Source of the DNA: a virus
Reading direction: 5' to 3' (one strand)
UHGV virus genome: UHGV-0205323
Length of the DNA stretch: 26,989 nt
Shown: in pieces, positions 1-26,989 of the stretch
How the letters are laid out: every line of letters begins with the position of its first letter
Numbering within the stretch: position 1 is the first letter of the stretch
Program-made: the position numbers and the translations under genes
The notes under the pieces: model-generated
The model's input: the letters and a program-made list of their open reading frames with translations, nothing else
Database searches by the model: none
Told to the model about the DNA's origin: nothing

Positions 1-113
1 ATCGAGCAGAGTCCATAAAGGCTCATAAATGCTCTTCCATCCCCGTCTAATTGGCGGGGAAGGAAACCACTTTGTAATAAAAAAATTCCAAAGTTGTTTC
101 ATCGGAGGTCAAC

Positions 114-413
114 ATGACAGTAGTCATTACATATCTGGCTGACGATAACGCCAGAAATCGCCGCAGAGCACGCAGACAGGCTCAACGTGAACAGGCAATG
201 CAAGAGCAGCGACTGGCGCGAAAGATTGCGCTAAAGCTCTCTGGTTGCGTCAGAGCAGATAAAGCAGCATCACTCGGAAGCCTTCGCTGCAAGAAGGCAG
301 AAGAAGTCGAGCGTAAACAGAACCGTATTTACTACCGCAAGCCACGCAGTGAAATGGGTGTGACCTGTGTTGGTCGCCAGAAAATGAAATTAGGCAGCAA
401 ACCACTTATTTGA
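114..413 (+). CDS. hypothetical basic Arg-rich protein (99 aa)
   Basis: Complete ORF with GGAGG Shine-Dalgarno 6 nt upstream of ATG at 114; stop TGA 411-413 abuts the next ORF; no recognisable domain. Confidence 0.45.
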   Translation: MTVVITYLADDNARNRRRARRQAQREQAMQEQRLARKIALKLSGCVRADKAASLGSLRCKKAEEVERKQNRIYYRKPRSEMGVTCVGRQKMKLGSKPLI

Positions 414-424
414 GAGGAATTAAT

Positions 425-1048
425 ATGTCATCAATCCGCTTAACTACGAGAATGAAAGAGGAAATCGCTCGTAACGCTTTAATTAAGTCTGGGGTTTTCA
501 CTGAACTTGAAGAAGTAACAAAGTTAAAGAACCAGCTTGCACTTGACGCCAGAGTTATTGCGTTTGGCGGTAAAAAGAAAACTGAGGAAGTGGATCGGTT
601 ATCATCCAAGTTAGCAGCTATAAGTGAAGAACTTGAGAAGATGGGATGTTCATTTTACTCATGCGATGTTCGTTCTGCTTCGATTTATCTGACTGTATCT
701 GGAAGAAGGGTTGGCTGGCATTCATACGGAAAAGACGGCAACGGTGAAGATATATTGCTCCCCACCCCAGAAAAAGATAAATGCATGTTTGACGCAGAAC
801 ACGAAATAACAAAAAGGTTTGATGAAATCTGCGCATTGCAACAAAAACTTGAAGCCAAGAAAAAGGATATCGAATCAAATGTATGGGCTGCTTTGAACTC
901 AGTCACAACAGTTAAGCGACTTATTGAAGTTTGGCCTGAAAGCAAAGAATTGCTACCAAAAGAAGCAGATAAAGCAAGTACAGCACTTCCTGCTTTACGG
1001 GTAGAAGATTTGAATAAGATGATTGGACTTCCTTCCGAGGCCGCATAG
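425..1048 (+). CDS. hypothetical early protein (207 aa from ATG 425; six-frame track starts at TTG 410)
   Basis: Long ORF in early operon orientation; GAGAGG RBS upstream of ATG 425; followed by a hairpin plus T-run; no domain recognised. Confidence 0.5.
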   Translation: MSSIRLTTRMKEEIARNALIKSGVFTELEEVTKLKNQLALDARVIAFGGKKKTEEVDRLSSKLAAISEELEKMGCSFYSCDVRSASIYLTVSGRRVGWHSYGKDGNGEDILLPTPEKDKCMFDAEHEITKRFDEICALQQKLEAKKKDIESNVWAALNSVTTVKRLIEVWPESKELLPKEADKASTALPALRVEDLNKMIGLPSEAA

Positions 1049-1063
1049 TCGGCCTTTATTTTT
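1038..1063 (+). terminator. putative rho-independent terminator overlapping stop codon of 425..1048 ORF
   Basis: AGGCCG(1038-1043) / CGGCCT(1050-1055) stem with 6-nt loop, followed by TTATTTTT. Confidence 0.5.
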
Positions 1064-1221
1064 GGCATAAACAACAGAATAAACACTGAACTGTGTATTC
1101 ATTCCAACGAGTGAATACACGGAGCAATGTCGCTCGTAACTAAACAGGAGCCGACTTGTTCTGATTATTGGAAATCTTCTTTGCCCTCCTGTGTGAGGGC
1201 AATTTTTTTGATGGAGGAATT

Positions 1222-1638
1222 ATGGAAATTACAGATATTCTGGTTAATCCAGATAATTACGACCAATTCAATATCTCTACTCAATCAGTTGATTTGGGTT
1301 GTGCAAGTGTCAGCGCATGGCTACTTAATGGTAAACAGTTGGATAAATGCCTTGATGCACATATGACGGTTAACAGCTTCCTTGCAGAAAAAACACACTG
1401 GCAAGATGCTGGAGGGAAATATGCTGGATGGCTTGAAAGCATGGGATTTGAATATCAATCTGATGAAGGTTGGTGGAGCCTTATAGCTGTAACGCCTGAG
1501 ACAATAGAATGCTTCGTTAAATACTCAAACGACGATGACTATAAACACCAGGTGGATTCTGCGATAGAAAGATATAAAAGAAAATCATTCAGCCACGAAA
1601 TATCATCAGTTCTTGATTTCATAGAAGTCTTCAAATAA
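1222..1638 (+). CDS. hypothetical acidic, Trp-rich early protein (138 aa)
   Basis: Strong GGAGG RBS 6 nt upstream of ATG 1222, inside the longer 1168..1638 track ORF; net acidic composition; no domain recognised. Confidence 0.5.
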   Translation: MEITDILVNPDNYDQFNISTQSVDLGCASVSAWLLNGKQLDKCLDAHMTVNSFLAEKTHWQDAGGKYAGWLESMGFEYQSDEGWWSLIAVTPETIECFVKYSNDDDYKHQVDSAIERYKRKSFSHEISSVLDFIEVFK

Positions 1639-1670
1639 GCCGCCTAAGCGCGGCTTTACCGCATACTAAT

Positions 1671-1696
1671 AACGCTTCACTCGAGGCGTTTTCGTT
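1671..1696 (+). terminator. possible weak terminator/attenuator hairpin
   Basis: AACGCTTC / GAGGCGTT stem (one G-U pair) with 4-nt loop followed by TTCGTT; lies between 1222..1638 ORF and the small-ORF cluster. Confidence 0.35.
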
Positions 1697-1722
1697 ATGC
1701 AATCAAACAGAAGGAGTTACCC

Positions 1723-1857
1723 ATGATGCACTTTCAGCTCGCGGGTAGCGGCGTCATGTCCGCTTTCTACCCGCACGAATCTGAATTATCACGCCGAGTT
1801 AAACAATTAATCAGAGCAGCAAAGAAACAACTGGAGGCGTTATGCGCAATGAAATAG
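1723..1857 (+). CDS. small ORF (44 aa), hypothetical
   Basis: AAGGAG RBS 6 nt upstream of ATG 1723; below the 60-aa cut-off of the ORF track; translated by hand. Confidence 0.35.
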   Translation: MMHFQLAGSGVMSAFYPHESELSRRVKQLIRAAKKQLEALCAMK

Positions 1858-1994
1858 CCATCAATCACCAGATACTTCGTGCTGCACAAAACAAAGCAGT
1901 AATAGCCAGATTTATTGGTGATTCAAAAATGTGGCTTGAAGCAAATAAAGCGATGAAATCAGCTATCAACCTTCCGTGGTATCGCAGGAAATGA
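1842..1994 (+). CDS. small ORF (50 aa), hypothetical
   Basis: GGAGG RBS upstream of ATG 1842; overlaps the end of the preceding small ORF; translated by hand. Confidence 0.35.
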   Translation: MRNEIAINHQILRAAQNKAVIARFIGDSKMWLEANKAMKSAINLPWYRRK

Positions 1995-2148
1995 GTTTTA
2001 CAGATAACTGGTCAGACGAAGAATTCATTCGTCAGATGAAAGAATTAATCGGTAACGAAGGAGATATTCATGTCACTTGCAACCACGGTGAAGGAGAGCA
2101 AGTTACAGAGACGCATGTACACGCAGAAAGCTCTCTGGTATCGCCATA
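1990..2148 (+). CDS. small ORF (52 aa), hypothetical acidic protein
   Basis: ATG 1990 overlaps the TGA stop of the preceding small ORF (ATGA coupling); translated by hand. Confidence 0.35.
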
Positions 2149-2248
2149 ATGGCGACCGCGAAGGAATGCGGGTATGCCTTAATTTGTCCAGAGTCGAAGT
2201 ATTAAACCAGCGTTATTTCCTTGGGCCGTGTCCATTCTGAGGTGAATT

Positions 2249-2956
2249 ATGGATTTGAACAAATTCGATGAGCCATTCAGCCCTGAAGATATCGAATGGC
2301 GAATACAGCAAAGCGGTAAAACACGCGATGGCAAGGTGTGGGCTATGGTGCTGGCTTATGTCACGAACAGGGCAATCATGAAACGCCTGGACGATGTTTG
2401 CGGCAAAGCAGGATGGCGCAATGAATACCGCGATATTCCCAACAACGGAGGCGTTGAATGCGGCATATCAATCAGGATTGATTCCGAATGGGTAACCAAA
2501 TGGGATGCTGCTGAAAACACGCAGGTAGAAGCCGTCAAAGGTGGTCGTTCAGGTGCAATGAAGCGTGCTGCCGTTCAGTGGGGAATCGGTCGGTATCTGT
2601 ATAACCTTGAGGAAGGTTTCGCACAAACATCTCTCGATAAAAAGCAGGGATGGCACAGGGCAAAACTCAAGGATGGAACAGGATTTTACTGGCTCCCTCC
2701 ATCGCTGCCGGGATGGGCAATCCCAGCATCAAATAACAAACCATCACCAGAAAATACCAACCAGAAATCTCCATCGGTTGACTGCGAGCAAATCCTGAAA
2801 GACTTCAGCGATTATGCGTCAACAGAAACTGACAAGAAAAAACTCATCGAGCGTTATCAGCGTGACTGGCAATTAATGGCTGGCAACGAGGAGGCGCAGG
2901 CTAAATGCGTTCAGGTAATGAACATCAGAGTTAACGAACTAAAACAGGCGGCATAA
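2249..2956 (+). CDS. Rad52-like single-strand annealing protein (recombinase)
   Basis: 235-aa ORF; N-terminal half has a Rad52/22-family-like pattern (GAMKRAAVQWGIGRYLY region); GAGGTGA RBS; immediately upstream of ssb. Confidence 0.7.
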   Translation: MDLNKFDEPFSPEDIEWRIQQSGKTRDGKVWAMVLAYVTNRAIMKRLDDVCGKAGWRNEYRDIPNNGGVECGISIRIDSEWVTKWDAAENTQVEAVKGGRSGAMKRAAVQWGIGRYLYNLEEGFAQTSLDKKQGWHRAKLKDGTGFYWLPPSLPGWAIPASNNKPSPENTNQKSPSVDCEQILKDFSDYASTETDKKKLIERYQRDWQLMAGNEEAQAKCVQVMNIRVNELKQAA

Positions 2957-3472
2957 ATGGCAAGCAGAGGCGTAAATAAGGTGATCATTATTGGTCGCCT
3001 TGGTCACGATCCAGAAATCAGATATTCACCATCAGGAACGGCATTTGCAAACCTTACCGTTGCTACGTCAGAACAATGGCGTGATAAGCAAACTGGAGAG
3101 CAAAAGGAGCAGACGGAGTGGCACCGTGTGGTAATGAGCGGGAAACTGGCAGAAATTGCCAGCGAATATCTGCGAAAAGGCTCTGAGGTTTATCTTGAAG
3201 GCAAATTGCGGACAAGAAAATGGCAGGATCAAAGCGGACAGGATCGGTTCACTACCGAAGTCATCGTGGGCGTTGGTGGAACCATGCAAATGCTTGGTGG
3301 CAAGCAAGGAGGCAATGAACAGTCCTCACCTCAGCGAAATAACGGTCAGCAACAAAGACAGCAACCTCAGCAGCAAGGGAATCACAGCGAACCACCTATG
3401 GATTTTGACGACGATATCCCCTTTGCACCAGTAACTCTCCCCTTCCCTCGTCACGCTATTCACGCAATTTAA
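2957..3472 (+). CDS. ssb: single-stranded DNA-binding protein
   Basis: Canonical SSB N-terminal OB-fold sequence ([16 protein letters not shown]...TEWHRVV), Gly/Gln-rich linker and acidic DDDIPF tail; start overlaps stop of upstream gene. Confidence 0.9.
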
Positions 3473-3480
3473 GGACTTAC

Positions 3481-4029
3481 ATGAATCACTTAATGGTTGA
3501 CCTTGAAACAATGGGCAATGGGCCATACGCGCCAGTTATTTCTATTGGGGCGGTATTCTTTGACCCGAATACCGGAGAAACAGGAGAAGAGTTCTCGGTA
3601 AATATCTCGCTTGAGTCATCAATGCGATATCGGGCGCGTCCTGACGCTTCAACGATTTTATGGTGGCTGGAACAGAGTGAAGAAGCCAGAAAATCGCTAA
3701 CCAGCAACACTCAGGAGCTTTCAACGGCTCTTTCATGGTTATCTGAATTCATCATAAAGAACGCTAACCACAAATTCGTTCAGGTTTGGGGGAATGGAGC
3801 ATCATTTGACTGCGTTATTCTCCGAAACAGTTATTCGCTGACAGGGCAGCCAGTTCCATGGCAGTGGTGGAATGACCGCGACGTAAGAACAATCGTCGAG
3901 CTTGGAAAGGTAATAGGATTCGAACCTAAGCGAGATATGCCATTCAAAGGAACTCGCCACAACGCTCTTGATGATGCCATTCACCAAGCCAAATACGTTT
4001 CAGCGATCTGGAAAAAGTTAGCTAAATAA
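3481..4029 (+). CDS. DEDDh-type 3'-5' exonuclease (DnaQ-like)
   Basis: Exo I motif MVDLETMG, Exo II WGNGASFD, Exo III HNALDDAIHQAKY in the correct order and spacing. Confidence 0.75.
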   Translation: MNHLMVDLETMGNGPYAPVISIGAVFFDPNTGETGEEFSVNISLESSMRYRARPDASTILWWLEQSEEARKSLTSNTQELSTALSWLSEFIIKNANHKFVQVWGNGASFDCVILRNSYSLTGQPVPWQWWNDRDVRTIVELGKVIGFEPKRDMPFKGTRHNALDDAIHQAKYVSAIWKKLAK

Positions 4030-4045
4030 TCAACAGGAGAAAACC

Positions 4046-4342
4046 ATGCCAGCGCCTCTGTATAGTGCGGATGACCCGCGCCGCTGTTCCGGCAATTCCG
4101 TATCGGAGGTGCTGGATAAATTCAGGAAAAACTACGACCGGATAATGTCGCTACCGCAGGAAACGAAAGAGGAAAAGGAATTTCGCCACTGTATATGGCT
4201 TGCAGAGAAAGAAGAACGCGAGCGAATTTACCAGACATCAATCCGACCATTCCGCAAAGCCACATATACCCACTTCCCTGAATATATCGACCCGCGCCTG
4301 CGTAATTACCGCTCACGCTATGGCGCTATCAGTAATGACTGA
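4046..4342 (+). CDS. hypothetical protein (98 aa)
   Basis: ORF with AGGAGA RBS upstream of ATG 4046; no domain recognised. Confidence 0.5.
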
Positions 4343-4514
4343 GGAATTTACCATGAGAGGACTTGCATACAATCCCGGCATTCTTCCGGCAGAAATGATT
4401 ATTCGCCAACGCGTAAAGCCAATGCCATCGAGAGATGGAATTGCTTAAGAGAAATTCTTTTCCGTCAGTGAATCAAAACAAATATCTGAATGCGATGTGG
4501 CGGAGTGGGAAAAA

Positions 4515-4868
4515 ATGAAACAAATGTCACTAATTGAGATGGATGGATTTCTGAAAGGTAAATGCATACCACGAGATTTAAAGGTTAACGAAACAAACGC
4601 TGAATATCTGGTGCGTAAATTCGATGAAGTACGTGCTGAGGCTCGCAACGAGGGTATTAACTATACCGCAAGCCGTCTTGCTGCTGCGTTCAATCACGGA
4701 TTTATCAATAAGTCTTTACGTGAAGTTTTCGACGTTACGCGCATGATTCTGTCAGCGAAAGAAGAGTTGGCTAATGAACCGCATCCGATTGATGGCCTGT
4801 CCGGTGAATATGCAGAGAAATCCCTTGAAGAATGGGCGGAACGGCTTCGCAAAGGAGGCAGCCAGTGA
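4515..4868 (+). CDS. hypothetical protein (117 aa from ATG 4515; track ORF starts at 4497)
   Basis: GGAG RBS upstream of ATG 4515; stop TGA overlaps the GTG start of the downstream methyltransferase ORF (GTGA). Confidence 0.5.
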   Translation: MKQMSLIEMDGFLKGKCIPRDLKVNETNAEYLVRKFDEVRAEARNEGINYTASRLAAAFNHGFINKSLREVFDVTRMILSAKEELANEPHPIDGLSGEYAEKSLEEWAERLRKGGSQ

Positions 4869-5350
4869 CTGGACATGCAGCAATCCTCGACATGTGCTGT
4901 GGCAGTCGCATGTTCTGGTTCGATAAGAATGACGACCGGGCGATATTTAGTGATATCAGAAAGGAAGAGCACACATTGTGTGATGGACGACGCCTGATTA
5001 TCAGTCCTGACCTGATAGCTGATTTTCGTGCACTACCATTTGCAGACGCATCCTTTTCGATGGTTGTATTCGACCCTCCGCATCTTGAGCGTGTTGGTGA
5101 TAACGCTTGGATGGGAAAGAAATATGGACGGCTGAATAAAGATACCTGGCGTGATGATTTACGGCAGGGATTCAAAGAAGCCTTTCGTGTGTTGTGGCCA
5201 TACGGCGTTCTGATTTTTAAATGGAATGAAACGCAAATACCTGTTCGCCAGATATTGGCACTGACCGACAGAAAGCCTGTTATCGGTCAACGAACAGGAA
5301 AGGGTGACAAGACCCACTGGATTATTTTTATGAAGGAGGGCAACCAGTGA
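4865..5350 (+). CDS. putative SAM-dependent DNA methyltransferase (orphan, small)
   Basis: Motif I-like DMCCGSR followed about 65 residues later by DPPH (motif IV-like, as DPPY/F/W in amino-methyltransferases); likely GTG start at 4865 overlapping the upstream stop; no adjacent restriction endonuclease candidate. Confidence 0.55.
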   Translation: MTGHAAILDMCCGSRMFWFDKNDDRAIFSDIRKEEHTLCDGRRLIISPDLIADFRALPFADASFSMVVFDPPHLERVGDNAWMGKKYGRLNKDTWRDDLRQGFKEAFRVLWPYGVLIFKWNETQIPVRQILALTDRKPVIGQRTGKGDKTHWIIFMKEGNQ

Positions 5351-6096
5351 GCGAGATTGATTATCAGGCACTGCGTGAGGTGGCGGAACGTGCAATTCCA
5401 GCAATGGAACGCCTGTTAATGTTGCCAGCTGATGATGACTTGTTAAGTGAACAGGAACTTAAAGATTACGGTGTGGATATTGATGCGCTCAACGCCTTCA
5501 AATTTCTGACCGGACCAGAAACCGTGCTGGCACTGCTGGATGAACGGGAAAGAAACCTGCAATACATCAAAAGCCGCGATCAGGAGAACGAGGATATTGC
5601 GCTAACGGTAGGGAAGCTGAGAGTTGAGCTTGAGGAAGTAAAACAACACGCTGAAGAATTATCCGAAACCAAGGCTGTTCGTAACCAATGGCGGCCAGAT
5701 ATTTGCCCAATAACCGGACGTGCATTTTTCATGTGGATTGAGCATCCAACATTGGGAAATGTGCCGACATATGGTGGCCCATTAGATAGTTACACCATTC
5801 CAACAAAGGACGGTGACGGTGAGTTTTCATGTGAGCGTTACGATCATGATTTTGGCGGTTGGGTAGAAAGCGAATGTCTTGGGTTATATCTGATTGATGA
5901 TAGAGAACAATGCAGGGTCTACGAACTGGAGGAACGCGTTAAGGAACTGGATGCTCGGGAAATATCGCTCCCAGAACGTAGCAGCATGCTTCATCGAACA
6001 GATTTTCACGATGATTACCAAACGGTAATGGCATACAAAGTTTCTGAAGTCATCGCTGCAATCCGCGCCGCTGGCATTCGCATCAAAGGAGAGTGA
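5347..6096 (+). CDS. Ead/Ea22-like prophage early protein (hypothetical)
   Basis: 249-aa ORF with coiled-coil-like N-terminus resembling proteins commonly annotated Ead/Ea22-like in enterobacterial prophages; GTG start overlapping upstream TGA; AGGAGG RBS. Confidence 0.5.
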   Translation: MSEIDYQALREVAERAIPAMERLLMLPADDDLLSEQELKDYGVDIDALNAFKFLTGPETVLALLDERERNLQYIKSRDQENEDIALTVGKLRVELEEVKQHAEELSETKAVRNQWRPDICPITGRAFFMWIEHPTLGNVPTYGGPLDSYTIPTKDGDGEFSCERYDHDFGGWVESECLGLYLIDDREQCRVYELEERVKELDAREISLPERSSMLHRTDFHDDYQTVMAYKVSEVIAAIRAAGIRIKGE

Positions 6097-6097
6097 T

Positions 6098-6604
6098 ATG
6101 AGCACTATCACTAAAGAACGTATCGAATTGTTCATTAAATCCCCGCTTGAAAACGGGCTTACCCGTGGTGAACAAATGGAACTGGCACGGATTGCGCTGG
6201 CATCGCTGGAAGCAGAGCCGGTGGCGTGGAAGGTAACCTTCACGCAAATTGACCGTGAATATAACACGTTCACTGGTATGTATTCTGACAAAGCAGAAGT
6301 CGAACGGTGGGTGCGGCTGCATAAAGCATGTAATTTTCGGGCAGATATAACACCGCTTTATACCGCCAAGCCAGTTCCGGTAACTCCGGATGGTTGGATA
6401 AGCTGTAGTGATCGAATGCCGGATACCAAAACAGCCGTTCTTGTTGCCGTGGAGTTTGACAGGAAAGGTGACTGGCGAATGAAATGGGCGACTTACATCC
6501 CGGGGCATCCTGACGCTAATGATGGGTGGATAATTCCTGGTGCGTCGTGGAAACCGTCACACTGGATGCCGCTACCGGAACCGCCGGAGCAGGATGGTGA
6601 ATGA
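6098..6604 (+). CDS. DUF551-domain protein
   Basis: C-terminal region with the typical DUF551 pattern (DGWISCSDRMPD...VLVAV...HWMPLPEPP); GGAGAG RBS. Confidence 0.65.
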   Translation: MSTITKERIELFIKSPLENGLTRGEQMELARIALASLEAEPVAWKVTFTQIDREYNTFTGMYSDKAEVERWVRLHKACNFRADITPLYTAKPVPVTPDGWISCSDRMPDTKTAVLVAVEFDRKGDWRMKWATYIPGHPDANDGWIIPGASWKPSHWMPLPEPPEQDGE

Positions 6605-6690
6605 TGCCGCCAGTTAAAGTTGTGATTATCACTTTGGTGATAATAGTGATTGCGAGAATCATGTCTGGTGAAATTGGGTGGATATGGTAA
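6601..6690 (+). CDS. small hydrophobic peptide (29 aa), possible membrane peptide
   Basis: ATG overlaps the TGA of the DUF551 gene; sequence MMPPVKVVIITLVIIVIARIMSGEIGWIW is a single hydrophobic helix; not in ORF track because under 60 aa. Confidence 0.3.
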   Translation: MMPPVKVVIITLVIIVIARIMSGEIGWIW

Positions 6691-6752
6691 TGACCAGGGA
6701 AGCAGCAGATAGCAACCAACAATCCTCGCACTCGCGGGGATTTCTTTTATCT

Positions 6753-6780
6753 GAACTCGCTACGGCGAGTTTTGTTTTAT
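6753..6780 (+). terminator. putative rho-independent terminator
   Basis: AACTCGC / GCGAGTT stem with TACG loop followed by TTGTTTTAT. Confidence 0.5.
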
Positions 6781-6791
6781 GGAGATGATAA

Positions 6792-6959
6792 ATGCACTTC
6801 CGAGTTACAGGTGAATGGAATGGAGAACCATTCAACAGAGTTATCGAAGCCGAGAACATCAGCGACTGCTATGACCACTGGATGCTGTGGGCGCAGATAG
6901 CACATGCAGACGTAACCAATATTCGAATTGAAGAACTGAAAGAACACCAAGCCGCCTGA
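6792..6959 (+). CDS. small ORF (55 aa), hypothetical
   Basis: GGAGATGA RBS upstream of ATG 6792; flanked by terminator-like hairpins on both sides; translated by hand (MHFRVTGEWNGEPF...). Confidence 0.4.
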   Translation: MHFRVTGEWNGEPFNRVIEAENISDCYDHWMLWAQIAHADVTNIRIEELKEHQAA

Positions 6960-6973
6960 TGGCGGTTTTTTAT
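6951..6973 (+). terminator. putative rho-independent terminator overlapping stop of the 55-aa ORF
   Basis: GCCGCC / GGCGG(T) stem with TGAT loop followed by TTTTTTAT. Confidence 0.55.
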
Positions 6974-7016
6974 TGCCTGATTTGCAGGTTCGATTCCCTA
7001 TTCGGAGATAGCACTC

Positions 7017-7217
7017 ATGCAACACGAACTACAGCCTGATTCACTGGTTGATTTGAAATTCATCATGGCCGATACTGGCTTCGGTAAAACCTTCATCTAC
7101 GACCGGATTAAGTCCGGCGACCTGCCAAAAGCCAAAGTTATCCACGGGCGAGCAAGATGGTTATATCGTGACCATTGTGAATTCAAAAATAAGCTCTTAA
7201 GCCGCGCCAATGGGTAA
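7017..7217 (+). CDS. xis: excisionase-like DNA-binding protein (HTH_17/AlpA-type)
   Basis: 66-aa ORF immediately upstream of the integrase; pattern ...DRIKSGDLPKAKVIHGRARWLYRD... resembles the excisionase/AlpA winged-helix family. Confidence 0.6.
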   Translation: MQHELQPDSLVDLKFIMADTGFGKTFIYDRIKSGDLPKAKVIHGRARWLYRDHCEFKNKLLSRANG

Positions 7218-7466
7218 AATAGCGGGTAAAATATTTTTCACATCTAAAAAACACCATTCTAATCAATCCCCTGCTGCGTCAAGTAGATGTCTGCAGGGGA
7301 CACCATTTATCAGTTCGCTCCCATCCGTACCAGTCCGCAAAATCCCCTGAATATCAAGCCTTCCGTAGATTCACAGTTCGTAATGGTTCGCGTCAGATCG
7401 TTGACAGCCGCACACCATGACGGGTAAAAAGTGGATAAAATAATTTTACCCACCGGATTTTTACCC
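7212..7466. repeat. cluster of GGGTAAAAW 9-mers in both orientations spanning the xis stop to the int start; candidate Int/Xis binding sites or attP arm sites
   Basis: GGGTAAAAT at 7212-7220 and 7224-7232; GGGTAAAAA 7422-7430; GGATAAAAT 7433-7441; inverted ATTTTACCC 7443-7451 and TTTTTACCC 7458-7466; an 8-bp inverted repeat TCCCCTGC/GCAGGGGA at 7267-7274 and 7293-7300 lies between the two groups. Confidence 0.55.
7401..7430 (+). promoter_or_regulatory. candidate int promoter overlapped by the GGGTAAAAW repeats
   Basis: Consensus -35 TTGACA at 7401-7406; weak -10 TAAAAA at 7425-7430 (18-bp spacer); no experimental support. Confidence 0.3.
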
Positions 7467-8624
7467 ATGCTCACTGTTAAGCAGATTGAAGCAGCAAAGC
7501 CGAAAGAAAAACCATACCGCCTTCTCGATGGTAATGGCCTGTACCTTTATGTCCCTGTATCAGGGAAAAAGGTATGGCAGCTTCGCTACAAGATTGACGG
7601 TAAGGAGAAAATCCTGACCGTCGGAAAATATCCGCTTATGACTTTGCAGGAGGCAAGGGATAAGGCATGGACTGCGAGGAAAGACATCTCGGCTGGCATC
7701 GATCCGGTAAAGGCGAAAAAGGCTTCGTCTAACAACAATTCCTTTTGTGCGATTTACAAGGAATGGTACGAGCACAAGAAGCAAGTCTGGTCAGTAGGCT
7801 ATGCAACTGAACTTGCCAAAATGTTTGATGACGACATTTTACCCATCATCGGCGGTCTTGAGATTCAGGATATTGAGCCGATGCAACTGTTGGAAGTAAT
7901 CCGCAGATTTGAAGATCGCGGTGCAATGGAGCGAGCCAACAAAGCACGCAGAAGATGCGGCGAGGTTTTCCGTTACGCTATTGTCACCGGAAGGGCTAAA
8001 TATAACCCGGCACCTGACCTTGCTGACGCCATGAAGGGATACCGCAAGAAGAACTTCCCGTTTCTTCCTGCAGACCAGATCCCGGCATTCAACAAAGCAC
8101 TGGCAACATTTTCAGGAAGTATCGTATCGCTCATTGCGACCAAAGTTTTACGCTACACAGCCCTAAGAACGAAAGAGCTTCGTTCCATGCAATGGAAGAA
8201 CGTCGATTTTGAAAACAGGATTATCACTATCGACGCCAGTGTGATGAAGGGACGCAAAATTCATGTGGTTCCGATGTCGGGCCAGGTAGTTGAACTTCTC
8301 ACTACGCTAAGCTCCATCACTAAACCAGTATCAGAGTTTGTTTTTGCCGGGCGCAACGATAAGAAGAAGCCAATCTGCGAGAACGCGGTATTGCTTGTGA
8401 TCAAACAAATCGGCTATGAGGGTCTGGAAAGCGGTCACGGATTCAGGCATGAATTCAGCACAATTATGAACGAGCACGAATGGCCTGCTGATGCTATTGA
8501 AGTGCAACTGGCACATGCCAACGGCGGATCTGTACGCGGGATTTACAACCATGCTCAGTATCTGGATAAGCGCAGAGAAATGATGCAGTGGTGGGCGGAT
8601 TGGCTTGATGAAAAGGTGGAGTGA
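7467..8624 (+). CDS. int: tyrosine integrase, P4-type (DUF4102 N-terminal domain)
   Basis: N-terminus MLTVKQIEAAKPKEKPYRLLDGNGLYLYV...WQLRY typical of P4/CP4-57-like integrases; C-terminal catalytic region with HGFRH and conserved R/H/Y context; start placed at ATG 7467 rather than the track's 7431. Confidence 0.85.
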   Translation: MLTVKQIEAAKPKEKPYRLLDGNGLYLYVPVSGKKVWQLRYKIDGKEKILTVGKYPLMTLQEARDKAWTARKDISAGIDPVKAKKASSNNNSFCAIYKEWYEHKKQVWSVGYATELAKMFDDDILPIIGGLEIQDIEPMQLLEVIRRFEDRGAMERANKARRRCGEVFRYAIVTGRAKYNPAPDLADAMKGYRKKNFPFLPADQIPAFNKALATFSGSIVSLIATKVLRYTALRTKELRSMQWKNVDFENRIITIDASVMKGRKIHVVPMSGQVVELLTTLSSITKPVSEFVFAGRNDKKKPICENAVLLVIKQIGYEGLESGHGFRHEFSTIMNEHEWPADAIEVQLAHANGGSVRGIYNHAQYLDKRREMMQWWADWLDEKVE

Positions 8625-8643
8625 TCCACCTTGACTATCGAAT

Positions 8644-8700
8644 GGCACAAAGCCTTGCAATCCAGTGCAAAGCTTTGTGTGCCTCAGTTTTGTCTCATTA
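8644..8700 (+). terminator. putative terminator / structured element downstream of int
   Basis: Long imperfect hairpin GGCACAAAGCCTTGCA / TGCAAAGCTTTGTGTGCC followed by T-rich TCAGTTTTGTCTCATT; a separate perfect 8-bp hairpin AAGGTGGA-GTGA-TCCACCTT (8613-8632) spans the int stop codon. Confidence 0.45.
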
Positions 8701-8751
8701 TTAAAATAATTCCGTCAACCTCACTACCTTCATAATATTGAATTTTTTTAA

Positions 8752-10413
8752 TTACCTCCATGCAACAATTGTAACTGGTATAGTTACTGACTGACTTGTA
8801 ACTATAAGTCCTGTTGTTGTATCAACAATTCTTATTGCAAACCCGGTAGAATTATAAGTGTCGGCGTATACTTGATATTTAAAAGGAGATGGTACTGCAC
8901 CTGAATGAAAATCAGGATGTATAATTACTTTTGAGGCATAAAAACCAATTGTAACTATACCTCCCGGATTAACTGTTGTTGTCGATATATAATCCGGCGA
9001 GTTGTGTATCTTATCGTTAACCCTTATTATCTTACCATTTCCAATCATGCTAAATATAGTAAATACACCATTTGGGTCATTAAGATAAACTGTTGCATTA
9101 TCTTCTACTCTTATATGACCTGCTGTTCCGTCATCATTAAGCAAGACAGGGTTGTTAATGTAAGTTACTGAATTTCCTCGACATCTAAAATGATAAAAAT
9201 TAGGTCCGTTTGGATTAACTCTATTGAAGTGTGGATTGTTATATGTGACTACTGAAGATGATGCTACCAGTATTGATTGTGTTCCTGCTGTCATTTTTCC
9301 ATCTGTAGAATCCATCTCAAAATTTGGTGAGTCGAAAACAACCCCGGTAGAGTTTGTATCAATATGATGGAAGTAAGAGTTATAAGACCCATCATGCCCC
9401 ATATTAAAATTAATCCACTTAGACCCCTTTACACCACGAAGTCTTAGTGCAAATGCTTTGAAGTTTGCCGCATAACAGTTTATATATGTATTTTCAATTA
9501 TCTGGCCGTTACTCGAAATATCAAAACCAATTCTATTCCCATTTGCTCTGATGTTTGTAAACACATTGGAGAAGTCAGCAGGACCAGCTTTATAACCAAC
9601 ATCAAAGTAGTCTAAATACATATTAGAGAAAGTGCAGTTTACTGTCTTATTTACTCCGGTAAGATCAAGACCAGAACCAGATCCAATTGGTTGACCTCCG
9701 CTAACGGCACCCTCAACAATTAAACCTATATTTGCTATTACTGTTCCTCTTAATTCATTTCCAGATGCAGATATTCCTGAAATCCCGCTAGGTGTTTTTA
9801 TGCTTGATGTAGATAGAGAATCACCAATTAATCCAAAATTATTCTTAAGTGAAATGTTACCTTCCCATTCCCCTGGAGGAACCTTAAGGGTAATGGGAAT
9901 GCTACCAGATGCTATATAATCATTTACCGGGGAAAGATCATTACCGATAACACCAAATCCTCTTATATCTCCTAATCTTCTATAATCAGTAATAGAAATA
10001 AAATCCTGAACGGACTCCCCAGTATCGTAACAAACTAAAGATGCTCCAATATTAGACGCAAGCCTTTTTTCAAGCTGATCCGGGTCGTACTTCAGTACAT
10101 TCGGAAAATAAAACTGCTGCGCACCGTACGCATCATAAACAGCCATAGAATGGCCTTGCACGGTAACGAATTTGGCAATCTGTCCGTTATATACAGGGTA
10201 ACCAGCAGCGTTAATGATGATTGGCTGGGATACAGGAACGTGAGAGCCGTCTTCGTTCTCCACATAAACCTGAATCTGGTTTTCAGGATTTACCGGGTCA
10301 GTGTCAATTTTACCGATATAAATTTTGCCATTGGCTACGGCTTTAAAAGAACGAGCCATAGTGAAGAGTTGCGAAGGCATCGATACGATCACATTGGCTG
10401 TAATGTCTGTCAT
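8752..10413 (-). CDS. tailspike protein: P22 gp9-like N-terminal head-binding domain fused to a divergent receptor-binding domain
   Basis: N-terminal ~110 aa ([11 protein letters not shown]...[22 protein letters not shown]...[13 protein letters not shown]...VLKYDPDQ) closely matches the P22 tailspike head-binding domain as recalled; the remainder is Gly/Asn/Ser/Thr-rich and unlike P22; last gene before the int-proximal end. Confidence 0.85.
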
Positions 10414-10471
10414 TTAATTTGCTCCAGATACAAGGAATCGCCGCAGCATGGCTACGGTGAATTTTGGGCAT

Positions 10472-10496
10472 AAAAAAACCCAGCCGAAGCTGGGTC
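10472..10496 (-). terminator. rho-independent terminator between ant and tailspike (minus strand)
   Basis: Minus-strand stem ACCCAGC / GCTGGGT with TTCG loop followed by TTTTTTTAT. Confidence 0.6.
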
Positions 10497-10513
10497 GTTG
10501 CGTTTGTTATCTG

Positions 10514-11404
10514 TCAGTAGTTATGTACTGAAGGAGGTAATTCTTTATTCTTAAGTCTCATCCATGCGGAAAGATTCGCTGGTCCGTCTGGCTCATTAAT
10601 ATCAACATCTCGTGTGTGGTTTATTAAAACGTCTCTCGCCATTCCGATAACATACGAGAACTCATGACCGTAGTCGTAGCATCTTCCGGAATAGTTCGAT
10701 TGAATTTGTTTTAACGCCGGATACAGTTCGCGGAATAATGCCTGTGAACGGTTGGCATAATCCCATAACCATACAAGACTGTTTGCTTCTTTTGCAGAAA
10801 GCTCGTTGGTCTTCTTCTCTTGTTTGCCGATAAACTCGCCTTCAAGCACTACCCTGTGGATGTACTCTACGGCCAGCGGGATTTGTTCAATTGAAAGTTC
10901 ATCAATGCTGTCAATACCAAAACGCTGATGAACCATATTGTATGCATCGTCATAGCGAAGTCCTTTCTTTCCTACCAGCATGTTTACTGCATCGCGTAGC
11001 GGTGTGCGTTCAGCTACTGAAGTTTTACCGCCAATAGCCTTCCTCTCTTGTGTGGTAGTAACCATTGCGTCATATGCACGGATAACCTTCAGCGCAAAGG
11101 CTGCGCTAATCCACATGGCGTAGGAGTAAACAAGCTCCTTGCACACGTAGGTTCCACCATATCTACCTTTCTTAGAAAGGACGGGATTCTTATTCTGCAT
11201 ATCCGCAGAATTAAAAATTTCATTAATCAATTCAATAGTTTCATTTCTACGCATGAAGAAAGCTGGCTGATGTTTTTCCTCCTTTCCAGACGCTACATGA
11301 AGGTCATTAAGCGAGTAACGACCCTCTGAATCCATATGAATCTTGACGTCAGAAATGATGATGCTATTAGTGCAATTTACAGTTGACTTTGCTAAGCTTG
11401 ACAT
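10514..11404 (-). CDS. ant: antirepressor Ant with KilA-N-type N-terminal domain
   Basis: 296-aa ORF downstream of arc on the same strand; N-terminal KilA-N-like pattern ([36 protein letters not shown]); position matches the P22 immI arc-ant arrangement. Confidence 0.65.
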
Positions 11405-11470
11405 ATCAATAATACCTCGTAAGTTTTGTTGATACCGAAGCCCTGACTGTTACAGCAGTTGGGGCTTCAA
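11377..11470 (+). ncRNA. candidate sar-like antisense RNA opposite the arc-ant junction and ant RBS
   Basis: Plus-strand terminator hairpin GAAGCCC...GGGCTTC followed by AACTTTTT (11434-11470) antisense to arc/ant; candidate promoter -35 TTGACG 11343-11348 with -10 TATTAG 11365-11370 inside the ant 5' end; 5' end uncertain. Confidence 0.3.
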
Positions 11471-11640
11471 CTTTTTGCTAGATTACCTTTAGAACTATCC
11501 CGCCTTAAACTATCCACTAACCGCATTACCATCTCGGTATTTATTGAGCGACCATTTTCTTTCGCTGACTTCTCGATTGCTAACTTAACCTCTAATGGGA
11601 TGCGCAAAGGGTACTTTGGTGCGTCTGACTTGACTATCAT
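11467..11640 (-). CDS. arc: Arc-like ribbon-helix-helix repressor
   Basis: 57-aa protein from ATG 11640 with GGAGGT RBS; PKYPLRIPLEVKLAIEKSAKENGRSINTEMVMRLVDSL parallels P22 Arc (PQFNLRWPREVLDLVRKVAEENGRSVNSEIYQRVMESF, recalled). Confidence 0.7.
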   Translation of the reverse strand: MIVKSDAPKYPLRIPLEVKLAIEKSAKENGRSINTEMVMRLVDSLRRDSSKGNLAKS

Positions 11641-11658
11641 ATTACCTCCAATCAACTT

Positions 11659-11675
11659 GGTATAACCGTTATACC
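11659..11675. promoter_or_regulatory. perfect 17-bp palindrome, candidate Mnt-type operator overlapping the ant/arc promoter
   Basis: GGTATAAC-C-GTTATACC is an exact inverted repeat around a central base, located between divergent arc and mnt and about 20 bp upstream of the arc RBS. Confidence 0.5.
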
Positions 11676-11676
11676 A

Positions 11677-11704
11677 TTGTGATCGCAGTGATGCAATAGT
11701 AATA
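11677..11704 (+). promoter_or_regulatory. candidate Pmnt promoter
   Basis: -35 TTGTGA at 11677-11682; -10 TAATAT at 11699-11704 (16-bp spacer); upstream of mnt RBS GGAGGTGG. Confidence 0.3.
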
Positions 11705-11728
11705 TCACCAAAATGCTATGGAGGTGGT

Positions 11729-11965
11729 ATGTCACGCGAAGAGCCGCAAATAAATATCAGGATTTCCAAAGAGTTAAAGGCAAAGGTTAAAGCCAGGGCG
11801 CAACATAACAAGCGTTCCATGAATGCTGAAATAATACAGATTATCGAAGATGCTGTTTGTGGTAGATCGCTTAATAGCAATGAATTTGCTCAGAAAGAGG
11901 CTGACAAATTCAGGGATGCGCTACTTGAAACACTGAAAACCATGTATGGTAAGGATGAAAAATAA
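11729..11965 (+). CDS. mnt: Mnt-like ribbon-helix-helix repressor
   Basis: N-terminus MSREEPQINIRISKELKAKVKARAQHNKRSMNAEIIQIIEDAV parallels P22 Mnt (ARDDPHFNFRMPMEVREKLKFRAEANGRSMNSELLQIV, recalled); divergent from arc-ant. Confidence 0.75.
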   Translation: MSREEPQINIRISKELKAKVKARAQHNKRSMNAEIIQIIEDAVCGRSLNSNEFAQKEADKFRDALLETLKTMYGKDEK

Positions 11966-12501
11966 TGCTGCACACAATTCATTTCTTATGCCCCGTTAAC
12001 ACTGCCACTGTTGGGCAACTTCAGAACCACTGTCTCACCGCATTATCTCAAGGCGCAACTGAATTAAATATCCATATATCAAGTCAGGGAGGGGAAACTG
12101 CCGCTGGTTTTACTGCGTATAACTTTCTTAAGTCACTCCCTGTTACCGTTAGAACTCACAACATAAGCAATGTTGAATCCATAGCTAATATCGTTTTCCT
12201 GGCTGGCTCAGAACGTTTCGCAAACCCATTATCAAGATTCCTGTTACATCCTCTATTATGGGGCTTTGCCACCCCAGCCGCCGACCATGCCAGATTGAGA
12301 GAGTACGGGAAATGCCTCGATAACGATCTTGATCGCTTCGTTGAGACGTTCAATATCGACATCGGAACCCATATTAGGTGGGCATCCCTGATAGCAGACT
12401 CGACCATTTTGGATGCTAACAAGGCTCTTGAGCATGGCATAATTAATTCCATAAAAACTGCAAGGCTGGTATCCAATCAGGCAAACTGGTGGGTTGTTTG
12501 A
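11965..12501 (+). CDS. ClpP-fold serine peptidase-like protein, translationally coupled to mnt
   Basis: ATG overlaps the mnt stop (TAATG); sequence aligns by eye to the E. coli ClpP core (IHISSQGGETAAGFTAYNFL vs [20 protein letters not shown]; Ser in SNVESIANI at the GQAASMGA position; His in FLLHPL at the MIHQP position; C-terminal LEHGIINSI vs VEYGLVDSI). Confidence 0.6.
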   Translation: MLHTIHFLCPVNTATVGQLQNHCLTALSQGATELNIHISSQGGETAAGFTAYNFLKSLPVTVRTHNISNVESIANIVFLAGSERFANPLSRFLLHPLLWGFATPAADHARLREYGKCLDNDLDRFVETFNIDIGTHIRWASLIADSTILDANKALEHGIINSIKTARLVSNQANWWVV

Positions 12502-12578
12502 TGGGTAAATCATGATTACTCCTATGGCAGGAAAGATTCGCATCCTTAAATTTAGTGAGCAAGGATTACCATCACACC

Positions 12579-12764
12579 TTAACAGCCTCCGCGTCCACGA
12601 GTAATTCTATTGCGGATTTGCTTCTTGCGGTGGTTTAAGCTGGAGAGCCTGGCTTCTGCTTCTGATATTTGCGCATCAAGATCTTTAAGCTCAAGATCTG
12701 AAAGTCGCTGGTCAAGCAGGGTTTGGTTCAACTCAATGTTGTTCAGGCGTTCTTCTATGGTCAT
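12579..12764 (-). CDS. small coiled-coil protein (61 aa), hypothetical
   Basis: AAGGAG RBS 5 nt upstream of ATG 12764; heptad-like Leu-rich sequence; start lies immediately downstream of the lipoprotein-gene terminator. Confidence 0.45.
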   Translation of the reverse strand: MTIEERLNNIELNQTLLDQRLSDLELKDLDAQISEAEARLSSLNHRKKQIRNRITRGRGGC

Positions 12765-12772
12765 GATTACTC

Positions 12773-12802
12773 CTTATAAAAAACCCACCTGACGGTGGGT
12801 TT
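12773..12802 (-). terminator. rho-independent terminator downstream of the lipoprotein gene (minus strand)
   Basis: Perfect 9-bp stem AAACCCACC / GGTGGGTTT with 4-nt loop, followed on the minus strand by TTTTTTAT. Confidence 0.6.
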
Positions 12803-12808
12803 CATTTC

Positions 12809-13240
12809 TTAATCTTGCTTTGTAGACGGTATAAGGGATGCGTTTGCCTCTTTTGGCTTCAAGGTATACATCCCACCATTAAATGGATCAACAGCAAGCC
12901 AACCAATTAACCCACCAAACACAAGGTTTCCACCAATATACCAACCATTAGCATTGGCTTTGATTGGCAGGGTAACTGGTTCGTACCCATCCTTCTCCAT
13001 AGTGATCTGGTAGCTCTTTTTGCCAAAATAACTACCATCTGACTTGGCAAGAGTTACTCCTTGCGGGGTCTTACCTTGCGCAACAATCACGCCTGATTCG
13101 TCTTTTACCTTAAAGCTCGCACCGGAAGGATTGCTGTTCACTTGCACAAGCTGTGTTTCGTCACCAACAATAGTTGCGCACCCAGATAACATGATAGCGC
13201 CAGCAACGACGCTAATAATCCTCTTCATATCAATTTCCAT
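12809..13240 (-). CDS. lipoprotein (signal peptide with lipobox LSGC); candidate superinfection-exclusion or surface-modifying moron
   Basis: N-terminus MKRIISVVAGAIMLSG-C has a type II signal peptide and lipobox; Gly-rich C-terminal segment WYIGGNLVFGGLIGWLAVDPFNGGMY; followed by its own terminator; alternative start ATG 13228. Confidence 0.6.
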   Translation of the reverse strand: MEIDMKRIISVVAGAIMLSGCATIVGDETQLVQVNSNPSGASFKVKDESGVIVAQGKTPQGVTLAKSDGSYFGKKSYQITMEKDGYEPVTLPIKANANGWYIGGNLVFGGLIGWLAVDPFNGGMYTLKPKEANASLIPSTKQD

Positions 13241-13323
13241 ATCTAAAAAACCGGAAACATCCTAATGACAAACCATTCAAATGTGAAGCACGAGATAAGA
13301 TCAATCCATCCGTGGACGACTAA

Positions 13324-15459
13324 TTACTCCTGTGTCATTCCGCTTAGCGATGCCACAATCCCAGCCCTCGACAAACGCTGGAACTCTTCGTTTCCTAATG
13401 CATCGCGAATTGCTTTTACGGCGGCCTTATTTGCCATAAATCTGCGTTCCGCCGCCGCTAATGCGCCATCACTTGCCCCAACCTTAACTGCCTTTGTTGC
13501 CTCTTGAACAGCCTTTTCAATAGCGTAACGACCACTTCTGGTTGCGGATAATTTCGCTATCGATCCTTTTGCTATCGCATCAATTGCTCCACCTGCAGCG
13601 CCACCAACTATTGCTCCAATAACACCTCCTCCAGAGAACCCTGCGATAGCGCCAGCGGTTGGAAAAGCGCCAGACAATACGCTCTCTAAAACTGGATGAA
13701 GGCCATTCTCAAGAGTGCTAATGGCTGGCATAGAGCGCCCTGTCTGTTCAACATATCGAAGTGGCTTTGTTGCAGCTCTTGCAAGTTCTCCGTATGAACT
13801 TGTAATCCTGCCAAGTTCTGGAGAATATCGACTAATTGCCTTCACGTTTTGTGGGGTAAGAATAGTCGCGATATGCTTAATTCCAGCCTCTTCAGACTTA
13901 CCTCCGCGTACCCCTTGCGATACCGCATCTTGTAATATTGATGCAATTGCTGGCGCGCGTTCCGACTCAGGTAGGGCGCTTATTATTTTATGAAACTGAC
14001 CTGTTCCACTTTTTGCTGAGCCCTGTAACGCCTTAGAGCCATTAGTTACTAACTGATCAGTTGCAAGGTCTCTACCAAACGCTGCTTCAGCCTGTTCTTG
14101 TGCTGTAAATCTTGCTTTTGACAGATCATTAGCTTTTTGCCAGTCATCAAGAAAACCGCCATTTTGAGCCATTATGCGCATATCTTCCGTTGCTGCATCA
14201 CGAAGCTCAGCCATGCGCCTTGCCGTATTTGCCTCACCAGACCTTATATACTTCTGCTCTGCGTCAGCAAGTTTACTTCGCCATGCCTTCATGGCATCAA
14301 ACGTGATTCCTTTTTTACCAGTTTTAGCATAAGCAGATGCGAATTGTTTCATCTCAGGAGTTAGCGGCATGCCAGCCAAAATATCACCCTGAATTGTAGC
14401 GTTCAGGTTTGACATTCTGGCCTTTGCGTCAGGCATCGTGGAGCGGACGCTATCCCATGCAGCCTTTTCTGAATTTTTCATTTTATCAATACTTGCCAAA
14501 ACCCTTTGTTTTATGGCTGCACTTTTTTCTGATGCAGTTCCTGCTTCAGCCCCAAACTCATCCAATGCTGAGTTAAATTTCGACTCTATTTCACTGAATG
14601 CTTTGGTGTGTGCATCCTGTGTAATTCCGGGCTTTGACGCCAGAATCCCCTCCGCCTGAGCAAGACCACGACTACCTGATCTCATGCCAGGAGTTAATGC
14701 GTTGATATCTATTCCAGCAGTATCTGCTGCTTTTGCTATTTCGTCTGACACATTAGCTGACTGTCTGGCAATAATCTCTCTTCCTGTACCAGACTTTGCC
14801 ATTTTCGAAACATCAGCAGCGGAATTTATTGCCCCGCCACCAAGAACTTGAGGTGATTTAGAGGTTAAGATCCTTCCAGCCCCAGAAAGTATCCCCTGAG
14901 TACCAATATTGATACCACCGTTAATGGCAGCATTTTGTGCAAAATCGCCCTCCTGATTTGCAGCATCAGCAAGAGAACCGGCAATCATGTTTCCTGCGGA
15001 ACCGATATCTCCAGCGAGCTTTGCTGTCGCTCCAGCAGCTTTTGCCGCTGTGCCAATTGGCAGGAGATACCCACCAATTGTTTCACCGGCTTGCGCATAA
15101 GGGTCTGTCGGTCTGTCTACTGGACGATAAACATCATCCAAAACCTTGGGTCCACCAAGCCCCTGACTGATTGCATTAATCAGACTTGCGCCGCCCTGCA
15201 ATACGTCAAATGGTATGTTTACCAGACCACGACCAGCCTGTTCTGCAATTTGCCCTGCACTTTGACCACCAGTGAGCCAATCGCCAGCTTGTTGCATCAA
15301 TGATGGTTCTTCCCGTGTTGGTGCATTATTGGCCTGATTAACTGTTTGTTGCTGAACAGCCTGACCAGCAAAATACTCATCAATGGCGGTGCCAATATCT
15401 TCCGTGCTCGTACCATCAGGGAAGGTAAATGTCTTACCGTTTGCAGTTACTTTCATCAT
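13324..15459 (-). CDS. ejection (internal virion) protein, P22 gp16-like
   Basis: 711-aa Ala/Gly-rich protein in the position of P22 gene 16 after gp7 and gp20; start overlaps the gp20 stop; assignment by synteny and composition. Confidence 0.65.
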
Positions 15460-16832
15460 TCCACCGTAAATTGAATGCCTGATTTTGACGTGTAGCTACC
15501 TCCTGCTGATTGCTGAGTAGCTGGCTGTTGCCTTGATGATTTCTTCCCGCTATTACCAACATTAACGTTATATTGCTGGTTGTAATTGTCGGTATATTGC
15601 TGAATGTCGCGCATTGATTGTTGTAGTGCTTCAGGGCTTGAGAAATCAACCTGTGGCATACCTTGAAAATACATCTTTGCTTCTGCAACGGTGTTGATAC
15701 CAGATGCCCCCATGTCTCTGGCTGCTGCAATGCCCTGATTCTGCATCTTTCCTTGGATTCGCTGTGCAGCGTTGTATAGTTTCCTCTGATCACCACCAGA
15801 TGCACGGCTACGAATATCTGCACCAAGAGCAGGAGAACCTGAAGAGCCTGTAATGCCAGTCATGAAGCCAAGATCGTCAATTGATGCGCCAGAAATTGCA
15901 TCAAGATCTTTCTTCATTGCGTAATTCTGCGCGCTTGCTGCCGACGTGGCCGGAGCAGCAATAGAGCCAGCAGGAACGCGAACCATGTTCCCCTCATTGT
16001 CTATACCTTCGTAGAACGCGTTAGCACCAGCACCATGAAGCTTCCCGCCTACGGTTACAGTTCTGCCATCTGCTAACTGAACTGTACGCTCATTATTCCC
16101 AACCGCCCCTTTCATTGATGCTCTCTGCATCGATAAATCCTGACCGCGCATCGTGATATTCTGACCTCGTGCTGTTAGCGCCTCGCCAGCCTGATTGCTG
16201 CGGATTGTCTCTGCAAGTTTTCCGCGATCAATCTCACGCCCAACGATTCTGTCTTGCGCCTGAAAATATTGTTCTGGACCAAGTGCAGCCATTCCAAGGT
16301 GATCAACAAACTCTGTGAAACCTTGTGGATTTTGCTGATACATTTTCGCCACATCCAGAGGGTCTACTCCGGCACGAGTAAGCTCAGATGAGTTGTTCTG
16401 CAACCATGACATCATGGCTTCTGGAGATGAAGCTGCGAGTCTGGCACTTGCTGCCAGTGTACCGACAGTGGAACGCTGGTCTTCATCGACAAATTTCATG
16501 CCGTTTCTTACAGCGTCAAACTGCTCAGGATACTGTGATGCCAGTTTTCGCATTGCATCGCGGTCACCAGATATATATGCATCAGCATAAGCCTGCTGAA
16601 ACTCTTGCTGTCGCTTCTGCTGATCCATCTGCTTATACATATCCATGACAGATGAAATGCCCTGCAAAGCCTGCAAGCCAACGTTATTACGTCCTGAACG
16701 CTCCATCTCGTTATTCTGTCGAATGTATGCAAGCGTGGCGTCTGCATCACTTGCTCTTGGAGCGTTGGAGTTCATGCCGCCTAACCCGGCAAGAAGCGCG
16801 CCTGAATTACCAGCCTGTTGCCATGTAGCCAA
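15456..16832 (-). CDS. ejection (internal virion) protein, P22 gp20-like
   Basis: 458-aa protein between the gp7-like and gp16-like genes; synteny with the P22 7-20-16 ejection cluster. Confidence 0.65.
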
Positions 16833-16844
16833 GAGACACCTCCA

Positions 16845-17498
16845 TTAAAAAAGTGAACCAAGAAGACCGACGCCAGCACCAATTGCTGTACCCCAACCAG
16901 GCATGATTGCAGTACCTGCAGCTGCACCTGCTGCCGCTCCACCCAAGGCGCTCTGAAATCCTGATGGTTTATTCGCATTAGCCGCAGATGCTGCCGCCTG
17001 CTGTTGATACAATTGGCTGACGTTGTTAGCGTAGTTCTGTCCGGCGTTTGCCTGACCTGTAAGAGCACCAAGGCCGATATTTGCCAGATTGTTGTAGTTG
17101 TTCATCTGACCTGACAGCCAGTTTTGACCAAGTGTAGGTGCGATTGCTGCTAACTGGTTTCCTGTTGCTGTAGAGCCTAATCCACCCGTTGCCTCTGCTG
17201 CTGCCAGACTCTGATAGCGCGCCTGCCCTGCAAGGTCTTTATACTGCTGAGAGTTGTAATACTGGTTAAGCGCCTGACCTTGCCCCTGAAGAGAGGAAAG
17301 ATTCTGCAACTGTGATACGTACTGCTGAGCGAGTGGCGTGAACGGTGCAAGGTTTTGCATGTTCGTCTGCCACATTTCACGCTGCAGTTCGATGCCCTTT
17401 TCAGTTGCGCGGGCCTGCTCTTTTGCTCCGCTATCACTGCCACCTTTGCAGTAAACAGCTTTGCTGAGGTGCTTATTGGCAATCTGGAAAATTAACAT
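16845..17498 (-). CDS. ejection (internal virion) protein, P22 gp7-like
   Basis: 217-aa Gln/Ala/Gly-rich protein with hydrophobic C-terminus, following the gp14-like gene; synteny. Confidence 0.65.
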   Translation of the reverse strand: MLIFQIANKHLSKAVYCKGGSDSGAKEQARATEKGIELQREMWQTNMQNLAPFTPLAQQYVSQLQNLSSLQGQGQALNQYYNSQQYKDLAGQARYQSLAAAEATGGLGSTATGNQLAAIAPTLGQNWLSGQMNNYNNLANIGLGALTGQANAGQNYANNVSQLYQQQAAASAANANKPSGFQSALGGAAAGAAAGTAIMPGWGTAIGAGVGLLGSLF

Positions 17499-17955
17499 TC
17501 GTTAGCTCCTCGTATTTTGAGCGCGGTAACTGATAAATTGTGATGCCTACAGGCTTTCCATTGCTGGTATAAGCATCATCAAGGTGACCAACACGGGTAG
17601 CGCCAAGCAAACGGATAATTGCCCGTCCGTATTTCGTGGTGTCAGGAACCATAGTGATGCTGTTAAGGAATGGTGAGTTTTCGAGAAGCCATTTGCAGAA
17701 TAATCGATGCCCTTGCAGTGCATATTCGCCACGGAATCCGGGGTCGTACACCGCATGGCATTCAACAACGCTATGCCAGAAGTTACGCACTTCATGCACT
17801 CCGACCAGCATCAGTCCTTCGTAGATGCCGAGGTATACCGCATCAGGCTTGATGTAGTATTTGTCTCCACTGTCTACGATATTTCCCGTGTTTGCCGGGT
17901 TGTTGAGGAATTCTGCAAGCTTCACCGGATTATCGATGAGCTTTATTTCCATCAC
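17473..17955 (-). CDS. P22 gp14-like virion assembly protein
   Basis: 160-aa ORF between tail needle and ejection genes, as in P22 gene order 26-14-7-20-16; start overlaps the gp26 stop. Confidence 0.55.
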
Positions 17956-18800
17956 TGCTCCGCAATGATTTTGATGGTTGTGGCAGTAAACGCCGCACCA
18001 TTCGACTGAATGGTTAACGTGCTGCCATTTGTGGCAAGAAAGCCGTCTTTATCCACGCTGAAGAACGTAGCTAACAGGATGTTATCGGTCGTTGTCGCCG
18101 AGTTGCGGCTGCTTACCAGTGTGTCAGGAACAGAGCCGGAAAAGGTTAGCTGCATTGACCTGTTGGCTGTTCCGCTGGGCCACGTCCCGACGATCGACAG
18201 CTTGAAGAACAAGGTTTTGTTCTCGTTGAACACAACCATCTTGTTGTTAACGGTGTCGAAGAATGGTGCCAACGTGCCGGATGACGGCGTGAGCGTTTTC
18301 AGCAGGCTAACAAGGTTGGTCGGCGCTATCGGGATGGTTACAGATACGCCAGAGTAAACAACCTCTGACTTTTTGCGAGTAGTGGCATACTCCAGAGCAT
18401 CAATGCGCGTTTCATGGTCTGAAACCTGCGACTCCAGCGACTGAACTCTGGTATCAAGCGACGCAATATCGCTTTCATTCTGAGCGATTCGCGTTTCATG
18501 GTCCTGAAGAGTTGATTCTGCCTGGCTGATTCGCTCCTCATGATTAACAAGCGTTGCTTCCGCAGCAGAAATTCGCTGCTCATGGTCAGCGAGAATCACA
18601 TCCTGCTCATCGTTCCTGACTTGTGCGTCATAAGCGCCCTGTCCGGCCTCGTTGGCCTTGTTCGCCACATTACCAACATCAGTGCCCTGTGCGATAACGT
18701 AAAGCAGATACGACTGCGAGAAGATATTGCGTGGAAGGACTGATGTGTCGAGCCGTGTAGCCTGAATGATTACCGGCACATTGAGATTCGAATCAGCCAT
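17952..18800 (-). CDS. tail needle protein (P22 gp26-like N-terminus, extended C-terminal knob-like domain)
   Basis: N-terminus [43 protein letters not shown]...[21 protein letters not shown] matches the P22 gp26 N-terminal domain as recalled; heptad coiled-coil core; C-terminal ~110 aa unlike P22. Confidence 0.85.
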
Positions 18801-20218
18801 TACTCAATCCTTATCTGGCAGCCAGACAGAGTGACAGGTGACTTCGTGATAACGCGCAATTTGAAGCCAATGTTTTTCCTGATGCGCCCTACTCTCTTCC
18901 ACAAAACGCGTTTGTCGTAAACGAACGGTTCATTCTGCTCAATCATCTGCTCACGTCCGTAATTGATTCCGTCAGTGGTTGCAGAGAGAAAAAGGCGGTC
19001 GGCGTACTGCGCAACGCCAGTTGACGATTCAACCTCAAAGTCAAACACCCTGGCGTTATCCGCTTTGAACAACGGAGTAAACAGCAGGTGTTCCTGTTGC
19101 TTGTCGTACTGGCTGCTGATGTCAAACTGCAATTTCCCTGTCATCGATTCAAGCTTATCGCCGCACGTTATCTGATTGCCTTCGTAAATGAAGTCGATAG
19201 CGCGGTACACATCGTCATACAGGCCTGTTTTCAGCACACACCATTGCGGACCATTGGCGCTTGAAGATGCGTCGTACACCAGAACATGGCGCGGAAGGTG
19301 GATAATCAGCAACTCATGAGCATCAAATCGCAGCGATTCCATCACGCCATCAGCCAGTTCATCAGCAGTGTAGGAGCGGAGAATTTTCTCAATGCTCGCG
19401 CTGGCGATTGGTGATACCTGACCGGAGCCGATGATGTATACAGACGGCGCACCCGTTGCCGGATTGCTGATGAACGCATACGAATCAGCAAACGTCGTTT
19501 TGCAGTAAGTCCCGGCAATACCTTTCTGCACCATCAGCGATGGCTGTGCGACATACAAAGCGGCACCAACGGTGGTTGCACCAGTCAGGGAGAAATATTC
19601 AATCGTCGATGAACCAAAGCAGACGATGAAGTCTCGCCATGTGCCGATGCCGATGATGCCGTCCGGCTGCGATTCTGCGCGATATTGTGCGCTGTAACGG
19701 TCAGGATGCGATTCGTCTTCAAGGTCAGTGATAAACCATGAATCAGTGCCGTCTTTTGACCACGCATAACGCCCACGTAAGCGCGTAATGTCGCGAACTG
19801 AACCTAACTCGTACTGTGTGAATCCGCTGTCTGTAGGCCAGTTTGAGACTGTTTTAACTGTGCCATCATAGCGGTATTCGACCAGTTGCCCGTTAACACC
19901 TACCGCCTGTGATGTCCGACCATGTGCCATTGATACGCGACCACTTCCGGCAACGTCACCGACTTCACTTTCGCCTTTGTAGAGCTTGCCACCACACACA
20001 CGATAAACAGCATTCTGCGCCATGTTGTACTCGACGCCTCGAGATACACCGTTCACATCAGAACGTTTGGCAATGCCCGGGAATGAGCGAAGATATCCGC
20101 TGCTGTTGAGGATTTCTTTGGGTGTAGCCAACATATTCACTGGCAGATAGTCGATATAGTCGGCGTTTCGGAAGTCTTTGCCGACACCTTTCATAAGCGG
20201 AAGTTGCTGAATCGGCAT
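18800..20218 (-). CDS. tail hub / tail accessory protein, P22 gp10-like
   Basis: 472-aa ORF between gp4-like and tail needle genes; length and position match P22 gene 10 as recalled. Confidence 0.8.
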
Positions 20219-20718
20219 TATTCGCTCCCGTTATCGCAAGGTTCCTTTCGGTGGAAGTAATTCCAACCGTTCCACTTCGCCAACTGGTTACCGCTACCAA
20301 CAGGCATACGGTTTGGATAACCGGACTTACATTTAGCGGCTTTTGCTCTGTCCATTGCAGACAGTTTGACGAGTCGCTCTTTCCCGTATCTGGCAGTGGT
20401 TATAAGTTTTGCTGACGCTTCCAGCGCATAATCCGGAGCAATGCGGCAGGCAAGGTTGAAAATGACGGCATTGATAGCGTTATTTGATAAACCGTGCTCA
20501 TCGCCAGGATCCGGAGCGACATCTGCATCAGCAAAAATGTAGCCAACGTTGATCCCAGGTGACGCATCACCGCCAAACCATTCAGCCATCATCATTTCAA
20601 GGTCGTTGACGCCGTCTTCCATAGACTGCGGTTCGACATCGGTTAACGTGGCATTTGATGCCACACCGAGCTTACGTAATGCCGCAAGAACTAAATCACC
20701 CTTCGTTGTCAGGTTCAT
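20218..20718 (-). CDS. head-completion / tail adaptor protein, P22 gp4-like
   Basis: 166 aa from ATG 20718 (AAGGCGG RBS); sequence [21 protein letters not shown]...[14 protein letters not shown] resembles P22 gp4 as recalled; the track's longer ORF is an upstream in-frame extension. Confidence 0.75.
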
Positions 20719-20926
20719 CTGCTGCCGCCTTAGGTTTTCGACCAGGCTTTTTACGCTGTTTTTCTTCTGGCTCTGGCTCTGCAACATCCTTCAGAAGGTC
20801 ATCGGGATGTGCAAACCAGCCAGCATCCAGATATTCCTGAAGCTCTTCGGCTTTCACGATTTCAAAGTCGTATCCAACGCCTTTCCACTTCTTCATGTCG
20901 CCATGACGAAAGATCATGTGTGTCAT
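20696..20926 (-). CDS. small hypothetical protein (76 aa) between coat and gp4
   Basis: GGAG RBS 6 nt upstream of ATG 20926; overlaps the gp4 start by 23 nt; Lys/Glu/Pro-rich C-terminus. Confidence 0.4.
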
Positions 20927-20938
20927 GTTTGTCTCCAG

Positions 20939-20962
20939 ATAAAAAAGGGAGCCGAAGCTCCC
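20939..20962 (-). terminator. rho-independent terminator immediately downstream of the coat gene (minus strand)
   Basis: Minus-strand stem GGGAGC / GCTCCC with TTCG loop followed by TTTTTTAT. Confidence 0.55.
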
Positions 20963-20970
20963 TCTGGTTA

Positions 20971-22266
20971 TCACGCAGTCTGGTTAGGCAGACCAACGCC
21001 AATTGCCTCTGGTCGTACAGCACATGCTGAATACCACACAGCAATACGGCACTTACCAGACAGAGTGTTGATATCACCCTGCGTTGCGAAGATGCCGTTA
21101 ACACCAATACCTGGAATGCTGAAGGAAGACGTTTTCATGCCAGCAAACAGTTCATGGGTTACCGGGATCGGCTGAGAAAGCAGACGGATTGAGTCATCAG
21201 CCCAGAACACGTTAGCGGTGGTTGTTGCCACGTTCAGAACGTTTACCGGAGTGGCATCAGCAAGAGAGGTGTTTACGTTAGCGTAAGCCTTCTCTTCTTT
21301 TGTCAATGAAGCGTCATCAAGCGCAATCGGCTTCGGCGTGATTTCGATGTGAGTACCATCGATCACACGGGTGATTGAGAAAGTCGCGTCATCAGTCAGC
21401 ACGTTCTTCGCCATCTGAGACAGGAATTTCACACCAGTGAAGCTGATTTTGTCGCCGCGCTTAAATCCGGTGGTGGAGGATACGGTCACCGTTGCAACAC
21501 GGTTGTCGACGTTCTCTTTGTTACCATCGGTATCAAGGGTGTATGCCTGCGGCTTAAACTTCTGCGCACCAGAAACAGTTACACCAGTAGCGGTTGACTT
21601 GGTAACCGCCGGAAGTTTCGGTGAGCGAAGAATTTCATCAAAGCCAGCAATCTGACGCTGAATAGTACCGTTGCGATACGCTTCTTCAGGAACGCGCCCA
21701 AAGATGTCACCATCTACCAGGTTGCGGCCTGCTTTGCGGTAATCGTCAGGGTTCAGGAAGTAACTGATGCCCATATCGCGGTTTAGCTCACGGGAGAACA
21801 TCAGGCGCTCTGCATCAGACACAAAATCCCAGCCAGACAGGCCAGTAGATGGACCAATTGCGCGGGTATCGTGAACAACAAGCGAGCCCATTTCAGTTGC
21901 CTGTTTGGCAATCGCTGACTCAATGTTATTCGCCAGTTTTTTGGCGGATGCCTGGATGCGGCGACGGTAAGAACGCTCATCACGCAGGTCATCTGCACGA
22001 AGCTCGAAGAAATCGTTATCCGGATCGCCCATGTTGCATTTCACGGAGAGTTCCAGAATCCCGGTTGCGTTGCCAGTTAAATCCCAGCCAGTCTGGGTTG
22101 GCGCTTCCTGCTCAACAGGCATCCACACGGTGTTGCTTGAACGTTGCATGGATTCTGCCGGAGGGGTGTATTTTGTCACTTTGGACGCCATTGGCGTCAG
22201 GTTCTGGACGGTTTCGATGATTTCATCCAGAGCATACGTGACCAGTTGACCTTCATTTAATGCCAT
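20971..22266 (-). CDS. major coat protein, P22 gp5-like
   Basis: 431-aa protein; long stretches match the P22 coat protein as recalled (MALNEGQ...NLTPMA...[21 protein letters not shown], ...[13 protein letters not shown] at the C-terminus). Confidence 0.9.
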
Positions 22267-23177
22267 TATCGAATTCCTTTATTCAGTTGCGCCTTAAGCT
22301 TGCGGTACGTCTCTACATCCCCTTTGTTTGCTGCCGCTTCCATCTGCTTTTCAATCGCAGAGATATTTGCAGCAACAGCGTGTCCCTGAATGGGTTCATC
22401 AGGTAACGGGGCTTCTGAAACAGGCTTGGCTCGAGGCTTGAGAGTTAAACGTTCTGACAGTCGAGTGAGTTCAATCAGCGCGGATTGCCCGTCCATCGCC
22501 AGCAACTGGCGTGTCTTCTCAGGATTAGCACCAAGGTGATACATGAGAGCAGCGGATTTCTCCGGGAAGAGACGCATGATATCGGCACCGACTGCTGGCG
22601 GCACCAATTGCATGAATGCATCCTCTTTCTCCTGATAGTCAGGGATGTTGAGCTTTTCCGCTGCGTCGTAGTGCTTACGGGCTGCCTCGACGTATTGCGC
22701 TGATTGCTGGGTGAACTCCTGAGTTTTGCGCCCCTGCTCGGCGACAGCCTGGCTTCGTGCGTCCATAGCCTTGATCTGCCATTCACTGTTTGCCTGCTGG
22801 AAGGCAGCCAGTGCGCGGCTATGGTCATAGTCGTACTTAGCCAGTGCATCTTCGGAAAGATAATCGTTAGGGTCTGGTTGTTTTGGTAACTCAGGGTTCA
22901 CCCGCAGGTGCTCCGGCAACTCTCCACGCTTAACCGCTTCCATCTGCTGCTCAAGCTCACGCTGGCGTTTGCGTTCGATGCGGCGACGGGCAAATTCAGC
23001 ATTAGTTGCCGGGTCTTGTTTTGGTTTCTCATCGTCTTTCAGGACAATCTCGAAGCCTTCTTCCTGACCTGCGCTGTCGTTGGCATTATCGACAACTAAG
23101 CCATCAGCAGATGCCGCTGCATGATTGCCGGGCAGGGTTAATTCTTCAGAAGCCTGAATGTCGGTGGTTTGGGTCAT
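22266..23177 (-). CDS. scaffolding protein, P22 gp8-like
   Basis: 303-aa acidic coiled-coil-rich protein; near-identical segments to P22 scaffold as recalled ([40 protein letters not shown]); immediately upstream of coat. Confidence 0.9.
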
Positions 23178-23190
23178 GATTAACTCTCTC

Positions 23191-25356
23191 TTATTGAGGT
23201 GTCTCGGCTACTCCGCCGGAGGGGATTTGAACTTGACGCATAAGATTCGCGAAATCCATGCGTTGTGAATGAGTCTGGTCTGCATCTTTAAGAAGCAGCT
23301 CAGCGTTAGCACGAGCATCTTTGCTGCGCTGTTGCTGGAATTGACCTACGAGCTTGAGGTACTCACGCAGTTCTGCCTGCTTGTCGAGGTCCATATTGTT
23401 GAAGATTTCCGCAATCTTCGCGGCGTTGAGTTGGTTTTGGGCTTCAACCTTGGCGGCTTCAACCTGAATCTGCGCCTGTTGGTTCTCTGCCTTGAGCAAT
23501 TCAGCCTGACCTTGCAGAAGGATACCCTGCGCCTGAATTTGCTCTGCTGATGGCTGCTGCGGCTGCTGTTGAGCCTGCTGTACCATCTCCATCTCTTCAG
23601 GTGTTTCTGGCTTCTTCAGCCCCATCATCACCAGTTGCTTGTTCGCGTACTCTCGCATCATCTCGACGCCTTTACCGTCAAGCAACGTGAAGTATTGCAG
23701 CATCAGCATCTGGAACTCTGGAGTACCTTGCGGAACCTTGGTGAGCAACTCCTGAATCTCTGCGCGATTCTGTTCCTTCATGCTCTGGAAGGATGGCCCA
23801 ACGTCTGTATAGCACTCATAGCGACCGCGAATGTCGTTGAGTGTTACCACATTGCCGGACTGGTAATCGACAACTTGCGCATAGAGTTGAACGTCTTTCT
23901 CGCTTCCATCTTCAAGTGTCAGCGTTACATGACGAGGAACGTCATAAATATCGTTGACCATTGAGGCATAAATCTCGCCATCACGTCGCATTGCGGTAGC
24001 CAGGTTATCCTGAAACACGTATGTCTCAAGGTCTGCCCGCATGTTCAGTTGATTGACGGTATCGAAAGCGACCTGAGAGTTTGCTGCCTGCGCATCCACA
24101 CCAAGACTAGCCACCTCTTTCACTGCGTTGGTGGCAGCCTCAAGCATGTAAGCGTTGGCTTGCGGCACTTCAGGATTTTCCATGTAGGAGATTGGACCAA
24201 TCGGCAGGTCGTTACCGTTTTCATCGGTCTTGTTCTGCAGATAGTACGGATAGTCATCATTTCCACCGTACATGTATTCGTAGCCTTCGATTTGCTCAGG
24301 GAAGAAGGTCGGTTTCTTCTTCGGTGAACGAGCAACAATATCGGCGTTGAATGACATGATCATGTTACGAAGGCGCTGACCGTCTTTCGTCAGCCTTACC
24401 ACTCCTTCGTAGCACTCCTTGTCACCAGCGAATGACCATTCGCCATACACTGGAACGATTGGAATATGCTCTCCGGCTATCTTCTCGCGGTCTTTCAGTA
24501 TCTGCGTGCAGGTGATGATCGACTTATACACACGCCGACGCTTCACCTTGCGCTCTGCTACCTTAATGAATCCACGATTAGCCAGGTCGTCGATGACGTC
24601 TTTGATATCCTGCTGGTAATAGCTGACCGGCTCACCTGTCAGCGGGTCGCGGTAGATGAAGACTTTCTCTTTCTTCTCTTCTACCTCGTAATACTCAGCG
24701 ACGTAGACGACATCATTCGATACCCACGGAAACAGCCATGTGTCGTTCGGATTCTGGAAAGATGGCAGGGTGTCAGGATCAATACCGTAATCCTCTGCGA
24801 ACTCTTTCCAGCCATTGCGTGACAAAGCGTTAATCACCGTGCAGTGCTTAGCGTCGCTCTTATCCATCTGCTTGCTGTTGGCGTCCCATATGACGTGTGA
24901 GCAGGCTTCATGAATTGGCAGGCGTCGAATTACCTGATTGTTGCTTGTTGGATCGTTGTCTTCGTACTGCGTGACCAGACGCCATGCACCAACGCCTGAC
25001 TCTATCTGCTCACGAACGCCAACGTTAACGGCAATTTTTGCCGTATTATGGCGCATATCAGTACGATACATCCCCATCAGCACATCGGCAGCATCAGGAT
25101 TAGCGCCGTCTTTTGGTCTGAAGAGAACATCGATAGGGTTCCTGCGCATCTCTGCGACCAGCTTCCTGACCACCGGGCGAACAACATCGAATTGTCCGCG
25201 ATATTGCAGGGTGGTGTAGTTTGATAGCCAGTCATCCCATTGCGACACTCGGCTAAAATACAGGTCATTTGTCGCCTCGGTTCTGGCTTCATCGCTCGCC
25301 ATCCAGTCTGCGTCAAACTTACACAGAATGGAATTGAGTCTGTTTTCGTCGGCCAT
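23191..25356 (-). CDS. portal protein, P22 gp1-like
   Basis: 721-aa protein between terminase large subunit and scaffold; size and Gln-rich C-terminal barrel-like tail consistent with P22 portal. Confidence 0.9.
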
Positions 25357-26856
25357 TTAAGTTCTCCGTGCGATGGGCCTGATTGGGGCTGGTATCTTTT
25401 TCTCTTTTGGCTTTTTGATGTCGCGCATCATTTTTGCGAAGCGGCGCATCATGTATGCATAGCGAACGGCGGATAGCACGTCGTCGTTAAGCTTGACGAT
25501 TTTCCCGTTTTCATCACGGTGATAGAGGCGGAACTCCTCAAAGAATGGCTCACAGGTGTTGAATACTTTGAAGCGACCGTCGAGCATCATGTCTCGCAAT
25601 TCAGTGATGCCAGGCTCAACAGCGTTACCGCCATCAGGCCATGTCGCATGCTCCTGCAACATCATAAATCCAGCGTCCGCATACTGCCCTTTGAGCTGCT
25701 CACCGCCGCCCTTCTCGTGCTGGTTTCCGTCATGAGGCCATGCGGTTGGCACTTTATGCGCCCATGGTTTAACAGCTCCCCACGCCTGAACGGCTGTCTT
25801 TTCTTTCGCCTTCCAAACGCGTGAAAGGTAGATTATGTCTGCGTCCTTATCCCACCAAAGCTGAACCTGCGCCTGCGGGTGATCCCATCCGAAATCCATA
25901 CCGCCAATTACGTAGAAGTGATCAGGACACTCGAACGGCTGACACTTAATCGTCTCTTCCGGTATCTGGAAGATTCGACCACTACCCATCGTAGGAATAC
26001 CGCGAGCTCGAGCCTCTCTCTCATGCTCTGGATAGGATGCGATGATTTGCTCTTTCTGCTCATCGGTATAGTGCTCAGCGTCATAGATGGTCATGTTGAC
26101 CACTTTCTGCGACTTGCTGGGATTCTTCAGGAACTTGGTAACAACGTCAGACATCCCCATCAGCGGGGTAAACGTCAGAATTGAGAATTGCCCGTATTTG
26201 TTGGTACGGGTAAGACCTTCGCCATAAATGCTGTATGGTGGCTCTTCGTCAAACCACACGCCGTGGATTGTATCACCCTGCCAGCGAGCACGGCCTTGCG
26301 AGTATGGTTTGAAGTAGCAGATTGAAATGCCATCTTCAACGCCATCTGCCGTGTGATGCTTAACCAGAAGGTGATCAACAAGGTTCGGAAAGAAAGGAGA
26401 CTTCTTCCAGCTAATGATGTCCTCTTTCGGTATTGAACCGTAGCCCGGCTCATCATTCTCTTCAATACGACCGCACAGGATGCGTTGAGTCGTTTTGGTT
26501 ACCGTCTCGTTTGTCTCGCCGCCAATCCAGAAGACAACAGGCTCATAGAAACGCTTACCTTTCCACTCCCCACCATATTTACCATCAGCCGGATAGCCTT
26601 TTGTTCCCGGATAACGCCCGGTAAGGTGAAACGCGACTTCAGCAGCCCCAGTAAATGACTTACCAAGCTGGTTACCAGCCATAAAACAGCGCTCTGGATA
26701 GTCATGCCCGGCGTCGATGAACTCACGCTGTTTGCTGTATGGCGTAAATTCATATAGCAGGTGTGTGTTCCGGTAGTTCTCTTCTTCTTCGAGTAGCTCG
26801 AGCAATTCGATTTGCTCTTCGTCGCTCAGGTTATCAAGAATCGCGTCCAGTTCCAC
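25357..26856 (-). CDS. terminase large subunit, P22 gp2-like
   Basis: 499-aa protein with Walker A-like GNQLGKS near the N-terminus; position upstream of portal; GTG start with AAGGAG RBS. Confidence 0.9.
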
Positions 26857-26989
26857 GGTTGAAAAGCTCCTTGATACGAGAGCGCCGCTTATCGCGATCT
26901 CCCTTATCAGGTGTCACGTCTTCAACTTGCGACTGCTCTTTGAGGCCCAAATCACGGGCGATGATGTTAGCGTTGAGAAGGTCAGCGGC
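26834..26989 (-). CDS. terminase small subunit, C-terminal end (partial; 5' end outside window)
   Basis: Open frame running in from the window edge (...[14 protein letters not shown] stop) that overlaps the terminase large-subunit start; assignment by synteny only. Confidence 0.45.

Follow-up and report, generated by a model that had tools for sequence, protein, structure and literature searches.

Introduction

In phage lambda, the interval between N and cIII contains the genes sieB, ral and ea10, and in P22-type phages it contains gene 17 (H-19B gp17). Ral relieves type I restriction, and P22 gene 17 helps the growth of P22 on certain lysogens; gp17 carries the label 'superinfection exclusion' in both Pfam and PHROG. 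The lambda small RNA PreS (LPR1) has been described in a 2024 preprint, from which its position, its size and the identity of the terminator tL2a are taken; RNAs of about 88 and 68 nt were found that bind Hfq, and PreS activates dnaN (bioRxiv 10.1101/2024.10.31.621285). For the protein family Nmad5, the substitution K216E/K296E in the nmad5 gene of Dhillonvirus confers escape from the defence system Tmn (PMC11846954).

Organization of the early-left operon

The window analyzed here is a stretch of 26,989 nucleotides of virus genome UHGV-0205323, and all features described below lie on its plus strand. The gene at 114-413 encodes an N-like transcription antiterminator (phrog_271, 'anti-termination protein N-like', E-value 5e-37), with a weak match to the Pfam N_peptide profile and, on inspection of the sequence, an Arg-rich N-terminus; the equivalent gene is labelled N in mEpX2, ECP1 and N7. 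It is followed by two open reading frames, ORF-A (425-1048, 207 aa) and ORF-B (1222-1638, 138 aa), and these by cIII (1723-1857) and kil (1842-1994), which form the downstream border of the accessory interval and are annotated at equivalent positions in mEp235, ECP1 and H-19B. The same-strand gene order after ORF-A and ORF-B is cIII, kil, erf, ssb, exo, abc2 and int. The original prediction, made from the sequence alone, had placed both ORFs at the distal end of the early operon, which is incorrect; they directly follow N and precede cIII, kil and erf, and apart from N no gene of the early-left operon lies closer to the promoter. We identify 410-1638 as the accessory interval next to N in the pL (early-left) operon of a P22/Sf6-like lambdoid phage.

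The interval is laid out as N, slot 1, PreS/tL2a, slot 2 and cIII, i.e. two exchangeable cassettes flank a conserved non-coding module, and this module comprises a 12-bp stem-loop, the sRNA PreS and the terminator tL2a. ORF-A is the cargo of slot 1 and ORF-B the cargo of slot 2, in the same operon positions as Ral, P22 gp17 and lambda Ea10.

Non-coding features

Directly 5' of PreS, a stem-loop was identified by repeat scan and RNA folding (1093-1120), in which 1093-1104 pairs with 1109-1120 over 12 bp, including one G.U pair, around the loop CAAC. For the 130-nt block with this stem-loop, the folding energy is -46.1 kcal/mol (z = -5.9), and none of 200 shuffled sequences was as stable; the block does not vary among the five phages compared (the window, mEp235, ECP1, H-19B, an E. 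coli prophage), and the stem-loop is unchanged in lambda too. The stem-loop block is more than a product of chance. A 9-10-bp inverted repeat without a T-run had been proposed at this position as a possible regulatory site preceding the two genes; the repeat is confirmed, as is the lack of a T-run of its own, but its stem has 12 bp and it lies between the two genes. The idea of a regulatory site is right in part, in that the repeat is a conserved stem-loop directly 5' of the known PreS/tL2a, though not a new site.

The segment 1060-1209 of the window is about 97% identical to the ral-ea10 intergenic segment of lambda. To judge from this similarity, 1122-1209 is a homologue of PreS; its 5' end at 1122 is an estimate based on the roughly 88 nt reported for PreS, and its 3' end is that of tL2a, a canonical terminator (stem 1181-1202, T7 run 1203-1209) 60 nt downstream of the inverted repeat. 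The preprint sets at least 92% identity as the criterion for LPR1 conservation (bioRxiv 10.1101/2024.10.31.621285), and the homologue has about 97% identity to lambda, is located upstream of the ea10 slot and ends at tL2a. Only two of its positions deviate from the lambda sequence, one within the loop of the terminator hairpin and the other within the 3' arm of that hairpin; the operon position, the GC hairpin and the U-tail are as in lambda, whereas its neighbors are the Nmad5-family gene and ORF-B here and ral and ea10 in lambda. An RNA from this segment, and its binding to Hfq, are predicted. Rfam 15, searched in E-value mode with positions 1-2300 of the window, gave no match, and the conserved RNA block is outside the curated families. 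An assignment of the block to the prophage sRNAs AgvB/AsxR or to the Pas sRNAs was rejected, since both are located at the PR' moron site near Q, stx and the lysis genes.

Further hairpins are located at the cassette ends. A terminator-like hairpin with a T-run extends over the stop codon of ORF-A (1037-1062; 7-bp stem with five GC pairs, followed by TATTTTTGGC), and this T-run and the sequence beyond it are shared with lambda directly after ral. Two hairpins are located past ORF-B (1637-1696), one within the cassette (1637-1656) and one with a T-rich tail in the right flank (1671-1690); the conserved right flank before cIII is also present in mEp235, a phage with an empty slot 2. The ribosome-binding site of slot 2 (GGAGG, 1213-1217) is shared by all slot-2 cassettes, and the pattern TTTTTTTGA(C/T)GGAG(G/T)AA..ATG is kept before ORF-B, gp17 and the 'anti-restriction' gene of ECP1.

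ORF-A, a protein of the Nmad5 family

ORF-A was predicted as a 207-aa protein with a good ribosome-binding site, and both points are supported; GAGG (414-417) sits 7 nt before the ATG, just past the stop codon of N (411-413), and the start M-S-S-I/V-R-L-T is identical in all 28 aligned homologues. The protein is a full-length member of PF18757 (Nmad5; E-value 5.9e-71, 239.2 bits against a cut-off of 27), with residues 4-203 aligned to profile positions 1-206 of 206, and it matches phrog_1965 (E-value 3e-83). PF18757 is present in all 71 clusters of ORF-A homologues, and gp37 of mEp235 is 96.6% identical to ORF-A. The earlier statement that neither protein has assignable features thus applies to ORF-B but not to ORF-A.

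Across enterobacterial, Dhillonvirus, Yuavirus and N4-like members, the invariant residues of ORF-A are R5, L6, W170, P171, E172, L196, N197, G201 and P203, and the most conserved element is the C-terminal motif T-x-K-R-L-I-E-x-W-P-E. The structure model (pLDDT 84) shows a coiled coil and a beta-hairpin without an enzyme-like core, and ORF-A is predicted from this model to be a non-enzymatic coiled-coil and beta-hairpin protein. The 'NMAD' domain of the DefensePredictor paper was considered as Nmad5 and rejected, as it represents Nmad2.

ORF-A begins 11 nt past N, and no terminator was found between the two genes; from this arrangement, ORF-A would be made together with N and prior to antitermination.

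ORF-B, an acidic Trp-rich protein

ORF-B was likewise predicted correctly as a 138-aa protein with a good ribosome-binding site (GGAGG, see above), as was its acidic and Trp-rich nature with an excess of about twelve charges: the pI is 4.51, 23 Asp and Glu stand against 11 Lys and Arg (an excess of exactly 12), and five residues are Trp (3.6%). The gene has 38% GC compared with 47% for the window. The protein is a full-length match to phrog_8967 (E-value 1.1e-86, positions 1-138 of 138), and its signature D-W-G-G-x-Y-A-x-W-L ... G-W-W-S is kept in 56 relatives. Most of the conserved residues are aromatic or Gly (Y67, W84, W85, G75, G83), and none looks catalytic; every one of the 56 aligned members is net acidic (median net charge -9), and the family is Trp-rich, too.

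The relatives of ORF-B comprise 62 representatives at 50% clustering. The family is common to temperate lambdoid prophages and virulent rV5-like phages; homologues of 67% identity are found in 115 Vequintavirus-type records, where they are located within arrays of small same-strand genes, and a tblastn search of isolated phages with two distant members of the family returned only these same 115 records. An rV5-like example is gene bas57_0086 of BASEL phage Bas57 (MaxTheCat). No Pfam, NCBIfam or PADLOC match was obtained for ORF-B or its 56 relatives, and no PDB relative in sequence and profile searches. Structure prediction gave a weak model (pLDDT 77 was attained by a single model out of five), and a Foldseek search of BFVD with it did not recover even the viral homologues, so that the lack of a known fold is soft evidence. 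We conclude that ORF-B is a small, soluble, acidic and Trp-rich protein without an enzymatic signature.

The small acidic early phage proteins Ocr and ArdA, which act as DNA mimics, resemble ORF-B in these general properties. There is no sequence, profile or fold match to them, the fold comparison being made with the weak model, and the conserved residues of ORF-B are for the most part aromatic or Gly, unlike the patterned Asp/Glu surface of the DNA-mimic type. ORF-B has a net charge of -12 over 138 aa, and the charge density of Ocr is higher.

ORF-B starts 13 nt past the T-run of tL2a, and no convincing promoter-like site was found upstream by scanning; with the terminator directly before the gene, the ORF-B protein would be made only in lytic growth, from transcripts that pass tL2a by N antitermination. 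A terminator and a ribosome-binding site are also located directly before ORF-B homologues in four further, divergent contexts, and ORF-B may have been swapped between temperate lambdoid and virulent rV5-like phages as a cassette of terminator, ribosome-binding site and gene.

Database searches for both proteins

Searches by remote homology and structure prediction, which had been proposed as a check, assigned ORF-A to Nmad5 and ORF-B to phrog_8967, and gave no PDB relative and no structural match. Homology to a housekeeping function, named in the original prediction as evidence against its reading, was found for neither protein in Pfam, PHROG, PADLOC, NCBIfam or PDB. Nothing significant was returned for either by PDB sequence and profile searches, and no family of PADLOC-DB v2 (E-value up to 1), a library of defence rather than anti-defence proteins. 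A profile search of an index of 5.8 billion proteins gave nothing past close relatives. Neither protein matches the Pfam families Ral (PF11058), GP17 (PF17420) or DUF2528, and neither contains a hydrophobic segment. In the part of the accessory-gene screen supplements of Silas et al. that was covered, neither protein was found by sequence prefix, and no functional data were found in literature searches for DUF2528, PF17420 and the PHROG identifiers. Neither protein is encoded on conjugative plasmids, which is a point against a counter-defence function; a location in the conjugative leading region was rejected, as the plasmid matches were only phage genomes filed as plasmids.

Cargo of the two slots

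IMG/VR loci were collected with a 44-nt core of the conserved block; a pattern that included the terminator loop gave no matches, since the loop varies. In slot 1 (95 loci), Ral is the commonest cargo (28), followed by a 156-aa protein (17), Nmad5 (13) and others, including a 149-aa membrane protein. Slot 2 is empty at about 47 loci and otherwise holds Ea10/DUF2528 (35), phrog_1376 (8), gp17/PF17420 (4), phrog_14587 (3; PHROG label 'anti-restriction'), phrog_13002 (1) or ORF-B, the latter at five of 94 loci. ORF-B is carried by 35 of 5426 complete E. coli genomes, and its flanks by 2230; it is a rare cargo in a common slot.

All small slot-2 cargoes have a net charge of -10 to -17, and their ATGs are located 9-20 nt past the T-run of tL2a. 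Ea10 and gp17 resemble ORF-B in having the same left junction, ribosome-binding site and start position and in being small and strongly acidic, but there is no sequence relationship to the ORF-B family (hhalign probability 0.4% for Ea10 and 0.2% for gp17).

Linkage between Nmad5 and ORF-B was not significant (Fisher p = 0.10), and a two-gene system formed by both was rejected on this basis. One E. coli prophage has ORF-B beside a different slot-1 gene; the two cassettes assort independently.

Possible roles of ORF-A and ORF-B

Both genes had been suggested as host-takeover or anti-defence candidates because of a distal position in the operon. That argument is lost with the position, but the suggestion itself is upheld in that they occupy accessory slots which elsewhere hold Ral and gp17, and ORF-B is a reasonable anti-defence candidate by position and composition. 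Most likely, both proteins would act by binding, stoichiometrically, a protein of the host or of a rival phage, for counter-defence or host takeover, by analogy with the other slot genes, Ral and P22 gp17. We give an even chance to this explanation as a whole, a two-cassette pL accessory interval whose two proteins act as counter-defence or host-takeover binders. Position is an imperfect guide to function in this interval: Ea10, the commonest cargo of slot 2, has no known function, and sieB, between N and PreS in lambda, is a defence gene and not a counter-defence gene.

A more specific proposal, which we put forward tentatively, is that ORF-B founds a new family of immune antagonists and, jointly, that the solo Nmad5 acts immediate-early against KAP-NTPase (Tmn-like) immunity, as an antagonist or decoy. 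The invariant core of ORF-B (DWGG-Y-A-W-L ... GWWS) may bind and inactivate a defence protein that varies among E. coli strains, or may sequester an immune signalling nucleotide. The counter-defence reading in general is favored, for ORF-A, by the position of the Dhillonvirus escape substitution, which maps onto R165, within the family's most conserved motif; ORF-A and the Dhillonvirus proteins, which are longer and contain an extra insert, share T-x-K-[R/K]-L-I-x-x-W-P-E, and the location of the escape residue in this core motif ties the Nmad5 family to a defence system. As a point against an immune function, deletion of nmad5 in Dhillonvirus did not remove the sensitivity to Tmn (PMC11846954).

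ORF-A might instead be an accessory factor of DNA or nucleotide metabolism, e.g. a non-catalytic subunit or a DNA-associated adaptor, and the target of the lambdoid protein would then be DNA or the replisome, with no modification pathway involved. The family name and the genomic neighborhoods favor a DNA-related role: in Yuavirus Lydia, Nmad5 is flanked by the genes of a 5-hmdU DNA kinase and a dU hydroxymethyltransferase and lies upstream of the DNA polymerase; in the M6-like phage SN1 it is listed within the thymidine-hypermodification cassette; and in the N4-like Shigella phage B2 its neighbors are thymidylate synthase and DNA polymerase. Such neighbors are the context behind the name Nmad5 and not a criterion for membership in the HMM family. 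In contrast to these nucleotide-metabolism clusters, ORF-A stands solo after N in a temperate phage, and no gene for nucleotide or DNA modification (hydroxymethylase, kinase or transferase) was found among the scanned ORFs of the window or in the 7-kb mEp235 locus. In Dhillonvirus, nmad5 is a lone opposite-strand gene amid head genes, in lambdoid phages the slot of Nmad5 is otherwise filled by Ral or other small accessory genes, and the predicted coiled-coil fold of ORF-A lacks an enzyme-like core. We consider a role in DNA metabolism in place of immune antagonism unlikely.

That ORF-B serves host takeover outside immunity, by binding and redirecting a core machine of the host (replication, transcription, division or proteolysis), is a reading to which we assign a low probability. 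It would agree with the small, acidic protein without enzymatic signature, with its surroundings of host-manipulating early functions (PreS, which boosts DnaN, upstream; cIII and kil downstream) and with its presence in virulent phages that have large early-gene arrays; however, the rare and patchy occurrence of ORF-B in E. coli genomes and at IMG/VR loci, and its free replacement by unrelated cargo or by nothing, fit strain-specific conflict genes better than factors directed at a universal host machine.

It is least probable, and in our view quite unlikely, that one or both genes are prophage morons for defence or superinfection exclusion that guard the lysogen, as lambda sieB does: sieB lies in the same interval, gp17 is labelled for superinfection exclusion, a membrane protein is among the slot-1 cargoes and both genes are low in GC, but neither gene is preceded by a promoter-like site on scanning, expression in the lysogen is unexpected from a repressor-controlled pL operon (ORF-B also being behind a terminator), ORF-B homologues are located in small-gene arrays of strictly virulent rV5-like phages, and both proteins lack PADLOC matches and hydrophobic segments.

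Implications

The present finding is one of ordinary lambdoid mosaicism, and its known parts are the Nmad5 family, an uncharacterised PHROG and the small RNA of the 2024 preprint. If ORF-B or the solo Nmad5 protein were immune antagonists, they would represent new families for the catalogue of anti-defence genes, and ORF-B would be especially useful, as it is also found in virulent rV5-like phages of therapeutic interest. As a practical rule, automated mining of the two cassette sites that flank the near-invariant PreS/tL2a, in thousands of enterobacterial prophages, could supply candidate conflict genes.

Operon position and gene content

ORF-A (425-1048, + strand; 207 aa) and ORF-B (1222-1638, + strand; 138 aa) are the first and second genes after the gene for an N-type antiterminator (114-413, +; 99 aa, Arg-rich; phrog_271, E 5e-37), with a conserved non-coding block between them. 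They are followed on the + strand by cIII (1723-1857) and kil (1842-1994), by genes for an Erf/Rad52-type annealase, SSB, exonuclease and Abc2 (in this order), by Ea22-like and DUF551 genes, and by the integrase gene (7431-8624); past the integrase, P22-like late genes (tailspike head-binding domain, among others) lie on the opposite strand. This order from N to integrase, with the late genes on the other strand, makes the + strand the pL direction in a lambdoid phage of P22/Sf6 type; the original prediction had wrongly put ORF-A and ORF-B at the distal end of the early operon. The predicted ORF lengths hold, as do the good ribosome-binding sites (GAGG at 414-417 for ORF-A, GGAGG at 1213-1217 for ORF-B) and the acidic, Trp-rich composition of the second protein (pI 4.5; 23 D+E versus 11 K+R; five Trp). 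The GC content is 41% for ORF-A and 38% for ORF-B, versus 47% for the window.

A ClpP-like protease ORF (178 aa, 11965-12501, +; PF00574, E 4e-12), an unusual cargo for a P22-like immI-type region, is located on the strand opposite to the late genes, flanked by an antirepressor-like KilA-N/P22_AR_C gene (10514-11404, -) on one side and by - strand ORFs at 12809-13240 and 13324-15459 on the other.

ORF-A and the Nmad5 family

No features had been assigned to the 207-aa protein, yet ORF-A is a full-length match to Pfam Nmad5 (PF18757; E 5.9e-71; 239 bits, cut-off 27) and a new copy of this already known family. Its start is backed by 28 homologues, all opening M-S-S-I/V-R-L-T; ORF-A shows 96.6% identity with gp37 of mEp235 and with genes of Stx phages, HK542 and others.

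The name Nmad5 derives from the gene neighbourhood in some virulent phages: in Yuavirus Lydia the gene is flanked by those for a 5-hmdU DNA kinase and a dU hydroxymethyltransferase, in M6-like SN1 it is among the genes listed for the thymidine-hypermodification cassette, and in N4-like Shigella phage B2 it adjoins thymidylate synthase and DNA polymerase genes. In Dhillonvirus, nmad5 is a single opposite-strand gene among head genes. The neighbourhood behind the name is not applicable to ORF-A, and no modification genes were seen near it in the window or in the mEp235 locus. That Nmad5 is an accessory factor of DNA or nucleotide metabolism, as such neighbourhoods would suggest, is thus an unlikely reading.

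We found no experimental information on Nmad5 beyond one study, in which a K216E/K296E substitution in Dhillonvirus nmad5 allowed escape from the KAP-NTPase defence system Tmn, deletion of the gene did not, and cloning of the gene proved toxic (PMC11846954). In the alignment, R165 of ORF-A (nt 917-919) is the counterpart of the escape residue (K216E in SM_A8, K296E in SM_S22); it is a basic position (R in 28, K in two and Q in one of 31 sequences) within the most conserved Nmad5 motif, T-x-K-[R/K]-L-I-x-x-W-P-E. This ties the Nmad5 family to a defence system, whatever its role there may be.

The PreS/tL2a module

The inverted repeat at 1093-1120 forms a 12-bp stem (1093-1104 with 1109-1120) that closes on a CAAC loop and includes one G.U pair. 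The block that holds it folds into three hairpins (-46.1 kcal/mol, z = -5.9) and ends in a canonical terminator (stem 1181-1202, T7 at 1203-1209); some 110 nt of it do not vary between the window, mEp235, ECP1, H-19B and one E. coli prophage, and Rfam 15 gave no match. Positions 1060-1209 are ~97% identical to the lambda ral-ea10 intergenic region, which houses the Hfq-dependent sRNA PreS (LPR1; ~88 nt, processed to ~68 nt), whose 3' end is the terminator tL2a; PreS is expressed in the lytic cycle, activates dnaN translation, represses alaS, and is conserved in ~2,500 genomes (bioRxiv 10.1101/2024.10.31.621285, 2024 preprint). Estimated from the published length, the PreS homologue would lie roughly at 1122-1209, and the 12-bp hairpin therefore abuts its estimated 5' end, which it might define by processing. 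The suggestion of a regulatory site at the repeat is thus borne out insofar as the repeat is part of the PreS/tL2a module, an RNA element that was already described.

Two cassette slots

The genes flanking the block were tabulated for 120 IMG/VR loci with an exact 44-nt core, and the counts also take in separately fetched reference loci and the window. Slot 1, upstream of the block, holds Ral (28 of 95 loci), a 156-aa protein (17), Nmad5 (13), a 149-aa membrane protein (9) or others (the remainder). Slot 2, downstream of tL2a, is empty in about 47 loci and elsewhere holds Ea10/DUF2528 (35 loci), a 322-aa coiled-coil protein (phrog_1376; eight), P22 gp17 (PF17420; four), a PHROG 'anti-restriction protein' (phrog_14587; three), phrog_13002 (one), or ORF-B (five unbiased loci, another three retrieved by way of ORF-B, and the window). 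The phrog_1376 protein, from IMG/VR lambdoid contigs (L036, L040, L047, L062, L099, L108, L117, L123), is highly charged with E/K/R/A repeats and far larger than the other slot-2 cargoes; the small ones are all strongly acidic (net -10 to -17).

Slot-2 cargoes start 9-20 nt past the T-run, Ea10 also within 20 nt, and the ribosome-binding site (RBS) GGAG(G/T)AA is common to ORF-B, gp17 and the ECP1 'anti-restriction' gene. From the left junction of T-run, GA(C/T)GGAG(G/T)AA and ATG that these three have in common (window 1203-1224; loci L008, L009, L007), cargo exchange appears to occur at the start codon or a few bases from it at most, with the RBS retained.

ORF-A and ORF-B are independent cassettes. 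Among the 94 loci with both slots assessable, Nmad5 and ORF-B occur together in two, Nmad5 only in nine and ORF-B only in three (Fisher p = 0.10), and one E. coli prophage carries ORF-B with a different slot-1 gene; a two-gene system was rejected on these grounds. In a defective E. marmotae prophage (CP099344; L004 4729-4827), ORF-B is intact and the upstream Nmad5 is a 32-aa remnant adjoining an IS (rve transposase), which shows slot 1 decayed and slot 2 retained.

Hairpin, T-run and RBS also stand directly 5' of the ORF-B homologue in four further divergent contexts, an rV5-like phage included; ORF-B either travels with an upstream terminator or preferentially lands behind one. The GC hairpin differs before each homologue in the divergent lambdoid prophages (L136, L137, L138 3870-4003) and rV5-like MaxTheCat (L003 3870-4003), and in L138 a PreS-like sequence survives in part (56 nt, 84%).

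The ORF-B family

The sole family match of ORF-B is the existing phrog_8967 (E 1e-86), of which it is a member; Pfam, NCBIfam and PADLOC gave no match. Close relatives are few (65-95% identity), and an exhaustive profile search yielded 62 representatives at 50% clustering. The aligned family carries the signature D-W-G-G-x-Y-A-x-W-L ... G-W-W-S (invariant Y67, L71, W84), and none of 56 aligned members has a meaningful Pfam match. All 56 are net acidic (median charge -9, median five Trp), and the composition first noticed is therefore a family trait.

Among isolated phages, the family is confined to 115 rV5-like records (~136 kb; 67% identity), inside long arrays of small same-strand genes. Prophage homologues always sit in the interval from N to cIII or the recombinase gene, also where identity is down to 62-79% and the N types differ. 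Of the 5426 complete E. coli genomes, 2230 have the flanks and 35 have ORF-B, which is a rare cargo in a common slot. Sixteen records named 'Campylobacter phage' (128-143 kb; MG065690, MG065644, others) share their ORF-B homologue, 67% identical to ORF-B of the window, with E. coli Vequintavirus; Campylobacter jejuni is given as host in 15, and the host labels may be doubtful.

Proposed role and significance

ORF-A would be expressed together with N, at the immediate-early stage, because it follows N by 11 nt with no terminator between, and ORF-B would be translated only from N-antiterminated read-through in lytic growth, because it lies directly behind tL2a and lacks a convincing promoter of its own. 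Both proteins seem to be without enzyme-like features, and their slots alternatively hold genes known to act in conflict: that for Ral, which relieves type I restriction, and P22 gene 17, which is labelled 'superinfection exclusion' in Pfam and PHROG and helps the phage to overcome exclusion in certain lysogens. ORF-A and ORF-B may well be stoichiometric binders in phage-host or phage-phage conflict, a reading for which we see about as much support as doubt. Host takeover without relation to immunity we consider improbable. Prophage defence or exclusion, for which the gp17 label could speak, is the most doubtful reading, disfavoured by operon position and by occurrence in virulent phages.

Mosaic exchange in the N-to-cIII interval is classical for lambdoid phages, and overall these results hold no surprise for a specialist. 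The present analysis adds to this in that it corrects the operon position of ORF-A and ORF-B, recognises the inverted repeat as part of the PreS/tL2a module, describes two cassette slots with a common RBS junction, shows that the acidic, Trp-rich signature runs through the whole ORF-B family and that rV5-like phages have this family too, and places the Tmn-escape residue in a conserved Nmad5 motif. For an anti-defence screen, ORF-B would make a reasonable candidate.

Follow-up and report, generated by a model that had tools for sequence, protein, structure and literature searches.

Gene Organization of the Recombination Module

The window, that is, the whole 26,989-nt stretch of viral DNA that was analysed (UHGV virus genome UHGV-0205323), carries an early-left operon in which the gene order is cIII, kil, two small ORFs, annealase, SSB, exonuclease, and abc2. 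The operon is N-antiterminated, and its context comprises an N-like protein (114-413) together with cIII, kil, xis, and int. The original prediction of three ORFs in tight succession was borne out: the annealase (235 aa), SSB (171 aa), and exonuclease (182 aa) genes all lie on the + strand and are separated by 0 nt and then 8 nt, while 16 nt separate the exonuclease gene from abc2, so that the intergenic spacers across the block are 0–16 nt. No internal promoter-like site was seen across the block. The features of the region are as follows.

1976..2149, + strand: small ORF of 57 aa in the slot of P22 arf (phrog_2123, E = 8e-41)
2070..2240, + strand: small overlapping ORF of 56 aa, Sf6 gp29 / HK97 gp42 type (phrog_1723, E = 9e-36; Sf6 and mEp235 annotations)
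2249-2956, + strand: Rad52/22-family annealase, whole ORF, 235 aa (PF04098)
2249..2629, + strand: N-terminal Rad52/22-type ssDNA-annealing core of the annealase, residues 1-127 (PF04098, AF2, Foldseek)
2396..2428, no strand assigned: protospacer of 33 nt
2630..2725, + strand: W/P-rich conserved beta-hairpin segment of the annealase, residues 128-159 (homologue alignment, model)
2726..2779, + strand: disordered hypervariable linker of the annealase, residues 160-177 (indel-rich unconserved columns; pLDDT)
2780..2956, + strand: P22-Erf-type three-helix domain of the annealase, residues 178-235 and stop (AF2, BLASTP)
2957-3472, + strand: SSB, whole ORF, 171 aa (PF00436, TIGR00621)
2957..3400, + strand: OB-fold core and Q/P-rich linker of the SSB, residues 1-148 (PF00436, TIGR00621)
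3401..3424, + strand: acidic SSB tip DFDDDIPF, residues 149-156, internal (sequence; the SSB family profiles end at F156)
3425..3472, + strand: 15-residue SSB extension and stop; 3' junction of the HNH insertion in Sf6 and Bas106
3481..4029, + strand: predicted DEDDh 3'-5' exonuclease, Rv2179c-like / T4 DexA family, 182 aa, optional cassette (PF16473)
4046..4342, + strand: abc2, predicted anti-RecBCD (RecC-binding) protein, fourth gene of the module (PF11043, phrog_656)

The 57-aa ORF is a homologue of HK022 gp42, going by the mEp235 annotation, and had no match in Pfam. A nearby DUF2737 ORF is truncated, with 31 aa compared with about 55 aa in relatives.

A Rad52-Type Core and an Erf-Type Tail in the Annealase

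The annealase, SSB, and DEDDh exonuclease assignments were each upheld by profile searches far above the curated cut-offs (PF04098, PF00436, and PF16473, respectively). For the 235-aa protein, the search returned the annealase family Rad52_Rad22 (PF04098; residues 4-136, E = 7e-26, 91.4 bits, cut-off 20.3) and not a non-annealase family. The AF2 model of the protein had a pLDDT of 83, with about 90 for the core, and contains the fold of the Rad52 N-terminal domain (beta-beta-beta-alpha core). The top Foldseek matches of this model were yeast Mgm101 (9yi9) and human RAD52 (8bjm, 8rjw, and 1h2i), with probabilities of 0.99–1.0 and E values of about 4e-4. Profile and predicted fold thus identify the protein as a putative single-strand annealing protein of the Rad52/Rad22 (Sak) type. 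The core is followed by a segment in which the model places strands at residues 126-149 and in which W148, P151, L153, P154, W156, A157, and P159 are invariant among 34 homologues. A WW-domain reading of residues 129-163 was rejected, as the Prp40 match (E = 0.2) was not significant.

The suggestion that the C-terminus of the annealase, with the peptide ETDKKKLIERYQRDWQL, may be a separate domain was also supported. The quoted peptide is present; residues 160-177 form a disordered linker (pLDDT below 50 at residues 162-175), and residues 179-234 were modelled by AF2, as a domain, as a three-helix bundle with a pLDDT of 95.8. When the annealase was compared with P22 Erf by BLASTP, only residues 157-235 aligned, with Erf residues 134-205 (63% identity, E = 1e-30), and no similarity was detected by BLASTP in the N-terminal part. 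A profile search for the ERF core (PF04404) gave no match in the annealase. The "Erf-like" labels that the protein carries in databases are therefore due to the shared C-terminal domain only. The annealase is thus chimeric, with an Erf tail joined to a Rad52 core. The three-helix domain is portable, as it occurs on ERF, RecT, and Rad52 cores, and it appears to be an adaptor common to P22 Erf and some RecT proteins.

The relationships of this domain were examined further by profile and structure searches. No consistent match was found in Pfam, the domain profile gave only marginal single-helix colicin matches among PDB sequences (E = 0.006 or weaker), and the best Foldseek match to a model of the domain alone had an E of 1.8. 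Kinship with the C-terminal domain of Redbeta, with lambda Orf, or with any Pfam family was thus rejected, and the domain is a family-specific three-helix bundle. A common phage-encoded partner was also sought, and none of the candidates (Abc2, Abc1, SSB, or exonuclease) was present with all carriers of the domain. Since no phage protein is common to all carriers, the partner is most probably encoded by the host, although the absence of a common phage gene points only weakly to a host factor. If the C-terminal domain of Redbeta is taken as a guide, the tail of the host SSB would be the obvious choice. A host-encoded partner, if this is the case, bears on moving the annealase to other hosts.

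An Extended C-Terminal Tail in the SSB

The SSB matched PF00436 (E = 2e-38, 131 bits, cut-off 26) and TIGR00621 (E = 1.6e-54, 184.7 bits against a cut-off of 53.95). Partners of the host SSB need a free terminal Phe carboxylate. The phage SSB does not end in a free C-terminal Phe tip, as DDDIPF is followed by 15 further residues. The last 45 nt of ssb (window 3428-3472) are identical in eight phages, and the extended tail has the motif IPF-AP[VI][GT]L...[IM][HY]xI-COOH. This peptide motif is conserved in proteins of Vibrio, Providencia, Klebsiella, Proteus, and Tatumella, in addition to the Escherichia phage SSBs. It was also observed on a 406-aa Klebsiella phage protein that has no SSB annotation. 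When a profile of the SSB tail was searched against a set of 5.8 billion proteins, only short fragments were returned, seemingly because the search matches candidates on length; the fragments provide variants of the motif and not a census.

The 45-nt identity was first regarded as a frozen mosaic boundary or a homing co-conversion tract that has no function at the peptide level. This idea was revised because divergent phages keep the motif with different codons and residues. In Sf6 and Bas106, an HNH gene is inserted precisely at the SSB tail, and the HNH ORF ends in frame with the same peptide. Homogenization driven by homing may be the source of the 100% DNA identity of the 45-nt end among enteric phages; if so, cleavage would be expected near GATTTTGACGACGATATCCCCTTTGCA in the HNH-minus allele of the ssb tail, together with super-Mendelian inheritance of the HNH gene.

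A speculative and rather improbable extension of these results is that the 15 residues represent a type of phage SSB tail not described before, which re-routes the SSB to partners chosen by the phage and makes the module a private docking system. In that case, the extension would bury the terminal Phe carboxylate, add a second hydrophobic motif, and divert the SSB from the host SSB-interacting proteins, and the SSB tail and the portable Erf-type domain of the annealase would together constitute a docking system made from shuffled adaptor pieces. Because the tip is masked by 15 residues, the model of HK620 and lambda, in which the annealase binds the C-terminal tip of SSB, may not transfer to this module. 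The masked tip also matters for constructs built with or without the extension.

An Optional DEDDh Exonuclease

The third protein of the block matched the Rv2179c-like family PF16473 (E = 3.5e-73, 245.5 bits, cut-off 27) and T4 DexA (PDB 8kel, E = 1e-13). Its putative catalytic residues D7, E9, D110, H160, and D165 aligned with D7, E9, D119, H186, and D191 of T4 DexA, a list of residues taken from PMC12153337. By profile and these five residues, the protein is assigned to the DEDDh / DnaQ-like exonucleases, Rv2179c-like subfamily, and 3'-5' activity is predicted. W130 is the equivalent of DexA W152, the equivalent of D90 is missing (A83 or a gap), and D169 aligns to F147/E148. D90 of DexA has been tied to tetramer formation, and EcD, an E. 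coli homologue of DexA that degrades T4 DNA and confers protection from T4, has no equivalent Asp (PMC12153337). The features looked for in HREX enzymes, which are DexA-type defense exonucleases that recognize 5hmC, were counterparts of W152 and D169 together with the lack of one for D90.

The exonuclease is missing from the modules of HK75, CP-1639, and Sf6. In HK75 and CP-1639, the SSB gene is followed directly by abc2, while the slot is occupied by an HNH gene in Sf6, and Bas106 carries the nuclease as well as the HNH gene. Among 5426 complete E. coli genomes, the annealase (at least 95% identity) was found in 392, the exonuclease in 152, and the four-gene block in 140, and about 64% of the annealase-bearing E. 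coli prophages do not carry the exonuclease. The same nuclease domain forms the C-terminus of an 823-aa protein adjoining xis/int in UTI89, and diverged paralogues occur in 76% of the E. coli genomes. In Vibrio phage 1.106.O, the gene right after an extended-tail SSB encodes a 48%-identical exonuclease, and no annealase adjoins the pair. These results indicate that the exonuclease is accessory and exchangeable, a cassette that the annealase does not require as a partner. The original prediction had called its 3'-5' polarity unusual for such a module, which is a fair remark; however, the same point had already been published (PMC12315714), and the nuclease is optional.

[quoted passage not shown] The exonuclease is, however, not EcD itself: the EcD primers in the supplement of PMC12153337 give the termini MIDTET / TIPETYD, and EcD is thus a different member of the family. 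Further, D169 has no clear counterpart, and the sole match of the exonuclease in PADLOC was a weak one to a generic cas-associated DEDDh model (E = 2e-4). The gene also lies in the middle of the operon with no promoter of its own, and it should therefore be silent in a repressed lysogen, which argues against a conflict enzyme.

The tight packing of the exonuclease gene, with spacers of 8 and 16 nt and no internal promoter, favors another reading, in which the exonuclease is a genuine recombination component that acts with the annealase and SSB and might trim non-homologous 3' flaps after annealing or process SSB-coated 3' ends. The block would then be a real machine of four parts, as the original prediction had implied. 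The DnaQ-type gene of epsilon34 was judged "very likely" a legitimate member of the Rec module by the authors of PMC12315714 because it is tightly packed, and the conservation of the SSB-exonuclease pair in the distant Vibrio phage could mean joint work with the SSB. We consider this role doubtful. The nuclease is present in only 140–152 of the 392 E. coli genomes that bear the annealase, its slot is empty or filled by other genes in related modules, its domain is found elsewhere, and the Vibrio pair has no annealase beside it. Moreover, annealases use 3' tails, which a nuclease of 3'-5' polarity would destroy, and recombination is as a rule inhibited by exonucleases of this polarity (PMC12315714).

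Abc2 and the Proposed Mechanism

The fourth protein of the module matched PF11043 over its entire length (residues 1-98/98, E = 3e-61, 203.9 bits, cut-off 25) and phrog_656 (E = 4e-56). The block had originally been described as a substitute for a P22-type set of Erf and Abc anti-RecBCD functions. This description was not supported, as Abc2, which the original prediction had overlooked, lies directly downstream and the C-terminal domain of Erf is kept; only the annealing core of Erf and Abc1 are therefore replaced.

We propose that a P22-like E. coli prophage of the IntS type has its homologous-recombination (Rec) module in this region and that the module operates by the following mechanism, a reading to which we assign a probability of about 75%. 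Abc2 would bind RecC, and host RecBCD would thereby become a resection machine that acts independently of Chi and leaves 3' ssDNA, an action that is established for P22 Abc2 and is suggested here by the strong PF11043 match. The phage SSB, as its family membership suggests, would coat the resected 3' ssDNA. The annealase, judged by its fold and family, would oligomerize on ssDNA and anneal the complementary strand, and the annealing would circularize the terminally redundant genome and feed recombination-dependent replication. The linker-tethered Erf-type domain may dock the annealase onto its partner, and the exonuclease, as an accessory cassette, would not be the partner that carries out resection. 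That the block is instead a functionless, decaying remnant in a defective prophage is highly improbable: the DUF2737 neighbor is truncated and some E. coli copies are broken by IS elements or deletions, but all four ORFs are full length and intact, they share 91–100% identity with genes of plaque-forming phages, and the annealase, SSB, and exonuclease each belong to a 90%-identity cluster with more than 1000 member sequences.

Relation to Known Recombination Modules

The four-gene block is annotated in phages epsilon34, g341c, mEp235, and mEpX2, with the same order and types of genes (Rad52/22 SAP, extended-tail SSB-1, DnaQ-type exonuclease, and Abc2) and 86–92% nucleotide identity to the block. 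Nothing substantive differs between these modules and that of the window, which is an E. coli prophage copy. In its core, the SSB of the window corresponds to the allele of Sf6, with 98% identity, whereas identity to the mEp235/HK75 allele is 73%. The module of P22 (arf, erf, abc1, and abc2) occupies the same early-left position after cIII and kil and has the same Abc2, and its Erf carries a C-terminal domain that is homologous to that of the annealase (63–72% identical). In contrast, the core in P22 is ERF (PF04404) whereas that in the window is Rad52/22 (PF04098), Abc1 of P22 is replaced by the SSB and exonuclease, and Arf is replaced by the two unrelated small ORFs.

The logic of lambda Red (Gam, Bet, and Exo) is similar, in that RecBCD is neutralized or redirected, ssDNA is produced, and the ssDNA is annealed. 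The nuclease of the window is optional and is a predicted 3'-5' enzyme of the DEDDh type, whereas lambda Exo degrades DNA in the 5'-3' direction and is an obligate partner. [quoted passage not shown] T4 DexA and EcD (HREX) share the DEDDh fold family and the catalytic residues with the exonuclease, which is about 45 residues shorter than T4 DexA.

HK620 (hkaM, sak4, ssb, and abc2) resembles the window in having an annealase, its own SSB, and then Abc2, and it is the only module with an annealase, SSB, and Abc2 in this group of phages that has been tested experimentally. The mechanism of P22 Abc2 and the HK620 module with sak4-ssb-abc2 have been described, and the six C-terminal residues of the HK620 SSB stimulate annealing and recombineering (PMC5928155). 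The two modules differ in that HK620 Sak4 is a RecA/Rad51-like ATPase whereas the annealase of the window has a predicted Rad52 fold; the HK620 SSB, which is not homologous to bacterial SSB (PMC12315714), ends in a free NDYPPF tip, and HK620 has no exonuclease. By analogy with HK620 Sak4-SSB, the annealase and SSB of the window may be a reasonable candidate pair for recombineering.

The gene arrangement has already been catalogued, and the module is a further copy of a type that many prophages of E. coli and Salmonella carry. The catalogue of lambdoid Rec modules (Genome Res 2025, PMC12315714) includes "DnaQ-like 3'-5' nucleases", names the DnaQ-type nuclease of epsilon34, and defines an "ES18 functional class" by the presence of an anti-RecBCD protein, SSB, nuclease, and SAP, all of which are found in the window; the modules of epsilon34, g341c, mEp235, and mEpX2 are of this class. 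According to the same paper, the SSBs of Sf6 and ES18 have so far not been studied experimentally, and a literature search for activity tests of the remaining module proteins found none. The Erf-type C-terminal domain common to several annealase families and the conserved extension of the SSB tail seem to be undescribed so far. H95, which apparently carries exo-abc2 with a different upstream gene, was rejected as a deletion remnant only. Finally, the 33-nt protospacer within the annealase core is a perfect match to a CRISPR-array spacer of E. coli JNE151685, in which a CRISPR direct_repeat feature is annotated.

Gene content of the recombination block

Three back-to-back ORFs on the + strand, as originally predicted, were confirmed by their positions and by profile searches, in which all three scores (PF04098, PF00436, and PF16473) greatly exceeded the curated thresholds.

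2249-2956, +, annealase of the Rad52/22 type, 235 aa; residues 4-136 match Rad52_Rad22 (PF04098, E=7e-26)
2957-3472, +, SSB, 171 aa, its ATG immediately after the annealase TAA (PF00436, E=2e-38)
3481-4029, +, DEDDh 3'-5' exonuclease, 182 aa, after an 8-nt spacer behind ssb (Rv2179c-like 3'-5' exonuclease, PF16473, E=3.5e-73)

The profile search on the 235-aa protein, proposed earlier as a Rad52-like annealase, returned an annealase family. Judged by its neighbouring genes, the block lies in the early-left (PL-type) operon of a P22-like E. coli prophage of the IntS type.

114-413, N-like antiterminator
410-1048, Nmad5 (nucleotide-modification-associated domain 5; PF18757, E=6e-71)
1723-1857, cIII
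1842-1994, kil
1976-2149, small ORF (phrog_2123), overlapping the next
2070-2240, small ORF (phrog_1723), overlapping the preceding one
4046-4342, abc2, full-length match to PF11043 (E=3e-61)
4353-4448, truncated DUF2737 ORF downstream of abc2 (31 aa against ~55 aa in relatives)
4832-5350, DNA methyltransferase
5347-6096, Ead/Ea22
6098-6604, DUF551
7017-7217, xis-like
7431-8624, integrase

On the earlier reading, the block replaced both P22-type Erf and the Abc anti-RecBCD functions; because abc2 gives a full-length match, this is wrong for Abc2. No promoter-like site was found within the block, and the sole + strand terminator-like site was at 1671-1690, upstream of cIII. The truncated DUF2737 ORF and the ORF after it (4497-4868), with its matches to parts of PHROGs 614, 583, and 368, suggest a recombination scar in this stretch of the operon. 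The two small overlapping ORFs (HK022 gp42, HK97 gp42, and Sf6 gp29-30 types) fill the slot of P22 arf; they carry a PHROG-based label of 'recombinase', yet no evidence for any function of theirs was found. The Nmad5 gene stands alone directly behind the N-like gene, and no other component of a modification system was recognised near it except the DNA methyltransferase.

The gene arrangement is common, catalogued, and previously known. Megablast recovered the 2.4-kb block in full, at 86-92% identity, from phages mEp235, mEpX2, epsilon34, g341c, and NM-3, where the annealase is annotated as Rad52/22 or "Erf-like" and its neighbours as SSB, exonuclease, and Abc2; E. coli chromosomes in RefSeq carry annotations for these four genes as well. 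The 90%-identity cluster of each of the three proteins holds >1000 member sequences from E. coli and Salmonella. In 2025, a survey covering 325 lambdoid phages defined the Rec module as a combination of strand-annealing protein, SSB, nuclease, and anti-RecBCD, listed the DnaQ gene of epsilon34 as a likely member, and counted all four functions in 25 phages and the nuclease-free HK75 type in 27 (PMC12315714). According to that survey, the SSBs of Sf6 and ES18 are without experimental study. Functional tests of the module's other proteins were not found in the literature. A CRISPR array beside queE in E. coli JNE151685 contains a 33-nt perfect match (L010:1501-1533) to the annealase gene (window 2396-2428); CRISPR adaptation in E. 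coli has therefore sampled this phage group.

The annealase carries the C-terminal domain of Erf

When 34 homologues (57-98% identity) were aligned, the annealase fell into a conserved core (residues 1-127), a W/P-rich segment that is also conserved (residues 134-159), a hypervariable, indel-rich linker (residues 160-177), and a conserved C-terminal block of ~55 residues. AlphaFold2 predicted a Rad52-type fold, a disordered linker (pLDDT below 50), and a three-helix bundle at residues 179-234 (pLDDT 95.8 when modelled alone). The core grouped with yeast Mgm101 and human RAD52 in Foldseek (probability 1.0). The W/P-rich segment, taken here as residues 128-159 (window 2630-2725), with the pattern GW.RAK.KDGT.FYW.PP.LP.WA.P and seven residues invariant in the 34 homologues, was modelled as beta-hairpins; its WW-domain-like match to Prp40 was non-significant (E=0.2).

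Neither the PDB nor Pfam yielded a specific relative of the bundle, by structure or by sequence, and the bundle does not match the C-terminal domain of Redbeta. Among 1.84 billion proteins, its profile found only 48 cluster representatives, C-terminal in every case, and the full-length carriers checked had ERF cores (n=6), RecT cores (n=2), or a Rad52/22 core. P22 Erf has the same domain: tblastn gave 72% identity under the erf gene, and BLASTP aligned only annealase residues 157-235 with Erf residues 134-205 (63% identity, E=1e-30) and detected no similarity between the two cores. The annealase is chimeric, and the domain it has in common with Erf accounts for its old labels, "similar to P22 Erf" and "Erf-like", although its annealing domain is Rad52/22. 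Compared with P22, the Erf core and Abc1 have been exchanged, whereas the Erf C-terminal domain and Abc2 have been kept. Poteete, Sauer and Hendrix reportedly found in 1983 that the Erf C-terminal domain is separable by protease.

The original prediction is thus partly supported: the family assignments hold, and the alignment, the AlphaFold2 models, and the occurrence on ERF and RecT cores give good support to a separate C-terminal domain, while Abc2 is present and the C-terminal domain of Erf has been kept.

We infer that this domain binds another protein. No phage-encoded partner common to all carriers emerged from four neighbourhoods: P22 has Abc1 and Abc2 and no SSB, Klebsiella RCIP0098 only an Abc1-like protein (neither Abc2 nor SSB), Erwinia EhrS_49 none of the three, and Morganella IME1369_01 SSB without Abc1 or Abc2. 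The most economical candidate is a host factor, which could, by analogy with Redbeta, be the host SSB tail; the Redbeta C-terminal domain binds E. coli SSB (PMC11611040).

The exonuclease is an exchangeable extra

The exonuclease has the DEDDh residues D7, E9, D110, H160, and D165, and the best match among relatives of known structure is T4 DexA (8kel/8ken, E about 1e-13). The slot between ssb and abc2 was compared among close relatives.

Content of the ssb-abc2 slot in close relatives with annealases 98-100% identical
HK75 and CP-1639: empty
Sf6: HNH endonuclease
Bas106: HNH endonuclease and exonuclease
S135 and 103203_sal5: a different endonuclease-like gene
mEp235, epsilon34, and the window: exonuclease alone

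Among 5426 complete E. coli genomes, the annealase gene (at least 95% identity) was present in 392, the window-type exonuclease in 152, and the contiguous four-gene block in 140; diverged exonuclease paralogues occurred in 4121 (76%). In a UTI89 prophage near ompW (L012:1203-3674), which is of a different lambdoid type, a gene adjoining xis/int encodes an 823-aa 'exonuclease'; its C-terminal domain is the most common relative of the window exonuclease in E. coli.

P22-type recombination runs without a phage nuclease, which is unnecessary because Abc2-modified RecBCD performs the resection (PMC5928155); the 3'-5' exonuclease is therefore best read as accessory. In mechanism, the module most likely resembles the P22 and HK620 systems: Abc2-RecBCD would resect, SSB would coat the DNA, and the Rad52-type protein would anneal it, with the nuclease as an exchangeable extra beside these steps. 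Two roles are plausible for it. It may process 3' ends or flaps on SSB-coated DNA; in Vibrio phage 1.106.O, a 48%-identical nuclease directly follows an extended-tail SSB, with no annealase nearby. It may also have an activity of the DexA/HREX type against modified phage DNA. EcD, an E. coli DexA homologue, protects against T4 (PMC12153337); the window exonuclease is not the same protein. Relative to DexA, it keeps the equivalent of W152 and lacks that of D90, and the D169 equivalent is unclear.

An extended SSB tail

SSB family profiles stop at F156, and the window SSB continues beyond the canonical DDDIPF tip for another 15 residues.

3401-3472, +, SSB tip and extension (SSB residues 149-171)

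The 45 nt encoding most of the extension and the stop (window 3428-3472) were 100% identical in eight phages, whose ssb cores fall to 73% identity. The peptide, IPF-AP[VI][GT]L...[IM][HY]xI, is kept in phage proteins of Escherichia, Klebsiella, Proteus/Providencia, Tatumella, and Vibrio (comparison loci L013:2033-2590, L014:2015-2590, L015:2153-2581, and L016:364-1584). After IPF, the Vibrio versions read APVGLQFGKKFMHVI and APIGLMHNNNLMHCI, the Providencia/Proteus version, on a very different OB core, APIGLPYPRHAIYVI, the Tatumella version APIGLQHPTHFIYSI, and that of a 406-aa Klebsiella phage protein APIGLPYGRNFIHCI. Given these divergent versions, the extension is not merely frozen DNA. A second type of extension reads LGxGYGVCRxAxYxIS after IPF. 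Host SSB partners are said, by Lu and Keck in 2008 and by Shereda et al. in 2008, to bind the terminal Phe and its free carboxylate, and the extension should therefore change partner choice, as we hypothesize. No strict correlation of the extension with the exonuclease or with the type of annealase C-terminal domain was seen, and a full-text literature search for the string IPFAP returned nothing relevant. Two modest leads, both seemingly undescribed, may be worth a targeted experiment: the portable adaptor domain of the Erf type and the extended tail of the SSB.

In Sf6 (gp26, L002:4431-4920) and Bas106 (L003:4199-4688), the HNH gene sits exactly in the tail-coding region of ssb, corresponding to window 3401-3472. 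The cassette provides a recoded SSB tail, MNFDDSDIPF-stop, and the HNH ORF continues in frame into the old 15-residue extension, an arrangement that looks like a homing-endonuclease insertion. Phage phiKp_30 (L006:2910-3106) holds a decayed remnant of it.

Follow-up and report, generated by a model that had tools for sequence, protein, structure and literature searches.

What does a methyltransferase (MTase) of 161 residues, encoded in the early region of a P22-like phage of E. coli, act upon? The window analyzed here (26,989 nucleotides of UHGV virus genome UHGV-0205323) is shorter than the whole phage genome, and the main open reading frames scanned in it are the usual early and virion genes of a P22-like phage. 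They follow the order N-like, Nmad5, Erf, SSB, exonuclease, Abc2, Ea22-like, MTase, Ea22-like, DUF551, xis, and int, with the virion genes lying after int on the minus strand. The original prediction held the gene to be an orphan DNA methyltransferase embedded in a chain of overlapping early genes.

From the sequence and the list of open reading frames, the MTase gene (4865 through 5350, plus strand) has a GTG start (4865 through 4867), 161 codons, and a TGA stop (5348 through 5350), and it is predicted to encode a one-domain, class I SAM-dependent amino-methyltransferase of 18 to 19 kDa. It overlaps both neighbors by GTGA, as the original prediction had noted: at 4865 through 4868 with the TGA stop (4866 through 4868) of the upstream gene (4497 through 4868, plus strand; 123 aa; ead/Ea22-like family protein by RefSeq name, phrog_614) and at 5347 through 5350 with the GTG start (5347 through 5349) of the downstream gene (5347 through 6096, plus strand; 249 aa; Ead/Ea22-like, PF13935 Ead_Ea22, E = 1.2e-28). 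An AGGAGG Shine-Dalgarno sequence read from the plus strand precedes each GTG, the first at 4853 through 4858 with a 6-nt spacer and the second at 5334 through 5339, within the 3′ end of the MTase gene, with a 7-nt spacer. The tight coupling proposed for this chain of genes agrees with a dense early operon of PL type in which starts and stops overlap by 4 nt.

An in-frame ATG at 4832 was rejected as the start because it has no Shine-Dalgarno sequence, homologs use GTG, and conservation begins at about residue 5; the GTG start is also used in a 99% identical database protein of 161 aa (P0001; 271 member sequences). Antisense reading frames at 4694 through 4972 and 4771 through 5175 are unsupported and were taken as spurious. 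The composition of the cassette shows no anomaly, its GC content (0.47 to 0.49) being similar to that of the flanks. No cognate restriction endonuclease gene lies beside the MTase gene, both flanks being Ead/Ea22-like; the upstream gene has no Pfam or PADLOC match and the downstream gene no PADLOC match. The MTase gene is a real, strongly conserved early phage gene and, within the window, an orphan.

Both sequence motifs on which the original prediction was built are present. Motif I, DMCCGSR (D9 through R15; 4889 through 4909, plus strand), forms the putative SAM-binding loop after strand β1; D9 and C12 are invariant in it, and conservation at G13 is at least 90%. Among 268 collected homologs the prevailing form is D-x-C-C-G-[SG]-[RK]. 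The best local match to motif I in E. coli YhdJ, that enzyme's own motif I sequence VLDPFAGS, does not reach significance. At the end of strand β2 (residues 26 through 30 in the AlphaFold2 model) lies D30-I-R32 (4952 through 4960, plus strand), with D30 and R32 invariant; D30 probably occupies the motif II position, where class I MTases have the acidic residue that binds the ribose of SAM. Motif IV, DPPH (D70 through H73; 5072 through 5083, plus strand), stands at the end of strand β4 (residues 64 through 69 of the model precede it), is invariant in a 40-sequence alignment (A1), and is present in 254 of the 268 homologs. The motif (D/N/S)-P-P-(Y/F/W/H) at the C-terminal end of β4 is catalytic in MTases that modify exocyclic or amide amino groups. 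The protein thus shows the features of a class I (Rossmann-fold) enzyme, namely the seven-stranded β-sheet MTase fold, a motif I loop with glycine, and an acid at the end of β2, together with that of an amino-group MTase (N6-A, N4-C, N2-G, or Gln-N5), DPPH after β4.

A catalytic half can be delimited at residues 40 through 153 (4982 through 5323, plus strand) from profile alignment to YhdJ, subthreshold PF01555 matches, and an alignment to 2zie. It comprises the strand before motif IV, DPPH, a KYG loop, W95, E105-x-x-R108-V-L, G114, and FKW, and its counterpart in β-class N6A/N4C DNA MTases is their N-terminal catalytic half. Across the 40 aligned sequences, which are 40 to 60% identical to the query, the invariant residues are D9, C12, D30, R32, P48, D70, P71, P72, H73, E105, R108, G114, K119, W120, and P138. 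A target-recognition domain (TRD) is absent, the protein ending at residue 161, four residues past the last strand (150 through 156). The order of motif I before motif IV is that of γ-class DNA amino-MTases, whose C-terminal TRD after motif VIII is missing here; it is unlike the IV-TRD-I order of the β class (PMC7544214). In the AlphaFold2 model the SAM-binding half has no helices; this, together with the missing TRD, is not what one usually sees in a DNA MTase active on its own.

Profile comparison speaks to the substrate class. Aligned with hhalign, the A1 family profile matches YhdJ (PF01555, DNA m6A) with 93.6% probability (P = 2e-7, 103 columns), residues 40 through 153 pairing with YhdJ 12 through 124 and DPPH with DPPY. 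The same comparison gives 1.6% for RsmD (rRNA m2G), 1.1% for PrmC (protein Gln), 1.2% for TrmN6 (tRNA m6A), and 0.7% for RlmL (rRNA m2G). Judged by these profiles, the catalytic half has a specific, if remote, homology to DNA amino-MTases. Among the 40 family members, weak Pfam matches were to PF01555 in 18 (all subthreshold, best E = 0.0012), UPF0020 in 4, and Cons_hypoth95 in 1; among families that typically have a DPPY-type motif IV, PF01555 is thus the commonest weak match. The window protein itself has no PF01555 match at E ≤ 1, falls below the curated Pfam threshold, and matches no curated DNA-MTase model of Pfam or NCBIfam above threshold. A clear assignment to an RNA or small-molecule methyltransferase family, which the original prediction had named as counterevidence, was likewise not obtained: the best Pfam matches are the generic Methyltransf_11/25, below threshold.

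In structural searches the leading matches are small-molecule and RNA MTases, PH0226 being followed by Trm11, Bud23, and nucleomethylin, and M.TaqI comes only at Foldseek rank 17 (TMq 0.45). The TM scores behind this ranking are low (0.5 to 0.6), and such searches probably under-rank circularly permuted β-class DNA MTases; they do not discriminate substrate. A search of PDB sequences with the family profile returned no DNA MTase (Trm11, E = 0.3), and one with the single protein returned no informative DNA MTase match (2zie, E = 1.3). Full circular permutation relative to PF01555 was considered and set aside, as alignment to a permuted YhdJ did not reach further into the N-terminal part. Used by themselves, the first 45 residues select YhdJ motif I at 0.25% probability; the position is right but carries no statistical support, so that a permuted origin of the N-terminal part is suggestive only.

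The genomic neighborhoods of relatives also bear on the substrate. In the loci examined, family members always lie in recombination/replication modules. A large C5 DNA MTase directly adjoins the family member in Pectobacterium ZF40, Gordonia Eviarto, and Akkermansia Chantilly, and a C5 DNA MTase does so in 13 of 80 IMG/VR loci. No partner gene is obligatory, the immediate neighbors in 85 loci falling into many small clusters, which argues for a stand-alone enzyme. In Citrobacter phage phiNP, whose C5 MTase is 61% identical to ZF40 gp21, a protein of the phage Dam family, PF05869, occupies the slot immediately upstream of that MTase. An accessory C-terminal domain of ∼85 aa (phrog_16025) is fused to catalytic domains of both families, that of the 248-aa small-MTase variants being 43% identical (E = 1e-15) to that of the phiNP Dam protein, while the catalytic domains themselves have no detectable sequence similarity. 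These observations indirectly suggest that the small MTase is interchangeable with a Dam-family DNA MTase domain in this slot. One locus (L073) carries a family member and a Dam-type MTase together.

The family is large and already catalogued. The window protein matches phrog_954 (E = 4.6e-88, residues 3 through 160) and the PADLOC models PDLC03288 (MTase_II; E = 5e-74, residues 6 through 160 on profile positions 3 through 164 of 169) and PDLC03730 (oMTase; E = 9.5e-50); the PADLOC restriction-modification and orphan-MTase models are derived from REBASE. RefSeq annotates near-identical proteins as “class I SAM-dependent methyltransferase.” The family comprises at least 7,985 clusters at 90% identity and 2,021 at 50%, and temperate phages of both Gram-positive and Gram-negative hosts carry it, with 45 to 65% identity spanning phages of Firmicutes, Actinobacteria, Bacteroidetes, and Proteobacteria. 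At least 315 of 5,426 complete E. coli genomes carry at least 80% of the 801-bp stretch from 4700 through 5500, that is, the MTase gene with 150 to 165 nt on each flank. The N-terminal extensions of relatives of 200 to 320 aa are mutually unrelated and probably reflect upstream in-frame starts or fusions. Literature searches found no biochemical study of a family member, nor DPPH described as a motif IV; the note that A118 ORF50 “methylates cytosine” is an annotation rather than an assay. The gene is ordinary and known, with an unusually minimal architecture, and not a new discovery. The claim of a DNA methyltransferase stands as far as a small SAM-dependent MTase with an amino-MTase motif IV is concerned; that its substrate is DNA is indirectly supported, by the YhdJ homology with its four negative controls, C5-MTase adjacency in unrelated phages, the domain and slot shared with PF05869, and the PADLOC models.

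On balance we favor, with some confidence, a SAM-dependent amino-MTase that is produced from the early PL-type operon and methylates replicating phage DNA against restriction. The gene would be expressed early in lytic growth from the leftward operon, its translation coupled to that of its neighbors, and would be silent in the lysogen, where the operon is repressed. The N-terminal ∼60 residues would bind SAM through D9xCCGS, D30 at the end of β2, and D53-F54, and D70-P-P-H73 would align the exocyclic amino group (NH2) of a flipped-out base with the methyl group of SAM. Adenine N6 is a likelier target than cytosine N4, since motif IV has Asp and the protein shows affinity to m6A enzymes. Since there is no TRD, recognition would have to fall to a short variable hairpin (residues 33 through 47) and the conserved loop after DPPH (74 through 95), possibly in a homodimer; specificity is expected to be very short or degenerate, and a target sequence in the usual sense may not exist. 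Methylated progeny DNA would then resist restriction in the next host. We infer the DNA substrate, the base, the low specificity, dimerization, and the anti-restriction role; M.EcoGII (PMC5778455) and Hia5 (PMC3299994) are precedents for a prophage-encoded, lysogen-silent adenine MTase of low specificity.

Could the enzyme instead modify RNA (tRNA or rRNA), or some other host molecule that is conserved universally, perhaps so as to adjust translation or shield tRNA from a defense nuclease? Such enzymes likewise have motif I ahead of motif IV and no DNA-recognition domain, (D/N)PP(Y/F/H) also serves m2G, m6A-RNA, and Gln-N5 enzymes (PMC3299994, PMC7544214), and the phage amino-MTase M.EcoGII can methylate RNA as well (PMC5778455). 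Cross-phylum conservation is, moreover, very high for a 155-aa protein and would fit a universal-substrate enzyme better than a sequence-specific anti-restriction MTase. Against this stand the RNA and protein MTase profiles (0.7 to 1.6% versus 93.6% for YhdJ), the absence of an RNA-binding module (THUMP, PUA) from the protein, and the repeated adjacency or fusion of the gene to DNA-MTase components, and the fold rankings that would speak for RNA have the low scores and probable bias described above; we regard a non-DNA substrate as distinctly unlikely. A protein that binds SAM and transfers no methyl group, acting as a SAM sink or as a regulatory subunit of another MTase, appears highly improbable. 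The reduced, helix-free SAM-binding half, the Cys-Cys of motif I in place of the usual Phe-x, the Foldseek neighbors that require the partner Trm112, and the fusion in some phages to an accessory domain that is invariably followed by a large C5 MTase would all suit it, but DPPH and the SAM-contacting acids D9, D30, and D53 show little or no variation over thousands of sequences, the pattern expected of an active enzyme, and most loci, that of the window included, lack a C5 MTase or any other conserved partner.

A DNA MTase might also have another purpose, being directed to structure or nonspecific and coupled to Erf, SSB, and the exonuclease, with ssDNA or replication/recombination intermediates as substrate, or regulating phage or host genes epigenetically. 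Besides the missing TRD, ssDNA-annealing proteins and SSB consistently occur nearby (Erf-SSB-exonuclease-Abc2 here, RecE/RecT/SSB in A118, RecT in a Gordonia phage), and the presence of a Dam-type MTase in the same locus (L073) suggests a nonredundant activity. The ssDNA-specific β-class enzymes M.EcoGIX and M.BceJIII lie beside ssb and anti-defense genes in plasmid leading regions (PMC7736820), nonspecific M.EcoGII works on ssDNA (PMC5778455), and the 141-aa phage adenine MTase PamA rewires host expression (PMC12435837). Co-location may, however, merely mirror the early-gene cluster, in which the immediate neighbors vary, and nonspecific methylation would still counter restriction, so that this explanation, which we rate as unlikely, overlaps with the main one. 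A possible, if doubtful, proposal is that the family forms a distinct TRD-less class of ∼155-residue nucleic-acid amino-MTases, with little or no sequence specificity or directed to DNA structure (ssDNA or intermediates of replication and recombination), with motif I before IV, a β-class-like catalytic half, and an invariant DPPH, that methylate adenine (or cytosine). Such a class would explain the 45 to 65% conservation across bacterial phyla, and to our knowledge its members would be among the smallest DNA MTases.

Known enzymes help to place the favored reading, an early amino-MTase of phage DNA. With β-class PF01555 enzymes (YhdJ, M.EcoGII/M.EcoGI) the protein shares the catalytic half, that is, the strand before motif IV, DPP[Y/H], the W...E..RVLkpgG block, and the next strand; it differs in motif order and lack of a TRD, in size (161 versus 294 to 349 aa), in His for Tyr in motif IV, and in DxCCGS for DPFxGSG in motif I. 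Identity with M.EcoGI/GII, 349-aa β-class enzymes, is ruled out, as is identity with M.EcoGIX, a plasmid-borne β-class DPPY enzyme. M.EcoGII is likewise prophage-borne and orphan, and its silence in the lysogen and low specificity (PMC5778455) are properties that we infer here. M.EcoGIX and M.BceJIII, orphan amino-MTases expressed as DNA enters or replicates (PMC7736820), are analogs for an ssDNA reading; they differ in being plasmid leading-region, β-class DPPY enzymes and are not homologous at the level tested. Hia5, Hin1523, and Nma1821, prophage orphan amino-MTases with generalized restriction protection (PMC3299994), are functional analogs for low specificity; they differ in length (281 aa), in being Dam-related α-class (I-TRD-IV) DPPY enzymes with a divergent but recognizable TRD region, and in that their activity is experimentally shown. 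For the Trm112-dependent RNA m2G/m7G MTases (Trm11/Trm14/RlmL; PF01170), RlmL in hhalign and Trm11 in the PDB profile search gave the low scores reported above. Enzymes of this type depend on Trm112 or possess THUMP or other domains that bind RNA. The PF05869 Dam proteins (Salmonella ST64B Sb44, Citrobacter phiNP “mtase”) are likewise small orphan phage MTases of the replication/early region. T1 Dam and M.EcoVT2Dam are further members. PF05869 has characterized GATC-specific members, M.EcoVT2Dam being listed with GATC (PMC6602927), whereas specificity has been assigned to no member of the small-MTase family. S. aureus PamA (141 aa, NPPY at 64 through 67; PMC12435837) possibly also belongs with PF05869.

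For genome annotation, a common and catalogued phage accessory gene has little consequence; if its substrate is not DNA, a widespread database label (“DNA methyltransferase,” Type II MTase) would need correction. If the protein is active on DNA and lacks sequence specificity, a 155-residue adenine methylase would offer a compact alternative to M.EcoGII and Hia5 for methylation-footprinting fusions and a measure of how far a DNA methyltransferase can be stripped down. It would also give a function to a gene found in at least 7,985 protein clusters (90% identity) and explain in part how temperate phages withstand restriction.

The methyltransferase frame runs from GTG 4865 to TGA 5348 through 5350 on the plus strand and encodes 161 residues, with DMCCGSR at residues 9 through 15 and DPPH at residues 70 through 73, in agreement with the original prediction of a ~160-residue protein carrying both motifs. 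The upstream ORF (4497 through 4868) closes with TGA 4866 through 4868 across its start and the downstream ORF opens with GTG 5347 across its stop, giving a 4-nt GTGA overlap at each junction (4865 through 4868 and 5347 through 5350), likewise as predicted. In the sequence, AGGAGG lies 6 to 7 nt ahead of the GTG of the methyltransferase (4853 through 4858, plus strand) and of the next gene (5334 through 5339, plus strand), and its combination with a GTGA overlap at both ends is the classical layout for translational coupling. An in-frame ATG at 4832 was rejected as the start; it has no ribosome-binding site, and the database relative P0001 (161 aa, 99% identical to the window protein, 271 member sequences) starts at GTG. 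In megablast comparisons with other E. coli genomes, matches end ∼20 to 30 bp past the methyltransferase stop and second junction, in the conserved Ea22-like N terminus; the gene thus acts as a mosaic cassette with conserved Ea22-like segments on either side, and its junctions look like mosaic exchange points. Its GC content equals that of its surroundings. The flanking junctions (AGGAGG-N6/7-GTGA; 4853 through 4868 and 5334 through 5350) are near identical: …AGGAGGCAGCCAGTGA / AGGAGGGCAACCAGTGA. In the relative P0002 (279 aa), the methyltransferase is fused in frame to an Ea22-like N terminus (compare 5347 through 6096), as if the GTGA overlap were read through or frameshifted; its cluster has a single member, which makes an artifact of sequencing or assembly probable.

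The window is a P22-like phage genome in the unintegrated (attP) arrangement, and a prophage-host junction is ruled out, because the integrase is followed by minus-strand, P22-like virion genes and not by host DNA. The plus strand encodes an N-like antiterminator (114 through 413), an Nmad5-family protein (410 through 1048; 212 aa; PF18757, “nucleotide modification associated domain 5,” E = 6.4e-71), Erf (2249 through 2956), SSB (2957 through 3472), a 3′-5′ exonuclease (3481 through 4029), the anti-RecBCD protein Abc2 (4046 through 4342), Ea22-like (4497 through 4868) and second Ead/Ea22-like (5347 through 6096) genes directly before and after the methyltransferase, a DUF551 protein (6098 through 6604), a TorI-like excisionase (7017 through 7217), and an IntS-type integrase (7431 through 8624). 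On the minus strand are a tailspike (8752 through 10413), an Ant-like protein (10514 through 11404), DNA-transfer proteins (one at 13324 through 15459), the portal (23191 through 25356), and the large terminase (25357 through 26856); the best-matching records are E. coli Lederbergvirus-like phages (coverage ∼55%). This gene order places the methyltransferase among the accessory genes of the “ea” region, within the leftward early operon. The Nmad5 gene lies directly behind the antiterminator in the same operon; in a related prophage, it is present in frameshifted form and the methyltransferase is absent, and there is therefore no obligatory link between the two. The ∼150-nt gap between abc2 and the next gene (4343 through 4496) contains no more than short ORFs of 31 and 27 aa; a 54-aa DUF2737 gene occupies this position in a related prophage, so the gap may be a remnant.

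Gene and family are already known as objects, since they are present in RefSeq (“class I SAM-dependent methyltransferase”), PHROGs (phrog_954, “DNA methyltransferase,” E = 4.6e-88), and the PADLOC restriction-modification and orphan-methyltransferase models (end-to-end matches to “Type II methyltransferase,” E = 5e-74, and “orphan methyltransferase,” E = 9.5e-50), which are built from REBASE sequences. A Pfam/NCBIfam search of the window protein gave only subthreshold generic matches (Methyltransf_11/25). Clustered at 90% identity, the family forms at least 7985 clusters; at 50% identity, it has 2021 representatives (E ≤ 1e-3). At least 315 of 5426 complete E. coli genomes cover 80% or more of the 801 bp from 4700 through 5500. 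By tblastn, 256 phage records, mostly of temperate phages, carry a full-length member at 45 to 65% identity; their hosts include Streptococcus, Vibrio, Acinetobacter, Porphyromonas, Listeria (A118 ORF50), Gordonia, Lactobacillus, Enterococcus, and Staphylococcus. The N-terminal extensions of longer relatives are mutually unrelated, so the family unit is a ∼155-residue core. Among 40 members 40 to 60% identical to the query, D9, C12, D30, R32, P48, D70, P71, P72, and H73 are invariant, as are E105, R108, G114, K119, W120, and P138; DPPH occurs in 254 of 268 collected homologs. A literature search found no experiment on any member. REBASE-based inventories of ST131 strain EC958 and two O111 STEC strains, which may themselves lack the gene, list other methyltransferases, none recognizable as this one.

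The family profile was compared by hhalign with five E. coli enzymes, all with a (D/N)PP(Y/F) motif. The DNA m6A enzyme YhdJ (PF01555) matched at 93.6% (P = 2e-7) versus 1.6% for RsmD (16S rRNA m2G), 1.2% for TrmN6 (tRNA m6A), 1.1% for PrmC (release-factor Gln), and 0.7% for RlmL (PF01170; 23S rRNA m2G), which supports the predicted DNA substrate indirectly. The alignment (residues 40 through 153 against YhdJ 12 through 124) spans the pre-motif IV strand, DPPH/DPPY, and the W...E..RVLkpgG block; the match of the N-terminal 45 residues to YhdJ motif I (VLDPFAGS) is not significant. A single-sequence PDB search aligned the same catalytic region to the beta-class enzyme 2zie, and weak PF01555 matches occur in 18 of 40 members (UPF0020, 4 of 40; RsmD family, 1 of 40). 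The picture suggested by sequence is of a catalytic half of beta-class ancestry, with motif I before motif IV and no target-recognition domain (TRD), and so outside both the beta (IV-TRD-I) and gamma (I-IV-TRD) classes (PMC7544214).

From the family alignment, AlphaFold2 builds a model of high confidence (pLDDT 93.8, pTM 0.89) with strands at 7 through 9, 26 through 30, 64 through 69, 110 through 121, and 150 through 156, a hairpin (34 through 37/43 through 46), and only three helices (82 through 87, 95 through 109, 127 through 131). The modeled SAM-binding half (residues 1 through 80; 4865 through 5104) is helix-free, αA through αC of a normal Rossmann methyltransferase being absent; this would expose one sheet face, which might be covered by dimerization or a partner. 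The chain ends four residues beyond the last strand, which in the model leaves no room for a TRD. Foldseek ranks Trm11, Bud23, and nucleomethylin at the top and M.TaqI 17th (TM scores 0.45 to 0.6), leaving the substrate unsettled; circularly permuted beta-class DNA methyltransferases are presumably under-ranked by sequential structural aligners. The best Foldseek matches are Trm112-dependent enzymes. We consider action on a non-DNA target quite unlikely.

All phages examined carry the gene inside a recombination/replication module (A118, RecE-RecT-DnaD-MTase-DUF1642; Porphyromonas phage, primase-MTase; Gordonia phage, RecT...MTase). It directly abuts a 500- to 717-aa C5 cytosine DNA methyltransferase in Pectobacterium ZF40, Gordonia Eviarto, and Akkermansia Chantilly, and such adjacency recurs in 13 of 80 IMG/VR loci; other immediate neighbors are variable. 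In Citrobacter phage phiNP, a PF05869 Dam-family methyltransferase instead lies upstream of a C5 enzyme 61% identical to ZF40 gp21. Variants of 248 aa (e.g., P0011) have an extra ∼85-aa C-terminal domain (phrog_16025), 43% identical (E = 1e-15) to the C-terminal domain of the phiNP Dam-family protein and ST64B Sb44. Wherever found (IMG/VR loci L002, L021, L027, L030, L031, L036, L043, L045, L046, L048, L050, L051, L066, L073, L092, and L093), this domain is immediately upstream of a ZF40 gp21-like C5 DNA methyltransferase (575 to 764 aa). It is joined to the small methyltransferase (8 of 9 such cases) or to a PF05869 Dam domain, or stands free, and may serve the C5 enzyme as an adaptor or regulator. 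Since two unrelated catalytic domains have one slot and one accessory domain in common, this argues that both serve one process, DNA methylation. Neither the C5 enzyme nor the accessory domain is present in the window, so the enzyme stands alone here. A 75-aa four-cysteine zinc-finger-like protein (CxxC...CxxC), which looks TraR/DksA-like, adjoins the gene in 8 of 85 loci (e.g., L038, 4468 through 4695), and is not adjacent to it in the window.

The explanation toward which we lean is an early-made amino-methyltransferase that methylates DNA and thereby renders progeny restriction-resistant. Its synthesis would be early and coupled to that of its neighbors; D9xCCGS, D30, and D53 would hold SAM, and D70-P-P-H73 would position a flipped base so that its amino group faces the SAM methyl. 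Adenine N6 would be favored over cytosine N4, given the Asp in motif IV, judged by established motif statistics, and the kinship to m6A enzymes; the cytosine named for A118 ORF50 is a database annotation, not an assay result. A SAM binder without catalysis is highly improbable beside the invariant D70 through H73. As the TRD is missing, recognition would be confined to the length-variable hairpin 33 through 47 and the conserved loop 74 through 95, perhaps in a dimer, for which beta-class enzymes offer precedent (PMC7544214), and specificity would be short, degenerate, or absent. That the enzyme methylates DNA in a structure-directed or regulatory capacity, a reading that partly overlaps the favored explanation, is unlikely. 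For the restriction-resistance explanation, the gain to the phage would be methylated progeny DNA that withstands restriction, and repression in the lysogen would avert toxicity, as has been argued for M.EcoGII (PMC5778455). The small methyltransferase is unusual in its size and lack of a TRD, in having an invariant His in motif IV and few helices in the SAM half, and in being conserved across phyla.

Follow-up and report, generated by a model that had tools for sequence, protein, structure and literature searches.

What stands between a DUF551-domain gene and the excisionase gene of the phage genome UHGV-0205323, and does it govern the expression of what follows? An earlier note had described a hydrophobic 29-aa peptide here and, behind it, a 55-aa open reading frame (ORF) bracketed by terminators, and had read this arrangement as an insulated small gene or a device controlling read-through into xis and int. 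We analysed this locus within the window, that is, the whole 26,989-nucleotide stretch of DNA, and every feature so described is present where it had been placed. Positions 6098-6973 and their flanks are probably the promoter-distal end of the early leftward (pL) operon of a P22-like lambdoid phage; this judgement is one on the explanation as a whole, including the orf55 module, its gating and the peptide. Every gene from the N-like antiterminator gene through xis lies on the + strand, and the region is assembled from interchangeable gene cassettes.

Table 1. Features of the locus and its surroundings, with coordinates in the window
Feature	Position	Strand	Sequence or basis
N-like antiterminator gene	114-413	+	
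DUF551-domain gene	6098-6604	+	Pfam PF04448, E 2.8e-21; ORF list
29-codon hydrophobic ORF	6601-6690	+	MMPPVKVVIITLVIIVIARIMSGEIGWIW
5′-end remnant of a 112-aa gene (MAKAAAERK...)	6690-6716	+	First codons only, then t3 junction
Predicted terminator t3 (hairpin 1 and T-run)	6721-6752	+	AATCCTCGC-ACTC-GCGGGGATT TCTTTTATCT
Predicted terminator t4 (hairpin 2 and T-run)	6753-6782	+	GAACTCGC-TACG-GCGAGTTT TGTTTTATGG
orf55 Shine-Dalgarno sequence, GGAG	6781-6784	+	7 nt before ATG; within TTTTAT(T)GGAGA junction
orf55 homologue, 55 aa	6792-6959	+	phrog_676, lambda match, dN/dS, AlphaFold2
Predicted terminator t5 (hairpin 3 and T-run)	6949-6976	+	AAGCCGCC-TGAT-GGCGGTTT TTTATTGC
16-nt copy of argW tRNA positions 46-61	6982-6997	+	TTGCAGGTTCGATTCC; left edge of TorI-type xis module
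Excisionase (recombination directionality factor, RDF)	7017-7217	+	100% identical to TorI (WP_001163428.1); phrog_66; PMC3509656
attP core (argW 3′ end)	7291-7305	+	CTGCAGGGGACACCA; then intS promoter region
IntS-type integrase	7467-8624	+	attP lies between xis and int

The main object is mostly ordinary and has been described before. Judged by sequence identity, positions 6718-6976 are almost certainly the orf55 module of phage lambda, whose parts would be, in order, t3, t4, a Shine-Dalgarno sequence, orf55 and t5; the interval 6718-6985 is ~95% identical to lambda 29091-29359, which lies between ea8.5 and xis. In lambda as here, two hairpins precede the ribosome-binding site, the 55-aa protein is followed by a hairpin that holds the stop codon in its loop, and the gene (lambdap34; PMC4195576 and PMC8614690) is the last accessory gene ahead of the excisionase. 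The surroundings differ: upstream, lambda has ea8.5 in place of the DUF551 gene and 29-aa ORF, and downstream, xis-int-attP in place of a TorI-type excisionase, attP and then int. The module is found in 2175 of 5426 complete Escherichia coli genomes (~40%). The idea of an insulated small gene thus holds to the extent that orf55 is conserved and bracketed by terminator-like hairpins, but the arrangement is no special device of this phage, because it is the lambda module with its t3, t4 and t5 and is so widely carried.

The 55-aa ORF, with its own ribosome-binding site as had been claimed, is a real protein-coding gene under purifying selection. It matches phrog_676 over its full length (E 5.5e-40, with residues 1-55 aligned to profile positions 1-55), a type of protein with 98 related clusters that are mostly 55 aa long; Pfam, NCBIfam and PADLOC hold no family for it. 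Its nucleotide sequence is ~95% identical to lambda 29118-29285 and its protein differs from that of lambda at two residues only (S24N and L32I), with dN/dS values of 0.096 against lambda, 0.25 against E212 and 0.13 against Klebsiella homologues, relative to which synonymous sites are saturated. A search of IMG/VR for related loci returned near-identical copies only, and the divergent copies were taken from contigs that encode homologous proteins. The position of the gene, as in the rest of the lambda orf55 family, is that of the last accessory gene before the excisionase: here xis begins 58 nt past the orf55 stop, and orf55 lies directly upstream of an excisionase, from four unrelated families, in 69 of 80 IMG/VR loci. 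Three divergent loci likewise have it upstream of an excisionase-type gene, and lambda has it before xis.

The AlphaFold2 model of orf55 (pLDDT 90.5) predicts a small acidic β-β-α-β protein, a fold that it would share with Gp2, by which T7 inhibits the RNA polymerase of its host; in a Foldseek comparison of the model with the PDB, Gp2 ranks first (4lk0_M, E 0.04, TM ~0.6). This likeness was proposed by Donaldson 2021 (PMC8614690), together with a speculative docking model in which orf55 binds the β′ jaw of RNA polymerase. At the sequence level no homology to Gp2 was detected: a profile search against the whole PDB at E ≤ 10 does not list it.

A small accessory gene in a discrete cassette with a terminator of its own calls to mind the morons of lambdoid phages, a concept of Hendrix and Juhala, which are insertions consisting of a promoter, a gene and a terminator. 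Like a moron, orf55 would have its own terminator (t5) and sits between conserved junctions, and its presence or absence is discrete, with loci in which t4 runs straight into the next gene through an identical GGAGA junction. Unlike a moron, it has no promoter-like site between t4 and the gene (none occurs on the + strand between 6690 and 6792) and has two predicted terminators in front, so autonomous expression in the lysogen would not be expected. For want of its own promoter, we rejected the identification of orf55 as a moron.

The three hairpins have the geometry of intrinsic terminators, with a GC-rich stem-loop followed by a T-run on the transcribed strand. Specifically, the hairpin proper of t3 (6721-6742) has 9 pairs, a 4-nt loop and a dG of -13.1 kcal/mol; that of t4 (6753-6772) has 8 pairs, a 4-nt loop and -11.9 kcal/mol; and that of t5 (6949-6968) has 8 pairs, a 4-nt loop and -13.0 kcal/mol, with TTTTTTATTG behind it. 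The single hairpin and T-run that had been placed between the two ORFs is therefore present but consists of two elements, and the second terminator-like element, behind the 55-aa ORF, was described correctly. Identical hairpin sequences stand in Table 4 of Bloch et al. 2014 (PMC4195576) as t3, t4 and t5 of lambda, where they are terminators predicted in silico. In a 3-kb scan, 7 terminator-like sites were observed versus 2.9 ± 2.1 in shuffled sequences, and the three strongest on the + strand were t3, t4 and t5, which are also the only strong + strand candidates within 1690-7217. Each of the three lies between genes or at the end of one, on the strand that is transcribed, and folding z-scores are -2.5 and -2.0. 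A scan of 6000-7600 with Rfam at E ≤ 10 identified no known RNA family; it gave only sub-threshold matches due to the terminator hairpins, including STnc130 (25 bits against 55), rimP, Leu_leader and isrK.

Comparison with related phages separates t5 from the other two. The stop codon of orf55 (TGA, 6957-6959) is in the t5 loop, and this layout is retained in homologues of ~73% amino acid identity, in which silent sites are saturated; it is clear in two of them (L097, from Klebsiella, and L098), and in a third (L099) the layout is present and the stem degraded. The t3/t4 pair is missing upstream of the divergent Klebsiella-type orf55 genes and hence is not essential to orf55. It also stands before other genes, for example a 114-aa gene in other phages, and occurs in 260 phage records, versus 168 for orf55; t3 and t4 thus appear to be a separate linker that is not specific to orf55.

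Variation within the t3/t4 pair bears on what is being maintained. In some loci the t3 position is held by a non-homologous hairpin, AACCCGC-CGAGT-GCGGGTT, with the same T-run, which argues for selection acting on structure and not on sequence homology; 24 loci carry a restructured variant, ATCCTCG-CACTGA-CGAGGAT. The commonest t4 variant is an A to G change that keeps the pairing as U-G, and some singleton variants disrupt one stem pair. A covariation count over 21 distinct t3/t4 sequences gave 95% paired cells versus 94.6% in shuffles, with one double change only and a score that shuffles reached 20-117 times in 500, but this count is uninformative because the copies are ~92% identical. The junction TTTTAT(T)GGAGA recurs after both t4 and t5 and also precedes the 114-aa gene of other phages. 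Phages without orf55 have another terminator hairpin directly before xis, and HK022 has five hairpins within 700 nt.

Two readings of these hairpins were weighed. Most likely, they are intrinsic terminators that only N-antiterminated pL transcripts are predicted to pass. An unlikely alternative role is that of RNA 3′-end stabilisers, processing signals or recombination linkers with little effect on transcription. That they lie exactly at mosaic boundaries, with identical flanks at different junctions, and that t3/t4 are found independently of orf55, would both fit such a role, and an N-modified polymerase would ignore the hairpins during the sole period in which pL is active. However, their geometry is canonical for terminators, and T-runs occur solely on the strand that is transcribed; t3 can be replaced by a non-homologous hairpin that keeps the T-run; and stems of 8-9 bp are too short for RNase III. 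We therefore favour termination, and the hairpins with their T-run and GGAGA flanks probably serve in addition as conserved seams for the swapping of cassettes between phages.

On this basis, we consider it reasonably probable that t3, t4 and t5 gate the end of the operon by termination and antitermination, their function being predicted. The three hairpins would stop ordinary RNA polymerase, and only polymerase modified at pL by the N-like antiterminator would read through t3-t5; since nothing else would pass, orf55 and the excisionase gene downstream would be expressed solely in lytic development or induction, and in the lysogen stray transcription would not get to the excisionase. There is a well-characterised parallel in lambda, where the pL terminators tL1, tL2 and tL3, mapped biochemically, are overridden by N antitermination. 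Like these, t3-t5 are intrinsic terminators, here by prediction, that lie beyond an N-like gene on the transcribed strand of an early leftward operon, and in both cases distal genes such as xis would be made only from antiterminated transcripts; the lambda sites differ in being further upstream and in having been mapped biochemically, whereas t3-t5 are known as predictions.

How far would such a gate extend? Control of read-through into xis is reasonable, because the hairpins bracket a conserved gene directly upstream of the excisionase gene, but the extension to int that had been proposed falls away, since attP lies between xis and int and the integrase gene is therefore outside the hairpin-gated unit. 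Read-through in the prophage cannot get to int, and int of the KplE1/HK620/Sf6 type has its own autoregulated promoter, as PMC2951348 states for intS. The locus indeed has the recombination module of the KplE1/HK620 type: a TorI-type RDF, an argW-derived att core between RDF and int, and an int promoter overlapping att. It resembles the IntS-TorI-argW module of KplE1, HK620 and Sf6 (PMC2951348 and PMC3509656) in its TorI (100% identical) and in the argW 3′ end as attP core; att also separates the RDF from int, and 7291-7521, where the int promoter region lies, shares 97% identity with the argW 3′ end and intS 5′ region of K-12. The 16-nt argW fragment to the left of xis matches K-12 argW at 16 of 16 positions, always accompanies TorI-type xis and is labelled 'attR core' in the CUS-3 record. 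Expression of torI by itself triggers excision, according to PMC2951348. In a module of this type the excisionase would be the sole trigger of excision, because integrase would be made constitutively at a low level. The available portions of Panis et al. (PMC2951348 and PMC3509656) contain no discussion of a terminator before torI or of the 16-nt argW fragment.

The remaining part of the locus, the 29-codon ORF, is the weakest part of the explanation. Its ATG overlaps the TGA of the DUF551 gene (ATGA), and an AGGA motif lies 6 nt upstream (6591-6594); since a TGA stands right ahead of the ATG in the frame of the peptide, we rejected a frameshift fusion of the two. The six frames of the window contain 272 ORFs of 20-45 aa, of which this one has the highest 17-residue hydropathy. 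The claim of a hydrophobic peptide coupled to DUF551 is borne out in its stop-codon overlap and strong hydrophobicity, and the single-helix membrane reading rests on composition and gene packing only. Copies of the ORF are carried by 222 of the 5426 E. coli genomes and appear in 10 phage records; they are restricted to prophages of E. coli and Shigella and at least 90% identical; the Stx2c prophages of O157:H7 carry it, the Stx2c-phage copy being MMPPVKVVIITLVMIVIARIMSGEIVWIW. In genomes carrying copies, PGAP annotation of the ORF was never seen; the peptide string did not occur in the literature searched, and Pfam, PHROGs, NCBIfam and PADLOC hold no matching family. A tblastn search of phages returned 10 near-identical copies and no diverged homologue, a degenerate back-translated pattern found 41 loci in IMG/VR that are all the same element, and an exact 27-mer had no match in one-genome-per-species contigs.

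The ORF appears, from comparison of sequences, to fill a variable gene slot between the DUF551 gene and t3. In two loci (L105 and L140) it is followed by a full-length 112-aa gene that starts at a TAATG overlap with its stop; in most loci this gene is reduced to ATGGCTAAGGCAGCAGCAGAGCGCAA and then a stop. Elsewhere only 11 codons of an ASCH gene, otherwise deleted, are left in the slot, and in lambda, HK022, Louie and most other phages 86-94 aa genes occupy it and t3/t4 stand without the ORF.

Is it a gene? We give this an even chance, and most likely it is a candidate translated accessory micro-gene encoding a single-pass membrane peptide; its status is unproven because divergent homologues were not found and purifying selection is not clear. 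It is only somewhat less plausible that it is not a gene but non-functional filler, or debris of recombination or deletion in the variable slot, its hydrophobicity a matter of chance (second codon positions are T-rich and there is an internal GTGAT(T/A)AT repeat), carried along with the conserved linker next to it. The near-identity of the copies, the want of diverged homologues and of any family match, and the gene remnants both in the slot elsewhere and in the 27 nt behind the ORF would all fit debris, as would ~8 non-synonymous versus 5 synonymous change types, a ratio not clearly distinct from neutrality. Of 34 distinct IMG/VR variants, 8 have ATA in place of the first ATG and one has lost its start. 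However, the ORF is intact in nearly all of these variants and its frame is open in essentially every copy, across more than 1000 contigs; whenever the first ATG is lost, a second ATG or a GTG backs it up, one variant excepted. In addition, its variation per site is about half that of the 27-nt spacer behind it, and it ranks first in hydropathy and overlaps its neighbours' start and stop codons as packed phage genes do (its stop with the next start, TAATG, in other phages). In one locus (L009) the upstream junction is another one, yet a new in-frame ATG overlaps the upstream stop.

Two more specific functions can largely be set aside. In size, composition and short polar tail the peptide resembles single-helix membrane peptides, such as the type I toxins Ibs, ShoB and Hok and the small membrane proteins found by ribosome profiling, although it is homologous to none of these. 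That it is itself such a toxin under the control of an antisense RNA is very improbable: it is short and very hydrophobic, its start presumably resembles Ibs peptides, and a sigma-70-like site lies within it on the opposite strand (6667 to 6640, 9/12 matches), but promoter-like sites are not enriched (2 observed versus 3.9 expected), no antisense terminator, Rfam match or promoter of its own was found, and it lies inside an operon, coupled to its neighbours. We rejected this candidate for lack of antisense evidence. Barely plausible is a leader peptide whose translation controls termination at t3/t4 by attenuation and so the expression of orf55 and xis. The layout of short ORF, 30-nt gap, tandem terminators and gene invites this idea, as does weak similarity to Leu_leader and rimP (E 2.7-9.4), but these Rfam matches are far under gathering scores, no alternative anti-terminator pairing is predicted, and the minimum free energy fold retains both hairpins and has an outer helix that is not conserved in variants. 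The existence of the hairpins without the ORF in lambda, HK022, Louie and most other phages largely refutes attenuation.

Two further possibilities are ones that we consider doubtful. The 29-codon ORF may be translated into a single-pass membrane peptide that has so far gone unrecognised in lambdoid and Stx2c prophages, and which might, for example, mediate exclusion or modulate a membrane protein of the host. Translation of orf55 may block t5: because the stop codon is inside the t5 loop, a ribosome finishing orf55 could keep the hairpin from folding, and excisionase expression would then depend on both orf55 translation and N antitermination.

These results leave current concepts unchanged, and their value is mainly one of annotation: the 55-aa ORF should be labelled a homologue of lambda orf55. 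The module itself is already known, and the unannotated 29-codon ORF is a cheap candidate for small-protein validation. The predicted terminators t3-t5 precede the excision trigger in very many E. coli prophages, Stx phages included. As the excisionase alone would decide excision in KplE1-type modules, gating by these hairpins, if true, would explain part of the stability of such prophages.

The 55-aa ORF and its flanking hairpins can be recognized, by sequence, as the orf55 module of phage lambda. Window positions 6718-6985 are ~95% identical to lambda J02459 29091-29359, a match that covers the entire ea8.5-xis interval, and the 55-aa protein matches phrog_676 from end to end (E 5.5e-40); Pfam, NCBIfam and PADLOC yielded no family matching the protein, and Rfam no applicable family for the region. 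In lambda, exactly these three hairpins are t3, t4 and t5, terminators predicted by ARNold (Bloch et al. 2014, PMC4195576, Table 4), and the ORF is named orf55, the final gene of the exo-xis region (Donaldson 2021, PMC8614690). The DUF551 gene, the 29-codon ORF, the 55-aa ORF with its RBS and the hairpins all lie where the earlier note had placed them, and the insulated small gene that it proposed is lambda's orf55, with hairpins on both sides. The observation is confirmed; its interpretation is partly right.

Features of the window around the orf55 module
Feature	Position	Strand	Remarks
N-like antiterminator gene	114-413	+	first gene in window
DUF551 gene	6098-6604	+	Pfam PF04448, E 2.8e-21
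29-codon hydrophobic ORF	6601-6690	+	MMPPVKVVIITLVIIVIARIMSGEIGWIW
truncated 5' end of 112-aa gene	6690-6716	+	MAKAAAERKAAQRARQ...; intact in IMG/VR loci L105, L140
hairpin t3 + T-run	6721-6742	+	-13.1 kcal/mol
hairpin t4 + T-run	6753-6772	+	-11.9 kcal/mol
55-aa ORF (orf55)	6792-6959	+	GGAG 7 nt upstream
hairpin t5	6949-6968	+	then TTTTTTATTG; -13.0 kcal/mol; orf55 TGA in loop
xis, 66 aa	7017-7217	+	100% identical to protein PGAP names TorI
attP core	7291-7305		CTGCAGGGGACACCA; between xis and int (within 7218-7466)
tailspike gene	8752-10413	-	

After the N-like gene, the plus strand carries erf, ssb, an exonuclease, abc2, a methyltransferase, an Ea22-like gene and the DUF551 gene throughout; beyond int lies the minus-strand tailspike gene, and the nearest phages are Lederbergvirus. 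This places the orf55 region at the promoter-distal end of the pL operon in a P22-like lambdoid phage. Three more strong plus-strand terminator-like hairpins (1037-1056, 1181-1202 and 1671-1690) follow soon after the N-like gene and resemble the lambda tL1/tL2 region. A two-way terminator-like hairpin, ACCCAGCCGAAGCTGGGT, with its T-run on the minus strand, is located at 10477-10496, just upstream (in plus-strand coordinates) of the tailspike gene start.

orf55 is a real protein gene. Its dN/dS values are 0.10 against lambda, 0.25 against E212 and 0.13 against a Klebsiella homologue, silent sites being saturated in the distant comparisons. Of 5426 complete E. coli genomes, 2175 have the module (coverage at least 80%), and orf55 occurs in 168 phage records. 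The published model is a three-strand/one-helix protein akin to T7 Gp2 (PMC8614690). AlphaFold2, given a 16-sequence alignment, predicts strands at residues 2-9, 12-19 and 41-49 and a helix at 23-37 (pLDDT 90.5). T7 Gp2 ranks first when this model is compared with the PDB by Foldseek, but with E 0.04 and TM ~0.6; Gp2 is absent from a profile search of PDB sequences with orf55, and BFVD matches are mainly uncharacterised proteins at E of at least 0.01. The published idea that orf55 is an RNA polymerase inhibitor is therefore possible, though not specifically supported. The possibility that orf55 is a moron was rejected, as the plus strand from 6690 to 6792 gave no promoter-like site.

Terminator-like sites numbered 7 in the local scan versus 2.9 +/- 2.1 in shuffled sequences, and across 1-14000 the only strong plus-strand candidates from 1690 to xis are t3, t4 and t5. 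The space between the two ORFs, where a single hairpin with a T-run had been noted, contains a pair of them, and the terminator-like hairpin after the 55-aa ORF is t5. Comparison among loci indicates that t5 belongs to orf55. In two divergent loci, one from Klebsiella, with ~73% amino acid identity and saturated DNA divergence, the arrangement GCCGCC-(loop with TGA)-GGCGG followed by T-runs is retained; in a third (L099) the stem is degraded. The left arm of t5 also supplies the codons for the C-terminal Ala-Ala. The t3/t4 pair, judged by its distribution, is independent of orf55: all three divergent loci lack it, E. coli phages also have it before a 114-aa or a 99-aa gene, and it is found in 260 phage records (many of them Stx2a phages) versus 168 for orf55. 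The same TTTTAT(T)GGAGA follows t4 and again t5, and therefore orf55 plus t5 forms a precise cassette that is either present or missing where t4 meets the gene that comes next. In 24 IMG/VR loci the place of t3 is taken by a restructured hairpin, ATCCTCG-CACTGA-CGAGGAT, and in a few by a non-homologous one, AACCCGC-CGAGT-GCGGGTT, with the T-run unchanged; the latter suggests that a hairpin is selected for in itself. Because the t3/t4 copies are ~92% identical, covariation counting gives no signal either way. Phages that lack orf55 have another terminator-like hairpin directly before xis, and HK022 (L003 1537-2217) has five in the ~700 nt from an ASCH gene to xis, one per small cassette. HK022 is known for antitermination that uses put-RNA instead of N.

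The gene directly after orf55 is an excisionase in 69 of 80 IMG/VR loci (lambda Xis in 51, TorI-type in 13, another HTH type in 3 and a 71-aa hydrophobic ORF in 2) and the 114-aa gene in 9; at divergent loci orf55 precedes still other excisionase families (PF07825, DUF1233, HTH type). Over 7291-7521 the window shares 97% identity with the 3' end of the K-12 tRNA gene argW plus the promoter and 5' end of the integrase gene intS, which therefore places attP between xis and int, not beyond int. This is the arrangement of the KplE1/HK620/Sf6 module (PMC3509656), in which a negatively autoregulated promoter of its own gives int low, constitutive expression and torI expression alone triggers excision (PMC2951348). 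In modules of this type, xis and int come to lie at opposite prophage ends. Thus, of the proposed control of read-through into xis and int, the xis part is likely, but the int part fails since attP separates the two genes: read-through from the orf55 region can reach xis and, in the prophage, cannot reach int. The int ORF was called mechanically from GTG 7431; alignment with K-12 intS indicates ATG 7467 as the true start. Repeated GGGTAAAA / TTTTACCC motifs at 7224-7235 and 7417-7466, on both arms around the attP core, probably serve the IntS/TorI system as binding sites, of the integrase arm type or for the RDF.

TTGCAGGTTCGATTCC, at 6982-6997, reproduces without mismatch the 16 argW nucleotides located directly before the attP core sequence; the final 31 nt of argW thus lie in two halves on either side of the xis cassette (6998-7290). 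This 16-mer is present with every TorI-type xis seen and may have been left over from an older att core of greater length. The CUS-3 GenBank record CP000711 (L015 1-30; L016 1993-2008) is bounded by the same repeat, annotated as the attL/attR core, and therefore stops right after the orf55 terminator; the TorI-type xis and true attR seem to be missing from it.

What fills the slot from the DUF551 stop to t3 differs among phages: a 94-aa ASCH gene in HK022, an 86-aa gene in phage Louie, an 11-codon ASCH-gene remnant in certain phages and, in lambda, the end of ea8.5. Here it holds the 29-codon ORF, which is as hydrophobic as had been claimed and overlaps the DUF551 gene: its 17-residue hydropathy of 2.73 is the highest among 272 short ORFs in the window, its ATG shares bases with the DUF551 TGA, and AGGA lies 6 nt 5' of that ATG. 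We put the chance that it encodes a translated membrane micro-protein at about even. The alternative is that it is not a gene but debris, which is known to accumulate in this slot. The expected conservation across phages held for orf55 and t5, kept at ~73% amino acid identity, but copies of the 29-codon ORF are all at least 90% identical, with no diverged homologue in the collections searched; changes among distinct IMG/VR sequences comprise ~8 non-synonymous versus 5 synonymous types; and the first ATG has become ATA in eight variants (the second being kept), while one variant is without any start. Against debris, virtually none of the 34 distinct IMG/VR sequences has the frame interrupted; the ORF's stop and the start of the 112-aa gene overlap as TAATG in L105 and L140, and of that gene the spacer in the window keeps only the initial codons; and in another locus (L009), where abc2 is the upstream partner and the N-terminus is altered, a fresh ATG still overlaps the upstream stop. 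In the window, the 112-aa-gene frame continues across t3 and t4 as a spurious 36-aa ORF (6678-6788). Units of GTGAT(T/A)AT, among them the near-palindrome GTGATTATCAC, recur at 6618-6655 as Val-Ile-Ile codons; they may just as well form a motif at the DNA level.

Of 5426 E. coli genomes, 222 carry the 29-aa segment, as do 10 phage records: Stx2 phages 1717, 2851, Stx2a_F349, Stx2a_WGPS4 and Stx2a_WGPS8 (with RefSeq duplicates), E212 and EC.P3. PGAP leaves it unannotated throughout; other pipelines call it a hypothetical protein, in six recorded variants, one of which recurs on 1000 contigs or more. The ORF is unlikely to be a type I toxin, as the single weak antisense promoter-like match is not above chance and the local scan gave no antisense terminator. 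Leader-peptide attenuation was rejected: t3/t4 occur without the ORF, and there is no conserved alternative pairing. The core object, orf55 with its hairpins, is already described in lambda; the 29-codon ORF, a candidate gene, is the sole unrecorded element of the region.

We propose that t3, t4 and t5 would act as intrinsic terminators at which unmodified RNA polymerase halts and which polymerase modified at pL by the N-like protein passes. As a secondary speculation, a ribosome terminating at the orf55 stop codon, which lies in the t5 loop, would cover t5 and could lower termination, and this would couple read-through into xis to orf55 translation. The elements may also serve as seams for cassette exchange. 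The outcome of such N-dependent passage would be that orf55 and the excisionase are confined to lytic development or induction, and that the excisionase, here the sole trigger of excision, is kept from stray transcription in the lysogen.

Follow-up and report, generated by a model that had tools for sequence, protein, structure and literature searches.

In the window, meaning the whole stretch of 26,989 nucleotides that was analysed (UHGV virus genome UHGV-0205323), the segment 7194-7490 is very probably (we put it at about 95%) the attP of a P22-like (Lederbergvirus) coliphage carrying the IntS/TorI module known from HK620, Sf6, CUS-3, and the KplE1/CPS-53 prophage of E. coli K-12. The segment lies on the + strand and comprises a P arm, a core, and a P' arm. 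A sequence-only reading of the same DNA had proposed the xis-int spacer as attP, and the proposal is borne out: the spacer is 99% identical to the attP of HK620, and the attR and attL halves of KplE1 overlap on a 16-nt core at 7291-7306. The outer limits are those of the KplE1 attR and attL primers, since the primers listed in section 3.6 of PMC3509656 map to 7194-7213 (no mismatch) and 7467-7490 (one mismatch). A 220-bp attL and a 135-bp attR were enough for excision in vitro with IntS, TorI, and IHF (PMC3509656). Because the primers of these excision substrates map there, the functional attP is bounded at approximately 7194-7490, and both repeat copies of the P arm are included.

The xis-int segment taken as a whole (1.85 kb) is 96-97% identical to HK633, N7, HK620, Sf6, and other phages, and the spacer alone reaches 99% identity with both HK620 and Sf6. 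Coordinates of the HK620 record AF335538 were converted to the window by adding 5449 to the locus coordinate. On this scale, the attP repeat regions annotated in HK620 map to 7211-7233, 7421-7442, 7442-7467, and 7835-7845, its attP core to 7291-7306, and its int gene to 7467-8624. The Sf6 annotation (AF547987) places the attP core identically, at 7291-7306. Over its full length, the window is a mosaic P22-like (Lederbergvirus) coliphage, of which a single phage record covers at most ~55%.

The two genes flanking the spacer belong to the same module. The xis gene (7017-7217, + strand) encodes a protein identical at 66 of 66 residues to K-12 TorI, the recombination directionality factor (RDF) called HkaC in HK620. 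Since a Pfam search of the 66-aa Xis gave no hit, its identity rests on this 100% match to TorI. Excision requires TorI (PMC2951348, PMC3509656). The int gene (7467-8624, + strand) encodes the equivalent of IntS, with 381 of 385 residues identical to the K-12 protein; it is a tyrosine recombinase with two kinds of DNA target, arm-type and core-type. Pfam assigns to Int the domains Arm-DNA-bind_3 (residues 2-86), Phage_int_M, and Phage_integrase. The int start is the ATG at 7467, as opposed to the GTG at 7431 given in a mechanical list of open reading frames.

The arms of the attP are marked by the 9-mer GGGTAAAAW, which has six exact matches in the window where 0.31 are expected, a count reached by none of 100 dinucleotide-preserving shuffles. 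The sequence-only reading had counted six copies within 255 bp. Five of them stand as exact matches inside 7212-7466, and the sixth is found there only if one mismatch is allowed (GGATAAAAT at 7433-7441, + strand); the remaining exact copy lies within int (7836-7844, - strand). The layout that had been described, with two direct copies at the xis stop and four arranged as nested inverted pairs, matches the exact positions. The two direct copies at the xis/torI stop both read GGGTAAAAT on the + strand (7212-7220 and 7224-7232), are 12 bp apart, and are the same in the K-12 attR, the first of them overlapping the TAA at 7215-7217. The int-proximal copies run as two forward, then two reverse. The first, GGGTAAAAA at 7422-7430 (+ strand), is an exact copy that overlaps the -10 of the int promoter and corresponds to the IntS arm-type site P'1. 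The mismatched copy at 7433-7441 lies over the transcription start and would be P'2, judged by the order of the sites. By the same order, GGGTAAAAT at 7443-7451 (- strand, in the int leader) would be P'3, and GGGTAAAAA at 7458-7466 (- strand) would be P'4, the latter ending one base before the ATG at 7467. Both P-arm copies are covered by the attP repeat_region of HK620 at 7211-7233 of the window. IntS reportedly footprints both of these copies. That IntS binds the P-arm copies at 7212 and 7224 in this phage is suggested by the HK620 annotation and by their presence in the functional attR substrate. A search of 7000-7500 with the strict IHF consensus (WATCAANNNNTTR, also WATCAR) found nothing.

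The int promoter, PintS, occupies 7401-7430 on the + strand, with the -35 TTGACA at 7401-7406, an 18-nt spacer, and the -10 TAAAAA at 7425-7430; transcription starts a few nucleotides past the -10, at ~7436-7439. The KplE1 attL likewise holds PintS (-35 TTGACA, -10 TAaAAa), with starts determined by primer extension (PMC2951348, Panis et al. 2010), and our placement of PintS relies on this published mapping. From the -10 to the int ATG, the sequence is identical to that of K-12, and a 'prophage excision' promoter annotated in HK620 maps to 7401-7450. A generic sigma-70 scan did not call PintS because its -10, TAAAAA, is without the final T. The promoter-proximal copies of the 9-mer cover the -10, the start site, and the leader. 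They do not lie over the -35, as the sequence-only reading had it, since the -35 is located 15 bp upstream of the first of them.

The proposal that the 9-mers serve Int as arm sites and overlap its promoter is borne out by the KplE1 module (Int 99% identical, RDF identical), for which four P' sites are published. IntS arm-type sites P'1-P'4, the four listed in Table 1 of PMC2951348, share TAAA, and P'1 overlaps the -10 (PMC2951348). Autoregulation of int, which had been suggested as well, is also published for this module, PintS being repressed approximately five-fold by IntS, with a similar effect of TorI (PMC2951348). Repression persisted when P'2, P'3, or P'4 was mutated singly, and P'1 is inseparable from the -10 (PMC2951348), so that a role in autoregulation is only partly shown for the individual P' copies.

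Five TorI sites are described in KplE1, I1 and I2 being 12 nt apart and I3, I4, and I5 being 2 nt apart, with the motifs GTTCG, GTCCG, and GATCG; mutating I4 or I5 abolishes repression by TorI (PMC2951348). Both blocks, which the sequence-only reading had missed, are found on the + strand of the window. I1-I2 (7311-7338) consists of CAGTTCGC at 7311-7318, 12 nt, and CAGTCCGC at 7331-7338, with the published 8+12+8 spacing. I3-I5 (7374-7401) consists of CAGTTCGT, TGGTTCGC, and CAGATCGT separated by 2-nt gaps and abuts the -35; its 8+2+8+2+8 layout and its GTTCG/GTTCG/GATCG motifs agree with the published description.

One could also take the GGGTAAAAW repeats as operators for a regulator other than Int, either the RDF or a host protein, with the Int arm sites lying elsewhere. 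In favor of this, the elements they cover (-10, start site, and leader) are those expected of a repressor operator, and TorI too represses PintS. However, the TorI motif differs (GTTCG, GTCCG, GATCG) and sits upstream of the repeats, while the TAAA P' sites have been assigned to IntS, and the changes that alter IntS binding map to P'1 (PMC2951348). Moreover, Int has a dedicated arm-binding domain, and the presence of repeats in both arms fits an intasome rather than a simple operator. We consider an operator for another regulator very unlikely and retain the assignment of the repeats to Int.

The attP core, CTGCAGGGGACACCAT at 7291-7306 (+ strand), has its sole exact match in the window at this position. 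It corresponds to the last 15 nt of the argW tRNA-Arg(CCU) (argW positions 61-75) plus one T, and it is shared with attB. The duplicated 16-nt core of KplE1 given in PMC2951348 is the same sequence. The sequence-only reading had suggested aligning the region with host tRNA 3' ends and with the attL and attR of integrated prophages, and it is this comparison that locates the argW core at 7291-7306. The core includes the right arm of the 8-bp inverted repeat that the same reading had pointed out, and was itself not spotted then because it is merely a 15-nt fragment of a tRNA; an ARAGORN search over the window found no tRNA gene. Around the core, an imperfect inverted repeat is formed by GATGTC (7286-7291) and GACACC (7299-7304) on either side of TGCAGGG (7292-7298). 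It is built like a 7-bp overlap region bordered by two core-type half-sites, a reading that we infer from the sequence. A 46-aa ORF (7210-7350, + strand), homologous to HK620 hkaB and Sf6 gene 17, spans the attP core. Integration would split this ORF, and its status as a real gene is doubtful.

Integrated copies of the module break at the core. In an ungapped comparison of the window with K-12 KplE1/CPS-53, anchored on the core 16-mer, near-identity to the K-12 attR (torI side) extends as far as 7306 and ends there, while near-identity to the K-12 attL (argW/intS side) sets in at 7291; outside these limits, the sequences are unrelated. Some match to the xis-int query occurs in 2875 of 5426 complete E. 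coli genomes. Among the matches listed, those with a tRNA-Arg beside intS all (23 of 23) start at query position 342, which is 7291 in the window. The predicted empty site was built as 300 nt from the left side of the K-12 attL, the core, and the right side of the K-12 attR. This reconstructed attB is found at 100% identity over the 300 nt in E. coli genomes, and at least 80% of the attB query is covered at a place in 912 genomes.

The junctions also bear on whether the attP might instead be placed past the 3' end of int, as it is in lambda or P22, which would put it within the 127-bp int-tailspike gap (8625-8751) and make the xis-int repeats merely a transcriptional operator. The sequence-only reading had preferred the xis-int spacer over this gap, and rightly so. 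A location in the gap would give the classical lambda order xis, int, attP, and inverted repeats are present at 8613-8632 and 8646-8679; however, no argW match of at least 10 nt occurs within 8625-8751, the lysogen match runs unbroken from 7291 through int to ~8698, so that the gap is no junction, and HK620 has a terminator annotated just downstream of int. A host-identical core 3' of int, as in lambda, was thus looked for in 8625-8751 and not found. We give an attP in the gap almost no weight and keep it in the xis-int spacer. The repeat at 8646-8679, just past the int stop, is a 14-nt inverted repeat (93% complementary, 6-nt loop) located roughly where the terminator of the excision transcript is annotated in HK620, and it was not called by a simple terminator scan. 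Furthermore, the 3' end of int and the beginning of the gap (8541-8698) are 89-94% identical to the otherwise unrelated lambdoid phages Gally, JEP4, and 434, which suggests a shared mosaic boundary sequence.

The arm repeats are also preserved in a more distant relative, the Klebsiella phage vB_Kpn_Chronis, which shares ~77% identity over the matched stretch of the xis-int segment. Chronis keeps the position and orientation of all six arm repeats. Its forward copies are, in order, GGGTAAAGT (at 7212), GAGTAAAAT (at 7224), GGGTAAAAA, and GAGTAAAAC (at 7433), and those on the opposite strand are TTTACCC and TTTTACCC, giving an arm-repeat consensus, Chronis included, of about GRGTAAAR. Chronis has likewise retained the -35, all five TorI motifs, and the greater part of the core, while its spacers diverge. 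One might suppose that the cluster arose by chance in an AT-rich promoter region, as the motif is A-rich and the copy at 7836, outside attP, does look like chance. This is hardly credible, since six copies arose in 0 of 100 shuffles and their position and orientation are kept at 77% overall identity.

The copy within int is a seventh one, an exact GGGTAAAAT on the - strand at 7836-7844, and HK620 labels it as an attP repeat (7835-7845). We do not accept it as functional, for three reasons: in K-12 intS (ATTTTACCT) and in Chronis (ATTCTGCCG) it is disrupted by synonymous changes and so is not conserved as DNA; it lies outside the 220-bp attL that is sufficient in vitro; and a single stray copy is compatible with chance. 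It is probably incidental.

HK620 (AF335538; Clark et al. 2001) and Sf6 (AF547987; Casjens et al. 2004) have the same repeats, core, and promoter and the same hkaC(xis)-attP-int order. The present phage departs from them only by scattered point substitutions, few in number, within the spacers, and elsewhere its genome is mosaic. Between int and the tailspike, it has no O-antigen modification gene, as in HK620 and unlike Sf6. KplE1/CPS-53 (Panis et al. 2007, J Biol Chem 282:21798; Panis et al. 2010; PMC2951348, PMC3509656) shares the core, P'1-P'4, I1-I5, and PintS, with IntS 99% and TorI 100% identical. However, KplE1 is integrated and defective, its att being split into attL and attR, whereas here an intact attP is carried by an apparently complete phage genome segment. 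The satellite phage P4 likewise has its int promoter inside the att region, and its Int and RDF lower int expression, but P4 Vis was proposed to act on the int mRNA while TorI binds DNA at the -35 (PMC2951348); integrases, cores, and target tRNAs differ between P4 and the IntS/TorI module. The lambda attP (an intasome of Int, Xis, and IHF) is alike in its use of a tyrosine recombinase that recognizes both arm-type and core-type sites, in having arm sites in both arms and RDF sites between its core and one arm, and in its short core shared with attB. Unlike in lambda, the attP is located here between xis and int, so that the two genes become separated on integration, and int regulates its own expression.

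Module identity, core, arm breakpoints, and motif positions were established here by sequence, while binding and repression come from the literature on near-identical DNA and proteins. We infer from the near-identity of the KplE1 and HK620 DNA and proteins that IntS and TorI would bind and catalyze in the same way in this phage. The N-terminal domain of IntS would recognize GGGTAAAAW at the two P-arm and four P'-arm copies, and its catalytic domain would act at the 16-bp core CTGCAGGGGACACCAT (7291-7306), where strand exchange would take place. Because the core is the 3' end of the host argW, integration would rebuild the tRNA. After integration, the P' arm and int would form attL beside argW, and xis and the P arm would form attR. 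The predicted attR is the window up to 7290, the core, and then CCTTGTGTTT toward dsdC; the predicted attL is argW ending in CTGCAGGGGACACCAT, followed by 7307 onward. TorI would direct excision by binding its five (C/T)(A/G)G(T/A)(T/C)CG(C/T) sites, which lie between core and int promoter. Since the P' arm contains this promoter, the -10 would be occluded by IntS at P'1, leading to autorepression, and the -35 by TorI at I4 and I5. Excision by KplE1 is confined to a narrow range of IntS concentration (PMC2951348), and the dual repression may hold Int at the low, narrow concentration needed for recombination.

The 8-bp inverted repeat with an 18-nt spacer noticed in the sequence-only reading is real and consists of TCCCCTGC (7267-7274) and GCAGGGGA (7293-7300). 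The hairpin it forms (7267-7300, + strand) has two stems, an outer one of 8 bp and an inner one of 5 bp, folds as RNA with -21.3 kcal/mol (z = -4.8), and is retained in HK620, in Chronis, and in the K-12 attR. On its 3' side, it consists of the 3' strand of the tRNA T-stem and acceptor, followed by CACCA, so that the whole resembles a tRNA minihelix. Just upstream of xis/torI, the 16-mer TTGCAGGTTCGATTCC at 6982-6997 (context 6973-7010) is an exact copy of argW positions 46-61 (T arm), which directly precede the tRNA segment that forms the core. We roughly estimate that a 16-mer match of this kind would turn up anywhere in the window with a probability of ~7.5e-4. The T-arm copy is found upstream of torI in HK620, Sf6, and KplE1 and is absent from Chronis; it lies inside the region annotated in HK620 as the cII-dependent 'integration' promoter. 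Immediately before the annotated pI/cII site, a strong intrinsic-terminator-like hairpin (6949-6972; GCCGCC...GGCGG, then a T run) is located at the end of a 55-aa ORF (6792-6959). We consider it unlikely that the hairpin at 7267-7300 and the T-arm copy at 6982-6997 are more than relics and together mimic, in two pieces and with a function of their own, the 3' half of argW. At the RNA level, such a mimic could serve the processing or 3'-end formation of the xis/torI transcript by tRNA-maturation enzymes; at the DNA level, it could be an extra core-type site for IntS or a secondary att site.

The attP described here is already known, having been in GenBank since 2001 through HK620, and the KplE1 module was dissected between 2007 and 2012. 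Earlier publications already cover its architecture, the arm sites of Int, and the way in which IntS and TorI both repress int, and the present analysis adds no new biology to them. It serves as a positive control, the attP and the autoregulation having been inferred correctly from the sequence alone. For this phage, the gain is one of annotation: its attP, the core, the start codon of int (ATG at 7467), and argW as the integration target are now fixed.

Follow-up and report, generated by a model that had tools for sequence, protein, structure and literature searches.

The experimentally characterized version of the recombination module considered here belongs to KplE1 (CPS-53), a cryptic prophage of E. 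coli K-12, in which the IntS integrase, TorI as the recombination directionality factor (RDF) and an argW core are accompanied by a promoter, PintS, that overlaps the arm sites of attL, and in which expression of int and of the RDF is uncoupled, an arrangement described as an "unusual organization" (PMC2951348). In Kapi1, Sf6, HK620, and KplE1, attP is located between int and xis, so that these two genes lie at opposite ends of the prophage (PMC8787464). The layout and attP position of the HK620/Sf6-type module are already known. The Salmonella phage P22 (NC_002371) is organized in the lambda-like order xis-int-attP-gtrABC-tailspike, with its core (21300-21322) just 3' of int. Here, we analyzed a 26,989-nucleotide stretch of viral DNA (hereafter, the window) and conclude with high confidence that it belongs to a temperate P22-like (Lederbergvirus-type) phage of E. 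coli that carries the KplE1/HK620/Sf6/CUS-3 module in attP form. The window resembles P22 in virion architecture, in the immI region (arc, ant, and sar RNA), and in the head-binding domain of the tailspike; however, its gene order differs and it has no core 3' of int.

The ORF list and homology searches placed an RDF gene of the TorI/HkaC type (xis, 66 aa) at 7017-7217 (+) and, together with Pfam, an IntS-type tyrosine integrase gene (int, 385 aa) at 7467-8624 (+), while the ORF list and Pfam identified a 553-aa tailspike gene at 8752-10413 (-). The xis product matched PDB entry 1Z4H ("Tor inhibition protein," TorI) over 66/66 residues (E = 6.6e-43), and its RefSeq homologue is named torI. The int product contained the Pfam domains Arm-DNA-bind_3 (8.8e-26), Phage_int_M (1.8e-27), and Phage_integrase (1.1e-38). 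An in-frame GTG at 7431, upstream of the ATG at 7467, is an alternative start that is probably unused; the homologues use the 385-aa ATG form, as does the gene called on the source scaffold. At the nucleotide level, window positions 6908-8695, int included, were 96-97% identical to HK620, Sf6, and HK633, and this homology assigns the recombination module to the KplE1/HK620/Sf6/CUS-3 type (IntS integrase, TorI RDF, argW target).

Among the described phages, HK620 (AF335538) has a xis(hkaC)-attP-int module that is alike at 96.4% nucleotide identity, and shares the core and the arm repeats annotated there, the promoters pI and for excision, and the hairpin after int; it likewise has a virion of the P22 type and a head-binding tailspike convergent on int. 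However, in HK620 a gene for an "O-antigen modification protein" separates tailspike and int, and the HK620 tailspike receptor-binding domain is unrelated in sequence to that of the window. The module of the Shigella phage Sf6 (AF547987) is 97.3% identical, its attP core lies between gene 17/18 and int, and its tailspike also converges on int, although the oac O-acetylase gene occupies the int-tailspike slot and the tailspike has another specificity domain. CUS-3, a prophage of E. coli K1 RS218 (CP000711), shares int, an attL core at the equivalent of 7291, and a convergent tailspike; unlike the window, it is integrated, with argW replacing xis upstream of the core, and its slot is occupied by neuO. 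KplE1, a defective remnant, lacks virion genes and a tailspike, whereas the element in the window seems to possess a complete late region of the P22 kind. The virion-derived genomes of the Escherichia phages Bas106 (CurroJimenez_Bas106), Louie, Dewey, and Kapi1 have the order xis-attP-int-tailspike seen in the window, but their tailspike receptor-binding domains differ from the window's. In Bas106, which was checked for this feature, there is no recognizable conversion cassette between int and tailspike, and the slot holds one annotated 99-bp ORF.

The attP core, CTGCAGGGGACACCAT, is at 7291-7306 (+), i.e., upstream of int, between the end of xis (7217) and the start of int (7467). In alignments, the attP cores annotated in HK620 and Sf6, like the attL core of CUS-3, fall on these positions, and the attL and attR ends of an integrated relative overlap there (see below). 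The first 15 nt of the core are the 3' end (last 15 nt) of the argW tRNA-Arg(CCT), with one A/G difference in the comparator genome. The core was present once in the window, even with three mismatches allowed. The 7291-7306 core is the site of strand exchange. Arm-type repeats flank the core on both sides. A repeat search found two direct copies of GGGTAAAAT in the P arm (7212-7232, +), which are arm-type integrase sites according to the HK620 attP annotation (repeat_region), and, in the P' arm (7422-7466), GGGTAAAAA at 7422-7430 (+) with inverted copies at 7443-7451 and 7458-7466 (-), which likewise correspond to HK620 attP repeat_regions; a further copy occurs inside int (7836-7844). All six copies of the motif GGGTAAAAW in the 27-kb window fell within 7212-7844 (chance expectation, 0.31). 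These repeats are predicted integrase-binding sites, with the binding of IntS, TorI, and IHF transferred from KplE1/HK620. Homology to KplE1 and HK620 also suggests that the int promoter, PintS, is at 7401-7430 (+), with a -35 element TTGACA (7401-7406) and a -10 element TAAAAA (7425-7430). The spacing read from the sequence is TTGACA-N18-TAAAAA, and the promoter overlaps the first site of the P' set. PintS of KplE1 has been described as TTGACA / TAaAAa (PMC2951348), the same as the window sequence, and the window promoter also matches the "prophage excision" promoter annotated in HK620; its use here is presumed by analogy with both. When HK620 feature coordinates were moved to the window through pairwise alignment (offset 3911), a predicted pI, the cII-activated "phage integration" promoter, fell upstream of xis at 6972-7010 (+; cII site, 6973-6985), where it would have the function that the HK620 annotators assigned to it.

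A sequence match also revealed, at 6982-6997 (+) and inside the annotated pI promoter, an exact 16-nt copy of positions 46-61 (T-arm) of the argW tRNA-Arg, TTGCAGGTTCGATTCC; measured between their starts, it is 309 bp left of the core. The fragment occurs at equal spacing in HK620, Sf6, Bas106, the 0H26 circle, and IMG/VR attP contigs, and it was kept in 11/11 of the HK620/Sf6-type modules examined; it was missing from the module of Klebsiella phage Chronis. It is conceivable, though we consider it a long shot, that the fragment is no silent relic, being instead either the mark of a longer attP of tRNA origin in an ancestor, later divided by insertion of the segment with torI and the P arm, or a secondary site of pairing or recombination. 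In the integrated state, it would make a second direct repeat with argW spanning the whole prophage.

Close relatives are integrated into argW, with int placed at the attL end and the RDF gene at the attR end. The chromosome of E. coli WCHEC050613 has the order dsdC, torI ... tailspike, intS, tRNA-Arg, yfdC; window positions 6718-7306 correspond to the attR end of this prophage and 7291-8611 to its attL end, and the overlap is the 16-bp core. A Logan contig from SRR5470038 matched the window from exactly 7291 to 10272 at 96.5% identity, unbroken through int, gap, and tailspike, and beyond int it continued into tRNA-Arg(CCT) and the host genes yfdC, mlaA, and fadL. Among 5426 complete E. coli genomes, 3224 had a match, with xis-attP-int contiguous in only 17; all of the non-contiguous matches listed begin at window position 7291 beside a tRNA-Arg. 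Since the core is upstream of int, integration parts xis (attR, beside dsdC) from int (attL, beside argW). After integration, int would rely on the promoter of its own that overlaps the P' arm sites, and the 3' ends of int and tailspike stay neighbors inside the prophage.

A preliminary description of this DNA had placed the int and tailspike ends at opposite prophage termini and had read their contiguity as evidence of an attP arrangement or of an assembly join. That premise is true only for P22 itself, not for the module of the window, as both integrated relatives keep the two genes adjacent: in WCHEC050613 they are convergent and only 4 bp apart though integrated, and in the SRR5470038 prophage they are separated by a 126-bp gap with the same hairpins, next to a tailspike that is 93% identical. 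Since int and tailspike are adjacent in integrated prophages, their contiguity is uninformative on integration state. The conclusion that the window is in the attP arrangement nevertheless stands, on other grounds: it is the contiguity of xis, core, and int (7218-7466) that shows the attP state, and the interval 7200-7470, named in the same description as a second place to examine, was well chosen. Were the window organized like P22 proper, where attP is 3' of int, between int and gtrA, and the tailspike/gtr and int ends are opposite termini, the int-tailspike junction would represent prophage ends joined in attP or by the assembly. We regard this as exceedingly improbable, because the annotated and demonstrated core at 7291-7306 is outside the int-tailspike gap, 8625-8751 has neither an att core nor tRNA-like sequence, and integrated prophages are colinear with the window through int, a matching gap, and tailspike. 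A degenerate att site hidden in the gap was also considered and rejected, given that no second core match appeared with three mismatches and that the integrated relatives are colinear.

The gap between int and tailspike (127 bp, 8625-8751, with two hairpins) is thus an internal module boundary and not a prophage end. The ORF list and the sequence agree with the earlier statement that a rightward xis-int arm meets leftward late genes over a 127-bp gap holding only hairpins. No ORF of at least 40 aa was listed wholly inside 8625-8751, the sole ORF overlapping it being 8331-8660 (-), antisense to int; gtr, acyltransferase, and other conversion genes were absent between int and tailspike in the ORF list, and neither an att core nor host DNA was found within the gap. 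A tRNA scan of the whole window returned zero tRNAs; the part of argW present as att core, its last 15 nt, is too short for calling. Rfam at the gathering threshold gave nothing in 6900-8800, its only match being the sar RNA in immI.

Hairpin 1 (8613-8632), found by folding and kept in relatives, has an 8-bp stem and a GTGA loop, AAGGTGGA-gtga-TCCACCTT, and the stop codon of int falls in the loop. As UUUUCAUC comes after it on the minus strand, the hairpin is a candidate terminator of leftward late transcription; it is kept in the integrated relative (the SRR5470038 Logan contig) and, with one change, in HK620. Hairpin 2 (8644-8683), an imperfect stem of ~17 bp identified by folding, as an inverted repeat, and from HK620 annotation, is followed on the plus strand by UCAGUUUUGU, and the HK620 "terminator for prophage excision transcript" maps to ~8651-8682, i.e., to this hairpin. 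The predicted fold of a 161-nt stretch with both hairpins was better than 200/200 shuffles (z = -3.9). A consensus scan for promoters and terminators did not report either gap hairpin as a terminator, and their putative terminator role follows from the HK620 annotation and from U-rich tails read by eye. The hairpins probably insulate the two convergent transcripts, of int and of tailspike, from one another.

In relatives, the gap serves as a slot for O-antigen-modifying cargo, and it is vacant here. Among 80 IMG/VR loci with an Int at least 98% identical, 66 had a convergent tailspike, and in 28 of these 66 the int-tailspike gap was at most 250 bp; 19 of the 28 were verified attL forms. The slots of other relatives carried gtrABC (GtrA/GtrB/GtrII), AT3 or AT3-SGNH acyltransferases, or polymerase-like genes. 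An empty slot is, therefore, common among relatives, and the observation made at the outset that no gtrABC-like cassette lies between tailspike and int is correct, though it describes a common state. Taken together, the order runs from the predicted pI through xis (TorI), the P arm, the 16-bp core, and the P' arm with PintS to int (IntS), the two hairpins, and the convergent tailspike, and no observation contradicted this layout.

As for the origin of the DNA, the comparison covered window bases 1-20413, and these were 100% identical to an ENA metagenome scaffold, scaffold_361, of 36.7 kb. The scaffold is 36,690 bp long and its source sample is ENA ERZ28620881, BioSample SAMN09781782. The 27.3 kb retrieved from this scaffold contained phage genes only; the remaining ~9.4 kb, past the window end, lies outside the comparison, so host DNA is possible there. 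When the large-terminase protein of the window was searched for, it was found in 1367 blocks, and the contigs returned were only long chromosomal ones. In an independent assembly of a second sample, a contig crossed the core from the xis side, indicating that the attP junction is no one-off. Could the junction be an assembly error, in which an ordinary single prophage had its attR-left and attL-right sequences misjoined through their shared core? The window does derive from a metagenome scaffold, and the assembly graph of the second sample branches exactly at the core. However, the shared core is 16 bp, which is presumably shorter than usual assembly k-mers, the contig of the second sample crosses it by a full 55-mer, so attP-spanning k-mers exist, and the virion-derived genomes of HK620, Sf6, and Bas106 have continuous xis-core-int sequence at 96-97% identity. 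We therefore judge a misjoin to be very improbable. A contig break at 7291 in sample ERZ1034899 was considered as proof of integration and rejected, as the attL of another IntS-type prophage sharing at least 55 nt to the right of the core could branch there.

The window may stem from virion DNA, from a circle that was excised or replicating, or from a tandem lysogen, free phage and tandem lysogen being indistinguishable by sequence alone. A tandem double lysogen or a concatemer in a bacterial chromosome would create the same xis-core-int junction, and such cases appear to exist: in E. coli GPEC79-13-647, torI-attP-intS is within the chromosome and the same terminase protein is found at both ends of a 42-kb stretch, which indicates tandem copies, and several of the 17 contiguous E. 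coli cases sit in chromosome records. Nevertheless, contiguous cases compatible with tandem copies are rare (17/3224 genomes), others among them belong to circular extrachromosomal records of 39 kb or to genomes derived from virions, and the 27.3 kb retrieved from the 36.7-kb source scaffold is without host genes. A tandem origin thus seems unlikely, although it deserves some weight. This alternative bears on provenance only and leaves the layout unchanged.

The genes beyond the module agree with a P22-like phage. The source scaffold gave matches to P22_gp7, Inj_translocase, Phage_P22_gp16, P22_Tail-4, and Phage_stabilise; matches to P22_portal and P22_CoatProtein came solely from further contigs carrying the window's terminase; the sar RNA (RF00262) in immI scored 67.4 bits. 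In virion genes and immI region alike, the element is P22-like (Lederbergvirus). Residues 1-113 of the tailspike (10075-10413) form a P22-type Head_binding domain (Pfam E = 6.7e-67), and PDB sequence matches of the tailspike covered the N-terminus only. In the AlphaFold2 model, 10-residue blocks after residue 140 had pLDDT values of ~78-97, with one low block near residues 501-510, and Foldseek matched the model to phage tailspikes at 10-25% identity. The model suggests that the receptor-binding domain is a beta-helix of about residues 140-553. Structure prediction gave only a generic beta-helix tailspike fold, which does not point to a particular substrate. The region encoding the receptor-binding domain has a GC content of 34-38% vs. 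45-49% in its flanks, and the domain had no match in the isolated-phage collection searched and no PDB sequence match past the N-terminus.

The record thus gains a metagenome-assembled phage genome in attP form, whose conversion slot is empty and whose tailspike has a specificity domain absent from the isolated-phage collection searched. For phages with the IntS/TorI (HK620/Sf6) module, integration state is to be read at the xis-int junction, not at the int-tailspike junction. Among P22-like phages, where attP lies with respect to int is set by the integrase module that is carried, and imposing the P22 map on every P22-like genome would misplace the prophage ends.

The ORF list and the sequence confirmed the anatomy given in the preliminary description, i.e., a rightward xis-int arm that meets a leftward tailspike gene over a 127-bp gap with hairpins (8625-8751). 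The TorI-type recombination directionality factor gene, xis, is a 66-aa ORF at 7017-7217 (+), and its product aligned over its full length with TorI (PDB 1Z4H; E = 6.6e-43). The IntS-type integrase gene, int (+), ends at 8624; its earliest in-frame start is a GTG at 7431, and the ATG at 7467, which gives a 385-aa product, is the start used in homologues and in the gene call on the source scaffold (385 aa). Int carries Arm-DNA-bind_3, Phage_int_M and Phage_integrase domains (Pfam). The tailspike is a 553-aa ORF at 8752-10413 (-), with the P22 Head_binding domain (Pfam) at aa 1-113. From the contiguity of int and tailspike, it had been argued that the sequence is in the attP arrangement, on the premise that the two genes occupy opposite prophage ends. 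The premise is true of P22, where the tailspike is followed by gtrCBA, the attP core (3' of int), int, and xis. In the IntS/TorI module of the window, unlike P22, the core is 5' of int, so integration parts xis from int and leaves int beside the tailspike, and the int-tailspike junction is therefore uninformative on integration state. The conclusion itself holds, on the evidence of xis-core-int contiguity at 7218-7466, which falls within 7200-7470, a region originally proposed as a secondary check. Thus, the feature is real and was correctly observed, but the inference was built on the wrong phage's map. The layout has been published: in Kapi1, Sf6, HK620, and KplE1, attP is between int and xis, placing these genes at opposite prophage ends (PMC8787464), and the window is a textbook case of a known module in a known arrangement.

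The segment at 6908-8695 is 96-97% identical to HK620, Sf6, HK633, and other phages. In the HK620 and Sf6 records, a 16-bp attP core is annotated between a small xis-like gene (hkaC or gene 18) and int, and the CUS-3 prophage record opens with the attL core, after which comes int. The annotated core aligned to CTGCAGGGGACACCAT (7291-7306), in the interval from xis to int; a second copy was not found anywhere in the window, allowing up to 3 mismatches. GGGTAAAAW occurs six times in the 27-kb window, always within 7212-7844 (two left of the core, three right of it, and one within int; chance expectation, 0.31), and their positions coincide exactly with the attP repeats annotated in HK620. A TTGACA-N18-TAAAAA sequence at 7401-7430, part of which coincides with the first P' repeat, agrees with the description of the int promoter, PintS, of KplE1. 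A 46-aa ORF at 7210-7350 (+), the counterpart of HK620 hkaB and Sf6 gene 17, spans the P-arm repeats and the core; since integration would cut through it, it is unlikely to be a real gene. The window also holds, at 6982-6997, an exact 16-nt copy of positions 46-61 (T-arm) of the tRNA-Arg gene argW, TTGCAGGTTCGATTCC, which in attL is the host sequence immediately before the core. This copy is upstream of xis, within the region annotated in HK620 as the cII-activated pI promoter, and is conserved, 309 bp to the left of the core, in 11 of 11 HK620/Sf6-type modules examined, including HK620, Sf6, Bas106, a 39-kb E. coli circle, IMG/VR contigs in attP form, and an integrated prophage on its attR side. 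It was not found in the related module of Klebsiella phage Chronis.

Integrated relatives display the separation at the core. E. coli WCHEC050613 carries, in chromosomal order, dsdC, torI, early genes, late genes, tailspike, intS, tRNA-Arg, and yfdC, with only 4 bp between intS and tailspike. When the window was compared with this locus by BLAST, the match broke at the core: 6718-7306 fell at the attR end and 7291-8611 at the attL end, a distance of 38 kb. These two segments share 16 bp, the duplicated core, which agrees with the last 15 nt of argW except for one A/G difference. The core copies in WCHEC050613 differ at one base (GACGCCA in argW/attL vs. GACACCA in attR and phage attP), which would put the effective crossover to the right of that base, within roughly the final 4 nt of the core. 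Homology to Logan contig SRR5470038, the tailspike of which is 93% identical to that of the window, begins exactly at 7291 and is unbroken (96.5%) to 10272, taking in int, the same gap with its two hairpins, and the tailspike; int is flanked on its other side by tRNA-Arg(CCT), yfdC, mlaA, and fadL. Among 5426 complete E. coli genomes, the module was matched in 3224, with xis, attP, and int contiguous in just 17; the non-contiguous matches, among those listed, all begin at 7291 and adjoin a tRNA-Arg gene.

The following steps have been shown for relatives, and we infer them for the window phage. In the circular or attP form, transcription from an upstream promoter could continue through xis and attP into int; a cII-dependent pI is annotated in HK620 at the position equal to 6972-7010. 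IntS would exchange strands inside the core common to phage and argW, and the phage copy would regenerate the tRNA's 3' end. Once integrated, int would rely on PintS, which by homology is covered by sites for IntS and TorI and in KplE1 is negatively autoregulated, while xis, at the far prophage end, would be expressed with the early-left operon upon induction.

Contiguity of xis, core, and int could also arise from a chimeric assembly join or from a tandem lysogen. Window positions 1-20413 are 100% identical to a 36,690-bp ENA metagenome scaffold (ERZ28620881 PASO19-1_SAMN09781782_METAG-scaffold_361), with the window starting 296 bp from one scaffold end; the 27.3 kb of scaffold sequence covered by the analysis is phage throughout. 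In a second, independent assembly (ERZ1034899), a 99.9%-identical phage is present as two contigs, NODE_519 and NODE_3240 (coverages, 7.7x and 5.6x), one of which crosses the core from the xis side and stops at 7345 while the other begins at 7291. Since their overlap is exactly 55 nt (7291-7345) and starts with the core's first base, attP-spanning k-mers occur in this second sample and its assembly graph branches exactly at the core, making a chimeric join unlikely. The branch is consistent with attP and attL coexisting in that sample, but is not proof, for this 99.9%-identical phage. A tandem lysogen may account for the contiguity, as torI-attP-intS lies between apparently tandem prophage copies in one E. 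coli chromosome, GPEC79-13-647; other contiguous cases are 39-kb circular records. The GPEC79-13-647 locus (NZ_CM142761.1 1416088-1458071), with torI-attP-intS contiguous in the chromosome and the same large-terminase protein at both ends of a 42-kb stretch, seems to be either an array of tandem prophages or assembled concatemeric DNA; its tailspike is interrupted by an IS3.

The receptor-binding part of the tailspike (8752-10060, aa ~120-553) has a GC content of 34-38%, vs. 45-49% in the flanks. A tblastn search of 50,697 phage records gave no match to it, and complete E. coli genomes had none at the nucleotide level; identity to its best relatives is 93% (E. coli prophage contig), then 74%, 61%, and 48% (Morganella), and in Enterobacter and Lelliottia a homologous domain is joined to other N-termini. 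Structure prediction gave, with high confidence, a right-handed beta-helix as in other tailspikes, and the model (block pLDDT mostly >80) resembles those of Sf6, P22, Det7, and CBA120 at 10-25% identity. Beyond it, the antisense RNA sar (11406-11472, +; Rfam RF00262, 67.4 bits) is flanked by ant (10514-11404, -) and arc (11467-11655, -), an arrangement shared with the immI region of P22. Two accessory genes, encoding a ClpP-fold protease-like protein (11965-12501, +; Pfam CLP_protease, 4.3e-12) and a small lipoprotein-like protein (12809-13240, -; weak PEGA match), sit between immI and the ejection-protein genes, where relatives hold different genes.

The int-tailspike gap region folds better than 200 of 200 shuffles (z = -3.9), with hairpins at 8613-8632, the loop of which contains the int stop codon, and at 8644-8683. 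Both probably terminate the convergent int and late transcripts, a role that we infer since a consensus scan called neither as a terminator; HK620 carries a terminator annotation for the second. The reported lack of a conversion gene between int and tailspike was borne out, as the 127-bp gap has no ORF. In relatives, this interval serves as a cargo slot, holding oac in Sf6, an O-antigen modification gene in HK620, and neuO in CUS-3, whereas that of the window is empty. We surveyed 80 IMG/VR loci with Int at least 98% identical, 66 of which have a convergent head-binding tailspike. Since the gap is ≤250 bp in 28 of these 66 (471 bp in one and >900 bp in 37), an empty slot is common; 19 of the 28 were verified as attL forms, having the argW T-arm upstream. 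Nine ORFs sampled from larger gaps scored as GtrA/GtrB/GtrII-type cassettes (from a ~2.9-kb gap), AT3 acyltransferases, AT3-SGNH proteins, or an O-antigen-polymerase-like protein. According to the Kapi1 study, O-antigen modification is still possible without a recognizable conversion gene (PMC8787464).

What the first reader, a model, noticed from the sequence alone, without database searches (positions are those of the whole stretch)
8752..10413. Chimeric tailspike: conserved head-binding domain joined to a divergent, AT-rich receptor-binding module
The first ~110 residues match the P22 tailspike head-binding domain, but the rest is shorter than and unrelated to the P22 endorhamnosidase as I recall it, with a Gly/Asn/Ser-rich composition typical of beta-helix depolymerases. 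The DNA encoding the C-terminal module is visibly more AT-rich than the N-terminal part and the neighbouring genes, suggesting recent acquisition by domain swapping. The host glycan specificity is probably different from P22 and may be uncharacterised.
Basis: partly seen in the sequence, partly recalled or inferred. Interest (0 to 1): 0.55.

Follow-up and report, generated by a model that had tools for sequence, protein, structure and literature searches.

The report
Mosaic P22-type tailspike, new receptor module
This is the tailspike gene of a P22/Sf6-like E. coli phage: the usual particle-attachment domain is fused to a horizontally acquired, AT-rich sugar-degrading beta-helix module of unknown target, which is a familiar kind of phage mosaicism with an uncharacterised receptor specificity.

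Summary
ORF 8752..10413 (-) encodes a 553-aa tailspike. Residues 1-113 are a P22/Sf6 head-binding domain (Pfam PF09008, E 7e-67). DNA homology to other P22-like phages stops at the "KYDPDQ" hinge. The block about 8699-10074 is the lowest-GC stretch of the window. Third-codon-position GC (GC3) falls from 0.47 to 0.23, so the shift is synonymous rather than an amino-acid effect.

The module is rare. It was found in no isolated phage and in none of 5,426 complete E. coli genomes. Relatives carry at least four recognised anchor types. In 13 of 15 loci an O-antigen-modifying gene (gtr or an Oac-like acyltransferase) lies just downstream, which points to an O-antigen receptor. The last 82 residues form a third exchangeable module, also found in Dickeya Limestonevirus tailspikes.

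The exact protein is already public but uncharacterised. This is a new receptor-binding subtype within the well-known modular tailspike scheme, and interest is modest.

The parts
8752..10413 (-). Complete tailspike gene (553 aa plus stop)
   Evidence: ORF list. The exact protein is public as DAE98134.1, 'MAG TPA: tail protein [Caudoviricetes sp.]'.
10075..10413 (-). Module 1: head-binding (particle anchor) domain, residues 1-113, ending in the hinge ...NVLKYDPDQ
   Evidence: PF09008 E 6.7e-67. Matches Sf6 and P22 solved structures. This is the only part with DNA homology to other P22-like phages. GC 0.447, GC3 0.465.
9997..10074 (-). Neck or linker, residues 114 to about 139 ([14 protein letters not shown]...), the start of the swapped cassette
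   Evidence: The 'L-ASxxGAS' motif is the first stretch shared with module relatives that carry other anchors. Model confidence is low and the region is short helices.
9019..9996 (-). Module 2: right-handed parallel beta-helix, residues about 140-465, the putative polysaccharide-binding and depolymerase domain
9316..9318 (-). Codon of Glu366 (N-F-E motif), the best candidate catalytic carboxylate
   Evidence: Invariant in 30 of 30 sequences, including relatives at 24-35% identity. R222, R289, Y314 and Y407 are nearly invariant, roughly one per rung. A catalytic role is inferred, not shown.
8755..9000 (-). Module 3: C-terminal beta-sandwich, residues 472-553, separately exchangeable
   Evidence: 59% identical to the C-terminus of Dickeya phage PP35 orf158 and 16 other Limestonevirus tailspikes. 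Identity in this domain is incongruent with identity in the beta-helix across the family.
8699..8751 (.). AT-rich 3' flank belonging to the swapped cassette
   Evidence: Homology to phages that share this integrase ends at about 8698. GC is 0.34-0.37 here.
10477..10496 (-). Terminator-like hairpin between the antirepressor gene and the tailspike start
   Evidence: Consensus scan. Function not tested.

Best explanation
The gene encodes the tailspike of a temperate P22/Sf6-like (Lederbergvirus-type) podophage of Escherichia. It is a three-part mosaic. Residues 1-113 are the conserved anchor that docks the presumably trimeric spike onto the tail hub. Residues about 140-465 form a horizontally acquired beta-helix that most likely binds and cleaves a host surface polysaccharide. 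That polysaccharide is most probably an LPS O-antigen found in certain E. coli and E. albertii strains. Cleavage would let the virion work its way down to the outer membrane. Residues 472-553 are a small beta-sandwich cap that probably supports trimer assembly or distal binding. The receptor-binding cassette (about 8699-10074) was imported by recombination at the KYDPDQ hinge from a lower-GC gene pool. It belongs to a rare family that circulates among phages with different tail architectures. Shown: the domain identity of the anchor, the breakpoints, the composition shift, the predicted fold, the spread across anchor types, and the adjacency to O-antigen modification genes. Inferred: trimer formation, enzymatic activity, the O-antigen target, and a catalytic role for Glu366.
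For: Anchor: PF09008 and solved Sf6 and P22 structures.
Virion context: the P22-type genes gp4, gp10, gp26, gp7, gp20 and gp16, followed by the Arc/Mnt/Ant region, lie upstream. The backbone is 94-96% identical to Escherichia phages Bas106, Louie and Dewey.
Breakpoints.
Composition: GC3 0.465 against 0.226.
Module mobility: relatives carry PF09008, PF18668, PF03906 (T7 fibre N-terminus), PF12571 (P2 tail-collar) or unrecognised N-termini.
O-antigen link: 13 of 15 independent loci with a module relative have gtrA/B(/C) or an Acyl_transf_3 Oac-like gene downstream of the spike, mostly within about 50-500 nt. The gtr cassette is 90% identical between a siphovirus-type prophage and a P22-like phage.
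Hosts: cluster members above 90% identity come from E. coli and E. albertii genomes, and one is an integrated prophage at argW.
Known framework: Lederbergvirus spikes consist of a genus-level anchor plus a receptor-binding domain exchanged per O-serogroup (PMC10408124).
Against: No enzymatic activity, substrate or oligomeric state was tested. Only one acidic residue (E366) is invariant across the wider family, whereas classical tailspike hydrolases use two or three carboxylates. D368 (21/27) and D250 (18/29) are less conserved. No Pfam beta-helix or pectate-lyase model reaches E 0.1. The window's own subtype (window, L003, L008) has no gtr or oac gene next to it, so the O-antigen inference rests on relatives at 40-76% identity. 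P22-like spikes can also target capsule, as the CUS-3 endosialidase does. The structure is a monomer prediction from a 14-row alignment.
Confidence: 0.78

Rival explanations
1. The module targets a capsular or exopolysaccharide (K antigen, colanic acid) rather than the O-antigen.
Against: Module relatives sit next to gtr glucosylation cassettes and Oac-like acyltransferases in 13 of 15 loci. In P22, Sf6 and SfV-type phages these are O-antigen conversion genes (established knowledge; PMC10408124 discussion). The PHROG match covers the anchor only.
Confidence: 0.15
2. The beta-helix is a non-catalytic adhesin: it binds glycan without cleaving it, or modifies it without depolymerising it.
Against: The best-scoring structural neighbours are enzymatically active tailspikes. 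Conserved E366, R289, Y314, R222 and Y407 fall roughly one per rung, as expected for a substrate groove (inference). All characterised P22-family spikes are enzymes (established knowledge).
Confidence: 0.12
3. The low GC does not signal foreign origin. It reflects the Asn/Ile/Ser-rich amino-acid composition, or a general property of fast-evolving receptor modules.
For: The module is Asn/Ile/Ser/Gly-rich. Relatives in other genomes also lie below their local GC (module GC3 0.39-0.42 against 0.40-0.55 in the anchor part).
Against: The shift is concentrated at third codon positions (0.465 to 0.226) while GC2 rises. The compositional edge coincides with the homology breakpoints. The window's copy is far more AT-rich than relatives at 71-76% identity (GC3 0.23 against 0.39).
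Confidence: 0.07

Closest known systems
Sf6 gp14, P22 gp9 and HK620 gp9 tailspikes (Lederbergvirus)
   Same: The head-binding domain is shared (about 92% identical to Sf6, about 73% to P22). So are the KYDPDQ hinge, the position in the genome, the overall layout of anchor, beta-helix and C-terminal cap, and the presumed mode of action.
   Different: The receptor-binding part has no detectable sequence similarity to them. It is shorter (553 aa against 623-710) and its specificity is unknown. No Pfam PhageP22-tail endorhamnosidase match is found.
CBA120 (Kuttervirus) TSP2 and Acinetobacter phage tailspike depolymerases (Belisarius gp86, AS12 gp42)
   Different: Identity is only 12-17%. The anchors, substrates and hosts differ, and the catalytic residues could not be superposed here.
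O-serogroup-specific receptor-binding subtypes of E. coli phages (Pas et al. 2023, PMC10408124)
   Same: The principle is the same: a genus-level anchor plus a horizontally exchanged receptor-binding domain. Lederbergvirus prophage spikes track the host's O-serogroup.
   Different: This module matches no isolated-phage record beyond its last 82 aa and occurs in none of 5,426 complete E. coli genomes. It therefore appears to be an undescribed subtype with no serogroup assigned.
Dickeya Limestonevirus tailspike PP35 orf158 / LIMEstone1 homolog
   Same: The C-terminal 82 residues are 59% identical.
   Different: The rest of orf158 is unrelated. It is annotated as a particle-attaching spike and is itself uncharacterised. 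The characterised PP35 depolymerase gp156 (PMC6336734) shows no similarity.

Membership tests
P22-like (Lederbergvirus) tailspike | N-terminal head-binding domain (Pfam PF09008) | tested here: met
   E 6.7e-67, profile positions 1-113 of 113. Matches PDB entries 7sg7, 2vky, 8tvr and 1lkt.
P22-like (Lederbergvirus) tailspike | Encoded at the end of a P22-type virion gene block, after the ejection proteins and the immI (arc/mnt/ant) region | tested here: met
   P22_Tail-4, Phage_stabilise, Phage_tail_NK, P22_gp7, Inj_translocase, Phage_P22_gp16, Arc, KilA-N/P22_AR_C and then the spike. Backbone similarity to Sf6-like phages.
P22-like (Lederbergvirus) tailspike | C-terminal right-handed parallel beta-helix receptor-binding domain | tested here: met
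P22-like (Lederbergvirus) tailspike | Homotrimer with endoglycosidase activity on O-antigen | not testable with these tools
   Needs protein biochemistry. Only indirect support is available, from gtr/oac adjacency in relatives.
P22 endorhamnosidase receptor-binding domain | Sequence similarity to P22 gp9 residues about 125-666 | tested here: not met
   PDB sequence matches to P22 gp9 end at residue 116. No further Pfam family at E 0.1 or better.
Pectate-lyase-superfamily / Beta_helix sequence families (Pfam) | Match to a Pfam beta-helix or pectate-lyase profile | tested here: not met
   No hit at E 0.1 or better. The similarity is seen at fold level only.
Described E. coli O-antigen receptor-binding subtypes (30% or more identity over the domain, PMC10408124 criterion) | 30% or more amino-acid identity over the receptor-binding domain to a spike of an isolated or characterised phage | tested here: not met
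   tblastn of residues 115-553 against 50,697 phage records finds only the last 82 aa, in Dickeya phages.

The most novel reading that the evidence does not exclude
The beta-helix module represents a previously uncharacterised depolymerase family with a single invariant Glu. On this reading it is specific for an O-antigen shared by some E. coli and E. albertii strains for which no phage enzyme is known. It would have entered this temperate phage recently from a low-GC (possibly virulent) phage lineage.
Probability: 0.4. Interest if true: 0.4.

Novelty: new member of a known kind. Interest (0 to 1): 0.3.

Why it matters
Tailspike receptor modules set phage host range. They are also used as serogroup-specific detection reagents, engineered tailocins and chimeric phages. 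A new and rare module would add one more specificity to that toolbox. It circulates between podo-, sipho- and myo-type anchors and is present in E. coli and E. albertii lysogens. It is also a clean natural example of three-module exchange with sharp, mappable breakpoints. It does not change how tailspike evolution or function is understood.

Tried and rejected
1. I recalled that the Dickeya PP35 spike deacetylates O-polysaccharide. The paper (PMC6336734) shows that gp156 depolymerises it. Moreover the protein sharing similarity with our gene is orf158, not gp156. No functional transfer is possible.

2. I checked whether the CUS-3 'boundary sequence' bsq1 marks the anchor/receptor-module junction. 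It lies upstream of the start codon, so it is not relevant.

3. I first assumed attP lay between int and the tailspike. The L008 prophage junction shows that it lies upstream of int, at about 7291-7305, at the 3' end of tRNA-Arg(CCT).

4. NCBIfam gave no hit. PHROG hits cover only the anchor.

5. Megablast and blastn of the module against complete E. coli genomes found nothing, so no serotype-labelled strain could be used to name the O-antigen.

6. Literature searches for the protein accessions, and for E. albertii with P22-like tailspikes, returned nothing.

8. No low-GC donor was identified. Genome hits are Morganella (locus GC 0.40-0.47) and Aliivibrio at 32-41% identity.

Full report
**Observation**

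The minus-strand ORF 8752..10413 encodes a 553-aa protein that starts MTDITANV. Residues 1-113 match the Pfam Head_binding profile end to end (E 6.7e-67). They also match the solved N-terminal domains of Sf6 gp14 and P22 gp9. By my count of the printed alignment they are about 92% identical to Sf6. Foldseek lists about 73% identity to P22. Beyond residue about 122 there is no match to any PDB sequence, Pfam model or NCBIfam model.

The composition shift is real and sharp.
- GC is 0.447 for codons 1-114 and 0.361 for codons 115-553.
- GC3 drops from 0.465 to 0.226, while GC2 rises, so the shift is not caused by amino-acid composition.
- The lowest-GC 1320-nt stretch of the whole window lies on this module.

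**Breakpoints**

Megablast against 50,697 phage records and 5,426 complete E. coli genomes finds more than 1,100 records. All of them match only nt 1 to about 340-368 of the gene, and none covers 80% or more of it. A more sensitive blastn search with the module alone finds nothing in the E. coli genomes.

The phage backbone is 94-96% identical to Escherichia phages CurroJimenez_Bas106, Louie and Dewey, and is related to Sf6. Against Bas106, homology runs through the integrase to 8619, is absent from 8620 to 10074, and resumes over 10075-10414. The first about 75 nt downstream of int (to about 8698) are shared with many phages that have this integrase type. The imported block is therefore about 8699-10074.

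At protein level every compared spike shares "...NVLKYDPDQ" and diverges immediately afterwards. This is the canonical hinge of P22-family spikes.

**What the C-terminal part is**

An AlphaFold2 model built from 14 sequences gives pLDDT mostly above 90 for residues 140-553. The anchor itself is poorly modelled because few rows cover it. The model is a long run of short beta-strands followed by a small beta-sandwich.

All are at 8-17% identity. Foldseek against the PDB and against the viral structure library BFVD agrees, and finds nothing close. The fold is thus the standard tailspike beta-helix, but the sequence family is distinct.

**Distribution of the module**

The exact protein is already public as DAE98134.1 ("MAG TPA: tail protein"). 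Variants above 90% identical are annotated "phage head-binding domain-containing protein" in E. coli and E. albertii genomes. The window matches metagenome contigs of 26-37 kb.

The module family is rare. It gives 13 hits among 5.8 billion clustered proteins. An exhaustive HMMER pass over 1.84 billion cluster representatives gives only 24 clusters at E 1e-3 or better, 10 of them at E 1e-30 or better. Species-representative genomes add Morganella morganii and an Aliivibrio MAG. IMG/VR adds seven viral contigs.

Relatives carry different anchors: PF09008 (P22 type), PF18668 (Kuttervirus/G7C type), PF03906 (T7 fibre type), PF12571 (P2 tail-collar type), or unrecognised N-termini. This is the known pattern of a conserved anchor with a horizontally exchanged receptor-binding domain (PMC10408124).

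**A third module**

tblastn of residues 115-553 against all phage records finds only residues 472-553. These hit the C-terminus of one spike of 17 Dickeya Limestonevirus records, at 59% identity. In PP35 that spike is orf158.

Within the family, identity in this domain is incongruent with identity in the beta-helix:

| Pair | Beta-helix identity | C-terminal domain identity |
|---|---|---|
| P0009 vs P0006 | 96% | 48% |
| P0009 vs P0003 | 59% | 88% |
| window vs P0003 | 76% | 41% |

The C-terminal cap is therefore exchanged independently of the beta-helix.

**Likely receptor**

I examined 15 independent loci that carry a module relative. Four have a gtrA/gtrB(/gtrC-like) cassette directly downstream of the spike. 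Nine have an Acyl_transf_3 (Oac-like) gene, typically 30-50 nt beyond the spike's stop codon and convergent with it. The gtr cassette is 90% identical between a siphovirus-type prophage and a P22-like phage, although their receptor modules are only about 70% identical.

In P22, Sf6 and related phages such genes modify the O-antigen that the spike recognises. That is established knowledge and is discussed in PMC10408124. I therefore infer an O-antigen receptor. The window's own subtype (window, L003, L008) lacks any such gene, so the inference is indirect.

**Candidate active site**

Across 31 sequences that reach down to 24% identity, E366 (motif N-F-E) is invariant. R222, R289, Y314 and Y407 are nearly invariant. 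D368 and D250 are less conserved. These positions recur roughly once per beta-helix rung, as expected for a surface groove. The flanking Asn and Phe residues probably form the structural ladder of the helix.

**Origin of the low GC**

Relatives at 65-76% identity have module GC3 of 0.39-0.42. The window and the argW prophage L008, which is 96.5% identical at DNA level from mid-anchor to attP, have 0.22. This fits residence in a lower-GC lineage followed by a fairly recent transfer. No donor was identified and the event cannot be dated.

**Verdict**

The feature is a new receptor-binding subtype, with an independently mobile C-terminal cap, inside the well-established modular tailspike scheme. 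It is useful as a candidate new glycan specificity but is not conceptually surprising.

Noticed in passing
window about 7291-7305 (between xis and int); L008 9108-9182: The attachment site lies upstream of int, not between int and the tailspike. Window and prophage L008 are identical up to '...TGGTGTCCCCTGCAG'. In L008 that sequence is the 3' end of tRNA-Arg(CCT) (argW), next to yfdC-, mlaA- and fadL-like genes.
   Followed up: yes
L008 5486-5974 and the first about 150 nt of its tailspike gene (window 10273-10400): In prophage L008 an HNH endonuclease gene is inserted between ant and the tailspike. The first about 150 nt of the anchor are only about 60% identical to the window, and the rest is about 97% identical. 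This marks a second breakpoint inside the head-binding domain, next to a possible homing endonuclease.
   Followed up: partly
window 11965-12501 (+): A 178-aa ClpP-family protease gene (PF00574) sits in the immI region next to the Arc/Mnt-like repressor genes. This is an unusual passenger for a P22-like phage.
   Followed up: no
window 425-1048 (+): A 207-aa ORF with an Nmad5 domain (PF18757) forms a second low-GC island in the early region (GC 0.41, GC3 0.34).
   Followed up: no
L005 9708-12600, L009 7651-10544, L019 7955-9276: A gtrA/gtrB/494-aa gtrC-like O-antigen glucosylation cassette is 90-100% identical across a siphovirus-type prophage, an IMG/VR contig and a P22-like phage. The adjacent receptor modules are only about 70% identical.
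   Followed up: partly
L012, L013, L014 (Morganella morganii H1r contigs 30, 15, 49): One Morganella genome holds three copies of a module relative at 39-41% identity, each at a contig end. This suggests a repeated prophage or tailocin element.
   Followed up: no
window about 8644-8683: An imperfect inverted repeat (GGCACAAAGCCTTGCA ... TGCAAAGCTTTGTGTGCC) lies between the convergent int and tailspike genes and is shared with other phages that have this integrase. It is possibly a bidirectional terminator.
   Followed up: no
window 8625-8751: No lysogenic-conversion gene (gtr or oac) lies between the tailspike and int. Sf6, P22 and most relatives of this module have one there.
   Followed up: partly

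Follow-up and report, generated by a model that had tools for sequence, protein, structure and literature searches.

Background

The closest described counterpart of the locus analyzed here is the immI secondary immunity region of phage P22 (annotated in BK000583). It is flanked by the ejection-protein genes on one side and the tailspike gene on the other. There, the mnt repressor gene is divergent from the arc-ant gene pair, from which it is separated by a 90-bp spacer containing a symmetric operator with a C/G centre. This operator abuts the -35 element of the mnt promoter and lies over the transcription start of the ant promoter. The antisense RNA sar spans the sequence from the base adjoining the ant ATG to the arc stop codon, and an annotated terminator follows ant. 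The residues of P22 Mnt that contact DNA lie in its N-terminal strand, and the C-terminal part of the protein is described in PMC3325190 as making the tetramer. Among P22-like phages, the 'ant moron' or immI slot is variable, and the immI regions are often degraded (PMC2629481, PMC8022706).

Gene content and genomic setting

We analyzed a stretch of 26,989 nucleotides of the viral genome UHGV-0205323, hereafter, the window. Its best whole-window matches are P22-like Escherichia coli phages and epsilon34, and, in this comparison, DNA transfer protein, portal, and tailspike are the annotations of the matching P22-like phages. The tailspike gene (8752-10413, minus strand) encodes the P22 head-binding domain (6.7e-67) and lies on one side of the region of interest, with the DNA-transfer (ejection) genes on the other side, that is, at the late-region position of P22 immI. 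The following genes and terminators were identified.

10477-10496, minus strand: intrinsic terminator 3' of ant, found by a terminator scan (8-bp stem, then TTTTTAT)
10514-11404, minus strand: ant, antirepressor, 296 aa (Pfam P22_AR_C, 6e-30, in the C-terminal part; KilA-N, 4e-19, in the N-terminal part)
11467-11640, minus strand: arc-like repressor, 57 aa (Pfam Arc, 2e-12; PDB 1arq, E 1e-6), with the stop codon at 11467-11469
11729-11965, plus strand: mnt-like repressor, 78 aa (Pfam Arc, 7e-13; PDB 1mnt, E 9e-9)
11965-12501, plus strand: ClpP-like open reading frame (ORF) (Pfam CLP_protease, 4e-12; phrog_94, 5e-21)
12781-12802, plus strand: terminator

The ant product also matches PHROG anti-repressor families and differs from P22 Ant in its N-terminal domain, which is KilA-N rather than P22_AR_N. 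Among solved structures, the best match of the Arc-like protein is P22 Arc (40% identity) and that of the Mnt-like protein is P22 Mnt (35% identity along the entire protein, C-terminal region included). All three ORFs (arc, ant, and mnt) are intact and are preceded by good Shine-Dalgarno sequences; the Shine-Dalgarno sequence and start codon of arc (GGAGGTAATATG) are collinear with their P22 equivalents. The gene set that characterizes immI, namely, mnt divergent from arc-ant, with two ribbon-helix-helix repressors of the Arc/Mnt family and an antirepressor, is thus present in the P22 order and orientation, with an 88-bp arc/mnt spacer and a terminator after ant at the equivalent place. Given the tailspike, ant, and Arc/Mnt homology together with the P22-like whole-window matches, we assigned the region to the 'ant moron'/immI slot of a P22-like phage. 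Downstream of mnt, where P22 has orf59a and sieA, the window contains the ClpP-like gene, whose start overlaps the mnt stop codon (TAATG) and which is probably a co-transcribed cargo of the mnt operon. A PADLOC search gave nothing convincing as to a defence role of this and the neighboring ORFs.

The system is a sequence-divergent copy of the P22 switch that keeps the antirepressor silent, and the region is very probably a functional-looking homologue of P22 immI in a P22-like E. coli prophage. Homology of the genes, family membership of sar, the position and conservation of the operator, and its co-variation with the Mnt N-terminus are the observations that carry this assignment. A sequence-only reading of this DNA had proposed a complete immI-type module; ant, arc, mnt, sar, and a palindromic operator are all present, so that a textbook regulatory module was correctly recognized from the raw sequence.

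A conserved palindrome in the arc/mnt spacer

The symmetric element in the spacer is as follows.

11658-11676, both strands: perfect 19-bp palindrome TGGTATAACCGTTATACCA, predicted Mnt operator (collinear with the P22 mnt operator and conserved)

An exact 17-bp palindrome had been noted between the divergent arc and mnt genes. This 17-mer, GGTATAACCGTTATACC, is present at 11659-11675, but one further complementary pair extends it, so that its real length is 19 bp, compared to 17 bp of perfect symmetry in the P22 operator. No perfect palindrome in the window exceeds this 19-mer in length. A perfect palindrome of at least 19 bp was found in 42 of 300 dinucleotide shuffles of the window (about 14%), so the length of the element by itself is insignificant window-wide; its weight comes from its location in the 88-bp spacer, its conservation in relatives, and its collinearity with the P22 operator. 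We aligned the spacer with that of P22 (BK000583, in the same orientation; alignment A3), and the palindrome fell exactly over the annotated P22 mnt operator AGGTCCACCGTGGACCT, with an invariant ACCGT centre and an invariant adjacent ATTG-GA, which includes the -35 element of the P22 mnt promoter. As in P22, the C/G-centred operator abuts the mnt -35 element, and the distance from its centre to the arc ATG is 27 bp in the window and 25 bp in P22. The proposal of a symmetric operator at the P22 position is thereby borne out, and we predict that the element at 11658-11676 is the Mnt operator.

Conservation was assessed in 61 viral contigs encoding Mnt relatives. Relatives with the Mnt N-terminus MSREEPQINIR (60-100% identity), which come from phages of three genera, Escherichia, Klebsiella, and Cronobacter, keep TATAACCGTTATA 68-71 bp before the mnt ATG. 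The palindrome is intact or has one mismatch in this set, except for a deletion variant and one contig (L028) in which the upstream region is replaced. Klebsiella phage ST899-OXA48phi17.1 contains the same 19-bp palindrome as the window, and Cronobacter phage ES2 contains it with one mismatch; the ES2-type phages differ from the window by a second Mnt-type site over the mnt promoter. Ten base pairs close to the palindrome (11683-11692) differ in each sequence class and so are free to vary. At the equivalent place, relatives with the Mnt N-terminus MSREYPQFKLR contain AACCACCGTGGTT, and those with the P22-type N-terminus MARDDPHFNFR contain AGGTCCACCGTGGACCT. The palindrome is unchanged over three variants of the Arc strand (KYPLRIP, KYNMRIP, and KYNLRIP) and, being constant while this strand varies, tracks Mnt and not Arc. 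A scan for loci combining the same Arc with a different Mnt yielded only contigs already in the sample. Two viral contigs (L011 and L012) carry TGGTATAACCGTTATGCCA, in which a single A-to-G change at 11673 alters the right half-site and also the first T of the predicted -10 element of the leftward promoter (see below).

Repressor specificity

The operator had been read as differing from that of P22, and the half-sites differ at five of eight positions (GGTATAAC in the window versus AGGTCCAC in P22). The DNA-reading N-terminal strand of Mnt differs from that of P22 by the substitutions H6Q, F7I, F9I, M11I, and P12S, and Knight and Sauer reportedly showed in 1989 that N-terminal residues set the specificity of Mnt. 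A repressor specificity distinct from that of P22 is therefore a reasonable inference from these sequences, and the immI region of the window should be heteroimmune to that of P22, considering the differences in both the half-site and the Mnt strand. It likely represents a distinct immI immunity group among the P22-like phages of E. coli, Klebsiella, and Cronobacter, and, with its half-site TGGTATAAC and Mnt strand PQINIRIS, adds a second natural pair of Mnt and operator usable for the study of ribbon-helix-helix specificity.

Candidate promoters and Arc operator

A consensus promoter scan of 11200-11900 found no site above threshold. The same scan found the P22 ant and mnt promoters, and P22 Psar was below threshold. 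Because the scan returned none in this interval, the promoter positions given here are placed entirely by homology and conservation. The candidates in the spacer are as follows.

11677-11705, plus strand: candidate mnt promoter, TTGTGA (11677-11682), 17-bp spacer, TAATAT (11700-11705)
11668-11696, minus strand: candidate arc/ant promoter (Pant), TTGCAT (11696-11691), 17-bp spacer, TATAAC (11673-11668)
11688-11708, no strand assigned: candidate Arc operator, 21-bp partly symmetric sequence GTGATGCAATAGTAATATCAC (low confidence)

The candidate mnt promoter is collinear with the annotated P22 promoter, TTGAGA-17-TATCAT. Its predicted start is near 11712 (plus strand), and that of the leftward arc-ant transcript is near 11661 (minus strand). 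The -10 element of the candidate Pant is preceded by TGG, that is, has an extended -10 form, and is kept in all seven divergent sequence classes, as is the -35 core TTGCA, which is followed by T or C; the spacer separating the two hexamers is for the most part variable. TTGCA[T/C]-17-TATAAC is the only leftward hexamer pair conserved in all seven classes. Its -35 element has three of six consensus matches, and, in general, the candidate promoters of the window match the consensus less well than those of P22. The candidate is shifted by approximately 13 bp relative to P22 Pant, towards arc. The window lacks the P22 promoter, TTGACA-17-TATATT, at the P22 position: a Pant placed there (-10 near 11683-11688, -35 near 11706-11711) would have poor hexamers, and the bases vary among relatives, so this placement was rejected.

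The candidate -10 element would lie within the right half of the operator, and TGGTATAAC of the palindrome reads rightwards as well as leftwards. The palindrome had been noted as lying where P22 has a symmetric Mnt operator that overlaps the ant promoter. Its sequence and position agree with such an operator; the overlap depends on the predicted -10 element, and the arrangement would differ from that of P22, given that the operator of the window covers the candidate -10 element, whereas that of P22 lies over the transcription start.

A clear, convincing separate Arc operator was not found in the window. The 21-bp candidate matches the annotated P22 Oarc in length and is approximately 4 bp off the equivalent position; its outer arms are GTGAT/ATCAC, and it is symmetric at six of ten positions. 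It overlaps the -35 element of the candidate Pant and the -10 element of the candidate mnt promoter, so its conservation is inseparable from that of the promoter hexamers and is not independent evidence. Other repeats in the region, namely, direct repeat D1 (11518-11532 versus 11663-11677, 80%) and inverted repeats I2 and I4, were judged to be due to chance or to the two divergent Shine-Dalgarno/ATG regions.

The sar antisense RNA

The features of the antisense RNA are as follows.

11370-11398, plus strand: candidate, weak sar promoter (Psar), GTGCAA, 17-bp spacer, TAAGCT, with TGC before the -10 element
11405-11474, plus strand: sar antisense RNA, approximately 68-72 nt (start taken from the P22 annotation and end placed by the T-run)
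11405-11433, plus strand: sar hairpin I, with the loop CCUC (11415-11418) as anti-Shine-Dalgarno
11437-11468, plus strand: sar hairpin II, terminator, 14 pairs, followed by AACTTTTTGC (AACUUUUU) with the T-run at 11472-11476

The plus-strand hairpin with its T-run had also been noted from the sequence and read as part of a sar-like RNA, complementary to the junction of arc and ant and to the ribosome-binding site of ant. We found that this RNA is a true member of the sar family, beyond mere likeness: the Rfam model RF00262 matched 11406-11472 (plus strand) with 67.4 bits (gathering score 43, E 3.9e-13), over positions 1-68 of 68 of the model. As in P22, the RNA spans the sequence from the base adjoining the ant ATG to the arc stop codon and is antisense to the arc-ant intercistronic region, with the ant ATG at 11404 and the ant Shine-Dalgarno sequence GAGG at 11418-11415 (minus strand). 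The predicted fold (-29.2 kcal/mol, z -6.8) has the two-hairpin shape of P22 sar. The terminator hairpin hardly differs from its P22 counterpart and is followed by a longer T-run; by contrast, the sequence of stem I and loop I differs from that of RF00262 sar and matches the Emek-type ant leader.

Matches to sar were found at the equivalent place in 15 of 20 related loci. Hairpin II is almost invariant across these otherwise mosaic loci, and stem I has at least five different sequences among the 15 variants, with the anti-Shine-Dalgarno always in loop I when the sequences are folded singly. RNAalifold, applied to a MAFFT alignment of the 15 sar sequences, recovered only the terminator hairpin and not stem I. 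The opposite strand folds at -20.3 kcal/mol, 9 kcal/mol more weakly, because several of the pairs are G-U, and this excess stability of the sar strand argues that the structure is selected on that strand.

The candidate sar promoter lies within the first ant codons, where alignment A1 places the annotated P22 Psar, and, like the latter, is below the threshold of the consensus scan. Among the 15 aligned loci, the -10 element is TGCTATACT (TATACT, as in P22) in 12, ACACT in two, and TAAGCT in the window, where the site reads TGCTAAGCT; Emek and L006 have the same sequence. TAAGCT has three of six consensus matches and keeps A2 and T6 as well as the TGC extended -10. Alternative sar promoters with a -35 element TTGACT (11383-11388) or TTGACA (11398-11403) were rejected, given that either an acceptable -10 element is lacking or the RNA would not cover the Shine-Dalgarno sequence of ant. 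Thus, sar is certainly encoded and, given its TAAGCT element, may be weakly made.

Mosaicism and the Kapi1 deletion

The window is mosaic at the sar terminator. On one side, the ant 5' end and sar are of the type of the Salmonella phage Emek (approximately 97-98% identical); on the other side, arc and mnt are of the Kapi1 type, a pair different from that of Emek. In phage CUS-3, the sar terminator lies within an annotated 'boundary sequence'. Kapi1 is the closest sequenced phage for arc-mnt (93-98% identity over the segment), but lacks the 65 bp corresponding to 11630-11694 of the window, which include the start and the Shine-Dalgarno sequence of arc as well as the palindrome, the candidate Pant, and the -35 element of the candidate mnt promoter. 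A transcriptome study of the Kapi1 lysogen published in 2026 found no expression of mnt (Kapi1_063), a result presented there as surprising (PMC12922286). The deletion accounts for the silent Kapi1 mnt, and both the deletion and the silence are consistent with the candidate promoter map; it likewise accounts for the tolerance of the lysogen to the silent mnt, given that the candidate ant promoter is deleted as well. A search of 5,426 complete E. coli genomes located the junction of the deletion only in strain MP1, the Kapi1 host, and the intact spacer in 43. The window is the intact reference that explains the silent mnt of a model commensal phage.

Proposed mechanism

In the scheme outlined here, we infer protein binding, the promoter positions, the Arc site, and the expression of sar. 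By analogy with P22, mnt would be transcribed rightwards in the lysogen from TTGTGA-17-TAATAT, and an Mnt tetramer on 11658-11676 would block the leftward arc-ant promoter, whose candidate -10 element, TGG-TATAAC, is inside the operator, so that Mnt would occlude this element directly. After infection, the arc-ant promoter would fire briefly, and Arc would then silence both divergent promoters, probably via the site at approximately 11688-11708. The sar RNA, of approximately 70 nt, would pair with the interval between arc and ant and with the Shine-Dalgarno sequence of ant, and thus block the translation of Ant.

A further-reaching proposal, which we put forward tentatively and consider quite possible but somewhat short of probable, is that this immI is wired unlike that of P22. 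Under this proposal, the operator would itself consist of two extended -10 elements placed back to back, with TGGTATAAC on each strand, and Mnt would repress ant by sitting directly on the -10 element of a Pant shifted by approximately 13 bp; the arrangement would define a separate immunity specificity in P22-like phages of Escherichia, Klebsiella, and Cronobacter, and Kapi1 would tolerate its silent mnt only through the 65-bp deletion of the operator-promoter unit. Taken as a whole, the findings on this locus are not surprising and leave the understanding of immI unaltered; the locus is of interest to specialists in ribbon-helix-helix specificity or in Kapi1.

Alternative explanations

Two alternatives concern the palindrome. 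That it is a functionless feature due to chance has a negligible probability. Although about 14% of the shuffled windows contain a perfect palindrome of at least 19 bp, this one occurs in the single 88-bp spacer where an operator is expected, has the AC[CG]GT centre seen family-wide, and is conserved in phages of three genera while adjacent bases vary; this conservation already contradicts the chance reading. The other alternative assigns the palindrome to the Arc-like protein, which would bind it alone or besides Mnt, so that it would not be a dedicated Mnt operator. Arc and Mnt are paralogous, their DNA-reading strands are alike, and one locus (L059) has an AC[C]GT-centred sequence, CTATCACCGTTATAG, that resembles the palindrome of the window, at the P22 Oarc position; the failure to find a convincing separate Arc operator in the window also fits this idea. 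However, the palindrome lines up with the Mnt operator of P22 and not with Oarc, it is invariant together with the Mnt strand while the Arc strand varies, and AC[CG]GT palindromes accompany most of the Mnt-type N-termini sampled. We therefore consider Arc binding of this kind very unlikely.

The remaining alternative, which we regard as improbable although clearly less so than the other two, is that the region is a decaying remnant, in which genes and sar hairpins persist by inheritance but the promoters no longer have enough strength to work; sar, in particular, would not be produced, and the conserved hairpin would act only as a recombination boundary or terminator. Degradation of immI is common in P22-like phages (PMC2629481, PMC8022706), and there are relatives with the 65-bp deletion (Kapi1) or with the point change in the operator and -10 element (L011 and L012). 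The failure of all candidate promoters in the consensus scan and the deviant -10 element of Psar (TAAGCT, against TATACT in 12 and ACACT in two of the 15 aligned loci) point in the same direction, as do the mosaic junction of Emek-type ant/sar with Kapi1-type arc/mnt and the 'boundary sequence' annotation of this terminator region in CUS-3. Yet the experimentally known P22 Psar fails the same scan, and the candidate Psar of the window retains its extended -10 (TGC) together with A2 and T6, the key bases. Moreover, none of the three ORFs is disrupted and each has a good Shine-Dalgarno sequence, the palindrome of the operator is perfect, the intact spacer persists in 43 complete E. coli genomes, and the pairing of hairpin I survives sequence change and is favored on the sar strand. 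These features argue for the preferred reading of the region as a functional-looking immI homologue.

Related sites upstream of other Mnt-like genes

We also examined a family-wide sample of 62 loci from bacteria, one genome per species, encoding proteins with the N-terminus M[SA]R..PQ[FI][NK][LIF]R. In approximately 17 of these loci, mostly with the N-terminus MSRTDPQFKLR, no AC[C/G]GT-centred site was found within 130 bp. A distant Mnt-like protein (L104) with the same PQINIR strand as the window is associated with AGCACCGTGCT sites, so the Mnt strand alone does not fix the half-site, that is, there is no simple code. The site of the window shares the AC[C/G]GT centre but reads AAC at a place where CAC is found in nearly all others. 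Of the 62 Mnt-like repressor genes sampled across Proteobacteria, approximately 45 have symmetric upstream sites centred on AC[C/G]GT, an association that is a modest addition to what is known of these repressors, and there are often three such sites per locus, approximately 26 bp apart.

Deletion and sequence variants of the arc-mnt control region

Phage Kapi1 (L001 3205-3206) and a second related locus, L019, are missing 65 bp corresponding to window positions 11630-11694. With this segment, Kapi1 lost the arc start, the palindrome predicted to be the Mnt operator, the candidate ant promoter, and the -35 element of mnt. The Kapi1 mnt gene is reported to be silent in the lysogen (PMC12922286), which is explained by the removal of the control region through the 65-bp deletion. 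Among 5,426 complete genomes, the Kapi1 deletion junction was found in E. coli MP1 only, and the intact spacer in 43.

A natural variant, TGGTATAACCGTTATGCCA, is shared by the related loci L011 and L012, where a single A-to-G substitution at the equivalent of window position 11673 breaks the palindrome and converts the predicted -10 element of the ant promoter from TATAAC to CATAAC. For these prophages, the substitution is possibly a promoter-down mutation.

In relatives of the Cronobacter ES2 type (L026-L029 and L004), a second Mnt-type site, TAGTATTACGGTTACACCA, lies over the mnt promoter, some 20 bp upstream of the start codon of mnt, and this location suggests autoregulation of mnt. By contrast, the class to which the window belongs retains only a degenerate remnant, TAGTAATATCACCA, at this site.

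Genes encoding Mnt-like proteins with the N-terminal motif M[SA]R..PQ[FI][NK][LIF]R were identified in Pseudomonas, Stutzerimonas, Burkholderia, Caballeronia, Acinetobacter, and other bacteria. Within 130 bp upstream of each Mnt-like gene in the genome contigs L084-L145, palindromes centered on AC[C/G]GT were detected in about 45 of the 62 loci. Often, there are three such sites, spaced about 26 bp apart, and the flanks of the half-sites vary with the class of the Mnt-like protein.

Mosaic joints and adjacent genes

The sar terminator hairpin (11437-11468) is nearly invariant among loci with unrelated flanking genes and, in the window, falls at a mosaic joint between ant/sar of the Emek type and arc/mnt of the Kapi1 type. 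The annotation of phage CUS-3 (L146 1483-1964) lists the sar terminator region as boundary sequence bsq2. Another joint falls exactly at the mnt stop codon, since in close E. coli relatives a different gene follows at this point. The following genes lie beyond this joint:

11965-12501, + strand, ClpP-like ORF, 178 aa (Pfam CLP_protease, 4e-12; PHROG "head maturation protease" family)
within 12579-13240, - strand, coiled-coil-like protein, 61 aa (phrog_7586)
within 12579-13240, - strand, predicted lipoprotein, 143 aa (phrog_6823; weak matches to PEGA and to a Cor-like signal peptide)

The ClpP-like ORF, which occupies the slot filled by orf59a and sieA in P22, showed no PADLOC match. Its start overlaps the mnt stop codon (TAATG), and co-expression of the ORF with mnt from the prophage is therefore probable. 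The two small leftward ORFs, which separate the ClpP-like gene from the DNA-transfer genes, are possible prophage-expressed cargo.

Follow-up and report, generated by a model that had tools for sequence, protein, structure and literature searches.

The window analysed here, a 26,989-nt stretch of the virus genome UHGV-0205323, is a P22-like (Lederbergvirus-type) prophage in which the maintenance repressor gene, mnt, overlaps a downstream gene (clp) for a 178-aa protein of genuine ClpP fold. We propose, with a probability of about 0.6, that clp is a moron encoding a lysogen-expressed, accessory, atypical ClpP of the type of Pseudomonas plecoglossicida ClpP1 (PpClpP1), which would retune host Clp proteolysis or act as a weak open-pore peptidase. 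The identity of the protein and the arrangement of its operon are the firmest parts of this proposal, and we hold both with high confidence.

The immI region and the mnt–clp junction

The late genes of the window are on the minus strand, with terminase, P22 portal, scaffold and coat genes contiguous at 20971–26856, and no protease gene was found among these head genes. The ejection genes gp7 and gp20 and an ORF in the gp16 position occupy 13324–17498 (minus strand); the latter ORF had no Pfam match and is homologous to gp16-family proteins of related loci. The tailspike gene is located at 8752–10413 (minus strand) and is followed by the integrase gene. Between gene 16 and the tailspike gene, the window carries a complete immI region, into which clp is set:

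10514–11404, minus strand: ant antirepressor gene (Pfam KilA-N and P22_AR_C)
11406–11472, plus strand: sar antisense RNA (Rfam RF00262, 67.4 bits against a gathering score of 43, E = 3.9e-13)
11467–11640, minus strand: arc, 57 aa from an ATG preceded by GGAGG (Pfam Arc, E = 2.5e-12)
11659–11675, no strand assigned: 17-bp palindrome GGTATAACCGTTATACC between arc and mnt, an inverted repeat centred at 11667; candidate operator
11677–11705, plus strand: candidate Pmnt (TTGTGA, 17 nt, TAATAT), picked by eye, agreeing at 8 of 12 positions and below the scan threshold
11729–11965, plus strand: mnt, Mnt-like ribbon-helix-helix (RHH) maintenance repressor gene, 78 aa (Pfam Arc, E = 6.8e-13)
11884–12523, plus strand: conserved mosaic block comprising the last 13–27 codons of mnt, clp and 22 bp after clp
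11951–11967, plus strand: coupling junction, with Shine–Dalgarno-like AAGGA (11951–11955), mnt stop TAA (11963–11965) and clp ATG (11965–11967)
11965–12501, plus strand: clp, short ClpP-like serine peptidase gene, 178 aa, N-terminally truncated, Ser-His, PpClpP1-type
12781–12802, no strand assigned: GC-rich hairpin AAACCCACCTGACGGTGGGTTT from a terminator scan, a terminator with its T-run on the minus strand

The Arc protein of the window showed 40% identity to P22 Arc, and its Mnt showed 35% identity to P22 Mnt over the full length (E = 3e-18). The mnt gene is divergent from arc–ant, as in P22, and the 88-bp arc–mnt control region holds the 17-bp palindrome, whose position matches that of the P22 operator region and which may therefore serve as the operator. 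With a Mnt homologue divergent from arc–ant, the sar RNA and an operator palindrome, the region has the composition of P22 immI, and the naming of the upstream gene as mnt in an earlier, sequence-only reading of this DNA is confirmed by the Mnt identity and by arc, sar and ant alongside. The variable genes near clp include one for a lipoprotein with a Cor-like signal peptide.

The same reading had pointed out that the mnt stop codon overlaps the start of the 178-aa ORF, and this can be read directly from the sequence: the final A of the mnt TAA is the first base of the clp ATG (TAATG). The AAGGA motif lies 10 nt upstream of the clp start. The junction, AAGGAT(G/A)A(A/T)AAATAATG, was found in 37 of 38 related loci of E. 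coli and Pectobacterium, which is far more conservation than expected by chance; in the exception, L026, a 1-nt deletion in the junction shifts the mnt frame. At the nucleotide level, the surrounding block was 97–98% identical to its counterparts in E. coli phages and prophages and 76% identical to that of Pectobacterium, with differing flanks on either side. It begins at 11884 or 11925, within the 3′ part of mnt, and ends at 12516 or 12523, and it travels as a unit beside very different mnt N-termini and differing arc and ant alleles.

The hairpin at 12781–12802 is the likely end of the mnt–clp transcript. The homologous hairpin of P22 overlaps the mnt stop codon, and in phage phiv205-1 the same hairpin lies directly 3′ of clp, whereas in the window a 238-bp insertion with a 61-aa gene parts the conserved block from it. 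The mnt transcript of P22 also holds an extra ORF, orf59a, before its annotated terminator, while sieA there has its own promoter. Because the block abuts a hairpin whose P22 homologue sits at the end of mnt, and because the P22 mnt transcript itself accommodates an additional ORF, clp appears as an insertion into the mnt transcription unit. The window gene occupies the same slot as P22 orf59a and sieA, between mnt and ejection gene 16 and on the mnt strand, although orf59a encodes a 59-aa protein that is not a peptidase and SieA has no sequence similarity to the window protein. This anatomy argues strongly for co-transcription of mnt and clp, and the co-expression of the two genes suggested by the sequence-only reading is very probable, with clp placed between mnt and the hairpin whose P22 counterpart overlaps the end of mnt.

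When the window and three stand-alone loci were scanned for sigma-70 promoters, sites were no commoner than in shuffled sequence, so the only promoter proposed here is the by-eye Pmnt candidate. In the P22-like lineage, clp would thus have been inserted after mnt and ahead of the hairpin that normally comes next. Having no promoter of its own, it would depend on Pmnt for transcription and on coupling to mnt for translation, and for this reason the Clp-like protein would be made whenever the prophage is maintained.

A short ClpP with a Ser-His pair

Profile search and structure prediction agree on the ClpP fold that had been proposed for the 178-aa protein by eye. Pfam CLP_protease (PF00574) matched with E = 4.3e-12 and 46.7 bits against a cutoff of 20.2, and the protein matched PDB 9UXT over its full length (residues 3–175 against 4–179, E = 4.6e-35). 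The AlphaFold2 model had a pLDDT of 88.8, with a chain that begins straight at strand 1, and Foldseek gave 9UXT as the best structural match (TM 0.87), canonical ClpPs scoring about 0.78. The NCBIfam equivalog and subfamily models of ClpP gave 22–41 bits against cutoffs of 228–361, which places the protein outside canonical ClpP. Head-protease profiles were also hit: PHROG 94 “head maturation protease” was the best PHROG match (E = 5e-21), and NCBIfam Clp_rel_HeadMat (NF045542) gave 49.7 bits, below its cutoff of 120. An exhaustive search of representatives returned 525 clusters at E < 1e-10, mostly of 180–190 aa. As only eight of these reached E < 1e-30, the window protein belongs to a small subfamily within a broad ClpP-like group of mostly similar length.

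The residues were assigned by alignment with E. coli ClpP, using a reference sequence identical to 1TYF, and with PpClpP1:

12178–12180, plus strand: codon TCC of Ser72, candidate nucleophile, aligned with E. coli ClpP S97 and PpClpP1 S73
12247–12249, plus strand: codon CAT of His95, candidate general base, aligned with E. coli ClpP H122 and PpClpP1 H96
12400–12402, plus strand: codon of Ser146, at the canonical Asp position, aligned with E. coli ClpP D171 and PpClpP1 P151

Ser72 and His95 were invariant in family alignments of 19–21 members, as was the Gly-Gly oxyanion motif G42-G43. Position 146 was S, A or P across the family; the neighbouring Asp145 varied among D, N, Q, K, S and A. The retention of the catalytic Ser and His claimed in the sequence-only reading is thus upheld, whereas the Asp it also counted is replaced by Ser146 beside a variable Asp145. 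M1 of the window protein aligned with K25 of mature E. coli ClpP, and the missing first 24 residues are those that form the axial (gating) loop and the greater part of helix A. E. coli ClpP Y60, Y62 and F82, which we take to line the ClpX/ADEP docking pocket, aligned with N35, H37 and S57. If the pocket is correctly identified, the ATPase-docking residues are not conserved. The description of the protein as a bare core without a partner ATPase gene was correct. Overall, the fold is that of E. coli ClpP (1TYF; TM about 0.77), and the Ser, His and Gly-Gly positions align, but identity is only 26%, the N-terminal 24 residues are lacking, D171 is replaced by Ser, and Y60/Y62/F82 are replaced by N/H/S.

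The closest characterised relative is PpClpP1 (PDB 9UXT), an N-terminally truncated ClpP with a Ser-His-Pro arrangement that forms a homo-14-mer with a 42.7 Å pore (PMC12900304). Its peptidase activity is low and requires the Ser and the His, though not the third residue; PpClpP1 does not bind ClpX, but together with canonical ClpP it forms a hetero-14-mer that is more active and works with ClpX (PMC12900304). The window protein (178 aa) and PpClpP1 (183 aa) are homologous over their full length with 38–40% identity and a TM of 0.87. Both lack the N-terminal axial loop and helix A, both have a conserved C-terminal Trp, and in both the Ser and the His are invariant while the Asp position holds a non-acidic residue. 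The conserved C-terminal tail reads NWWV. They differ at the third triad position (Ser in the window protein, Pro in PpClpP1) and in that the window gene is phage-borne, whereas the PpClpP1 gene is chromosomal and conserved across Pseudomonas and Azotobacter. The oligomeric state, the hetero-14-mer and the enzyme activity are established for PpClpP1 alone. By its lost Asp, its N-terminal truncation and its unconserved docking residues, the window protein is therefore a PpClpP1-type atypical short ClpP.

Distribution, genomic contexts and selection

Where the gene was at least 79% identical, mnt was immediately upstream in 35 of 35 viral contigs and phage records. The same order was found in P22-like prophages of Pectobacterium and, at 65% identity and with a 29-bp spacer between the two genes, in Providencia. 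The lambdoid siphophage PhiR12_1 carries the entire ant–arc–mnt–clp cassette between tail genes L and K. By contrast, relatives of 74% identity or less stood alone, antisense to flanking lytic genes and with no RHH gene nearby. In lambdoid prophages of Klebsiella-type hosts and of E. coli, such stand-alone copies separate the lysis cassette from the terminase genes, and in Proteus the copy lies between gene N and the early-left genes. Others are set in tail and baseplate gene clusters of myovirus-type prophages: one between the tail-fibre and lysis genes of a Chromobacterium prophage whose tail genes are of myovirus type, and one between tail genes of a Mu-like prophage in Pantoea. Altogether, lambdoid, P22-like and myovirus-type prophages offered at least five different insertion contexts, and all enterobacterial contexts examined were prophage.

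No consistent partner gene was found near the clp relatives. One E. coli subtype only has a fixed upstream gene for a 182-aa protein (PHROG 5483). The Pseudomonas sister clade, which includes PpClpP1, is chromosomal and adjoins KGG stress-protein and DUF6555 genes; the idea that PpClpP1 itself is prophage-borne was rejected on this basis.

Standing alone and antisense is characteristic of single-gene morons that a prophage expresses. Conservation of the pair across P22-like prophages, a check proposed in the sequence-only reading, is borne out in E. coli, Pectobacterium and Providencia and fails for the stand-alone relatives. As a conserved two-component pair, Mnt and the peptidase can be discarded, since homologues of 74% identity or less occur alone in other prophage slots. 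Because these homologues have no RHH gene nearby, a toxin–antitoxin-like or Mnt-dependent mechanism is unlikely.

The gene is under strong purifying selection, with a dN/dS of about 0.08 given for three unsaturated pairs only, as dS was saturated in most pairs. Of 5426 complete E. coli genomes, 128 carried it, at 98.8–100% nucleotide identity, with at least 80% of the gene length covered in 126 of the 128. These copies are annotated as “ATP-dependent Clp protease proteolytic subunit”, and among the six deposited phage genomes that carry the gene, phiv205-1 labels the product “head maturation protease”. Both annotations are misleading and are corrected here; the second is contradicted by the position and strand of the gene and by its score against the family cutoff.

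A literature search on ClpP-like proteins in connection with prophages and anti-phage activity, including phiv205-1 and E212, returned no paper on the gene. The earlier judgement that this is not a described system therefore holds for the gene, which also has no PADLOC match, but not for its class, which has a characterised member in PpClpP1 (9UXT; PMC12900304).

Possible roles in the lysogen

In the favoured moron reading, clp would be carried by temperate phages as an accessory gene expressed from the prophage. The protein retains the ClpP barrel subunit, the Ser72–His95 pair and the oxyanion Gly-Gly, but it has neither the catalytic Asp nor the axial gate at its N-terminus, nor the aromatic pocket for ClpX or ClpA, and would therefore not be driven by an unfoldase on its own. 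Its heptameric rings might pair into a weakly active, wide-pore homo-14-mer or, more probably, stack onto a host ClpP ring. This hetero-oligomer step, carried over from a homologue only 38–40% identical, is tentative, and we would sooner doubt than assert it. In the lysogen, Clp proteolysis would as a result be altered in its amount, its capping or its cleavage pattern, with exclusion of other phages, stabilised lysogeny or host fitness as candidate pay-offs.

Such behaviour would resemble that of the alternative ClpPs that hetero-oligomerise with canonical ClpP, namely P. aeruginosa ClpP2, Listeria ClpP1, Mycobacterium ClpP1P2 and the Streptomyces ADEP-resistance ClpP, for which the term “protease rheostat” is used in the literature (PMC13056064, PMC12607617). 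Like them, the window protein would be an atypical second ClpP that does not bind an unfoldase alone and takes effect when it joins the housekeeping ClpP or modulates it. Those proteins, however, are host paralogues under host regulation, and no report describes any of them as a moron of a prophage or as sharing a transcript with a phage repressor. Against the moron reading, the underlying biochemistry comes from a chromosomal Pseudomonas gene beside stress genes and not from a phage gene, the third catalytic position is Ser here and Pro in PpClpP1, and the immI linkage in three genera, together with the transfer of the cassette to a lambdoid phage, could mean a role tied to immI.

A bolder version is that temperate phages of Enterobacterales have spread a dedicated “viral ClpP”, a gate-less Ser-His ring that would dock on host ClpP and reprogramme proteolysis in the lysogen, or act alone as an unregulated peptidase. 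It would be a new kind of prophage-encoded immunity or lysogeny lock operating through the protease machinery of the host, and the mnt-coupled copy would add a fourth layer to immI. We regard this as unlikely.

Superinfection exclusion or abortive infection, which the sequence-only reading had called plausible, would have an open-pore, ATP-independent peptidase, or deregulated host Clp, degrade unfolded proteins of incoming phages and so protect the lysogen; ejection or early proteins are the suggested targets. The probable expression of clp with the maintenance repressor, in a region where P22 has sieA, agrees with this role, as do the classical moron slot antisense to lytic genes that every stand-alone copy occupies, the unusually wide pore of the homologue PpClpP1, and the lipoprotein with the Cor-like signal peptide among the neighbouring variable genes. 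The searches point the other way: the peptidase matched none of the defence models of PADLOC-DB v2 (0 families at E ≤ 1), a PADLOC search of its neighbour genes gave no match, and the literature search gave no paper or phenotype. A BLASTP comparison with P22 SieA showed no likeness (E = 18), and a SieA homologue was accordingly rejected. Moreover, the peptidase activity of PpClpP1 is low, and the sister clade in Pseudomonas is an ordinary chromosomal gene. We rate exclusion as improbable as the specific function of clp, although these results neither support it nor speak decisively against it.

An accessory role within immI has a lower probability again. Here the peptidase would remove leaky or incoming Ant, or another immI product, and add a post-translational lock to Mnt, Arc and sar. 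The mnt–clp linkage kept in P22-like prophages of E. coli, Pectobacterium and Providencia is consistent with this, as are the joint movement of ant–arc–mnt–clp into a lambdoid siphophage and the recurrence of the clp block, 97–98% identical, next to mnt, arc and ant alleles that differ greatly. Nevertheless, prophages carrying relatives at 52–74% identity lack mnt, arc and ant in the vicinity, and the pairing of highly diverse ant alleles with an almost invariant clp argues against a specific substrate relationship with Ant.

The RHH gene overlapping a downstream enzyme gene is a typical type II toxin–antitoxin layout, in which Mnt would be the antitoxin controlling a toxic protease. This reading was rejected as very improbable, being largely refuted by the gene distribution. 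The RHH gene encodes a bona fide Mnt and is accompanied by arc, sar and ant, the peptidase is alone in most lineages, so that the pair is not conserved, and no toxin–antitoxin behaviour was reported when PpClpP1 was overproduced in E. coli or deleted in Pseudomonas (PMC12900304).

The least probable reading, a misplaced or decaying ClpP-related prohead protease as the phiv205-1 annotation implies, draws on the PHROG 94 match (E = 5e-21), the 49.7 bits to Clp_rel_HeadMat and the GenBank label, and was rejected because the genomic context refutes it. P22 capsids mature without proteolysis. Although clp shares a superfamily with the phage prohead proteases (PHROG 94, NF045542), its 49.7 bits are far under the NCBIfam cutoff of 120, it lies outside the head module and on the strand opposite to the late genes, about 8.5 kb from a complete P22-type head module without a protease slot, and its dN/dS of 0.08 shows that it is not decaying. 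The distance from the head genes had already led the sequence-only reading to doubt a prohead protease, and the contiguous, protease-free module at 20971–26856 supports that doubt.

Atypical ClpP paralogues are already known; what is undescribed is a phage-mobilised version wired to a maintenance repressor. A regulatory role is emerging for alternative ClpP subunits, which tune proteolysis, virulence and drug sensitivity in bacteria, and the studied examples are all host genes. Our analysis places one atypical ClpP class on temperate phages as a mobile gene, which in P22-like prophages is wired directly to the repressor that maintains lysogeny. If the protein assembles with host ClpP, Clp-dependent regulation would be changed in about 2% of E. 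coli strains, pathogenic lineages included; RpoS, SOS fragments and phage proteins are possible targets, and the response to ClpP-targeting antibiotics would also be affected. The P22 immI paradigm gains an additional component, clp.

The sar RNA and a likely operator of the immI region

The immI region of the window contains, besides its coding genes, an antisense RNA and a candidate operator.

Non-coding features of immI
11406-11472, plus strand: sar antisense RNA (Rfam RF00262, 67.4 bits)
11659-11675: perfect 17-bp palindrome GGTATAACCGTTATACC, between arc and mnt

With the sar RNA found, the immI regulatory set of the window is therefore complete. The palindrome, which can be extended to 21-nt arms with 76% complementarity, is the likely operator of Mnt or Arc.

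Genes and hairpin 3' of clp

Downstream of clp, the ClpP-like gene, three features were annotated.

Features 3' of clp
12579-12764, minus strand: 61-aa coiled-coil ORF (PHROG 7586, E=7e-42)
12781-12802: hairpin AAACCCACCTGACGGTGGGTTT, homologous to the P22 hairpin that overlaps the mnt stop codon
12809-13240, minus strand: 143-aa predicted lipoprotein (PHROG 6823, E=2.5e-86)

The 61-aa ORF is borne by a 238-bp indel (12524-12760) between the conserved clp block and the terminator hairpin, which some related prophages carry and others lack. The minus strand of the hairpin likewise has a T-run, and the hairpin may therefore act as a bidirectional transcription terminator. The lipoprotein gene directly follows ejection gene 16; its product, with a weak PEGA domain and a signal peptide matching a Cor-like one, is a candidate exclusion lipoprotein.

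C-terminal motif of the ClpP-like protein

An N-W-W-V(-x-C) motif is conserved at the C-termini of the family (residues 175-178 in the window protein, 12487-12498), and Trp175 within it is nearly invariant. In ClpP, the C-terminus is near the docking surface for the ATPase and ADEP; the N-W-W-V tail might therefore fill the pocket there.

Genomic settings of clp homologues

In the lambda-like siphophage PhiR12_1 (L002 5066-7078), the whole ant-arc-mnt-clp cassette was located between tail genes L and K, and some prophages carried two or three tandem mnt-like ribbon-helix-helix genes upstream of clp (L022 2017-2567; L023 4219-5053). Rare copies are inactivated, with clp split by a ~1.3 kb insertion (L041 4147-5882) or carrying a frameshift (L038 1403-1938). 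In the E. coli subtype with 52-54% identity (L099 2219-2767; L064-L071), a gene for a 182-aa protein (PHROG 5483) was invariably found 78 bp upstream of clp on the same strand, and the pair was placed between HNH/terminase genes and lysis genes. The Pseudomonas clade of PpClpP1 (L092-L096) was chromosomal, neighbored by genes for KGG-repeat stress proteins and DUF6555; these neighbors point to a possible regulon for stress or stationary phase, a connection not discussed in the PpClpP1 paper (PMC12900304).

Follow-up and report, generated by a model that had tools for sequence, protein, structure and literature searches.

Introduction

The ant moron of P22-like phages, i.e., the immI region with mnt, arc, ant and sar, has been described as an insert in the late operon that varies greatly (Villafane et al. 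2008, PMC2629481). Polymerases that initiate at P_late transcribe through this insert into the tailspike gene (PMC2629481; PMC8022706), and the antiterminated late polymerase reads through the terminators within the late operon (PMC2629481). According to the Hendrix/Juhala definition quoted in the same work, a moron is an extra gene in otherwise syntenic phages (PMC2629481). As for the genes that occupy the slot considered here, the epsilon34 paper is the only literature that we found.

Here, we analyse orf61, a 61-codon reading frame of the virus genome UHGV-0205323 (26,989 nt; this whole stretch of DNA is referred to below as the window), and we show that it is an accessory gene, optional in relatives, located in the ant moron of a P22-like prophage.

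Results

Genomic setting of orf61

The minus strand of the window carries the terminase, portal, scaffold, coat and ejection genes down to a gp16-like gene (13324-15459), and the series continues uninterrupted to the tailspike: the gp16-like gene is followed by a lipoprotein gene (12809-13228), orf61 (12579-12764), arc (11467-11655), ant (10514-11404) and the tailspike gene (8752-10413). The sar antisense RNA is present in full length between arc and ant (11406-11472, plus strand; Rfam RF00262, 67.4 bits), hence the immI circuit of the prophage looks complete. The plus strand also carries a Mnt-like ribbon-helix-helix gene (11729-11965) and, as the last member of the Pmnt operon, a gene for a ClpP-like protein of 178 aa (11965-12501; Pfam CLP_protease, 4.3e-12, 46.7 bits), whose ATG overlaps the stop codon of the Mnt-like gene (TAATG). 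Given this translational coupling, the ClpP-like gene should be expressed from Pmnt in the lysogen, which would make the prophage co-express a stand-alone ClpP-like protein with its maintenance repressor. The models that its product matches, CLP_protease and ClpP-related head-maturation protease, are hit with scores under their curated cut-offs.

The lipoprotein gene (minus strand) encodes a lipobox, LSGC, shows a weak, below-threshold match to PEGA, belongs to phrog_6823 and is a homologue of epsilon34 gp15; a promoter-like site lies upstream of it at 13287-13259. The signal-peptide region weakly resembles that of the Cor exclusion lipoprotein, and with its own promoter-like site and a terminator the gene has the appearance of a classic moron, possibly coding for a superinfection-exclusion factor.

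The position of orf61 in the late operon is the same wherever it could be compared: gp16 lies upstream and co-oriented in 67 of 67 loci and gp20 in 44 of 44, while downstream Ant is co-oriented in 64 of 64 loci and the tailspike in 68 of 68.

The orf61 reading frame, its start signal and the adjoining terminator

On the minus strand, orf61 runs from an ATG at 12764-12762 to a TAA at 12581-12579 and encodes the 61-aa product MTIEERLNNIELNQTLLDQRLSDLELKDLDAQISEAEARLSSLNHRKKQIRNRITRGRGGC, in which 10 of the 61 residues are leucine and 5 are isoleucine. Its Shine-Dalgarno sequence, AAGGAG (12770-12775, minus strand), is separated from the ATG by the 5-nt spacer TAATC, and 77 bp (12502-12578) lie between its stop codon and that of the convergent ClpP-like gene. 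The size of the frame is by itself unremarkable, since the surrounding 4.5 kb is overlapped by 45 ORFs of at least 30 aa.

The terminator scan and folding identified a bidirectional intrinsic terminator at 12778-12802 (stem 12781-12802, loop 12790-12793). Its hairpin, AAACCCACC-GUCA-GGUGGGUUU when read from 12802 to 12781, starts 6 nt past the stop codon (12809-12811) of the lipoprotein gene. Its U-run on the minus strand ends 2 nt (AU) before the AAGGAG of orf61, and on the plus strand the hairpin is followed by CAUUUCUU. The centroid fold has a 10-bp stem; the minimum free energy of the 71-nt segment is -18 kcal/mol on the minus strand (z = -3.1), and the plus-strand fold reaches -14.2 kcal/mol (z about -3). 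The same terminator is annotated in epsilon34 and Emek. Thus, the features that an earlier note on this DNA had pointed out, i.e., the 61-codon frame with AAGGAG 5 nt before its ATG, the T-run of the upstream terminator reaching the RBS and the interval of about 77 bp between the two stops, can all be read directly in the sequence.

Conservation and selection

The relatives of orf61 were assembled as 42 protein clusters and 64 IMG/VR loci, to which contigs of diverged relatives (72-77% identical; from Serratia, Salmonella and metagenomes) were added. A scan of genome contigs gave 590 pattern matches, none of which was confirmed; the diversity analysed is therefore drawn from IMG/VR and from the contigs that encode the relatives.

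Among 53 distinct DNA alleles, pN/pS of the orf61 frame is 0.155, as against 0.95, 1.49, 1.53 and 2.20 in four other frames. The remaining value, 0.33, belongs to the antisense frame that shares its wobble positions with orf61, and it is the artefact to be expected from this sharing; the antisense 60-codon ORF (12610-12792, plus strand) was rejected as a true gene, being interrupted by stops in 50 of the 53 alleles. The orf61 sense frame is open in all 53. Comparisons with three relatives that are 72-77% identical (L070, L072 and L073) gave dN/dS of 0.13-0.16 at pS of 0.55-0.67, and the length of 61 aa, the start and the stop are preserved down to about 70% identity. Moreover, an SD-like motif (AAGGAG, TAAGGT, TAAGGA, AGAGG or AGGA) precedes the ATG in all context types, and it is kept even though the sequences further upstream are unrelated between contexts. 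Residues 17-30 of the product (LDQRLSDLELKDLD) are invariant while being encoded by 2-4 synonymous codons per position; hence, the constraint acts on the protein, and a nucleotide-level element was rejected as the cause of the invariant core. No Rfam family overlaps orf61. These results establish orf61 as a genuine conserved gene under purifying selection in its frame. They also bear out the proposal that the ORF is a translated small coiled-coil gene, for which a synonymous-site analysis had been suggested as the check: the frame has not been lost in any allele.

Family, distribution and annotation

The orf61 product matches the phrog_7586 HMM over its entire length (E = 3.6e-43, 146 bits; residues 1-61 on profile positions 1-61 of 61), as do the diverged homologues P0032 and P0038. 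The gene is already catalogued and is not new: it corresponds to phrog_7586, to orf61 of Salmonella phage vB_SemP_Emek (AFM54335.1) and Kapi1_061 of Escherichia phage Kapi1, both Lederbergvirus, and to hypothetical proteins annotated by PGAP. The orthologues from Emek, Kapi1 and RefSeq (WP_027662151.1, WP_089584295.1) match it in full length with 93-95% identity and share its position in the ant moron and its orientation; the protein of the window differs from the commonest allele only by K39R, Q56R and S60G.

The gene is present in 130 of 5,426 complete E. coli genomes. A tblastn search across 50,697 phage records returned only Emek, Kapi1 and S.Kent 1-2-1; P22, epsilon34 and phiv205-1 lack orf61. 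A profile search of 1.84 billion representative proteins recovered only the orf61 family and one repeat protein (E = 6.7e-5); the family is therefore a narrow one, restricted to P22-like prophages of enterobacteria.

In some records (Kapi1 and some RefSeq entries) the gene is called with an N-terminal extension, at 89-92 aa, and labelled "XhlA family". This extension belongs to a single upstream context, in which it overlaps a divergent gene, and is not conserved elsewhere. Proteins of the XhlA family possess a C-terminal hydrophobic/transmembrane segment after the coiled coil, and their profile has 67 positions. The orf61 product is similar to Haemolysin XhlA (PF10779) in being a short protein with a coiled-coil segment and in its weak similarity to profile positions 2-48, but it differs in having no C-terminal hydrophobic segment, its C-terminus being HRKKQIRNRITRGRGGC with a net charge of +7 and its structural model one helix of soluble type. 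Membership was rejected: the extended calls P0002 and P0003 score 12.5-12.9 bits (E = 0.13-0.17) against a gathering cut-off of 34.7, and the 61-aa product has no XhlA match in Pfam at E<0.1. Both the haemolysin label and the 89-92-aa calls are thus unsupported, and the conserved unit is the 61-aa protein.

Several database entries (P0040, P0039, P0042, P0029 and P0024) are chimeric or frameshifted orf61 alleles. In P0040, residues 1-28 of orf61 are fused to the last ~30 residues of Ant, which implies that the entire mnt-arc-ant block was deleted between a pair of short motifs resembling each other (LKDLD / RDVDI). Additionally, one Salmonella prophage (L071) carries two orf61 paralogues, at 5001-5177 (58 aa) and 6983-7168 (61 aa), in a single ant moron; they are about 1.8 kb apart, and the intervening cargo includes a SocA_Panacea-domain gene.

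A proposed mosaic module of terminator, RBS and reading frame

The junction between hairpin and RBS is identical in about 21 of 72 loci, in which it stands behind differing 5' sequences, and the gene upstream of it varies (the lipoprotein gene, Emek orf161 and others). As the junction stays constant behind unrelated 5' sequences, the terminator travels with orf61; it is not really the lipoprotein gene's own. In other contexts, a divergent gene (sieA-like, Kapi1_060 and others) starts only ~25 nt upstream of orf61.

In the alignment with phiv205-1, the boundaries of the insertion are marked by a 14-nt direct repeat, TCATGATTACTCCT. One copy (12761-12774) reads AGGAGTAATCATGA on the minus strand and comprises the RBS and the start codon of orf61, while the other lies at 12510-12523. 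In phiv205-1, EC.P3 and E212, orf61 is precisely absent, and the terminator-AAGGAGTAATCATGA directly adjoins the ClpP-like gene at its 3' end; compared with these three, the window has 251 extra bp, bounded by equivalent positions of the two repeat copies. The repeat is thus a clean example of a mosaic junction. We suggest that the terminator, the RBS and orf61 would form one mosaic module, which recombination may put behind different upstream genes.

Carried along with orf61 is a tail (12524-12578), which extends for ~55-63 nt past the orf61 stop and shows no stable structure or terminator (z=+1.2); it derives from the 3' end of orf69 (phrog_16466), of which it is a diverged remnant. On the plus strand, the tail belongs to a 30-codon ORF (12512-12604) that overlaps the 3' end of orf61 by 26 nt; orf69 itself, the usual convergent neighbour of orf61, overlaps it by 26 nt as well. 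The second repeat copy, AGGAGTAATCATG, with an ATG at 12515-12513, heads an 84-codon ORF (12256-12527, minus strand) antisense to the ClpP-like gene, and in phiv205-1 this antisense ORF stands directly behind the terminator and a strong RBS.

Neighbouring genes

The earlier note had seen a hint that orf61 might act on the neighbouring genes as a regulator or adaptor, and had proposed co-occurrence with the lipoprotein and ClpP-like genes as a check. No consistent association emerged. The lipoprotein gene lies directly upstream in 8 of 72 copies of orf61 and the ClpP-like gene directly downstream in 11, and both flanks occur together in 1 of the 72 only, that of the window. Seen from the other side, a ClpP-like gene is present in 128 complete E. 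coli genomes, of which 9 have the ClpP-orf61 junction. The commonest neighbour is orf69 (69 aa), found directly downstream in 43 of 72 copies, and an mnt-type gene is located within 2.5 kb in 68 of 72. The adaptor idea is therefore contradicted by co-occurrence and largely refuted, and the target of orf61 is not the adjacent lipoprotein or the ClpP-like protein.

The predicted protein

The product of orf61 (7 kDa) is predicted to form a single uninterrupted amphipathic helix that contains two heptad segments. In the AlphaFold2 monomer prediction, the helix spans residues 3-59 with a mean pLDDT of 93.9. Once a single register shift at residues 24-26 is allowed, 13 of the 16 L, I, V or M residues occupy a/d positions, which none of 2000 shuffled sequences equalled; with one fixed heptad register the signal is only marginal (818 of 20000 shuffles). 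The description of a Leu-rich heptad protein thus holds with this one shift. The charge is unevenly distributed, with a net -6 (pI 4.1) in residues 1-43 and +7 in residues 44-61. Many polar residues are invariant (E4, E5, R6, E11, Q14, D18, Q19, R20, S22, E25 and K27), which points to a specific binding surface, and neither a signal peptide nor a transmembrane segment was detected. Judging from these properties of the sequence, the protein may act as a coiled-coil oligomer, its charge dipole would favour antiparallel pairing, and it could bind a partner through the invariant LDQRLSDLELKDLD stretch.

No homologue of established function was found by Pfam, phrog, NCBIfam, PADLOC, PDB, Foldseek or profile searches. 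The Pfam hits were noise (DUF3847 and MscS_porin, E about 0.01), as were those of NCBIfam, and PADLOC gave nothing above the coiled-coil noise to PbeC/JetC. Foldseek comparison of the model with BFVD and PDB returned 0 matches, and the PDB profile search found only generic leucine zippers. To these, exemplified by the HY5 bZIP zipper (2oqq), the orf61 product is similar in its Leu/Ile heptads, its single long helix and an adjoining basic segment, but this resemblance (E = 0.006 over 32 residues) is one of composition, and the basic segment is C-terminal to the zipper, whereas in bZIP proteins it is N-terminal.

Upstream signals for transcription

In none of four contexts (the window, Kapi1, L070 and L072) was a sigma-70-like promoter found upstream of orf61 in its own direction. 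The scan was consensus-based and crude, so that weak or non-canonical promoters could escape it; Pant/Pmnt of L070 were picked up by it. Within about 25-45 nt upstream of orf61 there is either a terminator or the start codon of a divergent gene. We rejected a compact promoter between the terminator and the RBS: there is no room for it. A TATAAG overlaps the U-run, but no -35 match was seen, and a transcription start at this place would remove the RBS of orf61. Hence, of the two routes by which orf61 had been thought to be expressed, readthrough of the terminator is plausible, given that no promoter was found in four contexts and that the gene has the sense orientation in the late operon, while a compact promoter is unlikely. 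On the opposite strand, neither the terminator scan nor folding revealed a terminator or a stable structure in the interval from the ClpP-like stop to the hairpin; since no terminator precedes the hairpin at 12781, a Pmnt transcript would run antisense over all of orf61.

Discussion

In this study, we considered how a conserved gene whose RBS directly follows a strong terminator might be expressed and what it might serve. Its sense orientation, the promoter scan and the literature on read-through from P_late lead us to regard orf61 as probably, though far from certainly, a passenger of the late operon: a mosaic module with a coiled-coil product, having no promoter of its own, expressed by late read-through during lytic growth and quiet in the lysogen. 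During lytic growth, Q/gp23-modified polymerase coming from P_late would pass the hairpin and make orf61 mRNA (the Q/gp23 gene lies outside the window), and the strong RBS right after the terminator would permit efficient translation. In the lysogen, the hairpin would stop the transcripts from the lipoprotein moron promoter (site 13287-13259) and, in the plus-strand direction, would end the Pmnt operon transcript after its antisense run across the whole of orf61; both effects would keep orf61 quiet. The abutment of terminator and RBS recurs in the module, and antitermination in the late operon explains it better than a special regulatory device would.

Published transcriptome data on Kapi1 bear on this model. 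In RNA-seq of the Kapi1 lysogen, Kapi1_061 is not among the undetected genes (PMC12922286), which implies some transcript in lysogen cultures and counts against a gene that is quiet in the lysogen; the authors ascribe the signal of lytic genes in the lysogen to spontaneous induction (PMC12922286). In the same data mnt (Kapi1_063) was not detected, which surprised the authors (PMC12922286). If this is general, some phages may have little Pmnt transcription running antisense over orf61.

Several other roles were weighed against that of a late-operon passenger. It is scarcely credible that orf61 is no gene at all, i.e., an ORF arisen by chance in the antisense 3' UTR of the mnt operon transcript, or else an element that acts at the nucleotide level (an sRNA or a recombination linker, for instance). 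Short ORFs abound in the region, the stretch is probably transcribed antisense from Pmnt and it acts as a mosaic boundary; against this, the purifying selection is strong and specific to one frame, synonymous changes occur at the invariant residues, the sense frame is always open while the antisense frame is broken, the SD is conserved and no Rfam family overlaps, so that the substitution pattern already refutes the idea. A coiled-coil protein can serve as an adaptor, and in the window orf61 adjoins both the lipoprotein and the ClpP-like gene. Even so, we regard it as very improbable that it serves as a regulator or adaptor of either or both, e.g., as a substrate adaptor of the protease. Apart from the scattered flanks described above and the prevalence of an unrelated 69-aa gene as neighbour (43 of 72 loci), the lipoprotein and ClpP-like genes commonly occur together without orf61 (in the 72%-coverage matches and in phiv205-1), and epsilon34 has the lipoprotein without it.

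More serious, yet in our opinion unlikely, is that orf61 is a lysogenic-conversion moron, expressed in the lysogen by leakage of the terminator or from an unrecognised compact promoter and serving the host or prophage, e.g., by excluding superinfecting phages or in defence, as its frequent neighbour sieA does. Its location in a moron hot spot with sieA-like, Cor-like lipoprotein and Panacea-domain genes would fit, a strong RBS could offset low transcript levels, and the Kapi1_061 signal in the lysogen is in favour (PMC12922286). Speaking against it are the lack of a promoter-like site in the four contexts scanned, the strong terminator directly upstream in about 30% of loci and the convergent lysogenic Pmnt transcript, which would cover orf61 antisense; the protein, moreover, has no PADLOC match above noise and no signal peptide or transmembrane segment. 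We are more sceptical still of an accessory function in immI, by which orf61 would modulate the Mnt/Arc/Ant circuit, e.g., by hetero-oligomerising, in lytic growth, with the tetramerisation domain of Mnt. This domain is a C-terminal coiled coil, and orf61 not only has an mnt-type gene nearby in most loci but normally lies right next to the mnt operon, at its 3' end. This association may, however, reflect position alone, the slot being defined by immI; the adjacent Mnt is of at least three sequence types (Mnt78_win, Emek_mnt and P22_mnt) while orf61 is nearly constant, P22 and epsilon34 run immI without orf61, and we saw no sequence similarity between the orf61 product and Mnt. An excludon-like switch is a similarly doubtful proposition: in the lysogen the mnt-operon transcript, unterminated up to the shared hairpin, would cover orf61 antisense and silence it, whereas after induction the late transcript would silence mnt and make Orf61, a late coiled-coil effector that would neutralise a partner (the Mnt tetramerisation domain, another immI component or a host factor) through its LDQRLSDLELKDLD face. 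Should Orf61 indeed antagonise immI or a host factor specifically in the late phase, this would be a small addition to a classic regulatory region.

Beyond annotation, where it provides the correct gene call in a narrow family, orf61 is of little importance. The terminator-RBS-ORF module nevertheless illustrates how, within one operon, a lysogenically expressed moron can be set apart by an intrinsic terminator from a late-only gene downstream.

The same slot is occupied elsewhere by other late-sense genes, namely a 125-aa ORF of P22 (between sieA and orf59a) and gene 15 of epsilon34 (PMC2629481). They have no sequence similarity to orf61, but they follow gene 16 and sieA, precede the convergent mnt operon, have the same orientation and are likewise variably present. 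The P22 ORF (125 codons; NC_002371, L074, 2850-3227, plus strand; phrog_1365, E=7.8e-40) is missing from the RefSeq annotation and is probably the hkcC of the epsilon34 paper. With regard to the definition of a moron, orf61 is present or absent among syntenic relatives, as a moron should be, while a promoter of its own was not found by the consensus-based scan. In a classic moron, the gene is preceded by a promoter of its own and followed by a terminator; in orf61, by contrast, the terminator is located upstream and abuts the RBS. Its variable presence, its insertion in the late operon and its associated intrinsic terminator are features that orf61 shares with the lambdoid late-operon morons.
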